Assembly (NCBI GenBank): GCA_963842525.1
Contig: CAWJGT010000021.1
Coordinates: 41,187 to 105,186 of the forward strand
Source of the DNA: an uncultured Holophagales bacterium
GTDB taxonomy: Bacteria > Acidobacteriota > Thermoanaerobaculia > Multivoradales > UBA5704
Length of the DNA stretch: 64,000 nt
Reading direction: 5' to 3'
Both the position numbers and the translations under genes were made by a program. Of this stretch, positions 1 through 64,000 are shown piece after piece. How positions within the stretch are numbered: the first letter of the stretch is position 1; each line of letters starts with the position of its first letter. The notes beneath the pieces were generated by a model. It was not told where the DNA came from. It did not search any database and saw only the letters and a program-made list of their open reading frames with translations.

Positions 1-25
1 CAAGGCAGACATCGCGGCTCCGGAC

Positions 26-124
26 CCCGGCGATGAATCGCCGGGCTAGCAACAGCGCCCCATGAATGGGGCTTGAAGCCGGGTTCACCCGGCGCTGTTC
101 CTAGCCCGGGCATTCATGCCCGGG
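26..124. repeat. REP-like inverted doublet of palindromes
   Basis: cccggcgatgaatcgccgggcta (26-48) and inverted partner tagcccgggcattcatgcccggg (102-124), with two internal short hairpins; intergenic, downstream of a gene. Confidence 0.7.
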
Positions 125-148
125 CGGCAGGACGGCTAGACGAGCCAT

Positions 149-775
149 TCACCGTCCAACCCGAAAGCTCCGCGCCGCCCCCTCCTCTCCAACGACGGTC
201 CAGTAGTACTCGACCCCCGGCCGGAGCTTCCGTCGCTCCTCTTCCGGGAAGGCGACTTTTCCGTCCACCGCGGGCGGGCTCGTCCAGACGTAGCTCTGGG
301 CGGCGTCGTAGACGGTGATCCGCCGGGCCTCGCCTCCCAGGTCCGGGAAGACGAATTCCGCCGGGACTGCCTCGAGGGTCCCCTCAGGACTCCAGGTGCC
401 GACGACAGGACCGCCGTTCCGGGTCACATCGTCCGGCGGCTGGACGTCTTGCCGGACCGCTATCCAGAAACCGAGGCCGATCACGCAGAGCGCGAGCACG
501 GCGGCCAGAGCGAGGACCGGATTGCGCTGTGGCGGACGGCGGACCGCGGGCGGTCCGCCGAAGCGGGCCCAGGCGGTCTGGATGTCGCGCGCCGCCATCG
601 GCTCCGGAGCGTCGAACGCCTCCTGGCGCAAGATCTCCTCCGAGCAGGCCGCGCAGACCGCGGCATGGGCGAGGTGCTGCTCCGCCTCGTCGGTGCGCGG
701 ACCGCTGCGCGCCTCATAGAGCTGCTCCGGGGTCGGATGGGGACCCGGAGCCCGCGCGGGGATCGGATCGTTCAT
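149..775 (-). CDS. Putative zinc-binding (ZAS/zf-HC2-like) transmembrane anti-sigma factor
   Basis: Start moved to MNDPIP (ATG at 775, overlapping the sigma stop). HAAVCAAC = HxxxCxxC, TM segment VLALAAVLALCVIGLGFWIAV, C-terminal beta-rich domain ending LRPGVEYYWTV. Confidence 0.7.
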   Translation of the reverse strand: MNDPIPARAPGPHPTPEQLYEARSGPRTDEAEQHLAHAAVCAACSEEILRQEAFDAPEPMAARDIQTAWARFGGPPAVRRPPQRNPVLALAAVLALCVIGLGFWIAVRQDVQPPDDVTRNGGPVVGTWSPEGTLEAVPAEFVFPDLGGEARRITVYDAAQSYVWTSPPAVDGKVAFPEEERRKLRPGVEYYWTVVGEEGAARSFRVGR

Positions 776-1299
776 GTCTCCTCCTCCAACAAGCCCCTCA
801 AACGCCGCCGCGCATTCCAGATCTGGACCTTGACCGTGGGGAGGGACAGCCCGAGCCTCCGGGCGACCTCGCCGTAGGGCAGCTCCTGCTGGACGTGGAG
901 CAGGAGGCAGGTCCGCATGCGGGCCGGCAGCTTCGACATTGCTGCGATCGTGCGTTGCAGATCCTGCCGGTCCGTGGCCCGGTCGGCCGCCGAGGGGCCT
1001 TCGGCGGGGAGGGTCTCCTCGATCGGCTCCATCTCCCCGCTCCGACCCCGGCGGCGCCACTCGTCCCGCGCCACGTTCCGGGCGATGGAGTAGATCCACG
1101 GGGCGAGCCCGCCTCCCCCCCGGAATTGCTCCATGGACTTATAGACGTTCCAGAGCGTCGTTTGACTTAGATCCTCGGCATCGGCCGGCTGGAACCCGCA
1201 GGACTTGAAGAAGCTCCGCAGCCGCGGGAAGAACTCCACGAACAGGTCGTGGAAGTCCTCCCGCCCGGACTGCGGACCCGTTGGGGATGAGGAGAGCAT
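772..1299 (-). CDS. ECF RNA polymerase sigma factor
   Basis: C-terminal 175 aa of ORF 772..2034; region 2 DAEDLSQTTLWNVY...WIYSIARN, region 4 LPARMRTCLLL...YGEVARRLGLSLPTVKVQIWNARRRL. Confidence 0.9.
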   Translation of the reverse strand: MLSSSPTGPQSGREDFHDLFVEFFPRLRSFFKSCGFQPADAEDLSQTTLWNVYKSMEQFRGGGGLAPWIYSIARNVARDEWRRRGRSGEMEPIEETLPAEGPSAADRATDRQDLQRTIAAMSKLPARMRTCLLLHVQQELPYGEVARRLGLSLPTVKVQIWNARRRLRGLLEEET

Positions 1300-1416
1300 C
1301 GCACCCTCATCTGAGCCCAACCCTGGCTGGCGTGTCAACGGGCGGGAGAGACTAATACCACCGCGCCCTTCCTTCGTCTTCCCTGGTGAATCACATCGAT
1401 CGACTGCACAGGGAGG

Positions 1417-3279
1417 ATGAAAATGCGAGATCTGAGAAAGTCTGTGATCAGGGGCGCCGCGCTGGCCGTGGCCCTCACCTGGACGTCCGCCGCCTCGGCC
1501 GATCCTCAGATCGGGCTGAACCTGCCGTTGGCGGGCGGCGTCCCGTCCACCCAGGACGAGACGTCCGTCGCGGTCAACCCGAACAATCCGCTGCAACTCG
1601 TGGCCGCGGCGGTCACCTACTTCGTGGAGAACAAGAAGGGGTGCGTCTCCCCGGCCGATACCGGGGAATACATCAATAGCAGCACTGTGGCGCTTTATGG
1701 ATCGAAGGACGGTGGCGCAACCTGGGAATACCATTGCGCCCCCTGGCCTTCTGCGGTGGCCGGCGGTCTGGAGGGTGCGGACGAGTGGTACGGCGACGAT
1801 CCGTCCGTGGCCTGGGACGCCGAAGGCAACGCCTATGCCGCCTACATGCTCCTTTCCTGGCCGTACGGCGAGACGCTCCATCTGTCGTCTGCGATCGCCG
1901 TCGCCCGGACGACCGACGCCGGAACCAAGTGGACCACGTGGAGCGTCGTGGCCAACGACATCACGAAGCTCCACCCCTTTCATGAAAAGCCGAAGATCGC
2001 CGTCGACACCTCTACCGAGGGCCGCTCCTCGCACCCGAGCCGCGTCTACGTCACCTGGAGCCGGGACCTCACCCAGCAGGTGGCCTGGTCGGACGACGGA
2101 ACGACCTGGAAGCAGAAGTCCTTCAACTTTCCCTCAGGGGATCATCACGGCGGCAACGTTGCGGTCGGGCCTGACGGCGCCGTCTATGTGATCTGGAACA
2201 AGATCCATCCGGTCGACGAGCTGTGGCAGCCCAAGGCGTACGACACGGTCTGGCTCAGCAAATCGGTCGACGGCGGCGACACCTGGTCGGAGCCGGTGCA
2301 GATCCTCTCCCTCAACCGCGGCTCGCTGGACGCCTACTACCTGCCCCCGGCGCAGGACAATTGGTGGGTCAATTCCTACCCTTCGATCGACATCCAGCGC
2401 AATCCCGAGTCGCCTTACTACAACCGGATCCATCTCGCCTGGACCGACCGGACGACCTGCGTGCCCTACCAGCCCTACCCCTGTGGCTCCTATGACATCT
2501 ACAGCAGCTATTCGGCGGACGGCGGCGCCACCTGGTCCCCGCGCCTCCGTGTCAACGACAACGCCGACGAGGCCTACCACTTCCTCCCGTGGCTGGCGGT
2601 CGACCAGAGCGACGGCGCGGTCCATGTCGCCTGGTATGACACACGCCTCGATCCAGAGACCCATGAGCCGACGCAGGTCTACACGTCGCGCTCGGCCGAC
2701 GGTGGCGACTCCTTCGGAAGAGACCTCTGCCTGACGGACGGCGGCTCTACGTTCCAAAACCACATCAATTACAGCAACCTGAACCACAAGACCAATGACG
2801 ACACCCCCTCGGCGACCCAGTACGGCGACTATCTCGGGGTCGCCGCGTTCAATCGCAAGATGATCGCGGTCTGGACGGACAGCCGGCAGTTCTTCGACCA
2901 GGTTTACACCGACCTGCTCGAAGACGCCGCGGTGGGATCTGCCACCTACTGCTCACGCCCGAAGTGGGCTCCCGGCCCGGTGCCGGAGGTTCAGAGCCCC
3001 GCGAGCGGCTCGATCCAAATCACCCTGCCGCAGCTCCTGAGCTGGGGCACCAATGCGACGGGAGGAACCACAGACCTCCTGCGCTACAGCGGTGCAGACT
3101 GCACAGGCGTTCCGGTGGAGATCCAGGTGCCCGGCGGCGCGCTCCAGGCAACGGACGCCCCTCCCATCGCGGGGACGTACTCCTACCAGGTCCGGGTGCG
3201 CAACGACTGCCCGGGCACCGAGCTGACGCCGATGTCGAGCCTCTCCGTGTGCTCCACGCCGGTGATCTTCGTGCCCTGA
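1417..3279 (+). CDS. Secreted BNR/Asp-box (sialidase-like beta-propeller) protein with C-terminal Ig/FN3-like domain
   Basis: Signal peptide, RBS ggagg, repeated SxDGGxTW Asp-boxes (SKDGGATW, SDDGTTW, SVDGGDTW, SADGGATW, SADGGDSF), YGDY motif. Confidence 0.85.
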   Translation: MKMRDLRKSVIRGAALAVALTWTSAASADPQIGLNLPLAGGVPSTQDETSVAVNPNNPLQLVAAAVTYFVENKKGCVSPADTGEYINSSTVALYGSKDGGATWEYHCAPWPSAVAGGLEGADEWYGDDPSVAWDAEGNAYAAYMLLSWPYGETLHLSSAIAVARTTDAGTKWTTWSVVANDITKLHPFHEKPKIAVDTSTEGRSSHPSRVYVTWSRDLTQQVAWSDDGTTWKQKSFNFPSGDHHGGNVAVGPDGAVYVIWNKIHPVDELWQPKAYDTVWLSKSVDGGDTWSEPVQILSLNRGSLDAYYLPPAQDNWWVNSYPSIDIQRNPESPYYNRIHLAWTDRTTCVPYQPYPCGSYDIYSSYSADGGATWSPRLRVNDNADEAYHFLPWLAVDQSDGAVHVAWYDTRLDPETHEPTQVYTSRSADGGDSFGRDLCLTDGGSTFQNHINYSNLNHKTNDDTPSATQYGDYLGVAAFNRKMIAVWTDSRQFFDQVYTDLLEDAAVGSATYCSRPKWAPGPVPEVQSPASGSIQITLPQLLSWGTNATGGTTDLLRYSGADCTGVPVEIQVPGGALQATDAPPIAGTYSYQVRVRNDCPGTELTPMSSLSVCSTPVIFVP

Positions 3280-3281
3280 TC

Positions 3282-6200
3282 CTATCGGCCGTCCCCGATC
3301 AGCTCGAAGGCCGCCCAGTGGTAGGGGTGGGCGACCTTCGGGTCCCCGTTGTGCAACAGCTCGCGCTGGGCCTGCTGGAGGGCGCCGTCCTTCGGCTGGC
3401 CGGCGCGCAGCCGTGTGTAGAAGCGCCGCATCAGCTCCGCGGTCGAACGGTCCGAGACGGACCACAGCGAGGCGAGGATCGAGCGCGCCCCGGCATACTG
3501 AAAGGCGCGGGTCAGGCCGATCAGCCCCTCGCCCGCGGCATCGCGCCCGAGGCCGGTCTCGCAGGCGGAGAGGGTGACCAGGTCGGCGTCGATGCGCAGC
3601 CGCTCGAAGATCTCCCATGCCTGGAGCAACCCGTTGTCGTCCTGGTCGGCCCCGCCGGGGATGGACAGGGCGAGGGCGGAGTCGAGCGGGAAGCGGTGGT
3701 CGAGAAGGGCATGAGCGGCAAAGTGAACGATGCGCGGCCTGGCCGGAAGGTGCTTGGCCCGCGCCTCGGTTGCCGCCGAGCCCAGATAGGCGACGGCGTT
3801 CGACCCGTACAGGGAGGTCAGGCTGCCGGCCTCCTCGCGGGACGCGGGGAGTGGGGGCAGGCCCCGGCGGTAGCGGGCCAGCGGCGACGCCAGGGGATCT
3901 GACGACGCGCCCGCGGCCGGCCGGTATCGCGGGTCCGCGAACGCTACCACCTCCGGGCCGGGCTCTGCAGGGCTGGATCGCTTCAGCTCCGCGTAGAGAG
4001 TCGCCGAGAGCACGCTGTGGAGGGGTTTCCACTCGGTCAGGAAAACGGGAGAGCTCCCAGGCCGGACGAGCGCCGCGAACGGCAGCGTCTGGAGCGGCCC
4101 GTCCGGAGAGATCAGCACCCGCCGGGAGCGGCCGATCCAGGGCACGGCCGGAGCGATCAGGAGATCCCAGAGCCGCCGGCCCTGAGCGAGCAGGGCCGGC
4201 TCGACCTCGGGGCTCTCGGTTCCGCGCAGGATCAGGCTGCGGAAGATGGAGACCTGCCGTTCAATCTCCTCTTCGCCGGCCGGCCGGCGGAAGACCTGGA
4301 CCTCTTGGTCGGGGGTGACGACGAAGAGGAATGTGTCCTCCTCGGTGACGCAGTAGGAGAGCCAGACGGTCCCCGGGTCCAGGGCACGGCGGATGCCTTC
4401 GAGGTCGAGCGGCCGGGGATCGCGCAGGGATGCGTAATGGGGAGATGCCTTGGCGATCCGGCCCGCCAGGACGGATCGCTCGTTGCGCAGCCGGGTCAGG
4501 CGGGCGAGCAGGGCCTCGAGGTCTTTCGTCTGGCGCGGATCGGCGTCGACGATCTCGTCCTGCGTCGTCTCGTAGTCGCCGTCGAGCCGCTGCTGCTGCT
4601 CGAGGAGTTGCACCGGGACATCGGTGCTGAAGACGAGGTCGCGCTCGGCGAGCATGGTAAGGAGAGAGCGTGCCCGCGAGCGCTCCAGGGTGTGCAGGGC
4701 TGCGGCTGGATTCCCCTGCTCGATCTGAAGCCGTATCAGATCCTTGTAGATCGAATCGTTCTTTGCCTGGAAGCTCGACCGCGACTCGTCCGAGCCGCCG
4801 AGGCGGCCGATCTGTGCCTCCAGGGCCTCGATCGCCTCGATGAGAAGGGGCTCGCTCTCGGCGGCACGTCCCGATTTCCAAAGGGCGACGCCGAGGTAAT
4901 TGAGCGTCTCGGCCTCGCCCTGGCTTTTGGGGGCGATCCGGCGGAAGATCGCGAGCGCCTGCTGCAAGTAAGGCTCGGCCTCCGCATGCCTACCGGACCG
5001 GAAGGCGGCGTCTCCCAGGAATTGCAGGACCTGCCCTTCATGAAGCGTTCCCGGCGCCGCCTGGCGCTGTATTGTGAGCGCCTCCCCGGCGAGGCGCCTG
5101 GCGGCGGCGCGATCGCCGCGATCCCAGGCAATCCTCCCCAGCATCGACAGGCTGACCGAGACGTCGGTGCTGACCGGAGAGAGCTGTCTGCGCAGGGCCA
5201 GGGCCTGGCGGGCGAAGCGTTCCGCCTCGTCGAGGCGCTTCCACTCCAGGGAGATGAAGGCGAGATTGCTCAGGGTCTTCGCCTCCTCGGCCGACCCTGG
5301 AACCTGCTCGCGCTGGATTGCCAGGGCGCGCCGGAACAGCGCGTCGGCCTCGGCATACTGGGAGCGCTCGCGCGCCAGGAGCCCCAGCCCCGCGAGGGTG
5401 ACTGCGACCTGGCGGCCGTCCGGCGCGATCTTCTCGAACCGGCGCAGGGCATCCCGCAGGTAGTCCTCGGCGAGCGCATAATCGCCGCGGTCCGTGGCGA
5501 GCGCCCCCAGATTGGCGAAGGTGCGGGCGATTTCGGAGCTTCTCGGGGTCGAGCTTCTGCCAGAGGCGCACCGACTCCCTGAAATAGCGCTCTGCGGCCC
5601 TCGTGTCGCCGGTGGCGCGGGAGACGAGGCCCAGGTTGTTGAGCACGAGCGCCTCGTCGGTGCTGCCGGGAAACCGCTTCCGGATCAGACCCAACGCCTG
5701 CTCGTAGAGGCGCCGGGCCGCGGCCAGATCATCCCGGTACCAGGCGTTGGTGGCGAGGTTGTTGAGGGTCGAGGCCTCGGCGAGGCTCCCGGGAGCGAGC
5801 TGCGACCGCAGGCGCAACGCCTGGCGGAGGGCCTTCTCGGAGGCGTCGATCTCGCCCCGCGACTGCTCGAGCCAGCCGATCGAGAGCCAGATGGACGCCT
5901 CGGACAGGCTTTCCGGAACGAGCTCCTGGCGCATCCGCAGCGTGGTGCGGAAAGCCTTTTCCGCCGCCGGGAAGTCGTCCTGGATCATGGAGGCGACCCC
6001 GCGCTGCTGGAGGATGTGGGCCAGGAAGAGCTTGCGGCCGTGGCGCCCGGCCTGCCGCGCCGCCTCCTCATAGGCGGCGTGCGCCTCGGGCCAGCGGCGC
6101 TCCTTGGCAAGGCTCTGCCCCCGCGCGAGCGCCACGCACTCCTCCTCCCCGGGACCGAGCGGGCGGACCGCGAATTCCCATTCCCCCGGGGGCATCTCGA

Positions 6201-6537
6201 CCGTCAGGGCCTCCTTGCCGCGGACGAGGCGCAGCTCGACGGGTCCGCGAGCCGCCTGCTCGACCTCGATCGCCGGGAATTCCGTACAGGAACGGATCGG
6301 GCCGCCCGCTTCCTCGGGATGGGCCGGCGGCGCGGCCTTGCGCCGCCAGGAGAGGACGAGGTCCCCCGGGCGCAGACCGGCCCGCGCACCCGCTCCATTG
6401 GGTGTGACCGTCTCCACGGCGATCGCCGCCGGCCGGTCCGGCTCGCGGGAATTGCAGGACCAGGCCGTCAGGGCGAGAGACAGGGACAGAGCGGCCCTTA
6501 TGGCGCCGGTGGGCGACCTCCAGAAAGAGTGGGGCAT
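3282..6537 (-). CDS. Lipoprotein with PDZ-like, TPR and C-terminal CHAT (caspase-like protease) domains; one frameshift near 5538
   Basis: Lipobox-like LTAWSC; PDZ-like GARAGLRPGDLVL; TPR repeats; CHAT motifs ISPDGPLQTLPFAAL, IVHFAAHA, LVTLSACETGLG, HPYHWAAF. The frame continuing EIARTFANLGALA is in frame with ORF 3282..5144. Confidence 0.85.
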
Positions 6538-6576
6538 ATGGCAACAGTGTAGCGAATCAGGTGGAACGTGGCGGCC

Positions 6577-8559
6577 TTACCGCGCGTACCCCAGCGACCG
6601 CAGCCGTTCGAGCGTGTAGGAATCGAGATCGGCTTCCTCTCCGTCCCGGAGGCGCAGGACCTGGCGCGCGCGGCGGCCCTGCGCAGCGAAACCGGCGAGA
6701 AGTCTCCTCCCTGTCGCGATCTCGCCCTGCGCGAACGGCGCCAGATCGATCCGCTCGCCAGGATCGCGCTGCAGGTCGTAGAGCTCCTCGCGGCCGGTCA
6801 TCTCCCAGCGGATGTACTTGAAACGGCCGAAGCGGACCGCCTGGCGGTCCTCGAAGCGGTTGAGGCCGAGGCTGACGAGGGGGGCGGGCGCGGGCGAGTT
6901 TCCCTGGAGGTGGGGGAGTAGCGAGGGCTCGGCCGGGTAGCCGGACGGCAGCGGCAGGCCGCAGAGGCCGAGCACGGTCGGCATCACGCTCGCCGTCGAG
7001 ACGGGGAGGTCGACCGCGCCGGTCCGGACCGAGCGGGGCAGCTTCAGGAGCAGCGGCACGTGGAGGAGCTCGTCATAGAGCGTGTGGCCGTGCCCGTAGG
7101 CGTCGTGCTCCCAGAATTCCTCGCCATGGTCGGAGAGGATGACGAGCAGCGTGTCCTCATAGAGGCCCAGCCGCTTCAGCTCGGCCACGAGCCGGCCGGC
7201 GAAGTCGTCGGCATAGCGCACCTCCCCCAGATAGAGCTGCCGGATCCACTCGCGCTCGGCAGGTGTAGGCACCCAGGTCCCGTCCCGGATCGCCTCCTCG
7301 TCCCACCCCTCGAAGCGCCACCAGCCGCCCGCAGGCGGTTGCCTCCCCGCCAGGTAGAGCCGTGGCGGTCCATACGGGGCATGGGGATCGAAGACGTGGA
7401 CCCACAGGAAGAAGTCCTCGTCCCTGTGAGCCTGGAGCCAGCCGGCTGCATGCTCCGCCAGGTCCGGCGGCGGAGCCTCGTCCGGCCGAAAGCGGTCGAC
7501 GTGGCGCCGGAGGAGACCGGCCCCAAAGGAGCGGCCGAGCCAGGGACCCGGGAAATGGCGGTACTCCTCGAATCCCTGATCGAGGCGCACGGCCGGGCCG
7601 AGGACGGTGCTCGAGACCAGGGCCGCCGTCCGATAACCCGACCGGCGCAGAACCTCGGCCAGGGTGACCAGCTCGTCCGGCACCCGGCTGCGGCTGTGGA
7701 GGGCCTGGTGGACCTGCGGCGCCACCCCGGTCATCACCGAGGCCATGGAGGGCAGCGTCCACGGTGCGGGAGAATAGGCCCGCCGAAAGACCACCGAGCC
7801 GCCCGCCAGCCCGTGCAGGCTCGGTGTATGTGCCGCCGACACCGCATCGGCCCGCAGGGTGTCGATGCTGAGCACGACCACCCGCGGGACCGCGTGCCTC
7901 CGCCGGGATGCCCTCAGTACAGAACCGTCCTCCGAAGCCCAGGCGGCCAGCCAGGGTCCGGCGAGCGCGAGCACCGCGGCGCCGGCCAGCCAGGGCCGAG
8001 GGGAGAGGGGAGGGCGAAGCCGGACCAGGAGGACGATCGTCAGCACGGCCACGACGGCCAACCCGACCGCGGCGGCTGCGGGGGAGAGGCGATAGCGGCC
8101 GAGCCAGAGGGCCAGGAGAAGCTCGGCGCTGAGGAGGGGGGCGGCGAGGAGGACCTCACCCCCTGTCCCCCTCTCCCATCTCCCACCCACCCATCCCCGG
8201 GAGAGGGGGGACGTCGTTGATGCCTGTGTGGCGAGCTCGCGGAAAGGCTCCGCCTGCGTCCCCCCTCTCCCGGCGGGGGGTGGAAGGGAGATGGGAGAGG
8301 GGGACAGGGGGTGAGGTCTCCGGCCGAGCCGCACCACCACCGCCCCAATCAGACACACCACCAACACCATCCCCACCGTCACCCCCACCGCCCACACCAC
8401 ATGGACCCCGGACCTGAGCCCCCCAGGCGCCTCCTTCCAGAGGCTCCACGCCACGTCCAGGCAGCCGGCCGTGAGAGCCAGGCTGAGGCCGGCCGTCACG
8501 GCCCAACCGGGGAGAGCCAGGCGGCGGCGAGGAGGGTCGGCGGGACGGGTCGCGCTCAT
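6577..8559 (-). CDS. Membrane-anchored sulfatase-family protein
   Basis: N-terminal TM helices; VVLSIDTLRAD, SPAPWTLPSMASVMTG, VHVFDPHAPY, LSDHGEEFWEH, terminal LRSLGY. Confidence 0.9.
   Translation of the reverse strand: MSATRPADPPRRRLALPGWAVTAGLSLALTAGCLDVAWSLWKEAPGGLRSGVHVVWAVGVTVGMVLVVCLIGAVVVRLGRRPHPLSPSPISLPPPAGRGGTQAEPFRELATQASTTSPLSRGWVGGRWERGTGGEVLLAAPLLSAELLLALWLGRYRLSPAAAAVGLAVVAVLTIVLLVRLRPPLSPRPWLAGAAVLALAGPWLAAWASEDGSVLRASRRRHAVPRVVVLSIDTLRADAVSAAHTPSLHGLAGGSVVFRRAYSPAPWTLPSMASVMTGVAPQVHQALHSRSRVPDELVTLAEVLRRSGYRTAALVSSTVLGPAVRLDQGFEEYRHFPGPWLGRSFGAGLLRRHVDRFRPDEAPPPDLAEHAAGWLQAHRDEDFFLWVHVFDPHAPYGPPRLYLAGRQPPAGGWWRFEGWDEEAIRDGTWVPTPAEREWIRQLYLGEVRYADDFAGRLVAELKRLGLYEDTLLVILSDHGEEFWEHDAYGHGHTLYDELLHVPLLLKLPRSVRTGAVDLPVSTASVMPTVLGLCGLPLPSGYPAEPSLLPHLQGNSPAPAPLVSLGLNRFEDRQAVRFGRFKYIRWEMTGREELYDLQRDPGERIDLAPFAQGEIATGRRLLAGFAAQGRRARQVLRLRDGEEADLDSYTLERLRSLGYAR
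8152..8318. repeat. Palindromic REP-like element (cctcacccc...ggagaggg family) inside the sulfatase CDS
   Basis: 33-bp terminal inverted repeat gacctcaccccctgtccccctctcccatctccc / gggagatgggagagggggacagggggtgaggtc; related to intergenic copies at 10885, 31416 and 63808. Confidence 0.85.
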
Positions 8560-8572
8560 GCGCGTCTAGAAT

Positions 8573-9175
8573 ATGCCCATGAAGACCCTCGTTTCGATCC
8601 GTTCGACCCTCCCGACCCTCCTCCTTGCAGCAGTCCTGGCCGGCTGTGCCGGCACCACCGGCCCCCGCGCCGGAGCCGCCGCCGGGCGCGCCCCCGACGT
8701 CGAGCAGGCAGCCCTCCGCAACGACGTCCACCTCGCCCTGCTGGACAAATTCGGCTCGGAAGCCCTGGGCATCGCCGTCAAGGTCGACGGCGACCGCGCC
8801 TTACTGAGCGGCGAGGTGCCCAGCCGTTCGACCCAGGAGCTGGCCGAAGAGGTCGCCCTCTCGGTCCGTGGCATCCGTCGCGTCGACAACCTCCTCACCG
8901 TGGACGCGGATGCGAGCAACCTGGCGACGCCGGCCGGCCGGGCGGTCGACAACGCCGACTCCGAGGTCCGCGATGCCGCCCTGGAGATGCGGGTGGGCCA
9001 GCGGCTGCTCTCGGAGATCGGCCGCTACGCGTTGGATCTGGAGATCGAGGTGACTGACGGCGTCGTCAGCCTGCGCGGGAAGGTGCCGGACGACGAACGC
9101 CGGCGTCTCGCTCTCGCCACTGCGGAGAAGACGCCGGGCGTCAAGCAGGTCATCAATTTACTGCAAGTGCAGTAG
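8573..9175 (+). CDS. BON-domain (OsmY-like) lipoprotein
   Basis: Lipobox VLAGC; two BON repeats (ALLSGEV...GIRRVDNLL; GVVSLRGKV...GVKQVINLL). Confidence 0.9.
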   Translation: MPMKTLVSIRSTLPTLLLAAVLAGCAGTTGPRAGAAAGRAPDVEQAALRNDVHLALLDKFGSEALGIAVKVDGDRALLSGEVPSRSTQELAEEVALSVRGIRRVDNLLTVDADASNLATPAGRAVDNADSEVRDAALEMRVGQRLLSEIGRYALDLEIEVTDGVVSLRGKVPDDERRRLALATAEKTPGVKQVINLLQVQ

Positions 9176-9986
9176 TGGTGGAGCCGCCGCCGCCCGGGAC
9201 CGGGCAGCTCGCCTGGGAGGCGGTGCGGAGCCAGTCCTCGTTGCCGGAGTAGGAGAAGACGAAGCTCCCGCCTTTGATCGTGTCGATCACCCGCGGCGCC
9301 ATCTCCTGGGACAGCGCCGGGCAGCCCCAGCTCCGTCCGAGCCGGCCCTGGTTGCGGGCGTGCTCGGCGCTGACATACCAGGCGCCGTGCATCACGATGT
9401 AGCGGGCCTCGGCCCTGTCGTTGATGCCCTCGTCCAGGCCCCGGAGCTTCATCGAGTAGCCGTTGCCCCCTTCGTAGGTGCCGCCCGTCAGGAACAGGCC
9501 GAGGCTCGTCTGGTGGCTGTCGTTGAGGTTCGAGAAGCGGGTGGCGTAGTTGTCGCCGCTCCCGCGCCCGTGCGCCACCAGCTCATGGAAGAGCACCTCA
9601 CCCTTCTCCAGGTCGAGCACCCAGAGCCGCGGCTTCGTCGACGGCAGGGAGTAGTCGATGATCGTCAGCAGGTCGTCCTTGCCGGACGTGCCGCGGGCGC
9701 GCGCACAGGAGACCGCGTCGAGAGCCATCGCGAGCACCTTCGGCGACAGCCCCTGGGCCTTGTCCTGGAAATTATTGAAGACCGCTGGCACCGTCTTTGC
9801 TACGACTAGAGCTGGAGCCGCGGACGTCTTCACGGCTACAGGCTTGACGGTCTTGGGTGCCGGAGCGGCGTCCGCCGGGGTGGAGAGGTTCTTGGTCGCA
9901 CCGGCGGCGATCAGGGTCAGGGCGATGGCGGGGAGGCAGAGCCCCCGACCCAGGGAGCGCAGTTTTGTCGAGCTCTTTGTATGCAT
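9153..9986 (-). CDS. Murein L,D-transpeptidase catalytic-domain (YkuD_2-like) protein
   Basis: C-terminal part of ORF 9153..11798 from MHTKSS; IIDYSLPSTKPRLWV, VAHGRGSG, IVMHGAWY, GRSWGCPA. Confidence 0.9.
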   Translation of the reverse strand: MHTKSSTKLRSLGRGLCLPAIALTLIAAGATKNLSTPADAAPAPKTVKPVAVKTSAAPALVVAKTVPAVFNNFQDKAQGLSPKVLAMALDAVSCARARGTSGKDDLLTIIDYSLPSTKPRLWVLDLEKGEVLFHELVAHGRGSGDNYATRFSNLNDSHQTSLGLFLTGGTYEGGNGYSMKLRGLDEGINDRAEARYIVMHGAWYVSAEHARNQGRLGRSWGCPALSQEMAPRVIDTIKGGSFVFSYSGNEDWLRTASQASCPVPGGGGSTTTALAVN

Positions 9987-10160
9987 CACGTGAAGTATGC
10001 CCTCCGAAAAGTCTCTTGTACAGCCTGCCCTGCCGGGCTCGTCCAATTGTGCGGACTCTCTACAACGCTCCCTTCCTACGGGAAATTCCAGTCGCCGCGA
10101 TCGGCACGCGTCCTGCAAATCCTTCAAGGAGTCAGGTGGAAAACCGCCAGGAGGTACAAC

Positions 10161-10883
10161 ATGACCCATAGAAATATTCCCTCGATCAGCCTCTTCGCAG
10201 CGCTCGTTGCTGCTCTTCTCTTCACCGCCTGCGGCTCCTCGGGGATCGGCGACATCCTCGGCAGCCCCCGGGACGACAGCCAAAGCTCGTACCCCGGCAG
10301 CGTCGGCGATGTGCGCGGTACCGTGGAGCGCGTGGACACCCGGGACCGTTTCATCGTCGTGAACGGCGAGGAAGGCTACCGGAGCAACCTGCGCAACGGC
10401 AATGACGAAATTATCGTCTATTACGACAACAACACAACGGTGCGGCACGATGGCCGGACCTACCGGCCGGAGGATCTGGAGCGCGGCGACCGCATCGAGA
10501 TCGACGTCGACCAGAGCGGCAGCCGCCTGCTCGCCCAGGACATCCAGGTCGTCTACGACGCGACGGCCGGCAGCGGGACGGGCTCCTCGCAGGATGACTA
10601 CCAGACGATCTCCGAGCTGCGGGGCACCGTCCGCTATGTCGACACCCGGGCCCGCACGCTGGAGATCGAGCCGCGGAGCAGCTCCTTCTCCACGGGGTCG
10701 TCGGACATCGTGACCGTGCGCTACGACACCTCCACCACCGTCGAGTTCGAGGGGCGCAGCTACCAGCCCGAGAACCTCGAAAGGGGTGACGAGGTGGAGA
10801 TCGAGGTGCGTGACCTCAACGGCCAACTGCTCGCCGAGCAGATCCTGGTGGTCGGCGAGGGCCGGTCGACCGGCCGCCGCTGA
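10161..10883 (+). CDS. Lipoprotein with two repeated OB-fold-like (DUF5666-like) domains
   Basis: RBS aggagg before MTHRN; lipobox LFTAC; duplicated RGTV..VDTR...Y.PE.LERGD.EI units. Confidence 0.7.
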   Translation: MTHRNIPSISLFAALVAALLFTACGSSGIGDILGSPRDDSQSSYPGSVGDVRGTVERVDTRDRFIVVNGEEGYRSNLRNGNDEIIVYYDNNTTVRHDGRTYRPEDLERGDRIEIDVDQSGSRLLAQDIQVVYDATAGSGTGSSQDDYQTISELRGTVRYVDTRARTLEIEPRSSSFSTGSSDIVTVRYDTSTTVEFEGRSYQPENLERGDEVEIEVRDLNGQLLAEQILVVGEGRSTGRR

Positions 10884-10884
10884 A

Positions 10885-11025
10885 CCCTCTCCCCAACCCC
10901 TCTCCCGCGCGTCCACCACCTCCCGCCCCGAGCGGGAGAGGGGCGCGCTCTTCTCCTTTTCCCCCTCTCCCGTTCGGGGGTGGCGGAGACGAGGGACGCA
11001 CGGGAGAGGGGGTAGGGGGTGAGGG
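10885..11025. repeat. Palindromic REP-like element (cctcacccc/ggagaggg family)
   Basis: ccctctccccaacccctctcccg ... cgggagagggggtagggggtgaggg inverted arms, intergenic. Confidence 0.8.
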
Positions 11026-11063
11026 CGCTGCCGGCAGCGCCAAGCTGCTAAGATCCGCCCGCC

Positions 11064-11855
11064 ATGGGTGTCCTCCAGAAGAACAACGTCAAGCTGTCGG
11101 GGCGGGAGACGGGCCAGGCGATGCTCTTCGCCCATGGCTTCGGCTGCGACCAGAACATGTGGCGGTTCGTCGCGCCCGCCTTCGAGGGCGAATACAGGAT
11201 CGTCCTCTTCGACCATGTCGGCGCCGGCGGCTCGGACCTCTCGGCCTGGAACCGCGTCCGGTACGATTCGCTGCAAGGCTACGTCGACGACGTGCTGGAG
11301 ATCTGCCGCGAGCTGGAGCTGACGCAGGCGGTCTTCGTCGGGCACTCGGTCAGCGCCATGATCGGCGTGCTCGCGGCGATCCAGGAGCCTGACCGGTTCG
11401 AGAAGCTGATCCTGATCGGGCCTTCGCCCCGCTATATCGACGACGGAGACTACGTCGGCGGGTTCAGCCGGGAGGACATCGAAGGGTTGCTCGAGTCGCT
11501 CGACAGCAACTACCTGGGCTGGTCGAGCGCCATGGCCCCGGTGATCATGGGAAACCCCGACCGGCCCGAGCTCGGGTCGGAGCTGACCAACAGTTTCTGC
11601 CGCACCAACCCCGAGATCGCGCGGCACTTCGCTCGTGTCACCTTCCTCTCCGACAACCGGGCCGACCTCTCCAGGGTCCAGGCCCGCTCGCTGATCCTCC
11701 AGTGCTCCGAGGACGCCATCGCCCCGCAGTCGGTGGGGGAGTACGTGCACCGGCAGATTCCCGGCAGCGAGCTGGTGCTGATGACGGCGACCGGGCATTG
11801 CCCGAACCTGAGCGCTCCCGAGGAGACCATCGCGGCGATCCAGGCATTCCTGTAG
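11064..11855 (+). CDS. rsbQ: RsbQ-like alpha/beta hydrolase (KAI2/D14 family)
   Basis: FAHGFGCDQNMWR, VGHSVSAMIG nucleophile elbow, GPSPRYIDD, TGHCPNLS. Confidence 0.9.
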   Translation: MGVLQKNNVKLSGRETGQAMLFAHGFGCDQNMWRFVAPAFEGEYRIVLFDHVGAGGSDLSAWNRVRYDSLQGYVDDVLEICRELELTQAVFVGHSVSAMIGVLAAIQEPDRFEKLILIGPSPRYIDDGDYVGGFSREDIEGLLESLDSNYLGWSSAMAPVIMGNPDRPELGSELTNSFCRTNPEIARHFARVTFLSDNRADLSRVQARSLILQCSEDAIAPQSVGEYVHRQIPGSELVLMTATGHCPNLSAPEETIAAIQAFL

Positions 11856-11866
11856 CTGGTGGCGCC

Positions 11867-13445
11867 TTGTCAGGTCACGACGAAGCTCCCGATGCCCCGC
11901 CTGCGACGCTGCTCGAGGAAAGCGCCGAGGACCTCTACGAAAACGCCCCCTGCGGCTATATCTCGGCTCTGCCGGGTGGGCTCATCGTCCGGGCCAACCA
12001 GACGTTCCTGACCTGGATGGGCTACCGGCGGGAGGATCTCGTCGGCCGCAGGCGGTTCCAGGATCTGCTCACCGCCGGAGGCAGGATCTTCCACGAGACG
12101 CACTACGCTCCCCTGCTGCAGATGCAGGGGAGCGTGCGGGAGATCGCGGTCGAGATGGTCTGTGCGGACGGCCGCCGGCTGCCGGCGCTGATCAACTCGG
12201 TGCTCCGGAGAGACGAGGCGGGAAAGCCGCTGCTGGTCCGCACCACCGTCTTCAACGCCACCGACCGCAAGGAGTACGAGCGCGAGCTGCTGCGCGAGCG
12301 GCAGAAGGCCGAGCAGACGACCCAGGCCATGGCGGACTTCATCTCGATGCTCAGCCATGAGATCCGTACGCCGCTCAGCGCCATCATGGGGGTCGGGCCT
12401 TTCCTCGGGCTGACCGAGCTGTCGCCGCAGCAGCAGAAGCTCGTCCGTATCCTCCGGTCGTCTTCGGAGAACCTGCTGAACCTGGTCAACCAGATCCTCG
12501 ATTTCGGAAAGATCGAAGCCGGCAAGGTGTCCCTGGAGGAGAGGAGCTTCGATCTCCGCCAGCTCGTCTACGGGATCCTCGACGGCCTCCGGATCAAGAC
12601 GAAGGAGGGAGTGGCTCTCGAGGCGCACATCGACGAGCGGGTGCCGAACCAGCTCCTGGGCGATCCGGTCAAGATCGGGCAGGTGCTCACCAACCTCCTG
12701 GCCAACGCGATCAAGTTCACCCCCCAGGGATCGGTGACAGTGACGCTCCAGGTCCGCGAGCTGATCGCGGACGGCGTGTCGATCGAGCTTCCGGGTCGCC
12801 GACACCGGGATCGGGATCGCCGCGGACCGGCTGCCCCACATCTTCGACGACTTCACCCAGGCCAGCTACGACATCGGTATGAAATACGGCGGCACCGGCC
12901 TCGGGCTGGCCATCAGCAAAAAGCTTGTGGAGATGCACGGCAGCCGGATCACCGTGGAGAGCGAGTTGGGGCAGGGGACGACCTTCCGCTTCGACCTGCG
13001 CCTGAAGATCCCACCCGCTGCCGCTGAGCCCGCCGTGCCCGCCAACGCGGAAGGCGAGCCCCTCAAGGGACTGAGGGTCCTGGTGGCGGACGACAACGAG
13101 GTCAACCTGTTCGTGCTCACCGGATTCCTGCGAAGCTGGGGTGTCGAGCCCGACGTCGTAGCGACCGGGAGACAGGCCGTCGAGCGTATCCAGGAGAAGG
13201 ATTACGACCTGGTGCTGATGGACCTGTCGATGCCCGAGCTGGACGGCTACGCCGCCACACGGCAGATCCGCTGCCTGCCCGACCCGAGGTTCCGGCAATT
13301 GCCGATTTTCGCAGTCTCGGCCTCGATCCGGATGGACCCGCAGCACGAGATCGAGGAGGCAGGCTTCACAGATTTCGTCGGCAAGCCGGTCAGCCCCGAC
13401 ATCCTCTTCGCGAAGATCGTCCGCCACATATCTCGGATGCACTAG
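11867..13445 (+). CDS. PAS-domain hybrid sensor histidine kinase/response regulator; frameshift near 12788
   Basis: RsbP-like PAS (LYENAPCGY...HETHYAPLL), H-box SHEIRTPL, N-box NLLANAIKFT; G boxes (DTGIG, GGTGLGL) and REC (VLVADDN, LMDLSMP, KP) lie in the next frame. TTG start inferred. Confidence 0.85.
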
Positions 13446-13458
13446 CTCCTGTGCTGAT

Positions 13459-14829
13459 TTGTCCTTCCCAAAAGGACAAATATCGACTAAACTGTCCTTC
13501 ATGGAAGGACCAATTGGTCCTGGTGAGCTCGTCGACGAGCTGATCGCGGATTTCCAGGAGCGGGATCTGCCGCGAGTGACACCGCGTGACCTCTCCCTGC
13601 CGGAGCTGCCTGGCAAGGCGGATGCGGTGGTGGGGATGCGCCGGTCCGGCAAGACCTACTTCCTTTACCAGCAGATCGAGAAGAGGATCGCGAGCGGGAT
13701 CGACCGCAGTCGGCTCCTGTACGTCAACTTTGAGGACGAGCGGCTCCTTCCCTTCGCTGCGGCGGATCTGGCGCGGATCCCCGAGGCGTTCTATCGCCGG
13801 TTCCCCAGCAATCGAGAGCAGCTCTGCTGGTTCTTCTTCGACGAAATCCAGAATGTTCCGGGGTGGGAAACTTTCGTGCGCCGGCTGCTCGACAGCGAAA
13901 AGGTCGCGCTGGTCCTGACCGGCTCCTCCGCCCGGCTCCTCAGCCGCGAGATCGCCACCAGCCTGCGCGGACGGAGCCTCTCAACCGAGATCCTCCCGTT
14001 CAGCTTCGCGGAGTCGTTGCGCCACGAAGGAATGGAGCTGCCCGAGCGCTGGCCGCCCGGAGCGAAGGCACGCTCGCTCTTGGAAAACCGATTCGAACGG
14101 TATCTGAAAACCGGTGGATTTCCCGAGGTCCAGGCCATCGATCAGGATCTGCGGGTCCGCGTGCTCCAGGAGTACGTCGACGTGGTGATCTTCCGGGACG
14201 TTGTCGAGCGTCATGGGGTGGACAACCTCCCGGCCCTGCGCTACATGGAGCGCGGCCTGCTGGCGAGCCCGGCCGGCAAGTTCAGCGTCAGCAAGCTGTT
14301 CAACGACCTCAAGTCGCAGGGGATGCGGGTAGCCAAGGACACGCTGTACGAGTACCTCGCCCACCTAGAGGACAGTTTCCTCCTCTTCACGATCACGGTC
14401 GCCTCGCCCTCGGCGCGGGTCCGCCAGGTCAATCCTCGCAAGTGCTATCCGATCGATCCCGCCCTGCCCGCGGCTGTCTCCTTTCGGGCCTCCGAGGACG
14501 TTGGCCACCTGCTGGAGACCGTCGTTTACCTGGAGCTGCGGCGGCGTGGGCGGTCCGTGGCCTACGTGACGACCCATTCCGGCTACGAGGTCGATTTCCT
14601 GGCGGAAGGTCGCACAGGGGTCCGGGAGCTGGTCCAGGTCTGCGCCAGCCTGGAGGACCCGACGACCCGTCAGCGCGAGCTCCGCGCCCTGGAGGAGGGG
14701 ATGCGAGAGACCTCCTGTGAGCGGGCCACCCTGGTCACACTGCGGGAAGAAGATTCCGTGGAGATCGCCGGCCGCACGGTCCGGATCGTTCCCGCCTGGC
14801 GCTGGCTTTTGGAGCCCGAGGGGACCTGA
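13459..14829 (+). CDS. AAA+ ATPase (AAA_14 + DUF4143 type) with C-terminal nuclease-like motif
   Basis: Walker A GMRRSGKT, FFDEIQNV, LTGSS, GGFPE, EVDF...QV; start may be 13501. Confidence 0.9.
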   Translation: MSFPKGQISTKLSFMEGPIGPGELVDELIADFQERDLPRVTPRDLSLPELPGKADAVVGMRRSGKTYFLYQQIEKRIASGIDRSRLLYVNFEDERLLPFAAADLARIPEAFYRRFPSNREQLCWFFFDEIQNVPGWETFVRRLLDSEKVALVLTGSSARLLSREIATSLRGRSLSTEILPFSFAESLRHEGMELPERWPPGAKARSLLENRFERYLKTGGFPEVQAIDQDLRVRVLQEYVDVVIFRDVVERHGVDNLPALRYMERGLLASPAGKFSVSKLFNDLKSQGMRVAKDTLYEYLAHLEDSFLLFTITVASPSARVRQVNPRKCYPIDPALPAAVSFRASEDVGHLLETVVYLELRRRGRSVAYVTTHSGYEVDFLAEGRTGVRELVQVCASLEDPTTRQRELRALEEGMRETSCERATLVTLREEDSVEIAGRTVRIVPAWRWLLEPEGT

Positions 14830-15170
14830 TTCACGGCTCCCGCTACCCGCAGATCCAGAGCCAGGATTTCGTCCTGGTCCCGCAGGTAGAGCCGGCCGCG
14901 GGCGAGCGAGGGCGAGGTCCAGGCTGTGCCCTCCATGACCTGGAATTTGCCCTTCTCGCGATAGCCTTCGGGGGTCGCCTCGGCCAGGGCCAGGGTGCCG
15001 CGGTCGGAGAGGATGACCAGCCGGCCGTCCGCGGCGGTCAGCGACCCCTTGCCGAAGCCGCGGTAGGCCCATTTCTCCTCCCCCGTGGCCGCGTCGAGGC
15101 ACTTGAGCGTGGCGTTGTCGAAGCCGTAGAGGAAGCCTCCCGCGGCCACCGTGGAGCTGAAGTGGTTCTC
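14830..15170 (-). pseudogene. C-terminal fragment of a PQQ-like beta-propeller protein
   Basis: NHFSSTV..GFLYGFD..LKCLDAATGEEKW..WTSPSLARGRLYLRD; no N-terminus, runs into the 3' end of the ATPase. Confidence 0.7.
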
Positions 15171-15283
15171 CGGTAAGCTCCACGGCCCCATGGCTGCTGC
15201 TCCTCCCGCCCGGATCGGAATTTCTGATGAGCAGGCTCTCTTGTCCTGATCAGCGAATACGCCATCTGCTGGTAGACTTCGCC

Positions 15284-15848
15284 ATGAGACAAGCTCCTGT
15301 TACGAATCTGCTTCAGAGGTGGAGCCAGGGAGACCGGGAGGCTGCGGAGGAAGTCCTGCCGCTCGTCTATGACGAGCTGCGCCGCATCGCCGCCAGGGAA
15401 GCTCCGTCGTGGGCCGCGAGGCCAGACCCTTCAGGCCACGGCCCTCGTCCATGAGGTCTACCTGCGCCTCAGCAGCCGCGAAGGCTTCCGCCTCTCCAGC
15501 CGGCCCCATTTCTTCGCTCTCGCGGCCAAGTTGATCCGGCAGATCCTCGTCGACTATGCCCGCCGCCAGAACCGGCTCAAGCGGGGAGGCCAGGCAGAAA
15601 GAGTGACGCTGACCGAGACGGCCGGCCTTGTGGAGCCGAGGGGGCCCGACCTGCTGGCGGTCGACGAGGCCCTGGAAAAGCTGGAGGAGCTCGACCCCAG
15701 AAAAGCAGCGATCGTCGAGCTTCGCTTCTTCGCCGGCCTGACCCTGGAGGAGACCGCCACGCAGCTCGGCATCTCCCCGGAGACCGTCGGCCGCGAGTGG
15801 CGCCGGGCGAGGGCCTGGCTGTGCAACGAGCTGGAGGGTGGAGCATGA
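15284..15848 (+). CDS. ECF sigma factor of the Ser/Thr-kinase-associated type; frameshift near 15399
   Basis: VTNLLQRWSQGD...LVYDELRRIA, then TLQATALVHEVYLRL, HFFALAA, VELRFFAGL; stop overlaps the kinase start. Confidence 0.85.
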
Positions 15849-18592
15849 ACGATGCCGAGCGTTGGCGCGAGGTGGACCGCGTCTTCGAGGCGGCGCTCGA
15901 CCGTCCTCCCGGCGAGCGGACCGCCTTTCTCGAAGCGGCCTGTGCGGGCGATCCCGTGCTTCGTCACGAGGTGGAGAGATTGCTCGCCGCGGATGCGCGG
16001 GAGGCCGCCTTCATCGATCGGCCGGCCGACGAGGTCCTGGGATTGATGGTGGGCGATCGCGGGGAGCCGCAACGCCTCGGACCCTACCGGCTGCTGCGCG
16101 CCATCGGACGTGGCGGCATGGGCGCTGTCTATCTCGCTGTGCGGGACGACGAGCAGTATGAGCGTCTGGTCGCGGTCAAGATCCTCCGTTCCGGTCTCGA
16201 AGACACCGAGCTTCGCCATCGGTTCCTCGTCGAGCGGCAGATCCTGGCCCGCCTCGAGCACCCCGGCATCGCCCGGTTGTACGACGGCGGAACCACGGAG
16301 GACGGCCGGCCGTATCTGGTGATGGAGCTGATCGAAGGGCTGCCCGTCGACGAGTATTGCGATCGTCACCGGCTGGCGATCGACCAGCGCCTCGCGTTGT
16401 TCCTGCGGATCTGCGCCGCCGTGCAGTACGCGCACCAGAACCTGCTCGTCCACCGCGACCTCAAGCCGGCGAACATCCTGGTGACTCCGCAGGGAGAGCC
16501 GAAGCTCCTCGACTTCGGCATTGCCAAGCAGCTCGAGCCGGCGGCTGCGGCCGATTCCCGCACGCGGACCGGGCTGCGGGTGATGACCCCCGGCTATGCC
16601 AGCCCCGAGCAGGTGAAGGGTGGAGCCATCACCACGGCCAGCGACGTGTACTCGTTGGGGGTGCTGCTCTACGAGCTGCTCGCCGGCCGGAGCCCCTATC
16701 AGGTGGAGGAGGGAGCGCCGCCCTACGAGCTCGAGCGCGCCGTCAATGAACAGGAACCGGAGAAGCCCAGCATGGCCCTGTTGCGGCCCGGCAATCCGTC
16801 GCCCGCGGACATCGCCGCCGCCCGGGGCAGCCGGCCCGCGGCGCTCCGGCGCCGGCTGGCGGACGACCTCGACACGATCGTGCTCACGGCCCTGCGCAAG
16901 GAGCCGCCACGGCGCTATGAATCGGTCGCCCGGCTTTCCTCGGACCTGGAGCGGCACCTGAAGGACCTTCCAGTCTCCGCCCGTCCTGACACCTTGGGCT
17001 ACCGGACGAGGAAGCTCGTCCGCCGGCACCGCATCGCGGTGGCTGCCGCGGCGGTTGTCGTCCTGCTCGTTGCGGTGCTGCTGGCGGGCCTTTTTCTCCA
17101 GGGCCGGCAGACCGCCCGGCAGAGGGACAAGGCCCGCTACGCGCTGTCGTTTCTGGTCGACACCTTCAAGCAAGCCGATCCTTATCGAACGCAGGGAGAA
17201 ACACTCACCGCCCGTGAGATCCTCGATCAGGGAGCCGATCGCATCTCGCGGGAGCTTGCGGGTGAGCCGGACGTGCAGGCGGCCGTGATGGACGCCATCG
17301 GCGAGGTCAACCTCGGCCTGGGACGATACGACGCCGCGGAGCCGCTCCTGAAGCGTTCCCTCGCGATCCGCCGCCAGACCTTCGGCCCCGAATCCCTGGA
17401 AACGGCGGAGAGCCTGGAGCACCTTGCCGAGCTCCGGAATGAGCGCGCCGAATGGGCTGGTGCGGAGTCGCATCTGCGGGAGGCCCTGGCCATCCGGCGG
17501 CGGCAGGGTGGCGAGGACCTCGCCGTGGCGAAGACCCTCAATCGGCTCGGCCAGACTCTCCTCGGCAAAGGCGCCTCTGCCGAGGTTGCACCCGAGATCG
17601 AGGCGCTCCACCAGGAGGCCCTCGCCATCGCCCGCCGCGTCGAGGGACCCGACGGCCTCACCGTGGCCGAGACTTTTTTCGCGCTCGCGAATCTGCAAGG
17701 CGTGCTAGGGAACTATGCGGAGTCGGAGAACCGCTTCCGGATGGGGCTCGCCGTCGGACAGAAAGCCCTGGGAGAGCAGGATCCGCGGTACTGGCGCGAC
17801 CGGTCGAGGCTCGGGGACGGCTTGTTCAACGCGGGCAAATTCAAGGAGGCAGAGGCCGTGTACCGCCAATGCCTGAATGTGCAAAAAAAGGTCCTCGGCC
17901 GGGAGCATCCGGACGTGGCGCGCACGCTCATCGGCCTTGCCGCGGCACTCCACCTCCAGGGCCGGTACACCGAAGCGGAGGCTCTGGAACGCGAGGTGCT
18001 GGCCCTGGCTCGCTCGCAATACGGTCCGGCGCACTGGCTGGTGGCCGAGGCCCTGTGCAATCTGGCAGCGAGCCTCGTGGGGCAAGCCAGGAGGGACGAG
18101 GGAATCCCTTTGTTTGAAGAAGCGCTGGAAATCCGCCGTCGGACTCTGGGTGAGAAGCACTGGAGAGTGGCTCAGGTCCTCCTGCTTCTCGCCGAGACGT
18201 ACCGTGTTCAAAAGGAATTTCCCAAAGCGCTCGGGCTCGCACGCCAGGCCCACGATGTCTTCGCAGCCGGGGACGGTCCGGACCATCCATTCACCGCCCA
18301 CGCGCTGCTGGAGATCGGCAGGAACTACCTGGAGCAGGACCGCCCGACGGAGGCCGAGCCCTTCCTGCGACGCTGCCTGGAGATCCGGCAAAAGAAGCTC
18401 GAAGCCCGCCATCCCGACCTGGCCAGGGCGCAGTTCCGGCTTGCGGAGTGTCTGATCCAGCAGAGCCGCTCCGAGGAGGCAAGGCCCCTGCTGCGGGAGG
18501 CGCACACGACGTTCATCGCCGTCTATGGACCGGCCAGCGAATCGGGCAAAAAGGCAGCAAAGCTGCTGGAGACGATGCCCCCCGCACCCTGA
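15845..18592 (+). CDS. Transmembrane Ser/Thr protein kinase with TPR repeats
   Basis: Start MNDAERW; GRGGMGAVY, VAVK, HRDLKPANIL, DFG, YASPEQ; TM helix; many TPRs. Confidence 0.95.
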   Translation: MNDAERWREVDRVFEAALDRPPGERTAFLEAACAGDPVLRHEVERLLAADAREAAFIDRPADEVLGLMVGDRGEPQRLGPYRLLRAIGRGGMGAVYLAVRDDEQYERLVAVKILRSGLEDTELRHRFLVERQILARLEHPGIARLYDGGTTEDGRPYLVMELIEGLPVDEYCDRHRLAIDQRLALFLRICAAVQYAHQNLLVHRDLKPANILVTPQGEPKLLDFGIAKQLEPAAAADSRTRTGLRVMTPGYASPEQVKGGAITTASDVYSLGVLLYELLAGRSPYQVEEGAPPYELERAVNEQEPEKPSMALLRPGNPSPADIAAARGSRPAALRRRLADDLDTIVLTALRKEPPRRYESVARLSSDLERHLKDLPVSARPDTLGYRTRKLVRRHRIAVAAAAVVVLLVAVLLAGLFLQGRQTARQRDKARYALSFLVDTFKQADPYRTQGETLTAREILDQGADRISRELAGEPDVQAAVMDAIGEVNLGLGRYDAAEPLLKRSLAIRRQTFGPESLETAESLEHLAELRNERAEWAGAESHLREALAIRRRQGGEDLAVAKTLNRLGQTLLGKGASAEVAPEIEALHQEALAIARRVEGPDGLTVAETFFALANLQGVLGNYAESENRFRMGLAVGQKALGEQDPRYWRDRSRLGDGLFNAGKFKEAEAVYRQCLNVQKKVLGREHPDVARTLIGLAAALHLQGRYTEAEALEREVLALARSQYGPAHWLVAEALCNLAASLVGQARRDEGIPLFEEALEIRRRTLGEKHWRVAQVLLLLAETYRVQKEFPKALGLARQAHDVFAAGDGPDHPFTAHALLEIGRNYLEQDRPTEAEPFLRRCLEIRQKKLEARHPDLARAQFRLAECLIQQSRSEEARPLLREAHTTFIAVYGPASESGKKAAKLLETMPPAP

Positions 18593-18717
18593 GCCCCGCT
18601 GCCAGACAGATCACCTGACGGACTCTTCCCCCATTTGACGTATTCCGGATTGAGGGCCTGCCGGCTGGCAGGCGCTGACACCTGATGGACAGGTGACGCA
18701 AAAACCTCGAGAGGAGA

Positions 18718-18969
18718 ATGGTGTTGAGCCCAAAAATCAAGCTGTTCCTGCTGGCGCTCGTCGTGCTCGCCGTCGTCGTCACCACGCCGTTGTCTGCATT
18801 GAAGCAAGATACGGGTACAGGCGGGGGCTCGGGCGGCGGAGGTTGTTCCACGTCGTGCTCCAGGGAGTGCGCCGACGGTTCATGGTCGGGAATTGGCTGT
18901 CTCGCGAACCAGTGTGCCTACTGTACGTGCAGCGGCTCTCCGGTCCGGGCCAATCCATACTGCTCCTGA
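18718..18969 (+). CDS. Small secreted cysteine-rich protein (8 Cys)
   Basis: RBS gaggag; signal peptide; Gly linker; CSTSCSREC...C....C..C.C..........C; followed by a hairpin. Confidence 0.7.
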   Translation: MVLSPKIKLFLLALVVLAVVVTTPLSALKQDTGTGGGSGGGGCSTSCSRECADGSWSGIGCLANQCAYCTCSGSPVRANPYCS

Positions 18970-18993
18970 TCGCATAGAGGACGACACCGCAAG

Positions 18994-19031
18994 TCCTGCC
19001 GCGCCTTCTCCTGGAGAGAGGCGCGGCAGGA
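18994..19031. terminator. GC-rich hairpin, probable terminator
   Basis: tcctgccgcgcct...aggcgcggcagga followed by tcttt. Confidence 0.55.
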
Positions 19032-19055
19032 TCTTTCGTCGAAGCCGGCTCGGTC

Positions 19056-19215
19056 ACGATCAGCGCCTGGGCGATGCCGAAGCGCTGGAGCATGCCGCCG
19101 GAAAAGCCGGACAGCATCTTTTTGCGGACGCTCCACAAGTTGGTCTGATGGAGAAGGGTTTCGACGGTCGTCTTGCGGTCCGCAGCCGAGGCGATGCCCT
19201 TCAAGACTGCCTTGA
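19056..19215 (-). pseudogene. Internal fragment of an ABC-transporter ATPase
   Basis: LKGI...LLHQTNLWSVRKKMLSGFSGGMLQRFGIAQALI (signature region) with no Walker A or B. Confidence 0.65.
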
Positions 19216-19284
19216 GCGTCCATGGTCCCGCGGTGGCTCCTGCCGGTCCCACGGGACCACTGCGTGCCACCGCAGTACCGTTTT

Positions 19285-19956
19285 TCAACCTCGGTGATTG
19301 CGCGCATAGAGCACCAGCTCCATACGGCTCATCGGCCCCACCTTTTCATAGATCCTGTTCAGATGAGTGCGGACCGTCGGCACCGAGACGCCAAGCTCGT
19401 GGGCGATCTCCTTGTTGCCCAGGCCCCTGCCCAGCAGCCGTAGGACATCCATCTCGCGTGGGGTAAATGCGTCGCCGGGAACCGGCCCCGGAGGCCCCGG
19501 AGGCCCCGGAGACGAGTGGCGCCCCGCGGTGTCTTCCTTCGCCAGGCCCAGGAAGGCCTGGGTCACCGCCGGGCTGAGATAGAAGCGCCCCTTGAGCACC
19601 TCGCGGACGGCGGTCTCGATCTCCATGGCAGCGGAGTCCTTGGTGAGGTAGCCATAGGCGCCGGCGTCGAAGGCTGCCTGCACCCATTCGGGGTCGGTGT
19701 GGACGCTGAGGATCAGGACCCGCGTCTCGGGAAGGAGGTCGCGCAGCCGGCGCGTGGCCTCGATGCCGTTGATCACCGGCATCGAGATGTCCGCGAGGAC
19801 CAGATCGGGCCGCCAGACCTCCGCCAGCTCCAGGAGAGCGCGGCCATCCGTCGCCGTCCCCACCACTTCGAAATCCGGGTTGAGGATCTCCCTCAAGTCT
19901 TCCAACATCAGCGGATGGTCGTCAGCAAGAAGAATTCTGGGGCTCCGTTCGCCCAC
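19285..19956 (-). CDS. NarL/LuxR-family response regulator
   Basis: [43 protein letters not shown]; GTG start after ggagg. Confidence 0.9.
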
Positions 19957-19978
19957 AACCTCCCCTTTCCTCCGAGTG

Positions 19979-20995
19979 GCCCGGCGTGGCCATGAGCGCA
20001 CCCGGCGCACCCGGCACCGCCTCGCAATACTGGGCCTGCTTGCCGATCACGGCGTACGGGCAGGCGGCCTGTTCGAGCAGGTAGAGGACCGCGGCGCGGT
20101 TGCGGGCGGTCTCGGCCGGGATCACCTCGTCCGGCGGATAAAAGCCCGGCGAGGAGCTCACCGGGTACATCTCGAAGGTGTAGGCAACGGACAGGTCAGC
20201 CTCACCTGGACCGCGGCGAGCGGCGCGAACCTGTACCGCGTCCACCGCGCCACGGTGAGCGGCGGGCCCTACACGACGATCCAGAGCAACCTCACCGGCA
20301 CGAGCTTCACCGACACCGGACTGACCAACGGGACAACCTATTACTACGTGGTGACCGCGACCAATGGAGTGGGGGAGGGGGCGAATTCCAACGAAGCGTC
20401 GGCCACGCCGGTTGTTCCGCCGACCGTCGTGACCTTCACCTCGGCCGCCTCCCACGACGGCTGGGTGCTCGAATCGTCCGAGGCCTCCAACGCCGGCGGC
20501 TCGATCGATGCGACCGCCAGCACGACCAGCGCCCTGCGGGTGGGCGACGCGACCAGCGACCGCCAGTACAAGTCCGTCGTCTCGTTCAACACCTCGTCGA
20601 TCCCCGACGGCGCCACGATCCTTTCGGTGACCCTGCGCCTGCGCCGCGGCACATCCTCCGGCACCAGTCCGTTCACCACCCACGGCACCTGTTGGGCCGA
20701 CGTGCAGACGGGGAGCTTCTCGGGCTCGACGACGCTCCAGACGGGCGACTTCCAGGCCACGGCGACCGTGGTCCAGGCGGCGAGCCTCGGCAACGCCGCC
20801 TCGAACGGGAGTTGGTCGGAAGGCAGCTTGAACGCATCAGGTCTCGCGGCGATCGACAAGACGGGCACGACGCAGATGAGGGTCTATTTCAATCTCGACG
20901 ACAACGACGACGGAGGCAACGACTACATCGGCTACTACTCCGGCAACAACTCGACTTCGGCGAACCGGCCGCAGCTCGTGGTGACGTACCAATAG
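19979..20995 (+). pseudogene. Rearranged remnant of a third M14 carboxypeptidase-FN3-DNRLRE-like gene (5' part deleted, ~200-bp segment inverted)
   Basis: Minus strand 20182->19979 reads YTFEMYP...ALMATPG; plus strand from 20183 reads GNGQVSLTW...RPQLVVTYQ, collinear with the paralogs at 26033 and 28243. Confidence 0.85.
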
Positions 20996-21019
20996 GCCGG
21001 ATCCCAGGAGGAGAAAATC

Positions 21020-22488
21020 ATGCCAAACAGAGGAGAGTGTTCGATGGAAACGAGATTTCTGTTCACCCTGGCCCTCGCGGCCCTGCTGTTCGCACCGGCC
21101 GTGCAGGCGCAGCAGACCTTCGTCACCACCACCGTCGACGAGGCCGACGGGTCCTGCGACGACGGCGACTGCTCGCTGCGCGATGCCGTCGCCCTGGCCC
21201 CCCCGGCACCACCGTCGTCGTGCCTCCCGGAACGTACGTCCTCACCCTGGGGCAGATCACGATCGACAAGAACCTGGCCATCGAGGGGAGTGACACCCGC
21301 ACCACGATCATCGACGGCAACGATGCCAGCCGGATCTTCGAGACCGCACCCGGCACCCAGGTCGTGTTCCGAGCCCTCACCCTGACCCGGGGCAATGCCG
21401 CCGGAGACGGCGGAGCGGTCCTGAGCCAGGGTGCTGCATTGGTCCAGTTCTGCACGGTCAAGGACAACACCGCGAGCGGCGAGGGCGGCGGTGTCGCGGC
21501 CGGCGGTGATTTGTCCGTCGACTTTTCGACCTTCAGCGGCAACAGAGCTTTCATCGGAGGTGCGATCGTCCGCGTTGCTCCAAGCGATCAGACGATCTCC
21601 AACAGTACCTTCAGCGGCAACGTCGCCCAAGCCTTCGGGGGTGCTTGGACCTGTGGCAACGGTGCCTTCCCAGGGACTCTCGACCTGTTGAACAGCACCT
21701 TCACAGGCAACGAGGCCGGCAGTGTCGATGCGTTGGACCTCGGTTGCGATGACACGGTCACCACTGTCGCCAACACCATCTTTGCCGAAAACGGCAGCGA
21801 TGCTGTGCAAGACTGCGCCTTCGCTGGCGGTAGCAACATAGAGACGACGAGCCACGTCCTCGGCAGCGACGGCAGCTGCACGTTGGGCGGCCCCGGCGAC
21901 CTGCCGAACACCGATGCTCTCCTCGGCCCGCTGGCGAACAACGGCTTTTTCACCGACACCCACCTCCCCGGGGCCGGCAGCCCGGCAATCGACGCCGGGG
22001 ATGCCGCCGTGTGCGACGCGGCCCCCGTCGGCGGCCAGGACCAGCGCTTCGTCTTCCGGCCCCAGGGCGCAGGCTGCGACATCGGTTCCGTCGAGGTCGA
22101 GGTCATTGCTGCCCCCGACGACGACGGCGTCGCCAACGACGTCGACAACTGTCCGACGGTTGCCAATCCCGGCCAGCAGAACTTCGACAACGACGCCTTC
22201 GGCGACGCCTGCGACAACGACCTCGACAACGACGGGAAGACGAACAACCACGACGTTTGCGACTTCACGCCCGCGGGCCAGGTGGTCGGCAAGCTCACCG
22301 GCTGCTCGATCGCCGAGCTCTGTCCGTGCGACGGTCCGCTCAGCTCACACCACGGTTGGCACAACCATGCCCAGTACGTGAGCTGCGTGACCGTGATGGC
22401 GACCGCCTTCCGGCTGGAGCACCTGATCACGACCCAGCAGAAGGTGCAGGTCATCAACGCCGCCGCGCAATCGAGCTGCGGCCGGTAA
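21020..22488 (+). CDS. Secreted CSLREA-domain / beta-helix (choice-of-anchor Q-like) / thrombospondin type-3 repeat protein; frameshift in the C-run near 21200
   Basis: Signal peptide, DGDCSLRDAV, repeated NSTFSGN, LGPLANNG..THLP..GSPAIDAG, DQR..CDIGSVE, DNCP..ANPGQ..D..GDACD; start may be 21044. Confidence 0.85.
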
Positions 22489-22516
22489 GGGAGCCAACCA
22501 TTTGAGAGCAACCCGG

Positions 22517-22550
22517 GCCGGGCCCTTGCGAGGGCCCGGCTCTTTTCTTC
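22517..22550 (+). terminator. Rho-independent terminator
   Basis: gccgggccct-tgcg-agggcccggc followed by tcttttctt. Confidence 0.75.
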
Positions 22551-22556
22551 ATCCCA

Positions 22557-22660
22557 CGGCCCAACGGGCCGGGAGAGCATAGCCCAGGGATGAGGCCGAA
22601 GGCCGATTCCCTGGGTCAACAGGCCCCCGCAAATCCAGCGGCCTGAAAGGCCGCGAGAGC
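22557..22660. repeat. REP unit (ggcccaacgggcc / cccaggg..ccctggg / gcggcctgaaaggccgc)
   Basis: Near-identical copy at 24667-24768; inverted copy split by the IS110 at 22828-22894 and 24448-24480. Confidence 0.85.
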
Positions 22661-22662
22661 TT

Positions 22663-22815
22663 TCAATCCCAGACGTAGCGCTCGTCAAATTCGATTCCAT
22701 AGGCCTCGAGGAACGCACGGAGCTCCTCTTGAAACGACTTGACCCGGTGATGCTCGCGTTGGTTGCGGATGTAGGTCCGAACGTCTTCGACTTGCGATTG
22801 GCTCACCGAGAAGAC
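22663..22815 (-). pseudogene. tnpA: C-terminal fragment of an IS200-like Y1 (REP-associated) tyrosine transposase
   Basis: FSVSQSQVEDVRTYIRNQREHHRVKSFQEE...FDERYVWD, including the catalytic-Tyr motif YIxNQ; no HUH N-terminus; REP units on both sides. Confidence 0.8.
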
Positions 22816-22977
22816 TGCGGAGAGATTCTCGCGGCCTTTCAGGCCGCCAGGAGGTGGGCGTTCGTCGACCCAGGGCATCGGCCTGCGGCCTCAGATGCTA
22901 TGCAGGGCGGGGATGCAAAAGCGGGTCGCCGGTTGTATGTTTCGGGGGAACTTTAGCGGTTAGAAAGGAGAACCCCG

Positions 22978-24114
22978 ATGAACCAGACAACCCGCATTGC
23001 AGAGTCTACGCGAACGGAGGCGGTGTTACATATGGCCCTGGAGCTCGGCGCCAGCGAGTGGAAGCTGGGGTTTGGTGTAGAGGCTGGACGGAGGGCAAGT
23101 CAGCGGACAGTTGCAGCCGGGGACCTTGCCGGGCTGATGCTGGAGATCGCGCGGGCCAAACATCGCCTTGGCGTGCCGGAGTCGGCTCGGGTGGTGAGTT
23201 GCTACGAGGCCGGACGGGATGGATTCTGGCTCCACCGGTTCCTGCTGTCGGAGGGAGTGGAAAACGTTGTCATGGACTCCTCGAGCATCGAGGTGAATCG
23301 GCGGCATCGCCGGGCCAAGACGGATGGGGTGGACGTGGAGAAGTTGCTGTCGTTGTTGATCCGTTACGAGCGCGGGGAGAAGAAGGTGTTCGGGGTAGCG
23401 CACGCGCCGACCCCCGAGCAGGAGGACGAGCGTCACCTGGCTCGGGAGCTTGAGTCTCTGAAGCAGGAGCGCACGGCCCACACCAATCGGATCAAGGGCC
23501 TGCTGGCCAGCGTGGGGGCTCGGGGGGTGAAAGTCGGCAAGGGCTTTCTGCAGCAGCTGGATCAGGCGAGGCAGTGGAACGGCGAGAGGCTGCTGGCGAG
23601 CTTGCGGGAGCGTTTGAGGCGAGAGGGCGAGCGTCTGGCTGTGCTGGAGAGTCAGATTGCCGAGCTCGAGCGGTTTCGCCGGACGGCCAGCGTGGAAGCG
23701 ACGGAGAAGGTGCAGCGGCTGCAAGAGCTCAAGGGGATCGGAGGCAACAGTGGTTGGCTGTTCGTGGTGGAGTTCTTCGGCTGGCGGCAGTTCCGCAACC
23801 GCCGTGAGGTGGCCGGTTTGGCGGGTCTGACGCCGATGCCTTATCAGAGCGGTGACACGGTCAACCACGAACAAGGGATCAGCAAGGCGGGGAATCGTCG
23901 GGTCCGGGCGATGGCGATCGAGATCGCTTGGGGCTGGTTGCGCTTCCAACCGCAGAGTCGCCTGAGCTTGTGGTTTCAGGAGCGTTATGGTCCTGGGAGC
24001 CGCCGATCTCGGCGGGTGGGGATCGTGGCCCTCGCCCGCAAGCTGCTGATCGCGCTGTGGCGCTATCTGGACTACGGTGTGATTCCTGAGGGTGCTGAGC
24101 TGAAGACGAAGTAA
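22978..24114 (+). CDS. IS110-family transposase/recombinase
   Basis: DEDD-like N-domain (ALELG, CYEAG, KTDGVD), C-domain GIG...AGLTPMPYQSG..ISKAGNRRVR..VALARKL; RBS aaaggag. Confidence 0.95.
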   Translation: MNQTTRIAESTRTEAVLHMALELGASEWKLGFGVEAGRRASQRTVAAGDLAGLMLEIARAKHRLGVPESARVVSCYEAGRDGFWLHRFLLSEGVENVVMDSSSIEVNRRHRRAKTDGVDVEKLLSLLIRYERGEKKVFGVAHAPTPEQEDERHLARELESLKQERTAHTNRIKGLLASVGARGVKVGKGFLQQLDQARQWNGERLLASLRERLRREGERLAVLESQIAELERFRRTASVEATEKVQRLQELKGIGGNSGWLFVVEFFGWRQFRNRREVAGLAGLTPMPYQSGDTVNHEQGISKAGNRRVRAMAIEIAWGWLRFQPQSRLSLWFQERYGPGSRRSRRVGIVALARKLLIALWRYLDYGVIPEGAELKTK

Positions 24115-24119
24115 TCTGG

Positions 24120-24340
24120 GAGGAAAAAGCTCGGAGAGAAACGACTGGTGGAGCGTGCCCGGCCCAGGGCTTGGTTCGGCTTCCGAACCGTTCTCTCAGA
24201 TGGGGCCGCTCCGAGAGCTTGCCTGAGTCGCTCGACAGCGCATGCTGCATTTGGTGTCCTGACCCAAAGAGGTCAGCACGGATAGAAGCTGGAAAGGACG
24301 ACTCCCCAGGTCCCTGCACACTCCGGGCAAGCGCCAGACG
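24120..24340 (+). ncRNA. Predicted bridge/seek RNA of the IS110 element (boundaries approximate)
   Basis: Two internal loops flanking hairpins: cccagggct (24163-71) and ctcag (24195-99) match the target; gcattt (24247-52, partial) and atagaag (24282-88) match the donor junction. Confidence 0.7.
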
Positions 24341-24447
24341 GACTGAGAACCAAGAAGCGAGAAAACCGGTGACAGGAGGGGGGCCAGGAAAGGGAAAACG
24401 ACGAACCACCACCCCGAGACGCTTGACACCGGTGGCCCACATAGAAG

Positions 24448-24768
24448 CCCTGAGCTATGTTCTCCCGGCCCGTTGGGCCGGATGGAGACAACCCTATACA
24501 TCCGGCCCGGCTCGTGCGCGGCCTCGCTACCGTCACCTGGCGGCGAATGCTGCCGAAACGCTCGGGGCGGTTTTCGGCTGAATCGAGCCCTGGAGATCGA
24601 GGATCATGCGCGCGGGCCACGTGGCCGGCCCGTCCGGCCCAACGGGCGGTGCATGGCGAACCCGTCCGGCCCAACGGGCCGGGAGAGCATAGCCCAGGGA
24701 TGAGGCCGCAGGCCGATGCCCTGGGTCAACAGGCCCCATAAATCCGGCGGCCTGAAAGGCCGCGAGAA
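24448..24768. repeat. REP cluster: right half of the interrupted REP plus a further full unit
   Basis: ccctgagctatgttctcccggcccgttgggccg, then partial and full cggcccaacgggccgggagagcatagcccaggg...gcggcctgaaaggccgcgag. Confidence 0.8.
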
Positions 24769-25066
24769 ATCTTCCCTAAACTCCCCCAACCAAAGGTTTT
24801 CGCAGGACCCCCTACCCAGAGGGGCAGGCCCTCCCTCCTCTCTAGAGTGGATCTTGCCTCCTCTCCAGAGAGGAGGCGGAGGCCTCGAAAAATCATCGCT
24901 AGAGAGGATGGTCACGCCGCGTCGTATGCGCTAGCCTGAGCTGCAATCAGGAGCAGCCTGAACGAAAGGCCAAGGAGGGGGAGCTCCCCCGGCTTGACGA
25001 CACAACGAAGGGAGGCCAGGCATGATCAATTGCTTGGCAGCTCTTTTTTCGGAAAGGAGATGGCCG

Positions 25067-25945
25067 ATGAGCGCATCCAGATGGTTCGTGTGCACGGTTG
25101 TGACCGCGATTTCCCTGATTGGCGCGGGATCGGCGACGGCGGACGACTTCGTGGTGCCGGCCGGAGGAGGCTGGATGGTCGATACCGTATCGGTCGTCGG
25201 CCAGTATTTCAACGGGCCCGGCGGCCCTGCCCCCACGGTCCGCGTGACCTTCTACGACAACGCGGGGACGTTGCCCGGATCGGCCATCGCCGCCTGCGAC
25301 TACCCAGCGATCGTTCCGGTCGATGCCGGAGGCAGCTTTACGCTCAGCCTGGACTCCGCGTGCATGCTGGCGCCGGGAACCTACTGGGTTGCGGTGGTGG
25401 CGAACATGGACTTCTCCTCGGGGGGCCAGTGGGGTTGGGGCATGCGCACGGCCACTTCGAACAACCCCGCAGCGTGGCGAAACCCGGGCGGTGGCTTTGG
25501 GACCCCGTGCGGGAGCTTCGGGGCTCGCGGCGCAACCTGCGGTAACGTACCAGAGGCGCCCGACCCGTTGTTCTCCCTCTCCGGCGTCGTGAACGAGGTC
25601 GACAACTGCCCGCTGGTCGCCAACCCCGGCCAGGAAGACTTCGACCACGACGGCATCGGCGACGCCTGCGACAACGACGTCGACAACGACGGGCACTCGA
25701 ACAACCACGACATCTGCGACTTCACCCCCCCGGGCACGGTCGTCGGCCGGCTCACCGGCTGCTCGATCGCCGAGCTCTGTCCGTGCGACGGTCCGCTCAG
25801 CTCACACCACGGTTGGCACAACCATGCCCAGTACGTGAGCTGCGTGACCGTGATGGCGACCGCCTTCCGGCTGGAGCGCCTGATCACGACCCAGCAGAAG
25901 GTGCAGATCATCAACGCCGCCGCCCAATCGAGCTGCGGCCGGTAG
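25067..25945 (+). CDS. Secreted protein with thrombospondin type-3 repeats and a conserved Cys/His C-terminal domain
   Basis: RBS aaaggag; signal peptide; ADDFVVP beta-sandwich-like N-domain; [24 protein letters not shown]; C-terminus nearly identical to that of 21020..22488. Confidence 0.8.
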
Positions 25946-25987
25946 CGCGCCTTCTCCAACGATCACCTATCCGCGAGCAACCACCGG

Positions 25988-26017
25988 GCCGGGCTCTTTC
26001 GGGAGCCCGGCCTTTAT
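25988..26017 (+). terminator. Hairpin terminator/attenuator
   Basis: gccgggctc-tttcgg-gagcccggc followed by ctttat. Confidence 0.6.
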
Positions 26018-26032
26018 CCCAAGGAGCTCTCG

Positions 26033-28172
26033 ATGCACGGTCCTTCGATCGCCAGAAGTGTTCGGCCATCCCTTTTCGGGCTGGCGTTCATGTTGCTGGT
26101 GGGGCTCGTCCTGGCCGCGCCCGCCGCCGCCCAGCCCACCAAAGACACCGAAACCTACAAGATCTCGAACGTCTTCGACGCCCGCGCCCGCTCCGCCATC
26201 GCCGCCACCGGCGCGGACGTCTTCGAGGTCGGCCACGACTACGTCCTGGTCGAGGCGACACCCCGTGAGGCCCGGGCCTTGAAGCGGCTGGGCTTTGCGC
26301 TGGTCAAGTTCCGGACGCAGACGGAATTCCTCAAAGTCTTTCCGGCCGCCGACTCGGCCTACCACGACTACGCCGAGATGGTGGCCGAGCTGGAGCAGGC
26401 CGCGTTCGACCATCCCGACATCTTCTCGCTGTTCAGTCTCGGCACCTCGTACGGGGGGCGCACAATCTGGGCCGGCAAGATCTCCGACAACGCCGGCGCC
26501 GACGAGGCCGAGCCCGAGGTGCTGTTCATCCACCATCAGCACGCCCGCGAGCATCTGACCGTCGAGATGGCCCTCTACACCCTGAAGATGCTGACCGACG
26601 AATACGGCGTCGATTCGCAGATCACCGGCCTGGTCGACAGCCGCGAGGTCTGGATCGTCTTCGACCTGAATCCCGACGGCGGTGAGTACGACATCGCGAC
26701 CGGCAGCTACGCCTCCTGGCGCAAGAACCGCCAGCCCAACGCCGGAACGAGCGCCGTCGGCACCGACTTGAACCGCAACTGGGGGTACTCGTGGGGCTGC
26801 TGCGGCGGCAGCAGCGGCACGCCGAGCAGCACGACCTATCGGGGAACGGCCGCGTTCTCCGCCCCCGAAACCGCGGTGGTGCGCGATTTCGTCGACAGCC
26901 GGGTGATCGGCGGCGTGCAGCAGATCACCTCCAGCATCGACTTCCACAGCTACGGCGAGCTGGTCCTCTGGCCCTTCGGCTATTACCTTCACCGACGTGC
27001 CGCCCGACATGACCCAGGACGACCACGACGCCTACGTGGCGATGGGCCAGGCGATGGCGGCGACCAACGGCTACACGGCCGAGCAGGCGAGCGAGCTCTA
27101 CATCACCGACGGAACGATCGACGACTGGACCTACGGCGTCCACAACATCTTCACCTACACCTTCGAGATGTACCCTGTGACGTCGGGACAAGGCGGCTTT
27201 TATCCCCCGGACGAGGTGATCCCGGCCCAAACCGCCCGCAACCGCGCGGCGATCCTCTACTTTCTCGAACAGGCCGCCTGTCCGTACGCCACAATCGGCA
27301 AGCAGGCCCAGTACTGCGAGAACCTGCCGGCCGCGCCGGGCGCGCTTTCGGCCACGCCGGGCAACGGGCAGATCGGTCTCGCCTGGACGGCCGCGAGCGG
27401 CGCCACCGGCTACCGCGTCCACCGCGGCACGAAAAGCGGCGGGCCGTACACGACCGTCCGCAGCAACCTCAACCTCACGAGCTTCACCGATACCGGCCTG
27501 GCCAACGGCACGCCCTATTTCTACGTCGTGACCGCGACCAACGGGGTGGGGGAGGGGCCGAATTCGAACGAGGCGTCGGCGACGCCGGTGGTTCCGCCGA
27601 CCGTCGTGACCTTCACCTCGATCGCCGCGCAGGACGGCTGGGTGCTCGAATCCGGAGAGAACACCAACGTCGGCGGCTCGATCGACTCGACCGCCACCAC
27701 CACCAGCGCCCTGCGGCTGGGCGACGACACGAGTGACCGGCAGTACAAATCGGTCGTCGCCTTCGACACCTCGTCGATCCCCGACGGCGCGACGATCCTC
27801 TCGGCCAATCTGCGCCTGCGCCGCGGCACGTCTTCCGGCACCAACCCCTTCACCACTCACGGCACCTGCTGGGTGGACGTCCAGACGGGGAGCTTCTCGG
27901 GCTCGACGACGCTCCAGACGGGAGACTTCCAGGCCGCGGCGACCGTGGTCCAGGCGGCGAGCCTCGGCAACGCCGCCTCGAACGGGAGCTGGTCGGAAGG
28001 CAGCCTGAACGCGTCCGGGCTCGCGGCGATCGACAAGACGGGCACGACGCAGATGCGGGTCTATTTCAATCTCGACGACAACGACGACGGAGGCAACGAC
28101 TACATCGGCTACTACTCGGGCAACAACTCGACCTCGGCCAACCGGCCGCAGCTCGTGGTGACGTACCAGTAG
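26033..28172 (+). CDS. Secreted M14 zinc carboxypeptidase (carboxypeptidase T-like) + FN3 + DNRLRE-like domain; frameshift near 26985
   Basis: HAREH, WRKNR, DLNRNW, DFHSYG, FEMYP; tattaccttc here versus tacaccttc in the paralog marks the indel. Confidence 0.9.
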
Positions 28173-28189
28173 CATTCACCGGAGAATTC

Positions 28190-28223
28190 GAGGCCGGGCG
28201 CCTGCGGGAGCCCGGCCTCTTTC
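28190..28223 (+). terminator. Hairpin terminator/attenuator
   Basis: gaggccgggc...gcccggcctc followed by ttt. Confidence 0.6.
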
Positions 28224-28242
28224 CACACGAGGAGAGAGCGCA

Positions 28243-30376
28243 ATGAAAATTCAACGATCCTACCGTTGGCTGTGCGGGCTCGGGCTGGGGCTCACACTGC
28301 TCTTCGGGCTCGGCCTGGCGGCTCCCGCCGCCGCCCAGCCCCTCAAAGAGACCGAGACCTACAAGATCTCGAACGTCTTCGACGCCCGCACCCGTTCCGC
28401 CATCGCCGCCACCGGCGCGGACGTCTTCGAGGTCGGCCACGACTACGTCCTCGTCGAGGCGACAGGGAAGGAGGCCCGGTCCTTGAAGCGGCTGGGCCTG
28501 GAGCTCGTGCGGTTCAGAACGCAGGAGGAATTCCTCAAGGTATTTCCCTCCGCGGATGCGAATTACCACGACTATGCCGAGATGGTGGCCGAGCTCGAGC
28601 AGGCCGCGTTCGATCACCCGGCGATCTTCTCGCTGTTCAGCGCCGGCCTGTCCTACCAGGGGCGCACGGTCTGGGCCGGCAAGATCTCCGACAACGTGGG
28701 TACCGACGAGACCGAGCCCGAGGTGCTCCTCACGCATCATCAACACGCCCGCGAGCACATCACCGTCGAGATGGCCCTCTACACCCTGCGCATGCTGACC
28801 GACGAGTACGGAACCGATCCCCAGATCACGAGCCTGGTGGACGGCCGCGAGATCTGGCTCGTCTTCGACGTGAACCCGGACGGCGGCGAGTACGACATCG
28901 CCACCGGCACCTACGCCTCCTGGCGCAAGAACCGCCAGCCCAACTCCGGCACGAGCGCCGTCGGCACCGATCTGAACCGCAACTGGGGGTACAGGTGGGG
29001 TTGCTGCGGCGGCAGCAGCGGCACGCCGAGCAGCGAGACCTACCGCGGGGCGGCGCCCTTTTCGGCTCCCGAGACCGCGGTGGTGCGCGATTTCGTCGAC
29101 AGCCGCGTGATCGGCGGCATCCAGCAGATCAAGACCCACATCGACTTTCACAGCTACGGTGAGCTGGTGATGTGGCCCTACGGCTACACCTTCACCGACG
29201 TGCCGGCCGACATGACCGTGGACGATCACGACGCGTTCGTGACCATGGGCCAGGCCATGGCGGCGACGAACGGCTACACGCCGCAGCAGGCCAGCGAGCT
29301 GTACATCACCGACGGCGGCATCCGGGACTGGCTCTACGGCGCCCACCGGGTCTTCAGCTTCACCTTCGAGATGTATCCGGTGACGTCGGGGCAGGGCGGA
29401 TTCTATCCTCCGGACGAGGTGATTCCGGCCCAGACCTCCCGCAACCGCGCGGCGCTCCTCTACCTGCTGGAGAATACCGCCTGCCCCTACGCCGTGATCG
29501 GCGAGCAGTCTCAATATTGCGAAGCGGTGCCGGGCGCGCCGGGATCGGCTCACGGCCACGCCGGGCAACGGGCAAGTGGGCCTCACCTGGACCGCGGCGA
29601 GCGGCGCGACCGGTTACCGCATCCACCGCGCCACGGTGAGCGGCGGGCCCTACACGACGATCCAGAGCAACCTCGCCGGCACGAGCTTCACCGACACCGG
29701 CCTGACCAACGGGACGACCTATTCCTACGTGGTGACCGCGACCAACGGAGTCGGGGAGGGACCGAATTCGAACGAGGCTTCGGCCACACCGGTCGCTCCG
29801 CCGACCGTCGTGACCTTGACCTCGGTCGCCTCCCACGACGGCTGGGTGCTGGAATCGTCCGAGACCTCCAACGCCGGCGGCTCCAGCGACAGCACCGCCA
29901 GCACCACCAGCGCCCTGCGGGCCGGCGACGCCACCAGCGACCGCCAGTACAAATCTGTCGTCTCGTTCGACACCTCGTCGATTCCCGACGGCGCCACGAT
30001 CCTCTCGGCGACCTTGCGGCTGCGCCGCGGCACGTCCTCCGGCACCAGCCCGTTCACCACCCACGGCACCTGCTGGGCCGACGTGCAGACGGGGAGCTTC
30101 TCGGGCTCGATGACGCTCCAGACGGGCGACTTCCAGGCCACGGCGACCGTGGTCCAGGCGGCGAGCCTCAGCAACGCCGCGAGCAACGGCACCTGGTCGG
30201 AAGGCAATCTCAACGCTTCAGGCCTCGCAGCGATCGACAAGACCGGGACGACGCAGCTCCGGATCTATTTCAACCTCGACGACAACGACGACGGAGGCAA
30301 CGACTACATCGGCTACTACTCGGGCAACAACTCGAGCTCGGCCAACCGGCCGCAGCTCGTGGTGACCTACCAGTAG
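28243..30376 (+). CDS. Secreted M14 zinc carboxypeptidase + FN3 + DNRLRE-like domain (paralog 2); frameshift near 29548
   Basis: Same motifs as 26033..28172; ORFs 28243.. and 29576..30376 join at ATPGNGQV. Confidence 0.9.
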
Positions 30377-30454
30377 GCCCTGGTTTGCCGCGAACGCGGG
30401 CCGATTCGTGGTGAACCGGCCCGCCTTGCGTCGTCCCAGCGCTTTCTGCCCACC

Positions 30455-30630
30455 CCTGCCAGTTGCATAAGAATGTGAGCAGTAAGCGTGAAAAAGACCG
30501 CGCCTGTTGGATTCACAGAGCATTTGGCCGCTGTCTTTGGACTCCACCACCAGTGCGATCCAGAAACAGCGGAAGAGGCCCCGGAGGGGCCAGTCCGGGG
30601 CCTTTCCCGCGTTCTTATGCAACTGGCAGG
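30455..30630. mobile_element. MITE / internally deleted IS with 19-bp perfect terminal inverted repeats
   Basis: cctgccagttgcataagaa (30455-30473) and ttcttatgcaactggcagg (30612-30630); no transposase, no clear TSD. Confidence 0.75.
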
Positions 30631-31107
30631 TCAAAGGTGGCCGTGCCGTCGCCGCCAGTACTCGCGGAACGACCGCAGCCGTGGTAGAGACTCGCGGTCT
30701 TTCGCGCGGCCGCTCGCTTCCTTGCTGGCGATGATGTCGTCGAGGTGGCAGACGGAGAAGCCTTCGACTTCGACCCGCCGCCGCCAGGCGTCTGCGAAAC
30801 GCTCGATGCCGTCGGGGGCGAAGACGAGGTCGAGGTCGAAAGGTCCGTTCTTGAGCTGCACGAAGTCCTTGCCGCGCTCGATTTGCGCCGCCTGCTCGTC
30901 GTCGAGGGCGAAACCCAACTCGCGCAGGGCGGCGACGATGGCCTGGCCGTTTTCGGGACTCTTTTCCACGAAGAGGTCGGCGTCCTGAGTGGTGTCGGGG
31001 AAGCCGAGCAGAATGGCGCCGGACTTGCCGAGGAAGAGATAGCGCACGCCGTGGCGGGCGAAAGCGTCACGGATCTCCTCGGCCTGCCGGTATTCAAACG
31101 CGCCCAT
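30631..31107 (-). CDS. Nucleotidyltransferase-fold protein (DUF6036/AbiEii-like)
   Basis: YLFLGKSGAILLG..TTQDADL motif and C-terminal IASKEASGRAKD. Confidence 0.7.
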   Translation of the reverse strand: MGAFEYRQAEEIRDAFARHGVRYLFLGKSGAILLGFPDTTQDADLFVEKSPENGQAIVAALRELGFALDDEQAAQIERGKDFVQLKNGPFDLDLVFAPDGIERFADAWRRRVEVEGFSVCHLDDIIASKEASGRAKDRESLPRLRSFREYWRRRHGHL

Positions 31108-31339
31108 ATCCCAGCCAGTCCGGCAGGTTCTGCTCGCACCAGCGGCGGTAATCGGCGGTGGTGTCGAAGGCGCGGAACGGCTCGTCGTCGAGCACCGGCT
31201 TGTAGGTGTGGATGAAGGCGTAGCGGAAGCGGGTCTGCAGCGGCCGGCGGGCAGCGGCCTCGAACTCGGCTAGCCACTCCGCCGGAATGTCGTCCTCTCG
31301 TGGCGTGGCGGCCCTCGGCTGCGCCGTCTCAGATCCCAT
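31094..31339 (-). CDS. Small hypothetical protein overlapping the nucleotidyltransferase (possible antitoxin)
   Basis: 81-aa ORF overlapping the downstream start; protein-like composition. Confidence 0.6.
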   Translation of the reverse strand: MGSETAQPRAATPREDDIPAEWLAEFEAAARRPLQTRFRYAFIHTYKPVLDDEPFRAFDTTADYRRWCEQNLPDWLGYGRV

Positions 31340-31415
31340 GGCCGATGATTATAGAGGAGCGATGCACTTTCCAAACACCTCAGAGGGTGTCTCAAAAGTC
31401 CCGTGGCGGCCGGCA

Positions 31416-31496
31416 GAGCCCTCTCCCCCGACCCCTCTCCCGCGCGTCCACCACCCCCCACCCCGAGCGGGAGAGGGGGCCAGGGGGAGAGGGCTC
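31416..31496. repeat. Palindromic REP-like element (ccctctcccc/ggagaggg family)
   Basis: gagccctctccccc...gggggagagggctc; shares ctctcccgcgcgtccaccacc...cccgagcgggagagggg with the 10885 copy. Confidence 0.8.
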
Positions 31497-32270
31497 ACAG
31501 CGGCGGCCCCCTCCACCAGCACTTCTCGGGATGGTCGGCCCCGAGGAGCGACTCGCGGATGGCGAGGGCGCGGTGGAAGATCGGCACGGCGTCGCCTTTG
31601 CCGGAGAGGTGCGCCAGCGAGCCGAGGCGGACGAGGGTCTCGGCGACCTCCACGTCCTCGGGGCCGCGGAGCCGCTCGCGGATCTGCAGGGCCTCCTGGA
31701 GCAGCGGCCGGGCCTCGTCATAGAGGCCGAGGCTGGTGTGGATGCCGCCGAGGGTATTCAGAAGCTGCGCTCGCAGGAGCGGCTGGTCGCGCAGCTCCTT
31801 GCCGAGGCGCTCGGCGCCGCGGTGCAGGATCTCGCGGACGTCAGGCGGCTCGCCGCGGGCCTGCCGCGGGTCTGAAGCCTGGAAGAGGTCCTCCAGGAAG
31901 TGTGCGGTGGCGTCGGCCCGCGCCGCCTCCAGCCGGGCGCGCCGCGCCTGGACCTGGGTGGTGACGAGGCCCGCCGCGAGCGCCAGGATCACCAGCGCCG
32001 CCGATGCCACCAGGCCCCGGTGCCGCCGCGCGAGCTCGCCGAGCTGGGTGAGCACGCCTTCGGCCGCGGGCAGCGGCACGGTGACCTCGATCTCGGTGCC
32101 GGCGCCAGGGGATGAGGCGATGCGGCACCGGCCGCCGAGCAGCTCCGTGCGTTCCTCGATGCTGGCGAGCCCCAGCCCGCCGGCCTGCCGTGCCGCGCCA
32201 GGATCGAAGCCGCCGCCGTTGTCCGCCACCACCAGGCGGGCCGCCGGCGGCGGTCCGCAGCGTCACCCGG
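31495..32270 (-). pseudogene. Chimeric remnant: HATPase_c C-terminus fused to the TM/TPR part of a Ser/Thr kinase
   Basis: VADNGGGFD..GLGLASIEER..SSPGAGTEI, then RRHR..TM..FLEDLFQASDP..TPR, truncated at a REP. Confidence 0.75.
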
Positions 32271-32323
32271 GCCGCCCTGGCGTTAGCCTTGACGGTTATA
32301 GCCAGTGTGGCTATAGTAGGGCC

Positions 32324-32680
32324 ATGAACGATCGCGAGCTCATCGAAAATCTCCTGCCGCTGCCACCGGCCACCTTCCACATCCTCCTCGCGCTCACCGA
32401 CGAAGAGCGCCACGGCTACGCCATCATCCAGGACGTCGAGGAACGCACCGGCGGCGAGCTGCGGCTGAGCGCCGGCACGCTCTACCGTTCGATCGCCCGC
32501 ATGGTGGAGCAGGGCCTCATCGCCGAGGTCGTCAAGCGGCGCCCGGTGGCCGATGACCAACGGCGGCGCTACTACCGCCTCACACCATTCGGCACCGCCG
32601 TCGCGCGCGCCGAGATGCGGCGCCTGTCCCAGCTCGTGCAGATGGCCCGCGCACGCGGGCTCAAACCCGAGACCACGTGA
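32324..32680 (+). CDS. PadR-family transcriptional regulator
   Basis: FHILLAL..RHGYAIIQ..AGTLYRSI..RRRYYRLT; start MNDREL. Confidence 0.9.
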   Translation: MNDRELIENLLPLPPATFHILLALTDEERHGYAIIQDVEERTGGELRLSAGTLYRSIARMVEQGLIAEVVKRRPVADDQRRRYYRLTPFGTAVARAEMRRLSQLVQMARARGLKPETT

Positions 32681-35256
32681 TGCGCCTCTACCGCACGTTG
32701 TTACATCTCTATCCTTCGTCCTTCTGGGCCGAGTATCGCGAGGAGCTGTGCCATGCCTTCGCCGAGCGGACCCGCGGGCTCTCCGGCCCCTTCGCCTCGC
32801 TGATGATCTTTCTGGCGGCGCTCACGGATGTGATTCCCAATGCGATCGCGGCGCATTGGGATGTCCTGCGGCAGGACCTCCGCTATGCCGCGCGATCCTT
32901 GCGGCGCACGCCGGGCTTTGCGCTCACTGCCGTTCTCGTCGTCGCGCTCGGTGTCGGCGCCAACACGGCAGTGTTCTCGCTCGCGGACTTCGTCCTCGTG
33001 CGGCCTCTTCCGTACCGGGACGCGGACCGGCTGGTGAAGCTCTGGCAGCACACGCCGGGGTACGAGACGATGGAGCCGTCGCCGGGAAACTATCGCGATT
33101 GGAAAGCGATGACGACGTCGTTCTCGGAAATGGGGGCCTATGCGGGAGGGGAGGTGAACCTCGTGGGCGCCGGCGAGCCGAGGCGCATCGATGTCCTGGC
33201 CGCCACGCATGAGGTGTTGCCGATGTTGGGCGTCTCTCCGTCAATCGGCCGCATTTTTACGGCGCAGGACGCGGAAAACACTCTCCTGCTCAGTCATGCG
33301 CTCTGGCAGTCGCAGCTCGGCGGCGACCCCAAGATCATAGGGACCACCGTTCGCCTCGACGGCATGCCGTATACCGTGCTCGGCGTGATGCCGGCTTCTT
33401 TTCAGTTTCCGAGCCGTGACATAGCGGCGTGGAGGCCGCTCGTGTTCGTCGAGGACGATTACACCGAGCGTGACAACAATTACCTCGAAGTCCTGGCGCG
33501 GCTGCGGCCAGGGGTCTCCAAAGAGCAGGCGTTCAGGGAGCTTTCCGTCGTAAGCGCCCGCCTGGAGCGGCAATATCCCAAGTACAACAAGGATGTCGGT
33601 GCGAACGTGCTCGGGTTGCGCGATGACCTGTCGGAGCGCTCGCGGCTGCTTGTCCTGGCGCTCTGCGGCGCCGCGCTCTGCATCCTGTTCCTGGCGTGCG
33701 CCAACCTCGCGAGCCTCTTCCTGGCTCGCGGCACGCACCGGGCGCGCGAGCTGGCGGTCCGTGCCGCGCTCGGTGCGGGACGCGAGCGGCTGGTGCGGCA
33801 ACTGGTGACCGAAAGCCTGGGCATCGCCATCTTGGGAGGCGTCGTGGGGATCGCTGCCGCCGTCCTGGGCCTTCCCCTTCTCGCCCGGCTCGTGCCGAAC
33901 GAGCTCCCCATCGCCGAGCGTGCGACGCTGGACCTGCGCGTGCTCGCGCTGGCCGTGGGATTCATGCTGCTCACCGGTCTTGCGTTCGGCCTCGCGCCCG
34001 CGTTGCGTGCGGGGCGGAGCAACGCTCTCGACGCGTTGCGCAATGGAACACGTGCCGGCGGAGGACAGACTCAACGGGTGCGCGCGGCGCTCGTCGTGGT
34101 CGAGGTCGCGGCGTCCGTCGTGCTGCTGATCACGTCCGGCCTCTTGATCCGCGCGGTCTGGCGGATCCAGTCGACCGATCCAGGGTTCATTGCGGATAAC
34201 GTGCTCACGATGAGGACCGCGCTTCCCGTCAGCAAATATGACTCACCCGCGAAACGTGAGCAGTACTTCCAGCACGTTCTCGAAGAGCTGAGCGCGTTGC
34301 CCGGTGTGCAGGGCGCCGCTTTCGCGACGGGGCTGCCGCTGGCGACGCGCGGCCGTATCTGGCCGGTGTCGCTTGCGGGCGAGGAGGTGGTGCGGGGGAG
34401 CGAAAACACGGTGAGCCTGCGTTTTGTGACACTGCACTATTTCGAGACGCTCAGGATTCCGCTGCGCCGTGGCCGCGACGTGGCGGAGAGCGATACCGAC
34501 GGACAACCGATGGTGGCCGTCGTGAGCGAGTCGTTCGTCCAGCGACACTGGCCAAACCAGGATCCGCTCGGCAAGCGGTTCAACGTTGCGTTCAGCGAGC
34601 GCACGGTCGTAGGTGTGGTGGGGAACGTGCTGGTGCGCGGGCTGGAGCGGCAGAGCGAGCCCCAGGTGTATCTGCCGTACCAGCAGCAGGGCGAGAGCCT
34701 GCTCGGCTACATCCCGCAGGACCTCGCGCTGCGGACCGCCGGCACCTTGGATGCGGGTACGCTCCTGCCGCGGATTCGCGAGATCATCAAGGCGACGGAC
34801 GCGGAGCAGCCGGTCTCAAATATTCAGACGATGGAAGCGATCGTCGCGGAGGACACGGCCTCGCGCGTGACGCAGCTCCGTCTCCTTGGCGCACTCTCGG
34901 CGATCGCTCTACTGATCGCGGGGCTCGGCATTCATGGGCTGCTCACCTTCACCGTGTCGAAACGGTCCCAGGAGCTGGGCGTGCGGCGGGCGCTCGGAGC
35001 GCAGGACCGCGAAATCATCGGATTGGTGCTGCGCGAAGGGCTGGTGCTCGCGCTGATCGGCATCACGATTGGCGTCGCCGTGGCCTGGGCCGCCGCGAGA
35101 GGGATGGGCGCGCTGCTTTTTGGGGTGCGTCCCGAAGATCCGCTCACGATCGCCGTCGCCACGGCGCTATGCCTCGCCACCGCCGTGGTGGGGTGCCTGC
35201 GTCCTGCAATGCGTGCCGTGCAAGTCGACCCGCTGTCGGCGTTGCGCGCGGAGTAA
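32677..35256 (+). CDS. Duplicated MacB/FtsX-type ABC permease (acidobacterial orphan permease type)
   Basis: QDLRYAARSL..PGF, LACANLASL..RARELAVRAALGA, second half QELGVRRALGA, VDPLSALRAE. Confidence 0.95.
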   Translation: MMRLYRTLLHLYPSSFWAEYREELCHAFAERTRGLSGPFASLMIFLAALTDVIPNAIAAHWDVLRQDLRYAARSLRRTPGFALTAVLVVALGVGANTAVFSLADFVLVRPLPYRDADRLVKLWQHTPGYETMEPSPGNYRDWKAMTTSFSEMGAYAGGEVNLVGAGEPRRIDVLAATHEVLPMLGVSPSIGRIFTAQDAENTLLLSHALWQSQLGGDPKIIGTTVRLDGMPYTVLGVMPASFQFPSRDIAAWRPLVFVEDDYTERDNNYLEVLARLRPGVSKEQAFRELSVVSARLERQYPKYNKDVGANVLGLRDDLSERSRLLVLALCGAALCILFLACANLASLFLARGTHRARELAVRAALGAGRERLVRQLVTESLGIAILGGVVGIAAAVLGLPLLARLVPNELPIAERATLDLRVLALAVGFMLLTGLAFGLAPALRAGRSNALDALRNGTRAGGGQTQRVRAALVVVEVAASVVLLITSGLLIRAVWRIQSTDPGFIADNVLTMRTALPVSKYDSPAKREQYFQHVLEELSALPGVQGAAFATGLPLATRGRIWPVSLAGEEVVRGSENTVSLRFVTLHYFETLRIPLRRGRDVAESDTDGQPMVAVVSESFVQRHWPNQDPLGKRFNVAFSERTVVGVVGNVLVRGLERQSEPQVYLPYQQQGESLLGYIPQDLALRTAGTLDAGTLLPRIREIIKATDAEQPVSNIQTMEAIVAEDTASRVTQLRLLGALSAIALLIAGLGIHGLLTFTVSKRSQELGVRRALGAQDREIIGLVLREGLVLALIGITIGVAVAWAAARGMGALLFGVRPEDPLTIAVATALCLATAVVGCLRPAMRAVQVDPLSALRAE

Positions 35257-37161
35257 GTGATGACCAGGATCAGAGCAACATGGATCTCTTTCCTCCTGAT
35301 TTTCGCGGCCCTTTCTGTTGAAGCGGACGGGCTGGAGGGCCTTTGGAAAGCAAAGCGGTGGTTCGGGCCCTTTGCTCGCGGCCCATTGGTCATGCAGCGG
35401 ACCGGGACGACGTACACCGCCGAGATGATCGGACGGATTGTGCCCGTCCGCCAGGACAAGAACGAGCTGTCCTTCGACCTGCCGAACGGCCAGGGATCGT
35501 TTCGTGGCAAGCTGCAGGCCGGAGGCGCCATTGTCGGTCAATGGTATCCGCCGGATGCTCTTGGGATGGTCTTCAAGTATGTGTCTCCTGTCCATCTGAA
35601 GCCGGACGGTCCGGACCGGTGGAGCGGACAGGTGGCCCCCTTCGAGGACACGTTCACGTTCTATCTGATGCTACAGAAGCGGCCGGACGGGTCGCTGGGA
35701 GCATTTCTTCGCAATCCGGAGCGCGACTGGGGCGCCCAGATCGGAGTCGAGCGGCTCACCCGCGACGGCAATGTCGTGAAGCTCCTCGGCAAGCGTCCGG
35801 GTCAGACGGAGGAACGTGAGCTGGTCAGCGGGACCTACGATGCCGACCGTGAGGTGATCACCCTGACGTTCCCGTCTCGCGGCGGGACCTACGACTTCCG
35901 CCGCGACGACGAGCAGAGCGATTTCTATCCGCGAGGCAAGAACCCGGGCCGCTATGAGTATCATCCGCCGCTGGCCCGCGACGACGGCTGGCCCACGGGG
36001 ACCCTGGAAGAAGCGGACATCGATCGCGCGGGCATCGAGAGCTTCATCCAGAGGATCCTCGAGACACCGATGGAGTCGGTGGACAGCCCCGAGATCCACG
36101 GCATCCTGATCGCTCGGCATGGCAAGCTGGTGCTGGAGGAATACTTCCACGGCGAGCAACGCGACAAACTGCACGAAACGCGATCGGCGGCCAAGAGCCT
36201 CACGGCGACCCTCATCGGCGCCGCGATCCAGGACGGCGCACCGCTGAAGCTGTCGACGCCGGTCTACGAAATCATGAACGGTGGAGCCTTCCCCCCGGAC
36301 CTGGAGCCGCAGAAGCGGGCCATGACCCTGGAGCACCTCCTGACTATGTCGTCCGGGTACTTCTGCGACGACACCAACCCGGACGCGCCCGGCAACGAAG
36401 AAAACATGCTCGATCAGACCGACGAGCCGGACTACTACCGCTATACGCTGAAAGTCCCGATGGCTTCGGTGCCTGGCGAAAAGGCCGTCTATTGCAGCAT
36501 CAACCCGAACCTCGCCCTCGGGGTCCTGAGCCGGGCGACAGGTGAATCCCCGATGGCCACGTTCGACCGCCTGCTCGGGGTCCCGATGAAGATCCATCGC
36601 TACGGATGGATTCTGGATCCCGCGGGGAACCCGTATGGCGGTGGCGCCGTGCAGCTCCTGCCGCGCGATTTTATGAAGCTCGGACAGCTCATGCTCAACG
36701 GAGGGACCTGGGAAGGACGCAGGATTCTCAGCCGCGAATTCGTGGCCCGAGCGTCCTCGCCTCTATACCACCTGCGTAATGTCGTTTACGGATATCTCTG
36801 GTGGGGGATCGACTATCCGTACAAGGACCGCACCGTGCACGCCTTCTACGCCGGGGGCGCCGGCGGTCAAGGGGTCATGGTGATCCCGGATCTCGACCTC
36901 GTCATCGCCACCTACGCGGGCAACTACAGCAGCAGAAGCGCCGCGATCAACACGCAACAGAACCTCACTCCCAGGTACATCCTGCCGGCCGTGCGCGAGC
37001 AGGGCGACGACAAGAGCGCGCCCGTCGTTCCACGGGAAGACTACGTCACCCCGTACGGCCGATCGCCTGTGTCGGGGCCGGTCTCGGGAGCTACGGATGT
37101 TTCAGGAGCCGGTCCCGGTCGAGAACCTCGCCGTTCAGGATCACCAGACGGATCTTCTTGA
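35257..37161 (+). CDS. Secreted serine hydrolase, beta-lactamase family
   Basis: Signal peptide; SxxK (RSAAKS), HLLTMSSG, YCS, PRDFMKLG, YGYLWW. Confidence 0.9.
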   Translation: MMTRIRATWISFLLIFAALSVEADGLEGLWKAKRWFGPFARGPLVMQRTGTTYTAEMIGRIVPVRQDKNELSFDLPNGQGSFRGKLQAGGAIVGQWYPPDALGMVFKYVSPVHLKPDGPDRWSGQVAPFEDTFTFYLMLQKRPDGSLGAFLRNPERDWGAQIGVERLTRDGNVVKLLGKRPGQTEERELVSGTYDADREVITLTFPSRGGTYDFRRDDEQSDFYPRGKNPGRYEYHPPLARDDGWPTGTLEEADIDRAGIESFIQRILETPMESVDSPEIHGILIARHGKLVLEEYFHGEQRDKLHETRSAAKSLTATLIGAAIQDGAPLKLSTPVYEIMNGGAFPPDLEPQKRAMTLEHLLTMSSGYFCDDTNPDAPGNEENMLDQTDEPDYYRYTLKVPMASVPGEKAVYCSINPNLALGVLSRATGESPMATFDRLLGVPMKIHRYGWILDPAGNPYGGGAVQLLPRDFMKLGQLMLNGGTWEGRRILSREFVARASSPLYHLRNVVYGYLWWGIDYPYKDRTVHAFYAGGAGGQGVMVIPDLDLVIATYAGNYSSRSAAINTQQNLTPRYILPAVREQGDDKSAPVVPREDYVTPYGRSPVSGPVSGATDVSGAGPGREPRRSGSPDGSS

Positions 37162-38464
37162 GATTACCGACGTCCTGGACGGGGTCCGCGTCGAGCACCA
37201 GGAGGTCCGCGTTGTAACCGGCTTTCACTTGACCCACGGTGCTCCAACCGAAGAGCTCGCCGAAGTTGCTGGTCGCCGCCGCCAGCGCCTGGCGCGGAGT
37301 CAGCCCGATGCGCGTCAACAGCTCGAGCTCGGTGTGGAGTGAAATTCCGGGCATCGTGCCGAAGGCATCGGCTCCACTGCCGGCCACGAATTTCGCTCCC
37401 GCCTTCCGATACTGCTCATCGAGCATCAGCATCGCCTGAGGCACACCGGGAGGGAAGCCGTCCATCGGATTGCTGGTCGGATCCGGGTTGTCGCGCTCGC
37501 CGGTCGCCGGATTGGCAGGCAGGTGGATGTCCTTCGGATCGAGAATCGCTGCGATCGGCTCCTTCCAGGGATTTTTATGGCCCGGCATCTCCAGGTACAT
37601 CATGCTCGCCGTGGGAATGAGGCCCACCCGGCCAGACGCAAGCACCGCGGCATGCCGTTGCAGGGCCGGATCGCTCGGGCTCAGGCTCACCAGATACTTG
37701 TAAAACTTGATTCTGGGCGGACCGAAAGGAGCGTTGGCCACCTCCTGGCGCAGCTCAGGAGGCGTCACATCCAGCGAATAGCGGCTGGTGTGGACGAAGG
37801 CATTCACACCGGCCTGAACGCCCTCGGCATAGGTGGTCGCTCCAAACTCGCCGATCGTCGCCATGCCGAGCTCACGGGCGCGGCGGGCCGTCACGCGCAC
37901 CTGCTCGGGGGTCATGCCGTAGTGGAGAAGCAGCGCCCTGGCTCCGCCCCGGGCCACAGCATCGATCTGCTGGATCAATTCAGGCTCTGACGTCGAAGCG
38001 GTATGACTCCATTGCCAATCGAGCCTGTAGATCCGGGGGCTGGGCTGCGCATCGACGAAGAGAGGGCCGCGCCGTCCGCCCGGCGGCTCACCCAGCCCGA
38101 TGATTGAGGTCACGCCCATGTACAGATGGGCGTTGGCCTGGGCCTGGTTGTTCAATGCGGAAAACGCATCGTTCAGCCCAGGGACGATATACTTGCCGGA
38201 TACATCGGTCACCGTTGCCCCGGCAGGGATTCGCACCTCCTTTCGCGGACCGGCGGCAACGATCTGGCCACCGCTGATGACCACGACCGAGTCTTTGATG
38301 TCGGACGTCGAGCTTCCGAAGCCCGAGACATCGACGAGGGTGCCTCCTGCGAGGACCAGGGTGCGTGGCGGCTCGGCCGTCTGAGCCTTCGCGCCCGGAT
38401 CCTGCGCGGCAACGGTGCTGCCGGCGAGCAAGAGCAGGGCAAGAGCGGAGAGTCGTATTCTCAT
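37091..38464 (-). CDS. Secreted amidohydrolase-family protein
   Basis: Start MRIRLS; DVSGKYIVPGLND, AGSGAD, GQVKAGYNADLLVLDADP; the usual HxH reads DAFSA, so metal binding may be atypical. Confidence 0.85.
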   Translation of the reverse strand: MRIRLSALALLLLAGSTVAAQDPGAKAQTAEPPRTLVLAGGTLVDVSGFGSSTSDIKDSVVVISGGQIVAAGPRKEVRIPAGATVTDVSGKYIVPGLNDAFSALNNQAQANAHLYMGVTSIIGLGEPPGGRRGPLFVDAQPSPRIYRLDWQWSHTASTSEPELIQQIDAVARGGARALLLHYGMTPEQVRVTARRARELGMATIGEFGATTYAEGVQAGVNAFVHTSRYSLDVTPPELRQEVANAPFGPPRIKFYKYLVSLSPSDPALQRHAAVLASGRVGLIPTASMMYLEMPGHKNPWKEPIAAILDPKDIHLPANPATGERDNPDPTSNPMDGFPPGVPQAMLMLDEQYRKAGAKFVAGSGADAFGTMPGISLHTELELLTRIGLTPRQALAAATSNFGELFGWSTVGQVKAGYNADLLVLDADPVQDVGNLKKIRLVILNGEVLDRDRLLKHP

Positions 38465-38513
38465 GGATGGTTCTCCCCTGGACTTTCTCTGCTTGAGCCG
38501 TCGCGGTAAAGAT

Positions 38514-38885
38514 TCAGGGCAGCAGCACCGGCCGGTCAATGCTACGGAAGTCGCTGTCTACCGCGAGGATGGGGCAATCTTCCACTGTGGCCAGAGCATA
38601 GGCGAAGCAGTCACCGAGATTGAGCGGCAGCCGGAGTCGGGCCTCTGCGGCGATCTGAGCCTGGCGAACATCGGGAGGGATGAAGAGTATGCCGCTGCTC
38701 AGCAACTCGGCCTCCATCTTGTCGTAGAGCTGCGGCTGTAGGTCGCGAATCCGGATCAGCGCCTCTGTGAGATTGACCGTGCTCATCCGCAAGTCGGCCG
38801 CATGTTCCTCCATCTGGGCCACAGCCCACTCCGCGTGAGGTTCCGCAAAGAAGATCGCGAGCAGGGCCGAGGTATCGACCACCAT
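38514..38885 (-). CDS. vapC: VapC PIN-domain toxin
   Basis: MVVDTSALLAI, STVNLTE, LNLGDCFAYALA, DSDF. Confidence 0.9.
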   Translation of the reverse strand: MVVDTSALLAIFFAEPHAEWAVAQMEEHAADLRMSTVNLTEALIRIRDLQPQLYDKMEAELLSSGILFIPPDVRQAQIAAEARLRLPLNLGDCFAYALATVEDCPILAVDSDFRSIDRPVLLP

Positions 38886-38887
38886 GA

Positions 38888-39124
38888 TCAACCCCAGAGG
38901 TCGGCGTCCGAGCGGAACCTCGGCTTCGGATTCACTGGGGTTTGTCGGCCCAGGCCCAGCCAACTCGAGAAGTCTGCGGGCGACCGGCGTCGGCGCTCGC
39001 GCTCTGCGGTCTCCAAGACTGCCAACCGGACCGCCTCAGACTTGGTGCGCAGCTGACGCAACCTCATCAACTCGTCCAAGGCTTCCTCGAATTCAGGTGT
39101 CAGATGGAGATTGAGCTGGGGCAT
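38888..39124 (-). CDS. Probable VapB-type (RHH) antitoxin
   Basis: MPQLNLHL..FEEALDELMRL..TKSEAVRLAV directly upstream of vapC; RBS aggagg. Confidence 0.75.
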   Translation of the reverse strand: MPQLNLHLTPEFEEALDELMRLRQLRTKSEAVRLAVLETAERERRRRSPADFSSWLGLGRQTPVNPKPRFRSDADLWG

Positions 39125-39209
39125 GGGGCTCCTCCTGTACAGAATATATACAGAACTCGCCGGCCTCGTCAATGGAGCCTGCCGCACCCCAGGCCCTTCC
39201 TCCCACCCC

Positions 39210-39510
39210 CTATGGATACTTCGGATACGCCGCTCTCTTCGGCGTCCACTTCTTCGCCTTCGGGATCTCCGCGAGCACGGCCTTGACGGCGGCTTCGAGC
39301 TGCGGATCGCGGCCGGCCTGGAAGGATTCGGCGTCCCATTCGATCTCTAGGTCCTGGTGGATGCCTTCGTTTTCGATGCCCCAGGTGCCGTTCGGGTCGT
39401 AGGAGGCGCGGTTGGGGATGGTGATCTGGCCGCCGTCGATCAGGTCGGGACCGAAAAGGGCTCCGCCGATGCCGCCGCCGCCGGTGCCGACGACGCCGCA
39501 GGGCCATCGC
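39210..39510 (-). pseudogene. C-terminal fragment of a tricorn-like S41 protease
   Basis: LIDGGQITIP..WGIENEGI..DLEIE..GRDPQLEAAV. Confidence 0.75.
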
Positions 39511-39551
39511 CATCCGCCGCAGGTCCGGCTTGCCATGCCGCAGGTCGGCCC

Positions 39552-41000
39552 TCAGGGATAGATGCCGCTGAAGGCCTGGCCTGCGCTGACGTCGTCGCCG
39601 ATGCTCGCGGTCTGCGAGAGCGGCATCGTCTCGTGGGGGAAGAAGAGGAACTTGACGAGCTTGTCCTTGTCATGCGAGCTGGTCCCATAGCCGTGGTATC
39701 GCATGGCGCTCGAGAAGCTGAAGCTGCCGATGAATTTCCAGGTGACGCCGTCCACCGACCCCCAGCCCTGGACCTGCTTGCCGCTGTTGCTGATCTGAAG
39801 CTTCACATAGCCGAGGGTGTCGTCGTCCACCGTGTCGGGCGGTGCGATGGGGACTTCCACTTTCTTCGTGTCCTTGCCTGTGGCTTCCCGGTATTGGATA
39901 CGCAGCGGCTCGGCGGCGGGGCGCACCACGGCCAGATAGGCGGCATCGTCGTCGAGCGACGCGCGGGCCATGAGAGAGCCCTTGGCCCATTCGTCGACGT
40001 GCGAGGCGGGGCTGGAGATGAAAGTGACGTAGGTGCGGTCGGCAGTGCCGGCATCGGTATAGTAGAAGAAGAAGCTGTCCTCGTCCCCCCACAGGTCCTC
40101 GGACTTGCACTGCACGCCGTAGACGACGCCGGGCTCCGTCAGATCCGGCGAGATGGAGATCTGGATCCCTTGGAACGGCCAGCCCTTGTCGTTGTCGGTC
40201 TGTGCCCACGGGTCCTCGACGGAATTGACCTTGTCCGTGGCGATCAGGTGGACCTGGCCGCTCACGGCTTTGTTCCAGTCGCTCTGGGAGTTGGCGGAGA
40301 AGACCCGGCTGACGAAGCCGCTGGAAAAGACCTGGGGTCCGAGGGAGGCGGCCTGCGACATCTGCAGGTTGAAGTAGACGACGTAGTTTTTGGCGGTGAT
40401 GTCCGAAGTCTGGGAAATCTCGGGGGCGATGAACGCCGCGCGCTGGTTGGCCATATTGCCGTTGTCGACATAGACGTTGAGCTTGTCGGTGCTGCTGCCC
40501 ACGCCGCCGCCGGTGAGCACGAAGATGAATTTGCCACGCAGGTCTTCCAGCCGCGGCCAGCCGCCGCTCACCGCCGATTGCAGGTTGTTGGACGAGGGGC
40601 TCAGGTCGCCCGGGGTGAAGACACGGTCGCGCCCCAGGGAGAGGAGCATCTGGTCGAGATTCTCGATCGTATGCGTAGCGTCGAAGTTGTCCTTGAGGTC
40701 GATGAAGATGGTCGCGACCTCGTGATCGGGCACGGCGAGCTGGAGCCCCTGGAAGACGGTCATCGCGTCGGAGAGCTTGTCGACGGTCGTGCCCGGCTCC
40801 ACGATATCGACGTGGTAGACGTACCAGTTGCCGGTCAGCTTCTCGCGCCCGGTCTTGCCGTTGTGGATGTCGATCTCCATCGACCGCAGGCGCCAGTAGA
40901 GGAACTGGTCGTAGAGCCCCTCGTCCTTGTCGTAGGAGTTGTGAGAAGACTTCTGCCGCACCTGGTTGTAGCGGATCTCTTCGTAGGGTGTGTAGACCAT
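39552..41000 (-). CDS. PI-PLC-like phosphodiesterase with C-terminal beta-sandwich domain
   Basis: YNQV..KSSHNSY, RSMEIDIH, VYH, IFIDLKD, WPRLEDLRGKFIFVL, HLIATD; RBS aggagg; no signal peptide. Confidence 0.8.
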   Translation of the reverse strand: MVYTPYEEIRYNQVRQKSSHNSYDKDEGLYDQFLYWRLRSMEIDIHNGKTGREKLTGNWYVYHVDIVEPGTTVDKLSDAMTVFQGLQLAVPDHEVATIFIDLKDNFDATHTIENLDQMLLSLGRDRVFTPGDLSPSSNNLQSAVSGGWPRLEDLRGKFIFVLTGGGVGSSTDKLNVYVDNGNMANQRAAFIAPEISQTSDITAKNYVVYFNLQMSQAASLGPQVFSSGFVSRVFSANSQSDWNKAVSGQVHLIATDKVNSVEDPWAQTDNDKGWPFQGIQISISPDLTEPGVVYGVQCKSEDLWGDEDSFFFYYTDAGTADRTYVTFISSPASHVDEWAKGSLMARASLDDDAAYLAVVRPAAEPLRIQYREATGKDTKKVEVPIAPPDTVDDDTLGYVKLQISNSGKQVQGWGSVDGVTWKFIGSFSFSSAMRYHGYGTSSHDKDKLVKFLFFPHETMPLSQTASIGDDVSAGQAFSGIYP

Positions 41001-41069
41001 GGACGATCCCTCCTGGAAAACAGCCTTGTGTCGATAGGGTGGCCCCCATGACCGCCCTCCAGAGGTGTA

Positions 41070-41324
41070 GTGGGGCGGGACGTGGAATTATCGCGCCGGT
41101 GCGGCGCCGGCGCCAGGGGTTTCACCTGCTCAGCTCTCCCTGCCTCGCAGCCGGAAGGGCGCATTGCCCGGCGAGGTGCAATCCGGGCGGCGTTGAAGGC
41201 ACGAGACTTTGCCCGCGCCCATGCCCTGGCCCAGCGCTATCTCGCCGACGAGGGCACTCCCAAGTCCCTGCGGACGGCGTTTCGCGAGATGCTGGAGGAG
41301 GATGCGCGAAGGCAGGGACAGTGA
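41070..41324 (+). CDS. Small helical hypothetical protein or gene fragment
   Basis: EGRIARRGAIRAAL..ALAQRYL..FREMLEED looks protein-like; start uncertain. Confidence 0.3.
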   Translation: MGRDVELSRRCGAGARGFTCSALPASQPEGRIARRGAIRAALKARDFARAHALAQRYLADEGTPKSLRTAFREMLEEDARRQGQ

Positions 41325-41414
41325 AATGGGCCTAGATCCGCGATTGGGCTCGCGGTGCGATTGGAGGCAGGAAGGCCCTCCCCTCCGCGAACGCTCGCGT
41401 GCTCGTATTCTGGC

Positions 41415-41654
41415 TCAGCGAAATCCGATAAAATGGTGACTCTGCCCCTCTTGCGCGATCAGAACGGCGTCCCGATCGGCGTTCCATCCCATGAAGAGGG
41501 GATCGAAGCGGATCTTCTCGCATGCCATCTGGAGATAATGAAGCTCATGGCATGAAGGGATCTGGGGCTCGGCAGCGAGCCGATCGTAGACCTGCCAGTC
41601 GGACTCGCTCTGCGCGGCGAAAGCGGAGGCCCACACTTCCCGGGAGGGCGCCAT
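41415..41654 (-). pseudogene. Possible N-terminal fragment of a HEPN-like protein
   Basis: WASAFAAQSESDWQVY...CHELHYLQMACEKI, then degenerates. Confidence 0.35.
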
Positions 41655-41786
41655 CAGGACGGCTCGGGGCGGACGAAGCGTTCGAGACGGGCAGCAGCAT
41701 CCTTGGCGTGCAGTGCGCTCATGAAAGGAGTCTACTCCGATGGCGGCTTCACCAACTGCGTCAAAAGCCCCTGAGGTGACGGAAGC

Positions 41787-42570
41787 TCAATCCCGGAGGG
41801 AGGTGAGGATCTCGACCACCGAAGCAGTGGTCGTCGCCTGGCGGAGGACGGATTTGAGGGTTTCCGACTCGTTGGAGCTCGCAAGGGCGGTCCGCAGGTC
41901 GTCGTCCACTGCGAGGCCGCGGGCAGCCAGAACCTCGACGATAGCCTCTCGGAGTCCTTGGAGCCTCTCCCTCGGCGCGGACATCCTCCAGGCTGGCATA
42001 GCCCTGGCGCTGGAGGAGATTGCGGAAGATCACCCGGCGCGCCGCCTCGCGGTCGTAGAGGGCCTCCACCGGCAGCGGATTGGCGAGGATTCCTGGCGCT
42101 TCGAGCTGCTCGCCGGGATTCGCGATGCGCACCCTCTGGCCCGGCTGGTGCACCTCCACCCGCCGCGGACCGGTCAGCCGCACCACCCAGATATGGCGGG
42201 TGCCGGCGGCGAAGAGCTCTTGGATCTTGACCTGCAGATCCGCTTCGTCCTGGCCTGTGTCGGCGTACTCGACCGCCAGGGGAGGTGCTCCCTCGGCCCA
42301 TCCCGGCTGGTCGGGGATCTCGCCGACGGAGAGATCGGGGGCGCGGAGGATTTCCGGGGACGGGGAAAAACCGACGTCGACGCCAACGTCCTGGACCGCG
42401 GGATCGCTCGCGAGCACTCCGTCTCCCACGCTCGTCGCCTTTCCTCCCCGGCGGCCCGTGGGCAGGCATTCAATGGGATGGCCGTTGGACAGCTCATAGG
42501 GGTCGCCGGAGCGAAGCTGGTCAGCACGGAAAGGGCCCTGAGATCTGGCGTGCAGCGAGTTTTTCGTCAT
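41787..42570 (-). CDS. Uma2-family restriction-endonuclease-fold protein; frameshift near 41965
   Basis: YELSNG, LRAPDLSV, PPLAVEY, AGTRHIWVV; the C-terminus LREAIVEVLAARGL is in a second frame. Confidence 0.8.
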
Positions 42571-42631
42571 AGGGCAAGTATAGCACCCGGCCCCAGGTTG
42601 TCCATAAAGGGAACACCAGGTTTGCGACTGC

Positions 42632-45600
42632 TCACCCGGCGAGAGCGAGCGCCGGGGGCGCGGCAGGGGGCGTGGCTTTTGCCGGATCCCGGCGGCGGCG
42701 GGCGATCACCTGGATGATGCCGGGGAGGATTTCCACGTGGTCGGCGATCAGCTCGTGGAGCGTCCCGCGCTCGATGGCGAGGAGGCTGGACGGCTCGACC
42801 GCCTTTGCCGAGGCGGTACGGACTCCGGTCTCGACGGCGGCGATCTCGCCCAGGAGCTCTTCCGGCCCGCTCCGGCCGACCACCTGGCCGCGGACCTCGA
42901 TCTCGATCCCGCCGGCCACGGTGATGTACAGGTTGTCGCCGGGGTCGCCAGCCTGGAAGAGCAGCTCGCCCGGACGCAGCCGGACCTCGGTGATGGCTGC
43001 GGTGAGGCGGACCAGATCGGAGGGGCGGACCTGGCCGAAGATCGGCGAGCGGCGCAGGATCTTCGCCTTCTCGAAGAGCAGCAGGGGCGGCTGGTCGCCC
43101 TCCCACCCCAGCCGGCGTTCGAGGGTTCGCAGATCCTGGGTCGGCAGCGATCCCCGCCGGCGCGCATAGAGCCCGCTGTCGAGCCTGTGGACCGCCCAGG
43201 CGGCCATCTCCCGGATCATCGGCTCCGGATGGTGGAGGACGGCGAGGAGCTCGTCGGGGACCGCGGAGGCGGGCATGTCGACCAGGGCTCCGATCGCGCA
43301 GGCGCGGGTCCAATGGTCCATGTGTGAGCTGCCCTGGTGGATGATCTCGCACAGGCGCCCCACGCGGCCGAGCTGGCGCTGCGGGAAGCAGCGCTGGAGG
43401 CGCTCGAGGAGCTGGGACGGCGGGAGCTGCTCGAACAGCGGGAAGAGGGCCTCGCGCACGTCCGGCGGGACGACCGCCTCGGCGATCTCGAACACATAGG
43501 CGTGCCCCTGGCCGGCCGGGTCGGCCAGGCTGTGGCGCATCAGCTCCACCGCCTGCGGATCGGCCACCAAGGACAGAAGCAGGAAGATCGAGTCCCAGTC
43601 CCGCTCGAGGTCGCGCGCGAGGGCCGCCACCACCTCTGCCACGGCGGGCTCGGTGCCGAGGTCGATCTGGGCCGCTGTGATCCAGGCCATGTGGCCCGCG
43701 ATGTTCTCGACCTGCTGCTTGACCACGTTGTCCTGCAGGTCGTCGGCGTGGAAGCCGCGCCGTGCGAGGGAGAGCAGCGCCTGCCGCTGGACCTTGCGGT
43801 TTGGGTAGGTGATCTTGTCGAGAAGGAGGAGGTCCGTCTGCGGCCCGGGCACCTGCTCGTAGACCCGAACGATGCGCAGGAGGGTCTGGGGGCTCTGGTC
43901 GGAGCGGCGGAACATCTCCTCCAGGGAGTTGAGCATGGGCGCGCCGATCGTCACCAGGGCTGCGGCGGCCTCGCGGCAGCACTCGCTCGCGCGGAGCTGC
44001 TCGACGACGCGCGGCCAGACAGACCGGCCGAAGGGGCTGGCCGCCGCTCGCAGGGCCTCCCGGCGGACGGCGGTGTTGGTGTCCCACAACAGGCGCGGCA
44101 GCAGCTCGGCGGCCTCCTGCTTGGACAGGCTGGCGAGCAGGGATGCCGCGAGGCGCCGCTCCTCCGCGTCCTCCGACGTGGCCAGGGCGCGGACCCGCTC
44201 GTACGTGGTGTTGACCAGGAGGGACTCCAGGGTCCGCACGGCCTGGCGCAACGCGGCCCGCACGTCGAACCGCAGCTCTGTGGCCTCGCGGCGCTGCAGC
44301 TCGGCGAGCCGGTGGAGGAGGCGCAGCCGGTCGATGCGCTCCGCGGCCTCGCGGCGCAACTCCGGGTTGTCGGACGCCAGCAGCTCGCAGAGGGCCTCCT
44401 CGTGCAGGATGGAGTCGGACTTCTCGAGGACGTTGAGCGCGTAGGCAACCTCGCCGACCGGCGCGGTATGGAGGTTGCGCCGCATCTGGTCGACGGGCGA
44501 GATGACGATCGGACGGCGGGTCCGGCGGGAGAGGAGCTGCAACAGCCGGACGCGGTATTCGCGGTGCGCCAGGAGAGTGACCGCCAGCCAGGCCACGAGG
44601 AGGAACACCAGGATCCAGATCACGCTGGCCGGACCAAACGCCGGAGGGCCGATGAGGAGCAGGGCGAGCCCCGCCAGGCCGAGGGAGACCTGCTTGACCA
44701 CCCCTTCGACTCGGGTCTGGAAGACGAACCGCTCGCTCTCGTCCACCGGCTGGAACAGGACCTTGAACGAGGGATCGAACAGCGAGCGGCGGACCACGAA
44801 CTCGATCAGCTTGGCGAGCGAGAGGAAGACGAAGAAGCTCAGGGCGGCGGTGCCCTGGACCCCCGCGCTGGCCGCCGCCAGCAGCGCGCAGAGCAGGACT
44901 CCCAACGGCAGGGACAGGAGGCCGAAGAGGAGCCCGAACTGCCGGATCAGGCGGCCGGAAAGAAACGTTTTCATCACCAGCTCGACGATCTTGGTGGCTC
45001 CCCAGAAGACGCCGAGGAAGATGGCGAGGGCCTCTTCGTTGCGGAACGTGCCGCGCGTCGCGCTGAGGAACCCGAAGTCGACGAAATAGAGGGAGAAGAC
45101 GAGGAAGACGGCGAGGAGCGACAGCAGCACGAAGTAGCGGTCGCGGAGCACGTGGGCCGGCGGGGCCTTTTCTTCCTCTACCTGGGCCGGGAGCGCGGGG
45201 CCGGCGACGGCCTCGGCCGGGAGCCTCCGCAACCCGGCGAGCACCACCAGCAGGCAGAGCGCCAGCCCTACGGCGGCGACCAGCAGGAGGTCCGAGGTGT
45301 CGCGGGAGAAGAAGGAGGAGACGAGCACGGGCACCAGGAAGAAGCCGAAGATCTCGGCCACCACCTCGCCGGAGCTGACGAGGCCGAACAGGCGCTTGCC
45401 CTGCTGCAGGTCGTAGGTGCGGCCGGCGAGGCCCCAGAAGCCGAGGTCGAGCAGCGTCAGCAGAGGATCGACGCAGATGAAGACGAGGAAGCTCATCCAC
45501 AGCGGATCGCCGAGGCCGAAGGCCAGCCGGAAGGCACAGACCGCTGCCAGGAGGAAGGTCAGGTTGCCGATCAGCAGCCGGCGGAAGGGGAGGCGGCGCT

Positions 45601-45847
45601 GGAAGAGCGAGAAGAGCCACACCACCAGCGCACCCACCACGCCCGACGCGATGTAGGCGTAAGGGAGCCAGCGCGTCGCGTAGTGGCTGAGGAACGTGGC
45701 ATTGGCAAAGGCGAAGAAGAAGGCGATGAAGATGCCGTTGCACAGCGACTGCCCCAGCAGGAACAGGGTGGGCAGACCCTCGCCCGGTCGGAGATCGAAA
45801 GTCCGGAAGAGGAAATCCTGGAGTCGGGTGCTGTGGCGGAGGTCCAT
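42632..45847 (-). CDS. NTT/TLC-like (MFS-fold) nucleotide transporter fused to HEAT repeats and a cyclic-nucleotide-binding domain
   Basis: About 12 TM helices with FWGLAGRTYDLQQGKRLFGLV and RRSLFDPSFKVLFQPV; HEAT repeats; CNB domain LFQAGDPGDNLYI..GEIAAV..RTASA. Confidence 0.85.
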   Translation of the reverse strand: MDLRHSTRLQDFLFRTFDLRPGEGLPTLFLLGQSLCNGIFIAFFFAFANATFLSHYATRWLPYAYIASGVVGALVVWLFSLFQRRLPFRRLLIGNLTFLLAAVCAFRLAFGLGDPLWMSFLVFICVDPLLTLLDLGFWGLAGRTYDLQQGKRLFGLVSSGEVVAEIFGFFLVPVLVSSFFSRDTSDLLLVAAVGLALCLLVVLAGLRRLPAEAVAGPALPAQVEEEKAPPAHVLRDRYFVLLSLLAVFLVFSLYFVDFGFLSATRGTFRNEEALAIFLGVFWGATKIVELVMKTFLSGRLIRQFGLLFGLLSLPLGVLLCALLAAASAGVQGTAALSFFVFLSLAKLIEFVVRRSLFDPSFKVLFQPVDESERFVFQTRVEGVVKQVSLGLAGLALLLIGPPAFGPASVIWILVFLLVAWLAVTLLAHREYRVRLLQLLSRRTRRPIVISPVDQMRRNLHTAPVGEVAYALNVLEKSDSILHEEALCELLASDNPELRREAAERIDRLRLLHRLAELQRREATELRFDVRAALRQAVRTLESLLVNTTYERVRALATSEDAEERRLAASLLASLSKQEAAELLPRLLWDTNTAVRREALRAAASPFGRSVWPRVVEQLRASECCREAAAALVTIGAPMLNSLEEMFRRSDQSPQTLLRIVRVYEQVPGPQTDLLLLDKITYPNRKVQRQALLSLARRGFHADDLQDNVVKQQVENIAGHMAWITAAQIDLGTEPAVAEVVAALARDLERDWDSIFLLLSLVADPQAVELMRHSLADPAGQGHAYVFEIAEAVVPPDVREALFPLFEQLPPSQLLERLQRCFPQRQLGRVGRLCEIIHQGSSHMDHWTRACAIGALVDMPASAVPDELLAVLHHPEPMIREMAAWAVHRLDSGLYARRRGSLPTQDLRTLERRLGWEGDQPPLLLFEKAKILRRSPIFGQVRPSDLVRLTAAITEVRLRPGELLFQAGDPGDNLYITVAGGIEIEVRGQVVGRSGPEELLGEIAAVETGVRTASAKAVEPSSLLAIERGTLHELIADHVEILPGIIQVIARRRRDPAKATPPAAPPALALAG

Positions 45848-45868
45848 CGCTCGCAGTCTCCCCCTCGT

Positions 45869-48529
45869 TCAGCGGCGGAACGACAGCCGCAGGAAGACGG
45901 CGCGCCCGGGCTGCGGCAGCACCCGGGCAAAGCTGACGCCGTCCGCCGGGGAGACCCCCGGATCGTCGTAGCGGGCGTCCAGCAGGTTGTTCACCACGAG
46001 CTGCAAGCGGACGCCGGGCAGGACGTTCTCGTACGCCACGGCGCCATTGACCACCAGCGACGGATCGACGCGCTCGCCGTAGGGGTCGACCGGCCGGCCG
46101 AGGCGATCGACCCACAGCTCCTGCGGCTCCCGCAGCAGGTCGAGGTTCTGGCCCGCGCGGCGCTCGCTGGCCCAGTTGCCTCGCACGTTGAAGGTCCAGC
46201 GGTCGGCGACGCGGCCGGTCAGCCCGAGGTTGACGCGGTGGTCGGCGATGTCCTCGATCCGTACGTCGACGATCGGGCGGCCCTGCTGATCCTGCAGCGG
46301 CGTGCCGTCGCTGTGCAGGGGATCGGTCCGCGGGTCGGTCCAGGTGTAGCTCGCGTCCAGGTCGAGCCGGCGGTAGCGCCATTTCGCCGCCGCCTGCACG
46401 CCGGAGATCTCCAGCGACCCGAGGTTCTGGTTCTGCAACGTGCTCGGCTGGTTCGGCCGCTCGATCTCCTTGGTGGTGACCACGTCGCTGTAGCGGGCCT
46501 GGAAGGCCGCCGCTTCCAGCGACAGCTCGGGCCGCGGCTGCCAGCCGGCGCTCACCTCCAGGTTGCGCACCCGCTCCGGAGCCAGTGCGGGGTTGGGCAG
46601 CTCCCGCAGGCCCGGCGCCGTGGCATAGCGGTTGAAATTCGACGGCGCCTTGAACGCCTCGGCATAGATCGCCTTGAGCACCCAGGAGGACGGGCTGTAG
46701 ATGAAGGCCAGCCGCGGGCTCGCCACGGTGCCGTAGCCCTCTCCCCGGTGCTGGGTGTTGTGGTCGACGCGGGAGCCCAGCACCACCTTGAAGTGGTCCC
46801 GGAGCCGGTAGGACGCCTGCGCGAAGGCACCCACGTCCAGCTCGTCGAAATATTGGGGGTCGTCGCCGGCCAGGTTGTCGGTCGTCAGCAGGTAATCTCC
46901 CTGGACCATGCTGTTGCGGGCATCGAAGCCGCCGACCACGGCGAGCCGGCTGGAGGGGCTGTAGACGAGCGTCGCCTCACCCTTGAACTGCTCGGAGAGG
47001 AGCGCATAGGAGGTCTCCTGCCAGAAGGAGGCGCGGTCCGTCGCAAGGTCGCGGAGACCGAGGCCGCCGTTTGCATAGCTCTTGAGCAGTTGCTCGCTGG
47101 TATCCCCGCCCAGCGTGTGCCGCTTGTAGCTGCTCGTGAAGCTCAAGGCGAGCCTGCGGCTCAGCTCGTTGTCGTACTTGACATAGAAGAGGCTCTGCTG
47201 GGGCACCCACAGCGTGCCGTTGTCGGCACCGGCATAGAGGCCGTCGGTGTACCAACTGCTGAACCCCTCCTCACGGCGCCAGGTCTGGAAGCCGAGCGTC
47301 AGGTTGAAGAGGTGCAGCCGGCCGCCGATCGACCAGTCGTCGGTCCTGTCCGAATACCGCGGCAGCCGTCCTTCGACCGGGATGGCGAGCGCCGCTTTGT
47401 CGAGGGCGCGGGCCCTCTCGGCGCCCGCCGGCGTGAGCTCGAAGCCGCCGCCCGCCGCCGGCCTCACATAGGGGGAGGCGCGCAGGAGCGCCTCGTCCGC
47501 CGCGGACAACGAGCCGCTCTCCGGCCCGGTGCGGAGGATGCGGGAATAGTCCAGCCCGTCGTAGAACGACGGGTCGTAGTCCCAATCGGGGAATTCCGAG
47601 AGGTCCCACTCGTCGGACTGGTAGAGGCGGGCGCTCAGCGCGAGCGAGACCTTCTTGTCGCGGCGGCGCGTCGCCAGCGTGACGTCGGCCCAGCGGGTGT
47701 CCCAGGCGCCGCCGCCGGCCGTCAGCGCGGTGGCGAAGCGGCGGCCCTCCGGGATCATCTCCTCGGTTTCGCGCGTGATCACGTTGATCACTCCGGCGAA
47801 GGCATTGGCGCCGTACAGGGTCGAGGCCGGGCCGTAGATCACCTCGATGCGGTCGACGTTGCTCAGCGGAAACTGCCGCGACAGATGCGCGGCGTTCGAC
47901 CACAGGTCGTTCTCCTCGATGCCGTCCACCAGGAACAGCGTGCGGTCGTTGCGCGAGCGGTAGCCGCGCTGGTAGAAGACCGAATAGATGTCGCCGTTGC
48001 CGCGGGAGAAATCGAAGCCCGGCAGGTCGTGGAGCACCTGCTCCAGGTCGAGGTAGCCGCGGCGTTCGATCTCCTCGGCGGTGATCACCACCACGGTGGC
48101 GGGCGCCTCGCGCAGCGACTCGGGGGTCTTCGACACCGAGGTCACCACGGCCGACGTCGGCTGCCTGTCGCGGATCTGCTGCACTCGCCGGACGAACGGC
48201 AACGGATCGTCGAAGGCCGGACGGAAAGAGGGGTTGAGCTCCAGCAGGCTGGCGATCGTCCGATCGGCCCGCTCGATCTCGTCGAGCGCCAGCCAGGCCT
48301 TGGCAAGCAGGGTGTAGGCGCCTTCCTGCTCGCTGGGCTCGAGGTCGTGCGCGCAGGGCTCGAGCCGGGAGACCACGAGCTCCAGGCGGCCGATCTCGAA
48401 ATCGGCCTGCGCGGCCTGGAGGTCGCAAGCGGTCTCCGCCCGGACAGCCTGCGGAGCGAGCCCCGGCAGGAGGAGGGCGAGGCCGAGGAGGACCGGGCTC
48501 GTGAGGCGGAACGGGGTCGGGGTCCGCAT
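45869..48529 (-). CDS. TonB-dependent receptor with a helical (TPR-like) N-terminal extension
   Basis: Start MRTPTP; signal peptide; plug VTSVSK..EAPATVVVIT, LFLVDG, RIEVIYGPASTLYGANAFAGVINVIT; NPALAPE; C-terminal NNLLD..Y..PGRAVFLRLSF. Confidence 0.95.
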   Translation of the reverse strand: MRTPTPFRLTSPVLLGLALLLPGLAPQAVRAETACDLQAAQADFEIGRLELVVSRLEPCAHDLEPSEQEGAYTLLAKAWLALDEIERADRTIASLLELNPSFRPAFDDPLPFVRRVQQIRDRQPTSAVVTSVSKTPESLREAPATVVVITAEEIERRGYLDLEQVLHDLPGFDFSRGNGDIYSVFYQRGYRSRNDRTLFLVDGIEENDLWSNAAHLSRQFPLSNVDRIEVIYGPASTLYGANAFAGVINVITRETEEMIPEGRRFATALTAGGGAWDTRWADVTLATRRRDKKVSLALSARLYQSDEWDLSEFPDWDYDPSFYDGLDYSRILRTGPESGSLSAADEALLRASPYVRPAAGGGFELTPAGAERARALDKAALAIPVEGRLPRYSDRTDDWSIGGRLHLFNLTLGFQTWRREEGFSSWYTDGLYAGADNGTLWVPQQSLFYVKYDNELSRRLALSFTSSYKRHTLGGDTSEQLLKSYANGGLGLRDLATDRASFWQETSYALLSEQFKGEATLVYSPSSRLAVVGGFDARNSMVQGDYLLTTDNLAGDDPQYFDELDVGAFAQASYRLRDHFKVVLGSRVDHNTQHRGEGYGTVASPRLAFIYSPSSWVLKAIYAEAFKAPSNFNRYATAPGLRELPNPALAPERVRNLEVSAGWQPRPELSLEAAAFQARYSDVVTTKEIERPNQPSTLQNQNLGSLEISGVQAAAKWRYRRLDLDASYTWTDPRTDPLHSDGTPLQDQQGRPIVDVRIEDIADHRVNLGLTGRVADRWTFNVRGNWASERRAGQNLDLLREPQELWVDRLGRPVDPYGERVDPSLVVNGAVAYENVLPGVRLQLVVNNLLDARYDDPGVSPADGVSFARVLPQPGRAVFLRLSFRR

Positions 48530-48534
48530 GGTCG

Positions 48535-51500
48535 TTACTTCCCTTCGGGCAGGTCGGGACAGGTTCTCTCGTAGGCGAGGCCGGCGGACATGAAACGGCC
48601 CCACTCGGCCTGGCTCAGGTTGCGGCCGACGCTCCGGCAGATGGCCTCGGCATAGGCCGCGGGGCGCGTCCAGCGGAGGCGCACCCGGCGGTCGGCGCCG
48701 CCGGAGATCAACCGCTGGCCTTCCGGCGTGAGCGCCACGGACCACACCCAGCCGCCGTTGTCCGCCAGGCGCAGCGGCTCGACGCCACGGCGGTTGACGT
48801 TCCACAGGCGGACGGTCCCGTCGAGTGCCCCCGAGGCGAGCAGGGCGGGCGGCGAGAAGGCCACGGAGCCGACCGCGGAGGCGTGGCCCGCGAGCACTGC
48901 CGGGGGAGCCGAGGGATCGGCGAGGCTCCAGAGCAGGATGGTCCCCTCCACCGTGCCCGCGGCCAGGAGCTGCCCGTTGGAGCTGAAGGCCGCCGAGCGC
49001 AAGTCGCGTCCGCTGGCGAGCACCTGCGGGGACGCGGGGAAGCTCCACAGCCGCAATCCGCTCGCGGTCGCGGCCGCCAGGCGCGAGCCGTCCGGGCTGA
49101 AGGCGAGTGAGGCGACCCGGGGGCCTGAAGGGAGCAGCACTTCGGTCACGTCGGGATTGGCGGGATGGCGCAGGAGCACTCCCCCGTCGCCGCTGCCGGA
49201 GGCCAGACGGCCGTCGGCCGCCCGGAAGGCCAGGGCACCAACGATGCCGGTATGGCCGGGCAGCGGGCGGGGCGCGCTTCCGGGCTGGGAGAGGTCGCGC
49301 AGCAGGAGCGTGCCGTCGAGCCCGCCCGCGGCGAGATACCGTCCCTGGGAGTCGAGCGCCAGCGAGCGGACGCCGCCCGGCAGCCTGGCCGCGACCTCCG
49401 GATTACCGGTTGCCTGGCGCAGATCGAGGAGGCTCACCGTGCCGTCGTCGGCGCCGGCCGCCAGGGTGCGGCCGTCGCGGGAGAGGGCCAGTGCGCGGAC
49501 CGCGTCAGACTGCGGGAAAACGGGCTCCGTGCCGGGGGCGACGCGGAGGGCTCCCTGACGGAGAGCGCCGAACACATTGGCGTCTTCGGGATCGCCGTCT
49601 TCGCGCTGGTGGATCCGCCAGGCCTGGAGGGCGAGCAGCGCGGCGAGCTGCCGCTCGTCGGCGTCCTGGAGGCGCGCGAGCTGAGCGATCAGGGAGCGGC
49701 TGAGCTGGAGCTGCCCGAGGCGCCGGGCCTCCTCGGCGGATTCCTGGGCCTGCCGGCGGAGGTCGTCGGCCCTCTCCTTCTGCTGGCTGATCTCCACCGC
49801 GGCTGCCTCCGCCTCTGCCCGCGCCTCGCGGGCCCTATCCGCCGCGGTCTCGGCCGCCGCGCGAGCGTCGTCGGCCCGGCGCTTTTCCTCCAGCGCCACG
49901 ACCGCGCTCTGGCTCGCCCGGAGGCGCTCGCTGTCCGCCACCCGCCTCTCCGCCTCGGCCGCCCGCCGCGCCCTGTTGGCCGCGATCTTTTCGCGGTCTG
50001 CGGCGCGGCGTTGCTGCTGTGCGAGGATCGTCTGGCTCTGCGCCTCGTTCGCCTTTTGCAACGCCAGCTGCGCCTGCTCCTCCGCCTTGTTGGCCGAGGC
50101 CTTGGCCTGCGACTGCCAGACCACGGCGAAGATGCCGAAGAGGAGGATGAGGAGGGCGGCCGAGCCGAGGATCACGGCCAGCCAGCGGACTTTTCGCAGC
50201 TCGCCCAGGCGCTGCAGCTCGCGCGACGCGAGGGCCAGGTCGCGCTCCCGCTCGCTATATTCCAGGAAGAGCAGGCTGCGCTCGAACGCGAGGTCGTAGC
50301 GCTGCGCCCAGAGCGCCGTCGGCTTCTGCCGGTCCCGCCAGTTGAGGGCCACCTGCAGCTCGGGGTCGCGCCACAGCCCGGCGGTCCCCTCCTGGTATTG
50401 CGTTGCGGCCTTCGACAGGCGCAGGTAGAGCTGCGCCGAGCGCGCCTCCTCGTCCACCCACTGGTGGAGCCGGGTCCAGGTCCGCATCAGGCTCTCGTGG
50501 GAGATGTCGAGGACGGTATCGGCGGTGAGCAGGACGCGCGCCGGCGGCATCAGGAAGGAGCGCCCCGGCCGGCGGAAGCGCTCGACCACGGCCACCACCT
50601 CCGTCTCGGTCGCGCCCGCCAGCTCGCAGATCTCGCCCAGCCGTGTCGGGCGGCGCACCCCGCGGGCGTCCGAGCCCTTGTCGGTCAGCGCCTTGAAAAG
50701 GGTCTCGGCGATCTCGCGCTCGCGGTCCGAGGAGAGCTCCAGGTAGGCCTTCTCGGCGTGCAGCGAGAGCGCCTCCTTCATCGTGCCGGTGGCTTCGTAG
50801 TGGCGCAGGTCCAGGGGCTCGTCCTCGCCGTGATGGCCCGACCAGTAGTCCCAGGTCCGCATCAGGGCGTGCTGGAGGATGGGGAGCTGGTCGGGGTCGT
50901 CCCCCATGTCGTTCAGGAGGCGCAGCACCAGGCGAGGCGCGACCTCGGCGCCGCCCACGGCCACCGGACCGACGATGGCGGCGCGGCGTTCCTCGCGGGT
51001 CATCCGGGGCACCAGGTACTGCCCGTCGTTGACCGCCTCGGCCAGCCCGGGGAGCTCCGTGCAGTTGCCGATGAAGTCGCTGCGCATGGTGAGGACGACG
51101 TAGATTGGAACCTCTCCCTGGCGGACCGTCTCGAGGAGAAGGCTCGCGAACGCCGTGGCCTCGTCGCGGGAGTTGCTGATCCGCGGGTTGCGCTTGAAGC
51201 GGAAGAGCTCCTCGAACTGGTCGACCAGCACCAGCAGGTTCTCGCCGGCCGGCAGGCGCGCCTGGCGCACGCACTCGATCAGCCCCCGGGTGCTGCGGTG
51301 CAGGGTGGCGTCGAGGATGGAGCGGTCGACCTGGGCCATCTCCGGGTCGCCGCCGCGGCCGAGCACCGCAGGTGCGTTGAGCGCCGTCGCCAGATTGCCG
51401 ATGGGATCGTCCCCCGGGCGGAAGATGGCGACCCGCCAGCTCGAGCCGGCCTGGACCATGAAGCCGCCGTGGAGCGACGGGATCAGCCCGGAGCGGACGA

Positions 51501-51675
51501 GCGACGACTTGCCGCTCCCCGACGTGCCCACCACCGCCAGGAACCGGGTGCGGCGCAGGCGTCCGAGCAGCTCGTCGACCTGCCGCTCGCGGCCGAAGAA
51601 CAGGTGCTCCTCCTCGGGCTCGAAGCTGCGCAGGCCGGGGAAGGGATTGAAGCCGACCGCCGTGTCGAGGATCAC
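48535..51675 (-). CDS. nSTAND1-type NTPase with TM helix, coiled coil and C-terminal WD40 repeats
   Basis: GTG start overlapping the TIR stop; NPFPGLRSF..LFFGRE, GTSGSGKSS, LVDQFEELF, LTMRSDF, DQLPILQHAL, DISHESL; TM WLAVILGSAALLILLFGIFAVVW; about 7 WD40 repeats. Confidence 0.95.
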   Translation of the reverse strand: MILDTAVGFNPFPGLRSFEPEEEHLFFGRERQVDELLGRLRRTRFLAVVGTSGSGKSSLVRSGLIPSLHGGFMVQAGSSWRVAIFRPGDDPIGNLATALNAPAVLGRGGDPEMAQVDRSILDATLHRSTRGLIECVRQARLPAGENLLVLVDQFEELFRFKRNPRISNSRDEATAFASLLLETVRQGEVPIYVVLTMRSDFIGNCTELPGLAEAVNDGQYLVPRMTREERRAAIVGPVAVGGAEVAPRLVLRLLNDMGDDPDQLPILQHALMRTWDYWSGHHGEDEPLDLRHYEATGTMKEALSLHAEKAYLELSSDREREIAETLFKALTDKGSDARGVRRPTRLGEICELAGATETEVVAVVERFRRPGRSFLMPPARVLLTADTVLDISHESLMRTWTRLHQWVDEEARSAQLYLRLSKAATQYQEGTAGLWRDPELQVALNWRDRQKPTALWAQRYDLAFERSLLFLEYSERERDLALASRELQRLGELRKVRWLAVILGSAALLILLFGIFAVVWQSQAKASANKAEEQAQLALQKANEAQSQTILAQQQRRAADREKIAANRARRAAEAERRVADSERLRASQSAVVALEEKRRADDARAAAETAADRAREARAEAEAAAVEISQQKERADDLRRQAQESAEEARRLGQLQLSRSLIAQLARLQDADERQLAALLALQAWRIHQREDGDPEDANVFGALRQGALRVAPGTEPVFPQSDAVRALALSRDGRTLAAGADDGTVSLLDLRQATGNPEVAARLPGGVRSLALDSQGRYLAAGGLDGTLLLRDLSQPGSAPRPLPGHTGIVGALAFRAADGRLASGSGDGGVLLRHPANPDVTEVLLPSGPRVASLAFSPDGSRLAAATASGLRLWSFPASPQVLASGRDLRSAAFSSNGQLLAAGTVEGTILLWSLADPSAPPAVLAGHASAVGSVAFSPPALLASGALDGTVRLWNVNRRGVEPLRLADNGGWVWSVALTPEGQRLISGGADRRVRLRWTRPAAYAEAICRSVGRNLSQAEWGRFMSAGLAYERTCPDLPEGK

Positions 51676-53159
51676 GCGAGCACCCCCACCTTGCCTTGGA
51701 GCTGTTGGAAGAACGGCGCCAGGTCCGCCGGTGAGTAGCCATCGATCTGCTGGAACACCAGGGCTTCGTGCGTGCGGAACCGCCGCTTCTGCGGGTTGTC
51801 GGGCCCGGCCACGAAGACCCCCCGCGCCCCAATCGGCCGGGTACGGCCGTAGGCGGCGCTCTTCTGCACCTCCCGCAGCTTCTGGCGCAGCCACAGCTCG
51901 CTGCCGGCGCCGTAATAGAGGAGGACGGCGTCGCAGAGGGCCAGGCTCTCCTCATGGTCCCGCCGCACCATGGCCTCATCGCCTTCGAACACCGGCAGGA
52001 TGACCTCATGGCCCAGGCCGAAGAGGTGGTCCTCCAGGGCTGCCGTCTGGTCGAGGTCGCGTTGGTCGCAGATGAGATAGATGCGTGTAGGCCCGCCATC
52101 CGCCGGCCGCTCGGGCGCCGCAGCGGCAGGCGCGAGCCGCCGGTGGAGGGCCACCTTGAAATCCTCGAGCGGCGTCTCCAGGAGGTCCGCACCGTTCTGC
52201 AGCCGGGAATCCGTCTGCAGATGCTGGAGGAAGCGCTGCTGCCGCTCGTCGCGGGTCTCCAGGCCGGGAGGGATCCAGATCAGCCGGGAGAAGCCGCCGG
52301 CGGATCCGCGCTCGATGGCCAGCTCGTGCTGGAGCGCCACGATCGACTCCGTCGCCCCCTCGGGCACCACGCCGTAGTTCTGGCCCACCATGTGGACCGA
52401 AAGGCTGCAGCGGCCGAGCTGCTCGCGTACGAACGCCTCGCACTCGGGCCCATAGAGGGGCAGGGGCCGGTCGGGCAGCACCGTCCAGCCGTGCTCCTGC
52501 AGCTCGCGCTTGACCGTATCCCGTTGGTCCTTGAGATCGAAGCTCGCCTCGGCCAGATAGACCGCCCCGCGGCTGGGGCTGGCGGGGGCCTCCCCGGCGG
52601 CGTCCTGCTTTTCGAGGATCGACAACAGGTCGGAAATATCGTGGGCGAGGTCGTCGAGCCGCGTCCAGTAGTGGCGCTGGATCTCGGGGTCGGCGATCTG
52701 CGAGAGCTCCCGCTGCCGGCCGGTCTCGGGCTCCACGACGAAGAAGTCATAGCCCAGCAGATCCTGGAGCTCCGAGGGGTGCTGCTCCAAGGGAACCGGC
52801 GTCTTGACCACCTTGAACACCCGTGCCTTGTTGGCGACACGCACGCCGCCGGTGCTCTCCGAGGCGCGATAGAACTCCTCGACCTCGCGCAGGCACCAAT
52901 CCGATTTGACGTAGCGGGGCGACAGGACCGAGACCAGCAAGGCGGTGTGGGGAAGCTTCTCGCACAGCTCGTCGGCGAAGTAGTCGTTGCCCTGGAGCTT
53001 GGGGTCGCGGAAGATCCTGGGCGGCTTGCCCAGGAGCTGGGCCAGGCGGACCTCCAGAGCGTGGTGGAAGGTCGAGATCCAGCCCTTCTGTCCCTCGGTC
53101 AACGCCTGATCGTCGATGTGGGCGTAGCTGAGGAAGACGTCGCTGTCGAATCCGTTCAT
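51672..53159 (-). CDS. Multi-TIR-fold protein (TIR + DUF4062-like + TIR-like)
   Basis: DVFLSYAH..IFRD..LSPRYVKSDWCLRE (catalytic-position Glu); second fold VYLAE..SLSVHMVGQNYG; third fold IYLICDQRD..CDAVLLYYG..W. Confidence 0.85.
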   Translation of the reverse strand: MNGFDSDVFLSYAHIDDQALTEGQKGWISTFHHALEVRLAQLLGKPPRIFRDPKLQGNDYFADELCEKLPHTALLVSVLSPRYVKSDWCLREVEEFYRASESTGGVRVANKARVFKVVKTPVPLEQHPSELQDLLGYDFFVVEPETGRQRELSQIADPEIQRHYWTRLDDLAHDISDLLSILEKQDAAGEAPASPSRGAVYLAEASFDLKDQRDTVKRELQEHGWTVLPDRPLPLYGPECEAFVREQLGRCSLSVHMVGQNYGVVPEGATESIVALQHELAIERGSAGGFSRLIWIPPGLETRDERQQRFLQHLQTDSRLQNGADLLETPLEDFKVALHRRLAPAAAAPERPADGGPTRIYLICDQRDLDQTAALEDHLFGLGHEVILPVFEGDEAMVRRDHEESLALCDAVLLYYGAGSELWLRQKLREVQKSAAYGRTRPIGARGVFVAGPDNPQKRRFRTHEALVFQQIDGYSPADLAPFFQQLQGKVGVLA

Positions 53160-53344
53160 CCTCACCTGACCGGCCTCACATAGGGACCGCCGTCGCCTGT
53201 CCGGCCGACGTTCATGTCACAAACCTCCGAAGCTCAAGGTTTGCAGTATCATAGATCATGCCTGCCCCCGTGAGTGGGGCGAGAATCAAGAAAAACCTGA
53301 AAGTGAAGGACTTGCGCCGCGTGGAGAGGCGACGCCGGCGGCCT

Positions 53345-53391
53345 GTGTCAGACCGTGTCAGATGTGTCAGGACATGTCGGCGTCATGTCGG
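53345..53391. promoter_or_regulatory. Five helically phased TGTC direct repeats upstream of the TIR operon
   Basis: TGTC at 53346, 53356, 53365, 53375 and 53386 (gtgtcag x3, atgtcgg x2). Confidence 0.4.
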
Positions 53392-53406
53392 CACGCCGTA
53401 GACCCG

Positions 53407-55486
53407 CTATTCGTCGTCCTGCGGCGGAAGATCGCTCTCCGGCTCGGACCGTTTCCGCCAGCGCCGCCAGTGCAGGACGAGCGCCCAGGGAACCAGGATC
53501 CACCAGCAGACGAGGACGGCCCACAGGCCGAAGGAGGGCCGGTTGGCCAGGGTCAGGAAGGTGTTGTTGCCGAAGACATTGTCGTTGACCAGATAGGTCC
53601 AGGTGGAGGAGGGACCCCGCAGCCCTTCACGCTCCCAGTCGACGCCGTCCGCACTCCTGGAGCTCGCAGCGCTGGTGCTCGAGAAGCTGCCAGTAGGTGA
53701 GCAGCCGGGCACGGAGATCGCCGTGCTGGCCTTCGACGATGCGCTGCACGCGCGCCACCTCGCGCCGCACGGCCGGATGATCGACGGCCCGGTCCGCCTC
53801 TCCGGATTCACCGGCCGCGCGCAGTCCCTGCAGGAGCTTCGGCGGCAGCAGCCGCTCGATGCCGCAGCGTTGCAGCAGGCTGTCCTCCAGGCTGAGGATG
53901 AACCGGGACGAGCCGGGGTCGCCCTGGCGGCCGGCCCGGCCTCGCAACTGGTCGTCGATGCGCCGGCTCTCGTGGCGGTTGGTGCCGAAGATGTACAACC
54001 CGTCGAGGGCCATGACCGCCTCGCGCTGCAGCTCGCCCGCTCCCCCGAGCCGGATGTCGGTGCCGCGGCCCGCCATGTTGGTCGAGATCGTCACCGCGCC
54101 CAGGGCGCCTGCCTCGGCCACGATCTCGGCCTCCTCGGCATCGTTCCTGGCATTGAGCACGCGGCAGGCGATCCCGGCCTGGCGCAGGTCGGCGGCGAGG
54201 CCCTCCGACTCTTCGACGCTGACCGTGCCCACCAGGATCGGCCGGCCGGTGGCATGGGTGCGGGCGATCTCCTCCAGGAGGGCCCGCCGCTTCGCCTCCG
54301 TGGAGGCATAGATCACGTCGGGGTGATCGACGCGGATGCACGGCCGGTGCGGTGGGATCGGCGCGACTGTCGAGGTTGTAGACGCTGGGCCAGCTCCGGT
54401 GGCGGCGGGCCGCGCCGTGGCGGTCATGCCGCAGAGCCGCGGATACTTCCGCAGGAAGTGCTGGACGGTGATCGAGCCGAGGATCTTGCCTTCCGGCTGC
54501 GCAGCGCAATCCTTCCTTGGCCTCCAACGCCGCCTGCAGACCGTCGGGCCAGTGGCGGTTCTCGGCGACGCGGCCGGTGAGCTCGTCGACCAGCTCGATC
54601 CGGCCGTCGCGGACGATGTAATCCACGTCGCGCCGCAGCAGGGCCTCGGCGTGCAGGGCGTTGCGCACCTCGGCGAGCAACCGCACGTTCTCGCCGACAA
54701 AAAGGTTTCCAGCAGCCGAGGAGCTTTTCGGCGCGGTGCACGCCGTGCTCGGTCAGGAAGATGTTGTGCGCGTACTCGTCCGTGTCGTAGTCGCTTTCCC
54801 GCTTCGAGCCGGCGGGCGATGCCGGCCAGGCGCTCGAGGTCGACGCCCGTCTCGTCGAGCGTGCCGGCAATGACCAGGGGGATGCGTGCCTCGTCGATGA
54901 GGATCGAGTCGGCCTCGTCCACCAGGCCGAGATGGAAAGGCCGGTGCACCTGCTGGCCGCGATCGAAGCAAAGGCCGTCGCGCAGGAGGTCGAATCCAGC
55001 TTCCTTGACCGTCAAGTAGGTGACATCGCAGCCGTAGGCCCGCTGCCGCTCGGCGGTCGAGAGCCCCTCCTGGACGCAGGCGACGGTGAGCCCAAGCCGT
55101 TCGTAGATAGGCCCCATCCAGGCGGCGTCGCGGCGGGCCAGGTAGTCGTTGTAGGTGAGGACGTGCACGCCGCGGCCGGTGAGCGCGTTGAGCACCACGG
55201 GAGCGACCGCCGCCAGCGTCTTGCCCTCGCCGGTCTGCATCTCCACCAGCTTGCCCTGATGCAAGGCGATGCCGGCGAGCATCTGGACGTCATAGGGCCG
55301 TTGGCCGAGCGCCCGCCGGGCGGTCTCGCGCACCAGCGCGAAGCAGTCCGGCAGGAGAGTGTCCAGCGGTGAGCCGTCGCGGGCCTGCCGGCGCAGGTCC
55401 CCAGCCCGGTTGCCCAGCTCCTGATCGCTGGCGCGGGCAAGATCCGCCTCCCTGGCGTTGATGGCGTCCAGCTCGGAGCTCGTCAA
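53407..55486 (-). pseudogene. secA2: Accessory SecA2-like translocase ATPase with multiple frameshifts and apparent deletions
   Basis: EMQTGEGKT, TYNDYLARRDA, VDEADSILIDEARIPL, STNMAGRGTDI, QLRGRAGRQGDPG, GPSSTWTYLVND spread over at least four ORF pieces. Confidence 0.85.
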
Positions 55487-55555
55487 GGATAGGGGCCTCT
55501 GCGGTGATCATACCCGCTTTCGGCTAGAATCTCCGGATCTCGAAGGAGGAGAGCC

Positions 55556-56110
55556 ATGATCCGTTTCAGCCGCATGGGGCTCGCCGGCGCGGCGTTGCTC
55601 GTCCTGGCGCTGCCGGCCGTTGCGCAGCGCGAGATCCAGAAGCCGCGGGACAACTGGCAGCAGCCGGGCGAGATCCAGGTGCCGAAAGGCATCCAGGCGA
55701 TCCGCGCTCAGGAGGAGCGGTGCAGCAAGCGCTTCCTGATGGTCTCGGATGCGCTCTTCGAATTCGACAAGGCCACGCTCTCGCCGGATGCCGAGGAGAC
55801 CTTGCGGGCCCTGGTCCCCCTCCTCGCCAAGGCCGGCAAGCATCCGGCGACGATCGAAGGCCATACGGATGCCAAAGGCGCCGACGCCTACAATCAGACG
55901 CTGAGCGAGGCGCGGGCCCGGACGGTCAAGGACTGGCTCGTAGCCCAGGGGGCGCTCCCCGCGACGACGCCCACCCAGGGCTGGGGCGAGCAGCGCCCGG
56001 TCGCACCCAATGCCAAGCCGGACGGCTCGGACGATGCAGCCGGGCGCCAGAAGAACCGGCGGGTCGAGGTGGTGCTCGACCTCTGCGGCCAGGCGGGCCG
56101 GGCCCGGTAG
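55556..56110 (+). CDS. OmpA-family periplasmic protein
   Basis: Signal peptide; LFEFDKATL, IEGHTD, YNQTLSEARA, NRRVEV; RBS aggagg. Confidence 0.95.
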   Translation: MIRFSRMGLAGAALLVLALPAVAQREIQKPRDNWQQPGEIQVPKGIQAIRAQEERCSKRFLMVSDALFEFDKATLSPDAEETLRALVPLLAKAGKHPATIEGHTDAKGADAYNQTLSEARARTVKDWLVAQGALPATTPTQGWGEQRPVAPNAKPDGSDDAAGRQKNRRVEVVLDLCGQAGRAR

Positions 56111-56128
56111 TCGCTTCCGGGCGCCGCC

Positions 56129-58234
56129 TCAGGTTCCCGGAGCCGCGGTGACCTGGAACCGCCGCGCCGCGACGGCCTTGGCCTTGCCGGCGTCACCTCC
56201 CAGGCGCAGCTCCAGCAGGTAGCTCCCGGGCGGCAGGGAGCCGGTCCGCAGGCGCGCAGTCAGGAGATCGGGCTGACCGGCCTCGCCAGGGGTGATGGCG
56301 AGCAGCTCGACATCGCCGCCGGTCGCGGGTTTGCCCGCGGCGGTGAGGATGCGTCCCTTGACCCACGCGCCCTTGCCTGTGAAGCCGTGGCCGACGAGCA
56401 GGAGCTGTGCCTCGCCGGCCGCGGGAAGGTCGGCTTGCGCGGCCGGCAGCACCGCGCGGCCGTGGACGTCGAAGGCCCCCTCGGCCGAGCGCACGAGCAG
56501 CCAGGGATCGTTGGCCGGCGACAGGAAGAGGGCTTCGAGCCGGGGGTCGGGCTCGGCGGAGGTCTCGTCGAGGTGCAGGGGGACCGAGAGGAGAGACAGG
56601 CGCCCGTTGCCGCGGTCGCGGACCAGCACGCGCAGGAGGTGCTGTCCCGGCGGAAGGTCGAGGTTACCGAGAACGCGCACGCCGCTCCGGGCAAGGCGGG
56701 TCCCGACCTTGGCCGGGTCGAGCTCCACGGCCTGCGCGAAAAAGTCGCTGCTGCTCCCCCTCTCGTCCAGGGCATAGCCGAAGACCTCGAGCCCGATCCG
56801 CGTCCCGGAGGAGAGGAGGCGCTGTCCCGGAATCTCGACCAGCACTGCCACGGAGGTGGACTGCGCGCCGGTCCGCAGCGGCACGGCGACGACCTCGACC
56901 CCCAGATCGTCCTGCTCCTCGTCCCCTGCCACCAGCCGGGCCGCTTCGGCGATCCGCTGGACATCCTTCTGCTTGCCGAACGGAAGAGGGGCGAAGAACC
57001 CGCCGCGGTGGTGGAGGCCGACGCCTCGGCCGGCGTTGCGGAGCCGCACCTTCAGGGTGTGATAGGCGCCGTCGGGCTTCACGTCGTCGGCCTGGACGGT
57101 GAGCACGTAGCTATGGGCGCTGCGCCGCAGCGCGCCGTCCAATCCCTGGGCGAGACGGTTCGTCCCCTCGACCAGCGTGCCGCCCGTCTCATTGGCGAGG
57201 AAGAAGAGCCCCTCGGAACGATCGTCGCTCCGCCGTACCCCCGCGAGGTCCACGGAATGGATAACCCAGCCCGAACGCCGCAGGTCCCCGAGCGTGGTTT
57301 CGAGCCTGTCGAGCAGATAGCTGCCGCCCATGGTCGGGTCATCGATGTTCTGGGGAAAGTCGGTGGCGATGGACATGGGGAACCCGTCGCTGAAGAGGGT
57401 CAGGTACTTCCTGCCCACCACGGACCGCAGAACGTCGGCGAGGCCGGCCATACCCTCGGCCATGGTCGCGACGTGACTGCGCTGGCGGGCCTCGATGTGC
57501 GGCTTGTGGAGCACGGACGAGTGGGAAAGAATGTTGTGCTGCAGGAACGAGCCCCAGGTGCCGTCCATCTTGCCGAGGCTGGCGAGCATGTCCGAGGCGA
57601 AGTTGCGGTCGTCGAGGCGCCAGGACTGGGTGAGAAGGTCCCGGGCGCCCATGCCGGTCAGCCGCAGCGGGTCCGGGTTCGCTCGATCGGCCTCCGTGAG
57701 CTCCTTCCCCGTCAACACTCCTTCGAGGGCCGCGAGGATCCGGGTCGCGGCGGCGCGGTCGGACGTGAAGCTGAGCAGCAGTTGGAGCTCTCCCTTGGGG
57801 AGATAGATCGCGATCCCCACCATGTCGGTGGGATTCAGGCCGGTGGCGACGAGCTCGCGGGCGGCGGTGACCCCATGGGCGAGCCGTTCAGGGCGGCTCA
57901 AGGCGAAATCGTAGAGGAACAACAGATGCCGCCGGGCGGCCGGGGACGGTGGCGGGGCGGCAGGAGTGGGCGCCCCCGGCTTGCCCCGGAGCTCCAGGTC
58001 GACCGTCTCGAACGCGACGATCGGCAGGGTGCGGCCCTGTTCCAGGACCTCGAAATCGGCGGCGGTGAGCCCCTTGACCGGATCGCTGCCGCGCCTCACC
58101 TCGACGGGGATCTCTACCAGGGTCACCGCAATCTCGGACGAGACCTCCGGAGTTTCTGCGGCGCGCTCCTGGGCGCCGGCCGTAACGCTTGTCACCAGGA
58201 CCACAAAAGCCAGGACTGCGAGGCTCCTTCTCAT
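56129..58234 (-). CDS. Secreted VWA-domain protein (acidobacterial type)
   Basis: Start MRRSLAV; LVEIPVEV..PVKGLTAADFEVLE, GRKYLTLFSDGF, LANETGG, DGAYHTLKVRL. Confidence 0.8.
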   Translation of the reverse strand: MRRSLAVLAFVVLVTSVTAGAQERAAETPEVSSEIAVTLVEIPVEVRRGSDPVKGLTAADFEVLEQGRTLPIVAFETVDLELRGKPGAPTPAAPPPSPAARRHLLFLYDFALSRPERLAHGVTAARELVATGLNPTDMVGIAIYLPKGELQLLLSFTSDRAAATRILAALEGVLTGKELTEADRANPDPLRLTGMGARDLLTQSWRLDDRNFASDMLASLGKMDGTWGSFLQHNILSHSSVLHKPHIEARQRSHVATMAEGMAGLADVLRSVVGRKYLTLFSDGFPMSIATDFPQNIDDPTMGGSYLLDRLETTLGDLRRSGWVIHSVDLAGVRRSDDRSEGLFFLANETGGTLVEGTNRLAQGLDGALRRSAHSYVLTVQADDVKPDGAYHTLKVRLRNAGRGVGLHHRGGFFAPLPFGKQKDVQRIAEAARLVAGDEEQDDLGVEVVAVPLRTGAQSTSVAVLVEIPGQRLLSSGTRIGLEVFGYALDERGSSSDFFAQAVELDPAKVGTRLARSGVRVLGNLDLPPGQHLLRVLVRDRGNGRLSLLSVPLHLDETSAEPDPRLEALFLSPANDPWLLVRSAEGAFDVHGRAVLPAAQADLPAAGEAQLLLVGHGFTGKGAWVKGRILTAAGKPATGGDVELLAITPGEAGQPDLLTARLRTGSLPPGSYLLELRLGGDAGKAKAVAARRFQVTAAPGT

Positions 58235-58389
58235 ACCATCCTCCCATCTCAAAAAAACGCAAACGTATTCTTGGGGGCAGGGCAAGACGTGTGCCATCTG
58301 TTCCTTCCTCCTGGGGACAGGCGTCATTCGCCACCTGCGGAGGACGCGCCTGTCATTCCGGGGAGACACGTCGTTGTAGGATCTTGACC

Positions 58390-58848
58390 ATGCAACGAGA
58401 ACGCATCCTGCCGCTGGCTGGTTGGCTCAGCGTCGTCGTGGCCGTGCTCCATGTCGTCATCATTTTTCTGGGGCCGCCTGCCTACCGGTACTTCGGAGCC
58501 GGCGAAGAGATGGCCCGCCAGGCCGAGGAGGGCTCTCTCGCCCCGGCCGCGATGACGCTTGCCGTGGCCGCGGTCTTCGTGGTCTTCGCTCTCTATGCCT
58601 TTGCCGGGGCAGGGCTGCTGCGACGACGGCCGCCGCTGCTGCGGACCGGTCTGGTGGCCATTGCCACGATCTACATCCTCCGCGGGCTCGCGTTGCTGCC
58701 CGAGATGGCACAATACGTACGGGACTCCGGCACCGTGATGCCGCGTCAACTGGCCTTTTCTGCCGTCTCCCTGACGATCGGCCTTCTGTATCTCGTGGGC
58801 ACGGTGCTTCTGTGGCCCCGACTCAGCCCGGCTCGCAGGCAGCGATAG
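58390..58848 (+). CDS. Four-TM membrane protein of unknown function
   Basis: Start MQRERI; LHVVIIFLGPPAYRYFGAGEEMA and hydrophobic helices. Confidence 0.75.
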   Translation: MQRERILPLAGWLSVVVAVLHVVIIFLGPPAYRYFGAGEEMARQAEEGSLAPAAMTLAVAAVFVVFALYAFAGAGLLRRRPPLLRTGLVAIATIYILRGLALLPEMAQYVRDSGTVMPRQLAFSAVSLTIGLLYLVGTVLLWPRLSPARRQR

Positions 58849-58877
58849 CGCGCGGCCTTCATCGGAGCGGCGATCGC

Positions 58878-60788
58878 TCAGCGATAGCCAGTGGCCTGCA
58901 GCTCGAACAGCTCGGCGTAACGGCCGTCCTGCGCCAGCAGCTCCTCGTGGGTGCCCATCGCCTCGACCTGTCCCTCGGCGAGGACCAGGATGCGGTCTGC
59001 CATGCGCACGCTGGAGAACCGGTGCGAGATCAGCACGGCGGTCTTCCCTTCGCTCAGCTCCTTGAAGCGCTGGAACACCTCGAATTCCGAGCGGGCGTCG
59101 AGCGCGGCGGTGGGCTCGTCGAGGATCAGCACCGGGGCGTCGCGCATGTAGGCGCGGGCAATGGCAATCTTTTGCCACTCGCCGCCGGAGAGGTCGACCC
59201 CGGTGCGAAAACGTTTGCCGATCATCTGATCGTAGCCTTCCGGCAGCTTGTGGATCACCTCGTCGGCGAGGCTGCTCGCGGCGGCGGCGGCGATGCGCGT
59301 GCGGTCACCGCGGGCCTCGATGCGGCCCACCGCGATGTTCTCGGCGGCGGTGAGGTGATAGCGCACGAAATCCTGAAAGATCACACCGGTGTTGGCGCGC
59401 AACGCGCCCACGTCGTACTCGCGCAGGTCGTGGCCGTCGAGCAGGATCCGCCCCTCGTCAGGGTCGTACAGCCGCGCCAGCAGCTTGACCAGAGTCGTCT
59501 TGCCGGCGCCGTTCTCGCCGACCAGGGCCAGCACCTCACCGGCCTGCAGGGTGAAGCTCAGATGGCGCACCGCCCAACGCTCGGCGCCGGGATAGCGGAA
59601 GCCGACGTCCTCGAAGGTGAAACCCTTGCGGATCGGCCTCGGAAAGGGCCGCGGGTTGTCCGGCGAGACGATCTCCGGCTCGATCTCGAAGAAGGAGAAC
59701 AGGTCGTCCAGATAGAGCGCCTGCCCGGCCACCTGCGAAAAGCCGATCAGCAGGCCTTCGAGAAGGTTGCGCAGCCTGCGGAAGGAGCCGGAGAGGAAGG
59801 TGAGGTCGCCGATGCTGAAGTCGCCGCGCAAGGTCCGCCAGGCGATGAAGGCGTAGGCCACGTAATAGCCGATGGTGCCGACGGCGGCCAACAGGCCGCC
59901 CCAACCGGCGCGGCGGGTCGCCAGCTTGCGGTTGTCCTGATACATGGCGCCGGACAGCGCGCGGTAGCGTTCGATCAGGAAGGCATTGAGGCCGAAGATC
60001 TTTACTTCCTTGGCGGTCTCGACGCTGGCGCCGGTCTGGCGCACGTAGTCGAGCTCCCGCCGCTCCGGCGTCCGGGTGTAGTTGAGCGAATAGCTCTGGG
60101 CGTTGAAATGGGCCTCGCCGAGGAAGGCCGGCACCAGCGCCAGGATGAGCAGCGCGATCAGCCAGGGTGCATAGACCACCAGCCCGGCGGCGAAGCTGAT
60201 GATGGTCACCATGTCCTGCGCCTGGCCGAACAGTTGGCTCATCAGGCCCATCCGGCCCGTGGTCTGCCGGCGGGCGCGTTCGAGGCGGTCCTGTAGCTCG
60301 CTGTCCTCGAAGTCCTCCAGGTCGAGCGTGGCCGCATGCTCCATCAGGCGCACGCTGGTTGCGTTGGTGAGCTGCTCGCCCAGGAGCGAGTCGACCAGCG
60401 AGACGATGCGGCCCAGCACGTCGGACAGCACCGCGAGGCCGAATTCGGCGGCCAGCAGCCAGCCGAGATGGCCGAGCAGGCCGCTGGCCAACCAGGCTCG
60501 CAGGCTCCCGGGCGCGCTCTCGATCCCGGCCAGGCGGACGACCTCGTCGATGATCAGCTTGCCGACGAAGAGGGTGGCGACCGGCAGCAGGGCGCGGACC
60601 AGGCGCAGCGCCAGGTCGGTCCCGGTGAGGCCGGGGCTGGTCTGCCAGATGAGCTTCAGGAACGGCGGCAGGTTGCGCAGCGCGCCAAAGCGCTCGCGCA
60701 GCGACCGTGGCGCCGGAGGCGTGCCGCCCGGCGCTCCCGTCCCTGCCGAGGCTGTGGCGCGGCCGCCCATGCTGTACTGCCGAGGCAT
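58878..60788 (-). CDS. ABC transporter fused permease/ATP-binding protein
   Basis: TM domain; GENGAGKTT, LSGGEWQ, ILDEPT, ISHR. Confidence 0.95.
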   Translation of the reverse strand: MPRQYSMGGRATASAGTGAPGGTPPAPRSLRERFGALRNLPPFLKLIWQTSPGLTGTDLALRLVRALLPVATLFVGKLIIDEVVRLAGIESAPGSLRAWLASGLLGHLGWLLAAEFGLAVLSDVLGRIVSLVDSLLGEQLTNATSVRLMEHAATLDLEDFEDSELQDRLERARRQTTGRMGLMSQLFGQAQDMVTIISFAAGLVVYAPWLIALLILALVPAFLGEAHFNAQSYSLNYTRTPERRELDYVRQTGASVETAKEVKIFGLNAFLIERYRALSGAMYQDNRKLATRRAGWGGLLAAVGTIGYYVAYAFIAWRTLRGDFSIGDLTFLSGSFRRLRNLLEGLLIGFSQVAGQALYLDDLFSFFEIEPEIVSPDNPRPFPRPIRKGFTFEDVGFRYPGAERWAVRHLSFTLQAGEVLALVGENGAGKTTLVKLLARLYDPDEGRILLDGHDLREYDVGALRANTGVIFQDFVRYHLTAAENIAVGRIEARGDRTRIAAAAASSLADEVIHKLPEGYDQMIGKRFRTGVDLSGGEWQKIAIARAYMRDAPVLILDEPTAALDARSEFEVFQRFKELSEGKTAVLISHRFSSVRMADRILVLAEGQVEAMGTHEELLAQDGRYAELFELQATGYR

Positions 60789-60851
60789 CAGGCCTCCTCC
60801 CTTCGAGCCCGGCAGGTAGCGAGAAGGATGCCAGGGTCGAGTGAGCAGGCC

Positions 60852-61214
60852 CTACGGCTTGGCGAGGAACACCAGGGCCAGAGCAACGACCGCCGGCAGC
60901 GCCTGGACCACGAGGATCCGACGGTTGACCGTCACCGCGCCGAAGATGCCGGCGACGACCACGCAGGCAAGGAAGAACACCTTCAGGAAGAAGCCCGCCT
61001 CGCCGGCGGCCAAACCCCACACCAGGCCGGCCACGAGGAAGCCGTTGTAGAGCCCCTGGTTGGCGGCCAGGCCCGCGGACTGCTTCGCGAAGTCGGCAGA
61101 CAGCCCGAACGTGCGCCGGCCGAAGGGCTTCGTCCAGAGGAACATCTCGAGCACCATGAAATAGAGGTGGAGGAGTGCTACAACCGCGACTGCGACGTTG
61201 GCGGCGGTGTTCAT
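60852..61214 (-). CDS. DUF1304-family membrane protein
   Basis: HLYFMVLEMFLW, ANQGLYNGFL, VQALPA. Confidence 0.9.
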   Translation of the reverse strand: MNTAANVAVAVVALLHLYFMVLEMFLWTKPFGRRTFGLSADFAKQSAGLAANQGLYNGFLVAGLVWGLAAGEAGFFLKVFFLACVVVAGIFGAVTVNRRILVVQALPAVVALALVFLAKP

Positions 61215-61239
61215 GGCCGGATTCTATGCCGGATGTTTC

Positions 61240-62697
61240 CTACACCGCGATCCTGTGCTCGGCAGACGCCGCGGTCTTCCGGCGCAGCATGCCGAACGCG
61301 TCGAGCACCGGCGACGCCATGAAGGTCGTGACGAGCGCCATCAGGACCAGCATGGCGAAGATGCGCGGCGACAGGATACCGAGGTCGTAGCCCACGTTGA
61401 GCACGATCAGCTCGACGAGGCCGCGGGTGTTCATCAGCACGCCGAGAGCGAAGGAATCGCCCCAGGCCATCCCCGTCCAGCGGGCCGCGAGCATGCTGCC
61501 TCCCAGCTTGCCGGCGATCGCCACCGCGATGATGCCCGCACAGGTCAGCCAGCTCCGCCAGTCGTCGAGCAGGCCGATCTGCGTGCGCAGACCTGTGAAG
61601 GCAAAGAAGAGCGGCAGCAGGAAGACTGAGCTGAAGGTCTCGAGCCGCTCGCGCAGGTACTTCCGCAGGCCAGGGCTCGGCGGCATGCACACGCCGGCGA
61701 GGAAGGCGCCGAACAGGGCGTGGATGCCGATCACCTCGGTGCACAGGGCCGAGATGAAGACGAAAAGGAGGATTCCCGCCAGGAGCCCGCCGCTGCGGCT
61801 CTCGTCCGGCGGCCGCTCACCCACCAGCCGGGCCACCCGCGGCCGGACCACAAAGAACATCCCGGCGATGAACAGCAGGGTGAGGACGATGGTCATCAGC
61901 GCGCCGCTCAGCCCGCTTGAGTGCGCAAGCGCGACCACGACGGCGAGAAGGCACCAGGCAGTGATGTCGCCGACCGCTGCGCAGGCGATGGCGGTGCTGC
62001 CGAGGAAGGACGTGGTCATCTTGCGCTCTTCGAGGATGCGCGCCAGCACCGGGAAGGCCGTGATGCTCATGGCCACGCCGAGGAACAGGGCGAACGCGCT
62101 GAACCGGGTCCCGGCGGGCGCGAGAGAGCGGTAGAGCAGCAGCGCGGTAGCGGTGCCGAGGAAGAAGGGCACGACGATGCTCGCATGGCTGACCAGCACC
62201 GCCGCGTCCGCCTTCTTTCGCAGGAGCTGTACGTCGAGCTCGATCCCCACCACGAACATGAACAGGATGACGCCGACCTGGCTGAGCAGTTGGAGCGATC
62301 CGAGCGACGTGGCAGGAAACAGGAACCCCTGGACGCCGGGTGCCAAGAGGCCCAGCAGCGAAGGGCCGAGGAGGATCCCCGCGACGATCTCGCCGATCAC
62401 GCGAGGCTGCCGGATCTTGGCGAAGAGGCTGCCCAGCACCCGCGCGGCGGCAACGATGACAAGGACCTGGAGGAGCAGGAGGCTCAGCGGGTGCTTCAGG
62501 TTCTCGACGAAGGCCCGAACAGGCCCGCCCGCGGGCGCCTTCCCATCCGCATGCGCCGCCGAGGAGCCCTGGAGGGACGCAGCAGGTGCCTCCTGGGCCG
62601 CCTCCGGGGTAAGGCGCGCGCCGAAGCTCAGGATCGCATAGATGCCCGTGCCGAAGAGGGCCAGAAGGACAAGGTAGAAGAGCAGGTTCTTTGGCAT
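61240..62697 (-). CDS. Cation:proton antiporter (CPA2 family)
   Basis: QPRVIGEIVAGILLGPS, SITAFPVLARIL, MNTRGLVELI. Confidence 0.95.
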   Translation of the reverse strand: MPKNLLFYLVLLALFGTGIYAILSFGARLTPEAAQEAPAASLQGSSAAHADGKAPAGGPVRAFVENLKHPLSLLLLQVLVIVAAARVLGSLFAKIRQPRVIGEIVAGILLGPSLLGLLAPGVQGFLFPATSLGSLQLLSQVGVILFMFVVGIELDVQLLRKKADAAVLVSHASIVVPFFLGTATALLLYRSLAPAGTRFSAFALFLGVAMSITAFPVLARILEERKMTTSFLGSTAIACAAVGDITAWCLLAVVVALAHSSGLSGALMTIVLTLLFIAGMFFVVRPRVARLVGERPPDESRSGGLLAGILLFVFISALCTEVIGIHALFGAFLAGVCMPPSPGLRKYLRERLETFSSVFLLPLFFAFTGLRTQIGLLDDWRSWLTCAGIIAVAIAGKLGGSMLAARWTGMAWGDSFALGVLMNTRGLVELIVLNVGYDLGILSPRIFAMLVLMALVTTFMASPVLDAFGMLRRKTAASAEHRIAV

Positions 62698-62779
62698 GGC
62701 AGGACGCCAAAGATACCATGAGCCCCTCTGCTCGATCCCCGCTCGAAGGGCCTCCCCGGCGACCGTGACGCGCCCGCTC

Positions 62780-62891
62780 GCCCCGGGGTTGACACCCGGG
62801 GCTTACCCAGTTGCGCCCTCCGGGCTCTGGGATCCTCGGCTCTGGCGAGCCCGGAGGGCGCCCTTCGGTAGCCCAGGGTGTGAGCCCTGGG
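62780..62891. repeat. REP-like inverted doublet
   Basis: ccccggggttgacacccgggg..gcgccctccgggctc / gagcccggagggcgc..cccagggtgtgagccctggg. Confidence 0.7.
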
Positions 62892-63585
62892 CCGGAGCGG
62901 TGTCAGGCGGCAACCAGTCGCTGTATTTGCCCGTGGCGAGGAAGTATCCGCAAGCGATCATCATCACGCTGAACAACCAGAGCGCACCACTCGGCGTCGT
63001 CGGAAGGACCGTAATGGACGCCACGACAGCCGACGGAAAGATCAGAACAAACGACCACGCCAGCCACGGCGCCAGGAACCTCCGCCGCAACGCGGACACG
63101 CCCACCATCATCGAGCCAACCATGATGAAGTTCATCCCCATCATGTGCACCGCGTACGCCGTGTTGGCCACGGGGTTGGTTCCCGGAGTCGGTATGGCCA
63201 GGCTATTCTGATGCCACGTCCACGTGTGGATCGCGTCACCCGGAATCACCATGCACAGTCCCGCCAGGACAATCCAATACCCTTTGGTTCGAATCCGGCC
63301 CTGGGTATCTCTCATCTGGGCGGACAATCCAATAAGGCCAACCAGCATGAGCACCAACGCCATGGTATAGACACTGCCATATGCCATCCAAAGCCCTGGC
63401 GGCGACGCAAACTGGAGCAGGCCGCCCAACGCTTCCTGGGCGGCACCAACCCATATCGGTCTCGGGATGACAGCCCACCCTGTCATGTACTTGATGATGA
63501 CCATGATGGGGGCCAGAAGCAGGCCCAGGGCGCCGCCCGCCATGGCAAGGTACCCAATGCACGAGTGAGCCGAACGATTCTTCAT
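62803..63585 (-). CDS. Multi-pass membrane protein of unknown function; C-terminal tail encoded by the REP
   Basis: Start MKNRSA; about 6 TM helices; lower GC than the flanks; the last ~30 codons run through the palindrome. Confidence 0.7.
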   Translation of the reverse strand: MKNRSAHSCIGYLAMAGGALGLLLAPIMVIIKYMTGWAVIPRPIWVGAAQEALGGLLQFASPPGLWMAYGSVYTMALVLMLVGLIGLSAQMRDTQGRIRTKGYWIVLAGLCMVIPGDAIHTWTWHQNSLAIPTPGTNPVANTAYAVHMMGMNFIMVGSMMVGVSALRRRFLAPWLAWSFVLIFPSAVVASITVLPTTPSGALWLFSVMMIACGYFLATGKYSDWLPPDTAPAQGSHPGLPKGALRARQSRGSQSPEGATG

Positions 63586-63807
63586 TCGAGGGCCCTCATG
63601 CTTCGGCGCCTCTGACATGCGCCAACACTTGCCGGGGAGTGTCTTCATGGTTCCTGGATTGCGATTTTACCTGGATTCACGGGCGAGCCCCATCGTTCTC
63701 TCTTCGTCTGGATTGTCGCATTGTCCGGACCACCTGCACCAGCCCTCGCTGGTCCGCCTGAAGCAGGACCTGGCGGCCTTCTACCAGGCTGCCACCGCGC
63801 GCTGAGG

Positions 63808-63874
63808 CCTCACCCCCTGTCCCCCTCTCTCATCGCACTCCCTTCCCCCGGGAGAGGGGGGACGCAGGCGGAGC
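63808..63874. repeat. Single arm of the cctcaccccctgtccccctctc repeat family
   Basis: cctcaccccctgtccccctctc..cgggagaggggggacgcaggcggagc matches the reverse complement of 8247-8316. Confidence 0.8.
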
Positions 63875-64000
63875 GTTCCAGGCGAGGTCGATGCGGCATC
63901 TCGCTGGCCAGTCTGTAAGGGCGCAGCATGCTGCGCCCCGCCGACCTTTCCGCACCCCACCCTGCCCGTGTCGCCGTAGATCGCCTCCTCTACGTCCCCC

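Follow-up and report, generated by a model that had tools for sequence, protein, structure and literature searches.

Does the long non-coding region behind the transposase gene of an IS110-family insertion sequence encode a guide RNA and, if so, which of its bases would read the target DNA and which the ends of the element itself? Bridge/seek RNA recombinases are under development as programmable DNA-insertion tools and, to our knowledge, mechanistic work has been devoted almost wholly to IS110-group elements (IS621 and ISCro4). The region considered here (positions 24115-24447) lies in a window of 64,000 nucleotides, i.e., the whole stretch of DNA analyzed, and an initial annotation had read in it bridge-RNA-like guides programmed for the REP in which the element sits. 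Comparison of the element with its other copies in the genome and with homologs from elsewhere makes it highly probable that an IS1111-group element has its right non-coding end at 24115-24447 and that approximately 24142-24340 encode a two-arm bridge RNA (seekRNA) for insertion at an AG within a REP. By analogy with relatives, this predicted RNA would be transcribed and bound by the recombinase, which would then be catalytically active.

Limits and Insertion Site of the Element

The element occupies positions 22895-24447 of the plus strand (1553 bp including the right-hand AG), and these limits are common to 11 full copies in the genome, five with ~100% identity, two with 87-88% and four with 77%. 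The core dinucleotide AG is present at both junctions in 11/11 full copies. Read on the plus strand, the left junction is ggcctcAG followed by ATGCTATGCAGG (AG at 22893-94) and the right junction is CCCACATAGAAG followed by ccctgagctatg (AG at 24446-47); the minus-strand readings of the two junctions are ctcagggCTgaggcc and catagcatCTtctatg, and the junctions with a CT core that had been annotated on that strand are consistent with these limits. Site-specific insertion, the same core dinucleotide at both junctions and the lack of terminal inverted repeats are all features of the IS110 family.

Assignment to the IS1111 group is supported by the two ends. The right non-coding end measures 333 nt (24115-24447) and the left end only 83 nt (22895-22977), a long right and a short left non-coding end being the arrangement of IS1111 elements (PMC11208160). 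The left end starts with ATGC, the donor bases matched by a 4-nt guide described below, and homologs keep AG followed by AT(G/A/C)CTATG at this position. The right-end terminus (24423-24447) comprises an outward-facing TTGACA (24423-28), an inverted repeat GGCCCACATAG (24434-44), and a terminal A plus the core AG. The left copy of the subterminal repeat, CTATGCAGGGC (22898-22908), agrees with the reverse complement of GGCCCACATAG at 8/11 positions, the first five perfectly, and both copies lie 3 nt inside their ends; imperfect as it is, the repeat falls within the 7-17 bp of subterminal inverted repeats in the IS1111 group. TTGAC followed by CATAGAAG is kept in nearly all listed homologs, and TTGACA at 24423-28 might conceivably serve as the -35 element of a junction promoter.

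The insertion interrupts a REP, as had been proposed. Its left half (22864-22894) ends in the left flank ggcctc and the core AG (22893-94) and its right half (24448-24485) begins with the right flank ccctgagc; the segments 22864-22893 and 24448-24485 match the intact REP copies at 22557-22627 and 24667-24737 (inverted-repeat pairs I1-I4). Contigs from diverged relatives that skip from 22892 to 24446 are probably empty REP copies, with 22-26 nt on the short side, and carry no weight here. A 71-aa open reading frame next to the left half (22663-22878, minus strand) matched no family in Pfam or NCBIfam.

Transposase

The transposase (recombinase) gene is intact (22978-24114, plus strand, 378 aa) and is preceded by a Shine-Dalgarno-like AAGGAG. 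Its product matches the NCBIfam equivalog NF033542, "IS110 family RNA-guided transposase" (183 bits, cut-off 140), and Pfam PF02371 (63.1 bits, cut-off 21.3), with PF01548 at 22.3 bits falling under its cut-off of 29. Together with the five near-identical copies, this intact gene supports the view, already expressed in the initial annotation, that the element is complete. Among proteins of known structure in the PDB, the ISCro4 transposase (E 1.7e-6) and the IS621 transposase (E 2.6e-5) were matched, in both cases in the C-terminal domain only, where YQSGD of the present protein aligns with YESGS of ISCro4. Inspection by eye of 25 translated homologs revealed the motifs (A/S)(L/F)ELG, CYEAGRDGFW, and AKTDxxDxxKL; the acidic residue of the ELG motif is E in 24/25 homologs and D in L024. 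These motifs and YQSGD may correspond to D11, E60, D102, D105, and S241 of IS621, a tentative correspondence for the N-terminal domain in particular. As regards the suggestion of an under-sampled lineage, the nearest relatives come from Thermoanaerobaculia/Acidobacteriota metagenome-assembled genomes, but the RNA family described below also occurs in several other phyla.

Fold of the Predicted RNA

The predicted RNA core is ~199 nt long (24142-24340, plus strand) and is closed by a terminal stem, P1, formed by 24142-49 and 24333-40. A guide RNA had been placed in 24115-24447; it is indeed contained there but takes up this shorter extent and not the whole region, and conservation detected by nhmmer begins at the same position, 24142. 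Unconstrained minimum-free-energy folding of 24142-24340 gives P1, the outer stems P2 and P3 of two arms, and the distal hairpins of both.

Folding and covariance analysis across homologs, the check that had been suggested for the initial reading, was carried out here and showed covariation in all seven helices, as well as of guides with flanks (p <= 1e-4 for each flank). In seven of seven helices, the duplex energy of a strand with its own partner is better than that with partners from other elements, with p 2e-4 to 5e-4 in permutation controls that, like the others used here, take no account of relatedness: for P1, -10.39 versus -6.77 (p 5e-4); for P3, -11.50 versus -6.20 kcal/mol (p 2e-4); and for hairpin Ha, the donor distal hairpin, and hairpin Hc, p 5e-4 each. 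The target arm was also assessed in a register-corrected covariance-model alignment, which is biased towards the structure to which it was fitted: 86.0% of cells are paired versus 69.3% after shuffling (0/500 shuffles reaching the observed value) and 43-57% in slid controls, and double-sided changes are found in 13/18 pairs. The model used for this purpose (R2) was seeded with the 15/32 sequences of the class without a bulge, and all 43 sources were searched again with it. It covers the target arm, the donor arm being supported by the duplex-energy permutations. An earlier model, R1, seeded with all 32 sequences, had 75.5% of cells paired and still 62.7% after a slide of -1, and was discarded on account of a one-column register clash between two sequence classes.

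Compensatory changes of this kind, found in seven helices, point to a single strand that folds on itself. The fold of the single sequence is unremarkable (z = -0.33 for 24115-24447 and -0.67 for 24140-24320), and RNAalifold recovered no more than parts of the structure from MAFFT alignments. A search of 22500-24900 against Rfam 15 in E-value mode yielded no bridge RNA family, only sub-threshold matches at chance level.

Target Arm and Its Guides

The target-binding arm (24150-24212, plus strand) is closed by P2 (24150-60 with 24203-12, U24156 bulged), and within the internal loop so formed two target guides flank a distal hairpin (24173-24189) with the arms ggttcg (24173-78) and cgaacc (24184-89). 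Reverse complementation of the 5′ guide, GCCCAGGGCU (24162-24171), gives AG followed by 8 nt of the right flank, so that this guide would pair with the plus strand of the target. The 3′ guide, CUCAG (24195-99), repeats 3 nt of the left flank together with the AG, and so would pair with the minus strand; the AU that comes next (24200-01, the segment extending over 24195-24201) agrees with the two opening bases of the left end in the manner of handshake bases. All strings pointed out in the initial annotation, namely cccagggct (24163-24171), ctcag (24195-24199), gcattt (24247-24252), atagaag (24282-24288), and both hairpins, were found in place.

Evidence for these guides comes from the genome itself, in which three subfamilies with the same ends occupy three targets: A (5 full copies), B (2), and C (4). 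The insertion sites are ctcAG followed by ccctgggc in A, ctcAG followed by ctccgccc in B, and taaAG followed by cctggcgc in C, and the corresponding guides are GCCCAGGGCU with CUCAG, GGGCGGAGCU with CUCAG, and GCGCCAGGCU with UAAAG. When the 5′ guide is taken as the 10 nt after a conserved stem and the 3′ guide as the 5 nt before the closing stem, each subfamily matches its own flanks at 10/10 and 5/5 positions. The flank ccctgggc is carried by 4/5 full copies of subfamily A, giving the 10/10 match; the copy in the window has one mismatch, at 24453. Unoccupied AG-core sites are also present in the genome (11 of type A, 14 of type C, and 5 of type B), and exactly 12 target-arm modules were found there, each within a copy of the insertion sequence. 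The locus also explains why these elements occupy a single site of REP-like repeats in the 9.9-Mb genome.

The same correspondence holds among homologs. In a flank permutation test on 36 anchored elements, 33 with a right flank (30 distinct) and 27 with a left flank (24 distinct), the mean run of complementarity to the right flank is 5.13 nt for an element's own flank and 2.90 nt for those of others (30 distinct flanks), and the means for the left flank are 2.42 and 0.58 (n=24), with p <= 1e-4 for either side under permutation controls that ignore relatedness. Right-flank runs of at least 6 nt occur in 15/30 distinct flanks versus 21/870 cross pairs; runs of at most 4 nt make up the other 15/30, some of them with one internal mismatch, and some of the poorly fitting flanks may reflect misplaced ends or decayed copies (e.g., L052, L031, and L032). 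As regards anchoring, no donor motif at <=1 mismatch was present in L030, L037, L039, L043, L046, L048, and L058, L031 and L032 were mis-anchored, and L025, L052, and L053 fell outside one range filter; unanchored loci were judged by eye. In oriented loci, matches to the target-arm model lie downstream of the transposase match on the same strand, with the exceptions of L024, which has a second match on the opposite strand, and of L037 and L039, in which the match is far from the matched gene.

Donor Arm, Donor Guides, and Handshake Bases

The donor-binding arm (24217-24332, plus strand) is formed by a long-range stem, P3 (24217-23 with 24326-32), enclosing a multi-branch loop with hairpin Ha (24229-40), the donor distal hairpin (24254-79; arms ctgacc at 24259-64 and ggtcag at 24271-76), and hairpin Hc (24296-24313). 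Two donor guides do flank a hairpin, as had been noted, but the loop is thus branched and not a simple internal one.

The 5′ donor guide, GCAU (24247-50), is the reverse complement of ATGC at the left end, and the UU that completes the segment 24247-24252 faces the core, forming U.G and U-A here. Across homologs, left-end bases 1-4 and the 4-nt guide are exact reverse complements in 17/22 elements (permutation p 2e-5), and the guide follows the left end in 5/9 of the elements listed with a left end other than ATGC: ATAA, ATCC twice, ATAC, and AAAC in L026, L027, L028, L040, and L041. The 5/22 misses involve one base in L021, L029, L047, and L049 and two bases in L044, in which the left end may have been misdetected. 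The partial match attributed to gcattt therefore contains a real guide of 4 nt, but its last 2 nt vary and are not canonically paired with the core in most homologs.

The 3′ donor guide, AUAGAAG (24282-88), has the same sequence as the 7 nt that close the right end, AG included, and the base after the guide, C24289 (segment 24282-24289), equals the first base of the right flank here. The 7-nt identity is found in 29/30 elements and follows a variant in L046, in which guide and end are both ATGGAAG; L049 is the one miss. The presumed handshake base of the donor loop equals the first flank base in 25/29 elements and is wobble-compatible (U or G) in the other 4 (p 1e-5), and AU in the target loop corresponds to the AT of the left end in most of the elements compared. 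The principle of handshake bases, i.e., guide-adjacent bases that match the non-cognate DNA, has been described previously (PMC11208158, PMC13626964). Support for the donor guides is weaker than that for the target guides because the ends of the element hardly vary. Nevertheless, the four guide assignments and the idea of two loops hold, considering the covariation with three in-genome and about 30 foreign targets and the tracking of the ends by the donor guides.

Based on these assignments, the following mechanism may be proposed. In the target arm, the 10-nt 5′ guide would base-pair with the plus strand over AG and 8 nt of the right flank, and the 5-nt 3′ guide with the minus strand over AG and 3 nt of the left flank. 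In the donor arm, the 4-nt guide would pair with left-end bases 1-4, and the 7-nt guide with the minus strand of the right-end terminus (the final 5 nt and the AG). The handshake bases just 3′ of the two 3′ guides would match the other DNA partner, AU the start of the left end and C the first flank base. By analogy with IS621, ISEc11, and ISPa11, the element would be excised as a circle joined at AG, the RNA-loaded recombinase would bring the circle junction into synapsis with a matching REP, and strands would be exchanged at AG. The guides may also be reprogrammable, as their natural covariation with targets suggests.

Strand and Transcription Signals

The RNA is most likely encoded on the strand of the transposase (plus). 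In a strand test by duplex energy, P1 and P2 favor the plus strand (p 2e-4 and 9e-4), and for the remaining five helices the result is neutral or slightly in favor of the minus strand; cells with G.U outnumber those with A.C by 58 to 37. A scan of the linear element revealed 0 sigma-70-type promoter-like sites, no intrinsic terminator, and 1 terminator-like site inside the gene. Six sequencing runs each contained 0.05-0.20 of the query words; in the four examined, the contigs are short and 90-99% alike, and hence come from diverged relatives. Two true RNA runs cover parts of the transposase gene only, in contigs that cannot show the ends of an RNA.

Alternative Explanations

Several other readings of these data have to be weighed. 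Taken by itself, the sequence gives only a weak signal: when 24115-24430 was shuffled 2000 times with dinucleotides preserved, 820 of the shuffled sequences had an exact target match of at least 7 nt across the core, 187 a donor match of at least 7 nt, and 71 both (~0.04). Coincidental matches in a GC-rich, REP-rich genome are nonetheless extremely improbable as an explanation, since it is the comparison with other copies and homologs that carries the matches far beyond chance; covariation with three in-genome and about 30 foreign targets contradicts coincidence, as do the donor-guide, handshake, and helix tests across homologs. It is also very unlikely that the 3′ region acts as DNA or mRNA, providing binding sites for the recombinase or a 3′-UTR stability element without a guide acting in trans, with the identities between guides and flanks as by-products. 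Such a role would fit the promoter scan of the linear element, the small, diverged pieces obtained from RNA runs, the mixed outcome of the strand test, and the Rfam result. A by-product, however, cannot explain an internal 10-mer, ~280 nt from the end, that changes within a single genome so as to complement each of three flanks exactly, nor the persistence of this relation across phyla. Compensatory changes in seven helices likewise speak for an RNA, and the RNA dependence of relatives has been demonstrated experimentally (PMC11187229; PMC11208160).

The remaining possibility, which we regard as improbable but the most serious of the three, is that only the target arm guides, as an equivalent of the short seekRNA, while it is mainly the protein that reads the donor ends, through the subterminal repeats, the donor "guides" being conserved structural or protein-binding bases with a fortuitous resemblance to the invariant ends. 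The short RNA with two target matches is the form reported to predominate among the co-purified RNAs of ISEc11, ISPa11, and ISKpn4 (PMC11187229). The right-end variant of L049 is not followed by its own RNA, the 5′ donor guide has just 4 nt and misses 5/22 elements, and the near invariance of the donor ends leaves the 7-nt identity (29/30) resting on a single covarying event, in L046. Against this stand the five independent left-end variants matched by the 4-nt guide (p 2e-5) and the base after AUAGAAG, which follows the target flank in 25/29 elements, a tracking that is sensible only if this segment contacts DNA at the crossover. Moreover, the four helices of the donor arm covary, and donor-binding bases in a multi-loop have been reported for many IS1111 elements (PMC11208160). 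A two-arm RNA with guides in both arms is accordingly the preferred reading.

Comparison with Known Systems

Earlier publications on IS1111 elements describe this two-arm bridge/seek RNA architecture, and no new mechanism is revealed. In published IS1111 work, a right-end bridge RNA is predicted in 93.0% of elements, its donor-binding bases often lying in a multi-loop (PMC11208160), and the seekRNAs comprise short (82-96 nt) and long (~154 nt) forms, both mapping downstream of tnp, and carry the match to the top strand on the 5′ side of that to the bottom strand (PMC11187229). Like ISPa11, ISEc11, and ISKpn4 (Siddiquee et al. 2024, PMC11187229), the present element has a DEDD-type transposase followed by a long 3′ non-coding region giving a guide RNA, and its top-strand match lies 5′ of the bottom-strand match, the two overlapping at the crossover. 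The sizes are compatible as well, with a target arm of ~63-70 nt within a ~199-nt RNA here, and the target of ISPa11 is also a REP (PMC11187229). It differs from these three elements in belonging to another sequence family and in its host, which is Acidobacteriota-like, theirs being Proteobacteria; furthermore, biochemical data are available for them (PMC11187229), whereas this element is known from its sequence. Donor guides and handshake bases have been assigned here by covariation, an assignment not found in the part of PMC11187229 considered, and corresponding donor-loop and handshake assignments for IS1111 may already be contained in Extended Data Fig. 10c and Supplementary Table 5 of PMC11208160 or in the supplementary figures of PMC11187229.

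ISPpu9 and ISPpu10 of Pseudomonas putida are further REP-targeting IS110-family elements (PMC12288879). ISPpu9 recombines at AG in REPs (PMC12288879), and ISPpu10 is one of six elements named in the legend of Extended Data Fig. 10 of PMC11208160. ISPpu9 has in addition the sRNAs Asr9 and Ssr9 and modular A/B boxes (PMC12288879), of which nothing similar was seen at this locus.

The bridge RNA of IS621, as described in PMC11208160, PMC11208158, and PMC13626964, resembles the present RNA in having two modules in which a distal hairpin is flanked by one long and one short guide; the guides of a module address opposite strands and overlap at a 2-nt core. Read on the minus strand, the geometry is that of IS621: the core is CT, the 5′ guide has the same sequence as the left target with the core (8+2), and the 3′ guide is the complement of the core with the right target (2+3). 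Both systems also have a REP target and handshake bases on the 3′ side of their 3′ guides, the target-loop AU facing the donor AT. In contrast to IS621, in which the RNA lies upstream of the gene in the left end, the RNA here lies downstream in the right end, two additional hairpins make the loop that holds the donor guides a multi-branch one, the shorter of these guides (4 nt) is that on the 5′ side, and the subterminal inverted repeats are longer. At the protein level, similarity to IS621 could be detected in the C-terminal domain alone (E 2.6e-5), and the first acidic motif, located by eye, is ELG here versus a D-containing motif in IS621, a tentative correspondence.

Implications

This locus provides an annotated example of the IS1111 type in which base-level assignments of guides, core, and handshake bases are backed by covariation, as well as a natural control in which three target specificities are combined with one donor module in a single genome. 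The about 35 homologous RNAs found across phyla form a basis for a family model. More tentatively, and with odds that we would put somewhat below even, the three sublineages, with shared donor ends and donor loop and three target loops, each fitting a different repeat for which free AG-core sites are left, may represent a natural guide-swap series. If the recombinases and RNAs are cross-compatible, one recombinase scaffold would be served by a small guide library acting in trans. The clade-wide data would moreover extend the handshake rule of IS621 to IS1111-type RNAs with a multi-branch donor loop and only 4 nt on one donor side. Such a system would form a compact, naturally modular scaffold from Acidobacteriota-like hosts.

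An IS1111-type element and its transposase

The insertion sequence occupies 22895-24447, with the plus strand as the transposase strand; in the window sequence, ggcctcAG adjoins ATGCTATGCAGG at its left junction and CCCACATAGAAG adjoins ccctgagctatg at its right junction. The ORF at 22978-24114 (378 aa) matched NCBIfam NF033542, 'IS110 family RNA-guided transposase', with 183 bits (cut-off 140) and Pfam PF02371 with 63.1 bits; PF01548 scored 22.3 bits, below its cut-off of 29. Matches in PDB, spanning the C-terminal domain, were ISCro4 (E 1.7e-6) and IS621 (E 2.6e-5). The first acidic motif (protein residues ~20-24) reads (A/S)(L/F)ELG; of 25 homologs, 24 have Glu and the one from locus L024 has Asp. 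IS621 has Asp (D11) at the presumed equivalent position. This Glu, together with the sub-threshold score of Pfam DEDD_Tnp_IS110, suggests that the N-terminal domain of the clade is divergent.

The non-coding ends measure 83 nt (left) and 333 nt (right), and an imperfect 11-bp subterminal inverted repeat (CTATGCAGGGC/GGCCCACATAG) lies 3 nt in from each end. Such end lengths and repeats define the IS1111 group in the cited portion of PMC11208160, and the element carries these features. An outward-facing TTGACA (24423-24428), 19 nt from the right end, is kept across homologs; circularisation would leave 17-18 nt between it and a downstream GATGCT that straddles the joined ends (left end, 22895-22900), and the two may form a junction promoter similar to the ones in IS621 and ISEc11. 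A consensus scan of the linear element found no promoter or terminator.

Target guides in three subfamilies of one genome

The genome of this organism (9.95 Mb, 34 contigs) harbours three subfamilies of the element: A, with five full copies (~100% identity), a copy truncated at its 5' end and a right-end remnant of 58 bp; B, with two copies (87-88%); and C, with four copies (77%). The ends ATGCTATGCAGGGCG and CCACATAGAAG are common to all three, and the insertion sites differ, namely ggcctcAG/ccctgggc for A, in a REP (the window copy having ccctgagc instead), ctcAG/ctccgccc for B and ataaAG/cctggcgc for C. In the aligned right ends, the 10 nt after a conserved GGAGCGUGCCCG constitute the 5' target guide, which reads GCCCAGGGCU in A, GGGCGGAGCU in B and GCGCCAGGCU in C, in every subfamily a perfect reverse complement of AG together with the adjoining 8 nt of that subfamily's right flank. 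The 5-nt 3' target guide, preceding a conserved AUGGGGCCGCUCC, is UAAAG in C and CUCAG in the other two, in every case 3 nt of the own left flank plus AG. This agreement between guides and flanks amounts to a decisive natural experiment.

Exactly 12 target-arm modules were detected genome-wide, every one within an A, B or C copy, and free AG-core sites number 11 for type A, 14 for type C and 5 for type B. The 5'-truncated A copy (840 bp, C9:1835724-1836563) retains the whole RNA region and right end beside the usual REP flank and could serve as a source of guide RNA in trans; the 58-bp remnant (C12:20672-20729) adjoins the same flank. The five full A copies (1552-1556 bp) vary chiefly in a left-end G run (GGGG/GGGGG, window ~22908-22915), which is longer at the same place in B and C.

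Covariation of guides and targets across homologs

The initial annotation had read bridge-RNA-like guides from the right end of this copy, and all of the strings that it named were found at their positions. In 2000 dinucleotide-preserving shuffles of 24115-24430, exact matches of at least 7 nt were obtained for a core-spanning target in 820, for the donor in 187 and for both together in 71, so that matches judged from a single sequence are not impressive. Single-sequence folding did not outperform shuffled controls (z -0.33 and -0.67), and an Rfam 15 search of the IS region returned no matching family.

Guides and targets were found to covary in homologs. Scanning one genome per species yielded 40 loci, with identities from 90% (Thermoanaerobaculia MAGs) down to ~50% (delta-proteobacterial, Chloroflexota, Planctomycetota, Armatimonadota and other records). 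With a profile of the A/B/C RNA region, 34 of them showed a related sequence 3' of the gene, and nearly all share the right-end terminus CATAGAAG after TTGACA and a left end of AG followed by AT(G/A/C)CTATG. Permutation tests, ignoring relatedness, were applied to 36 elements with usable anchors. For 30 distinct right flanks, mean contiguous complementarity was 5.13 nt to the own RNA versus 2.90 nt to other RNAs, reaching at least 6 nt in 15/30 own pairs versus 21/870 cross pairs (p ≤ 1e-4); the corresponding values for 24 distinct left flanks were 2.42 (own) and 0.58 (cross; p ≤ 1e-4). The remaining 15 right flanks had runs of at most 4 nt, some of them (L029, L035 and L044) with one internal mismatch, and some probably represent misplaced ends or decayed elements. 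Extra target-arm matches outside the original element (L024:4361-4428, minus strand; L039:5132-5199, plus strand) point to one MAG with several copies close together, one on the opposite strand.

Structure and strand of the predicted RNA

Seven helices of the predicted guide RNA (24142-24340, plus strand) were examined by comparing own duplex energy with that of cross-paired partners, relatedness being ignored: the terminal stem P1, the target-arm stem P2, the target distal hairpin, the long-range P3 closing the donor arm, the small hairpin Ha, the donor distal hairpin and the third hairpin Hc. All gave p values of 2e-4 to 5e-4. A first covariance model was dropped because two sequence classes clashed in register. 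The second, seeded with 15 of 32 sequences and run against all 43 sources, had 86.0% of target-arm cells paired versus 69.3% in shuffles (0/500) and 43-57% in slid controls, a covariation score of 0.403 versus 0.163 and both-side changes at 13 of 18 pairs, in an alignment that is fitted to the model and thus leans towards it. Unconstrained MFE folding of 24142-24340 recovered P1, P2, P3 and both distal hairpins. The donor guides lie within a multi-branch loop, as in many IS1111 orthologues described in the cited part of PMC11208160.

The RNA strand was assigned from the known biology of the family. G.U pairs were tolerated solely on the plus strand in P1 (p 2e-4) and P2 (p 9e-4), and the other five helices were strand-neutral; the G.U and A.C counts were 58 and 37. 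Public sequencing runs yielded only short, diverged contig fragments.

Donor guides and handshake bases

The 3' donor guide AUAGAAG (24282-88), invariant in the RNA, is identical to the terminal 7 nt on the right in 29 of 30 elements. A variant terminus, ATGGAAG in L046, is accompanied by the same change in the RNA; the one other variant, ATAAAAG in L049, is not. For the 5' donor guide GCAU (24247-50), 17 of 22 elements have the reverse complement of left-end bases 1-4. Non-ATGC left ends are tracked exactly in five (L026, L027, L028, L040 and L041), missed by one base in L029, L047 and L049 and by two in L044, whose left end is possibly misdetected; L021, with an ATGC end, shows a one-base miss. 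The association is significant (permutation p 2e-5, relatedness ignored). Donor ends hardly vary, and the covariation of donor guides therefore rests on few events. The two bases past GCAU face the core and are mostly non-complementary to it.

The base past AUAGAAG equals the first right-flank base in 25 of 29 elements (p 1e-5, relatedness ignored), and in the other four it is U or G, where wobble is possible. The AU past the 3' target guide is identical to left-end bases 1-2. The same handshake pattern is given for IS621 in the cited portions of PMC11208158 and PMC13626964, in which a target-loop AU likewise faces the donor AT.

The REP and neighbouring genes

The flanks of the IS are two halves of one REP (22864-22893 and 24448-24485), a ~71-nt REP-like repeat that contains a GC-rich hairpin and occurs at least three times in 2.3 kb, with intact copies at 22557-22627 and 24667-24737. 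Its hairpin scored 17.7 bits against Rfam Acido-Lenti-1, below the gathering score of 37. Both local intact copies have AT at the position of the AG core in the IS-bearing copy; genome-wide, AG is the commonest there (11 AG versus 5 AT). A 71-aa ORF (22663-22878, minus strand), located between two REP copies and adjoining the IS left end, matched no Pfam or NCBIfam family; its C-terminal part may resemble the end of a Y1 (IS200/RAYT-type) transposase, in which case the ORF would represent a transposase remnant associated with the REP. The ORFs at 20692-22488 and 25022-25945 (both plus strand) contain thrombospondin type 3 repeats (PF02412) and nearly identical C-terminal tails of ~70 aa, and are paralogues, one on each side of the REP/IS cluster.

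Proposed mechanism and known relatives

When the element is read in the direction of the transposase gene, the top strand is the pairing partner of the 5' target guide and the bottom strand that of the 3' guide, the guides overlapping at AG. Exactly this arrangement is given for IS1111 in the cited part of Siddiquee et al. (PMC11187229). The minus-strand reading in the initial annotation, with a CT core, also fits: the 5' guide is then identical to left target plus core and the 3' guide complementary to core plus right target, the geometry given for IS621 in the cited part of PMC11208158. By analogy with both, the element would form a circle joined at AG, the RNA would bridge the joined ends and a matching repeat in synapsis, and strands would be exchanged at the core.

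A right-end bridge RNA is predicted for 93.0% of IS1111 elements in the cited part of PMC11208160, and AG-core, REP-targeting relatives are known, including ISPa11, ISPpu9 and ISPpu10 (cited parts of PMC11187229 and PMC12288879). What the present element adds is three target specificities on one donor module in a single genome, putative handshake and donor assignments at single-base level for a multi-loop RNA of the IS1111 type, and a ready-made set of homologous RNAs spanning phyla.

Follow-up and report, generated by a model that had tools for sequence, protein, structure and literature searches.

FecA-type transducers combine an STN domain with an anti-sigma factor partner and an ECF sigma factor, STAND NTPases act as switches rather than motors, and members of the NTT family transport ATP and NAD. 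In the accessible parts of the relevant papers, nSTAND1 is presented as a bacterial conflict-system NTPase (Kaur et al. 2021, PMC8195603), DUF4062 domains are lately shown to be anti-phage NADases (10.64898/2026.05.01.722283, 10.64898/2026.09.04.749371), and an NTT-HEAT-cNBD fusion family is described whose function is reported as unknown, with no member characterised (Major, Embley and Williams 2017, PMC5381601). The cluster considered here lies in a window of 64,000 nt (the whole stretch of DNA analysed) from an uncultured Holophagales bacterium. It consists of four co-oriented genes called as ORFs, all on the minus strand, as are the features given below: TIRL (a TIR/DUF4062-like protein), STAND, a TonB-dependent receptor (TBDR) and NTT-HEAT-cNMP. 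PADLOC matched no system to this cluster; gene by gene, TIRL and TBDR matched 0 families, STAND only mad8 (E 0.0086), and the fourth gene, through its cNMP domain only, Pycsar effectors. We found no published description of this gene set in the literature either, in keeping with the earlier note on this DNA, whose author knew of no characterised system with this combination. The set formed by STAND, an outer-membrane protein with a conserved N-terminal domain (NTE) and NTT-HEAT appears to be undescribed so far.

The STAND gene (1046 aa, 48535–51675; ORF and Pfam) encodes an nSTAND1 NTPase, a TM helix, a coiled coil and a WD40 propeller. The putatively cytoplasmic NTPase module (residues 11–430, 50386–51645) scores 343.5 bits with Pfam nSTAND1, and its Walker A (GxSGSGKSS, columns G50–S58) and Walker B (DQFEE, D152–E156) motifs are invariant in 26 orthologs. 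Since the NTPase starts at residue 11, the protein has no N-terminal effector domain: it is not a tripartite effector-NTPase-sensor polypeptide, and TIRL is a separate, overlapping gene. A single TM helix (residues 501–519, 50119–50175; hydropathy 2.87) recurs in all 26 genome orthologs and all 75 called metagenome relatives, and the K+R counts around it (mean 6.3 on the N side versus 3.2 on the C side) fit the positive-inside rule. Beyond the helix, a predicted periplasmic coiled coil (about residues 520–700, 49576–50118), in which a conserved Ala recurs at 7-residue intervals between 524 and 643, leads to a WD40 propeller (residues ~705–1046, 48538–49563; Pfam WD40) that would also be periplasmic. 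The cluster resembles STAND/NLR-like conflict systems (nSTAND1, Avs, bNACHT) in its nSTAND1 NTPase, C-terminal repeats and TIR-type partner, but differs from them in several respects: the sensor is extracytoplasmic, past the TM helix, and in co-fold models appears pre-docked on an outer-membrane protein; the effector is encoded separately; NTT-HEAT is co-inherited; and the STAND clade is conserved across phyla. We found no mention of TonB receptors or of this architecture in the accessible text of the nSTAND1/conflict-system literature (PMC8195603).

The TBDR gene (886 aa, 45869–48529) has the profile of a plug and 22-strand barrel, with Pfam matches to Plug (81.1 bits, residues 139–247) and TonB_dep_Rec_b-barrel (134.3 bits, residues 403–849); its matches to NCBIfam TBDR subfamilies all fall under their own cut-offs. 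Between the signal peptide and a VTSVSK stretch lies the NTE (residues 32–128, ~95 aa, 48146–48436), a conserved periplasmic mini-TPR domain delimited from alignments and an AF2 model (pLDDT 92.9, 5 helices), for which Foldseek returned weak TPR-like matches only. The VTSVSK stretch is conserved and precedes the plug, where a TonB box is expected; from its likeness to BtuB-like boxes it may be one. In arrangement B, the TBDR is replaced by a ~340-aa small outer-membrane protein (OMP_b-brl_2) with a homologous NTE (blastp 6.6e-10, 1.4e-7), so that the barrel type varies while the NTE is retained.

Co-folding of STAND residues 690–1046 with TBDR residues 32–150 gave an ipSAE, the model's own confidence, of 0.78 (runs 0.79, 0.78 and 0.77) against 0.01 for the best control, with at least 77% of contacts in common between runs and partner pLDDT of at least 76. 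The mark applied was attained by 58 of 80 solved complexes versus 2 of 110 mismatched pairs, a calibration that holds roughly because our own alignments served as input. The predicted contacts on the NTE (residues 46–50, 81, 83, 85 and 109–111) take in its most conserved residues (G47 1.0, D83 1.0, P109 0.94), and the predicted docking face of the propeller includes R770 and the conserved D744 (0.96), D952 (1.0) and W976 (0.92). In these models, the WD40 propeller appears to dock on the NTE of the outer-membrane protein. The earlier note had placed the encoded proteins across the envelope, from the outer membrane through periplasm and inner membrane to the cytoplasm, which agrees with the single TM helix in all orthologs, the charge distribution around it and the co-fold.

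This arrangement is reminiscent of FecA-FecR-FecI: the window TBDR has an extra periplasmic N-terminal domain before the plug, and that domain is predicted to touch a single-pass inner-membrane protein, which would signal to the cytoplasm. However, the NTE is an all-helical mini-TPR rather than an STN domain (Pfam, AF2 and Foldseek agree, and Pfam gave no STN match in the TBDR), a STAND NTPase with a WD40 propeller stands at the inner membrane where FecA-type systems have an anti-sigma factor, and the barrel is exchangeable for a small outer-membrane protein in relatives of the cluster. The window locus also lacks the adjacent anti-sigma and ECF sigma genes of the FecA type.

The NTT-HEAT-cNMP gene (1071 aa, 42632–45847; ORF, Pfam and homologs) begins with a TLC/MFS-like membrane domain of 12 hydrophobic segments (residues 28–427, 44567–45766), which Pfam matches to TLC at 23.6 bits (cut-off 21, marginal) and to MFS_1 at 17.9 bits. 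A HEAT-repeat region follows (~residues 450–930, 43058–44500; HEAT_2 43.5 bits, HEAT; extent estimated from alignment), and then a cNMP-binding domain (Pfam residues 955–1037, 42737–42985; cNMP_binding 59.3 bits) whose phosphate-binding motif, GE..A...RTA, is intact here and degenerate in arrangements A and B. Source databases name the homologs ATP:ADP antiporter/HEAT. Judged by its sequence, the gene belongs to the NTT-HEAT-cNBD family, exactly whose architecture it has. The difference is that a subset of the family is here linked to STAND and an outer-membrane protein; the accessible text of PMC5381601 contains no neighbourhood analysis.

The TIRL gene (495 aa, 51672–53159; ORF, Pfam, AF2 and Foldseek) encodes three tandem TIR-like alpha/beta domains (AF2 pLDDT 86.2), for which Foldseek matches are the TIR domains of RUN1, RPP1, AbTir, SARM1 and SPARTA (E down to 5e-8). 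Domain 1 (residues 1–185, 52605–53159), with DVFLSYAHIDD and SDWCLRE motifs, matches TIR_2 at 38.2 bits (cut-off 28; residues 8–104) and, under the cut-off, NCBIfam FxsC_Nterm (E 3.7e-16). Its E92 (in SDWCLRE; WxxxE, alpha-C) aligns with the Glu of plant TIR WCLDEL (profile clrEl), and the combination of profile, fold and Glu makes this canonical TIR domain a candidate NADase. Of the 24 TIRL sequences aligned, 10 keep this Glu and 14 have lost it. Domain 2 (residues 199–345, 52125–52565) is DUF4062/NIR-like: the Pfam DUF4062 match (residues 200–277) reaches 17.8 bits, under the 24.7 cut-off, and 32.1 bits in the ortholog from locus L063, while a profile search of the PDB (A6 profile) gave KpSwz DUF4062 as best match, weakly (E 0.024). 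By gapless extension of this weak alignment, the DUF4062 catalytic Glu (KpSwz E97) would correspond to Ala275 in the window TIRL; on the same putative mapping, the 15 Bacteroidota TIRL are all acidic in that column, and 24 of 24 aligned TIRL have an acidic residue at the candidate catalytic position of domain 1 or 2. Domain 3 (residues 359–487, 51699–52085) is flavodoxin/TIR-like, with CDAVL..W..K....G.GR conserved; its TIR position holds no Glu. TIRL therefore shares a canonical TIR Glu and a DUF4062-like domain with TIR and DUF4062/NIR NADases (Thoeris ThsB, Swarozyc, Avs2-NIR, Vulcan, Vesta), but it has three TIR-like domains in one protein, Ala at the presumed catalytic position of domain 2, no ThsA-like partner, and a membrane STAND with which it is paired.

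The loci examined were the best 80 of 468 and of at least 577 matches, and the synteny fractions are for this reason biased toward close relatives. Among the best-match genome loci with an NTT-HEAT homolog, 34 of 80 contain STAND, in three arrangements; an NTE gene (NTE HMM) starts within 600 nt downstream of STAND in 28 of 28 eligible loci, and NTE matches never occur in loci without STAND. Best-match metagenome loci have an NTE gene within the same distance in 36 of 44 WD40-type cases versus 0 of 28 NTPase-only relatives; of the 8 WD40-type loci without one, 5 (L103, L127, L134, L143 and L153) may be other subfamilies, because their STANDs are 1247–2407 aa long or have no gene call. NTT-HEAT is present in 10 and absent in 3 of the 13 WD40-type metagenome loci with long flanks on both sides. 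On these counts, linkage of the cluster genes exceeds chance.

The STANDs linked to NTT group in one clade that has short branches, evolves slowly and is mostly single-copy; its members are 45–72% identical to the window NTPase, to which the window genome's own nSTAND1 paralogues are 27–35% identical. The clade spans Acidobacteriota, Bacteroidota, Ignavibacteria, Chitinispirillaceae and Thiohalospira. The same three clades recur in the NTT tree, and the three arrangements mirror both trees. Synteny, co-inheritance and the co-fold together define a conserved core of STAND, NTE outer-membrane protein and NTT-HEAT, while TIRL, the intact cNMP site and PP2C/STAS/RsbW genes are lineage-specific additions. 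The earlier note's idea of one conserved unit, to be given up if the homologs were not syntenic elsewhere, stands because they are syntenic across phyla. Co-occurrence of all four families across phyla, which it named as a check, is borne out for the core only: the exact combination occurs in Acidobacteriota alone (the window and 4 of 80 best-match genome loci). Arrangements A and B carry PP2C (SpoIIE), STAS and RsbW-like (HATPase_c_2 kinase) genes in the same gene string, and in Bacteroidota and Ignavibacteria these partner-switching genes accompany the core; PP2C genes adjoin the NTT gene in 48 of 80 best-match entries counted. Such relatives recall RsbU/RsbV/RsbW, whereas no PP2C, STAS or RsbW gene adjoins the window cluster, PP2C genes being present elsewhere in the genome.

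We favor, with moderate confidence, a sensory switch that spans the envelope as the product of the cluster. Its nSTAND1 NTPase would sit in the cytoplasm, held by its TM helix in the inner membrane, while the ~180-residue coiled coil, with Ala at each seventh position, would carry the propeller across the periplasm to the NTE of an outer-membrane beta-barrel, here the TBDR. What triggers the switch, which way it signals and what it puts out we infer. Events at the outer membrane (receptor movement driven by ligand or TonB, damage, or an invader using the receptor) may alter the propeller-NTE contact, and through the coiled coil this could switch the nucleotide state or oligomerization of the NTPase. 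Outputs probably vary by lineage: in the Acidobacterial version, the NTPase may recruit TIRL, which is translationally coupled to it and retains its TIR Glu, or may activate it, and the co-inherited NTT-HEAT-cNMP protein may come under control of the switch or carry a nucleotide. The earlier note proposed a relay from an outside cue to a TIR enzyme and a nucleotide carrier, perhaps as an alarm between cells; the relay is possible in the Acidobacterial lineage. A relay from TIR product to cNMP carrier cannot be the conserved mechanism, because arrangement A lacks TIRL (0 of 14 loci; absent from 5 of 5 whole genomes searched by profile), the TIR Glu is often lost, the cNMP motif degenerates, the TBDR barrel is swapped and the four-family set is limited to Acidobacteriota.

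Alternatively, an immune role for the cluster is possible, although we regard a dedicated anti-phage abortive-infection system as rather unlikely. Here a membrane NLR-like sensor would respond to invaders at the receptor or within the periplasm by activating a TIRL NADase that would deplete NAD+, with NTT-cNMP as a second effector or NAD/ADPR carrier. The intact TIR fold and E92, the putative catalytic acidic residue in every aligned TIRL and the anti-phage activity of DUF4062 NADases cited above are consistent with such a system, as are the variable sensors (TPR, WD40, malectin, GH25) of TIRL-paired sister STANDs, which recall immune NLRs. TIRL is also patchily distributed (4 of 301 genomes of the window phylum, G000 included), and such patchiness agrees no less with an accessory system, perhaps one for conflict, than with a sensory one. 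On a Caballeronia megaplasmid, a TIR and WD40 gene pair adjoins a DUF4231 gene. Against this reading, PADLOC matched only the cNMP domain, no defense island was found around the cluster (flanked by SecA-like, OmpA, VWA and Uma2 genes), and the 10 neighboring proteins gave generic domain matches only. TIRL had no match among 50,697 phage records and two among 72,556 plasmids, arrangement A does without it, and the STAND clade evolves slowly and is mostly single-copy. Furthermore, the cluster is linked to partner-switching regulators, and Bacteroidales loci keep the NTT gene in stable surroundings, next to genes for topoisomerase IV and shikimate kinase (L024, L031, L061, L063 and L065, the STAND of L065 being unseen because the downstream sequence is missing).

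Beside the sensory switch, a trans-envelope route for uptake or export of nucleotides or NAD is improbable. By analogy with tripartite pumps or TonB, the TBDR would be the outer channel, the NTT protein the inner carrier and STAND an adaptor or energizer. One operon does hold a TBDR and an NTT-like 12-TM protein, the single TM helix and long periplasmic coiled coil of STAND resemble those of membrane-fusion adaptors and TonB, and ATP and NAD are among the substrates given for NTT family members in the accessible text of PMC5381601. However, the small barrel that shares the NTE in arrangement B would probably not let nucleotides through, the TLC match is marginal, STAND NTPases work as switches and not as motors, and NTT-HEAT is widespread without STAND or TBDR.

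Chance adjacency of a TIR-STAND conflict pair and an unrelated TBDR/transporter nutrient pair is very unlikely: TIRL-STAND pairs do stand alone (among NTPase-only relatives, TIRL lies upstream in 22 of 25, NTT in 0 of 6 and an outer-membrane partner in 1 of 13) and NTT-HEAT occurs alone in many phyla, but the STAND-NTE synteny counts contradict this reading, as do co-inheritance across phyla in three gene orders, the agreement of STAND and NTT tree topologies, a co-fold that passes its controls and the tight gene junctions.

At these junctions, the TIRL TGA stop overlaps the STAND GTG start as GTGA (51672–51675), the STAND TAA and the TBDR ATG lie 5 nt (CGACC) apart, and 21 nt, including GGGGGAG, separate the TBDR TGA from the NTT-HEAT-cNMP ATG; a weak consensus scan of the minus strand saw no terminator-like sites inside the cluster. 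ORFs and junctions match the four intact, co-oriented genes, overlap and gaps first reported for this DNA. The accompanying remark that many other genes in the window are broken fits in part, with the fragment-like Pfam matches at 37–40 kb, whereas most long ORFs of the window look intact.

Three recurrent gene arrangements link the four families across phyla. This emerged from the gene-neighbourhood comparison that the earlier note had proposed, in which homologs of gene 4 (encoding the NTT-HEAT-cNMP protein) were aligned, one genome per species was scanned, and the best 80 of 468 loci were typed by tblastn with the four window proteins and by gene maps (tblastn was substituted where gene calling failed, at L001, L004 and L008). 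STAND was present in 34 of these 80 NTT-HEAT loci, together with the receptor in 18 and with TIRL, the three-domain TIR/DUF4062-like protein, in 20. The exact four-family set did not extend across phyla: besides the window it was seen at 4/80 loci (L001, L004, L008, L046), all from Acidobacteriota. Arrangement A runs (STAS)–(RsbW-like kinase)–STAND–TonB-dependent receptor (TBDR)–279-aa protein–NTT-HEAT–sensor PP2C–(REC-PP2C) and occurs in Ignavibacteria, Chitinophagaceae, Saprospiraceae, Chitinispirillaceae and others. Arrangement B, from Bacteroidales, Cytophagales and one Thiohalospira MAG, runs NTT-HEAT–HAMP-PP2C–TIRL–STAND–small outer-membrane protein (OMP)–DOMON-like protein–further protein without a Pfam match. 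Arrangement C, TIRL–STAND–TBDR–NTT-HEAT, is that of Acidobacteriota, the window included. NTT-linked STANDs form a single short-branched clade with 45–72% identity to the window NTPase, and the host genome's own nSTAND1 paralogues fall outside it (27–35% identity). The NTT-HEAT tree contains the same three clades, and its members without a STAND label are, except for L032, almost all on short contigs.

Some members of these arrangements are missing from the window: the 279-aa protein without a Pfam match that is conserved between the TBDR and NTT genes of arrangement A (L013:9110–9949), and the DOMON-like 396-aa protein and ~400-aa protein without a Pfam match that follow the small OMP in arrangement B (L063:20774–21964; L066:21868–23088). 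At L004:4037–5188 and in L042 past 16764, the STAND match is broken up and extends to query residues ~497 and ~352, respectively, despite ample flanks; frameshifts or gene decay may be the cause.

In the window (G+C ~68%), all four genes are encoded by the minus strand. The TIRL gene (51672–53159) and the STAND gene (48535–51675) share the sequence GTGA, which holds the TGA stop of the former and the GTG start of the latter, the TBDR gene (45869–48529) begins with ATG 5 nt after the STAND stop, and the ATG of gene 4 (42632–45847) is preceded by 21 nt with a GGGGGAG stretch. A promoter and terminator scan, otherwise uninformative, found no minus-strand terminator-like sites inside the cluster. 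Pfam bore out the domains previously called by eye in each gene: TIR_2 in TIRL (38.2 bits; DUF4062 sub-threshold), nSTAND1 (343.5 bits) and WD40 in STAND, Plug and the TBDR barrel in the receptor, and cNMP_binding, HEAT_2 and a marginal TLC match (23.6 bits; cut-off 21) in gene 4. NCBIfam assigned no family to STAND. The host genome (9.95 Mb, 34 contigs) carries one copy each of TIRL, the NTT-HEAT protein and this receptor type, alongside 28 nSTAND1 matches, 24 of which exceed the family cut-off. Several of the other nSTAND1 genes are clustered on contig C9 (1.45–1.48 Mb), none with a TIRL homolog alongside. By source name the closest homologs are from Thermoanaerobaculia, which, like an acidobact_VWFA neighbour of the cluster, indicates Acidobacteriota. 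A search of sequencing runs for the cluster listed no RNA run and one soil DNA run with a small share of its words.

An independent STAND-side scan of metagenome contigs (best 80 of at least 577 loci) separated two groups. The 47 loci with a full-length WD40-type match had an outer-membrane partner by tblastn in 27/38 cases and TIRL in 20/41, and NTT-HEAT was found in 10 of the 13 with long flanks on both sides. The 33 loci matching the NTPase only had TIRL upstream in 22/25 cases, with NTT-HEAT in 0/6 and an outer-membrane partner in 1/13. The C-terminal domains of these NTPase-only relatives vary (TPR, many WD40 repeats, malectin or GH25), and the two-gene TIRL–STAND pair, whose sensors vary, is therefore likely to be the older unit; NTT and outer-membrane partners are a property of the WD40 clade. 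In seven of the sister pairs (L109, L136, L142, L149, L153, L158, L160), STAND again has one transmembrane (TM) helix, followed by TPR, a run of 16 WD40 repeats, malectin or a muramidase domain (GH25), so STAND NTPases that sense outside the cytoplasm may make up a broader family.

The topology of STAND is strikingly uniform. Exactly one hydrophobic helix lies just past the NTPase module in 26/26 genome orthologs, and the same single helix is present in 75/75 metagenome relatives with a gene call. Its flanks follow the positive-inside rule, with a K+R mean of 6.3 on the N side versus 3.2 on the C side and a net charge of +4.0 versus +0.15, so the ATP-using module is probably cytoplasmic and the repeats periplasmic. 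In the window protein, the TM helix (501–519) is followed by a helical stretch of ~180 residues and then the propeller (~705–1046). Alanine recurs at every seventh residue from 524 to 643 (conserved at ≥80%), and the helical stretch, if a continuous coiled coil, would by our estimate be long enough to cross the periplasm (0.15 nm per residue). A C-terminal Cys pair was dropped as a periplasm marker, since only about half of the orthologs have it.

What the outer-membrane partners share is an N-terminal domain (NTE). The receptor consists of a signal peptide, a conserved ~95-residue NTE with two Cys, a conserved VTSVSK stretch and the plug. The small OMP of arrangement B (OMP_b-brl_2, ~340 aa) has an N-terminal domain homologous to the NTE (blastp 6.6e-10 and 1.4e-7), and the NTEs of both partners could be placed in one joint alignment. 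The barrel thus appears exchangeable and the NTE constant, as judged from sequence. With an NTE HMM, counting gene starts ≤600 nt downstream of STAND, an NTE gene was found at 28/28 eligible genome loci and at no genome locus without STAND (both among the best 80 of 468). Among the best 80 of at least 577 metagenome loci, the corresponding counts were 36/44 for WD40-type STANDs and 0/28 for NTPase-only relatives; at five of the eight misses (L103, L127, L134, L143, L153), STAND was 1247–2407 aa or had no gene call, and these may be other STAND subfamilies. The NTE is predicted to fold into five helices (pLDDT 92.9), with a weak Foldseek likeness to small TPR domains (best E 0.14, TM ~0.6); an STN-type signalling domain was rejected on Pfam, predicted fold and Foldseek.

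Co-folding of STAND 690–1046 with receptor 32–150, each with its ortholog alignment, gave an ipSAE of 0.78 (runs 0.79, 0.78 and 0.77) against 0.01 for the best control. The calibration is rough, since own alignments were used: 58/80 solved complexes and 2/110 mismatched pairs reached the ipSAE mark. At least 77% of contacts were common to the runs, and partner pLDDT was at least 76. The predicted interface joins the top face of the propeller to those NTE residues that vary least (G47 and D83 invariant, P109 0.94, F49 0.88), and conservation is also high on the propeller side (D744 0.96, R770 0.88, D952 1.0, W976 0.92). The small-OMP NTE likewise keeps G47, D83 and D108/P109. This predicted contact supports binding of the NTE by the propeller.

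The invariant core is therefore a STAND with TM helix, coiled coil and WD40 propeller, an NTE-bearing outer-membrane protein and NTT-HEAT, and we read the cluster as a trans-envelope switch. The NTE would be held by the propeller, and any outer-membrane change that altered this contact would lead the cytoplasmic NTPase to change state. The outputs that it then drives would depend on the lineage, with TIRL serving arrangements B and C, and PP2C/STAS/RsbW serving A and B. A broader proposal, which we regard as a real possibility but slightly improbable on balance, is that the cluster is the founding example of a transmembrane NLR-like receptor family, that is, STAND NTPases with the sensor outside the cytoplasm. 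In the WD40 clade, this sensor would be permanently docked, via a periplasm-spanning Ala-zipper coiled coil, on the dedicated mini-TPR of an outer-membrane protein; surface events would be converted directly into NTPase oligomerisation and an NADase and/or partner-switching output. NTT-HEAT, as the third membrane component, would be obligate and would either handle a nucleotide or sense one.

The putative TIRL output appears to differ among lineages. The AF2 model of TIRL (pLDDT 86.2) has three tandem alpha/beta domains, and Foldseek matched it to the TIR domains of RUN1, RPP1, AbTir, SARM1 and SPARTA. Domain 1 of the window protein contains DVFLSYAHIDD and SDWCLRE, and in a profile alignment E92 falls on the Glu of the plant TIR motif WCLDEL. 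Of the 24 TIRL sequences aligned, 9–10 retain this Glu motif (that of the window, two more from Acidobacteriota and six paired with variable-sensor STANDs), and 14/14 from Bacteroidota have lost it. Domain 2 is DUF4062-like, and DUF4062 is reported in three 2026 preprints to be a TIR-like NADase that acts against phages (10.64898/2026.05.01.722283, 10.64898/2026.09.04.749371, 10.64898/2026.06.25.731849). The best PDB match of a domain-2 profile was the KpSwz DUF4062 (a weak E of 0.024, gapless over positions 4–76); phmmer with domain 2 alone found nothing among PDB sequences. If the deposited KpSwz chain starts at residue 15, as in the paper's 15-C construct, its catalytic E97 would align with the Glu in the TIRL motif S-x-x-E-x-Q. 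This column is acidic in 15/15 Bacteroidota TIRL and in just 3/9 with an intact domain-1 motif, and is Ala275 in the window. Every TIRL thus probably keeps a candidate catalytic acid in either domain 1 or domain 2, with that of the window in the TIR domain.

Gene 4, with 12 hydrophobic segments, falls among the NTT-HEAT-cNBD fusions, which are monophyletic, widespread and uncharacterised according to the text of Major et al. (PMC5381601). Its cNMP phosphate-binding motif (GE..A...RTA) is intact in the window and L046, nearly so in L001, and also intact in STAND-unlinked relatives from Chloroflexi and others; L004/L008 and arrangements A and B have a degenerate version. Since the window retains both an intact TIR Glu and an intact cNMP site, a TIR-to-cNMP nucleotide step is possible for this lineage. 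As a conserved logic, the nucleotide messenger envisaged earlier does not hold, given the degenerate motif in A and B and the absence of TIRL from A: none of 14 arrangement-A loci (best 80 of 468) has TIRL, and a TIRL profile found none in five whole arrangement-A genomes, with one weak TIR-domain match. A PP2C gene adjoins the NTT-HEAT gene in 48/80 entries counted (best 80 of 468), which points to a general tie of this family to partner-switching regulation. At many NTT-HEAT loci without STAND (L005–L079), a SpoIIE/PP2C phosphatase is very often next; Chloroflexi loci have other recurrent neighbours instead (clusters 14, 19, 25 and 36, the last of 2700–3200 aa), and at several Bacteroidales loci the NTT gene lies beside topoisomerase IV and shikimate kinase genes.

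Alternatively, the cluster may have an anti-phage role, which remains a live rival to the trans-envelope switch. Consistent with defence are the TIR/NIR chemistry, a sister clade whose sensors vary and a patchy distribution: TIRL occurs in 4/301 sampled genomes of the window's phylum (the host included) and in none of one same-family and eleven same-order genomes listed. TIRL matched 2/72,556 plasmids, the better being a TIR-protein and WD40-protein pair on a Caballeronia megaplasmid, and 0/50,697 phage records. Arrangement A without TIRL, slow evolution, the link to partner-switching and the lack of a defence context all argue against this role; PADLOC identified no defence system in the four cluster proteins, where only the cNMP domain resembles Pycsar effectors, or in ten neighbouring proteins, which gave generic domain matches only. 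A nucleotide-uptake machine, as a TonB receptor beside a nucleotide-transporter homolog could imply, is unlikely, given that the small OMP can stand in for the receptor. The synteny excludes that the genes lie together by chance.

To our knowledge, STAND/NLR proteins are cytoplasmic sensors in every well-studied case. If the trans-envelope switch is real, with its sensor in the periplasm and fastened to an outer-membrane protein, NLR-type switching would also serve cell-surface surveillance, and FecA/FecR-type and Rcs-type systems would be joined by a third class of trans-envelope signalling. The NTT-HEAT(-cNBD) proteins and the tri-domain TIR/DUF4062 family, both of which the module connects to NAD-directed enzymes and partner-switching regulators, would gain their first functional context. 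The parts are of known kinds, and the trans-envelope architecture and three-way linkage appear new. The earlier note knew of no characterised system with this combination, and neither PADLOC nor the literature searched offered one: a membrane-spanning nSTAND1 with a link to a TonB receptor or NTT-HEAT was nowhere described, and supplementary tables could list such a clade. The text of PMC8195603, PMC7159879, 10.1101/2023.09.22.558884 and PMC13581612 contains no such nSTAND1 (the clade tables of PMC13581612 might), and the operon figures or tables of the DUF4062 preprints might list the clade.

Roughly one in four sampled genomes of one Bacteroidota order (35/151; the order of L063) encodes an arrangement-B STAND, mostly single-copy, so a genetically tractable host may exist. 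Nine of the 37 matching rows, from 8/35 genomes (G310, G337, G351, G359, G370, G396, G414, G430), contain one or two in-frame stops, mostly TAA.

The flanks of the cluster are not conserved among related loci. A SecA-like gene upstream (53627–55486, minus strand; 619 aa, with SecA_DEAD and P-loop_SecA and without the C-terminal third) was rejected as a fifth component, having no match in 160 related loci; its product is 49–51% identical to the host's other SecA on contig C23. Further upstream, an OmpA-family protein gene (55556–56110, plus strand) and the gene for a 746-aa VWA protein of the acidobact_VWFA type (56129–58369, minus strand) are likewise not conserved with the cluster. Downstream genes, including a Uma2-family gene (41761–42469) and a PIN-domain gene (38514–39035), were rejected as components since their adjacency is not conserved. 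Also downstream are a 113-aa ORF (39210–39551) matching the C-terminal end of Peptidase_S41 only and an amidohydrolase-like ORF (37091–38557) with partial profile matches only. The region from 37000 to 42600 is a patch of small or fragment-like genes, and may correspond to the broken genes that the earlier note had remarked on in the window.
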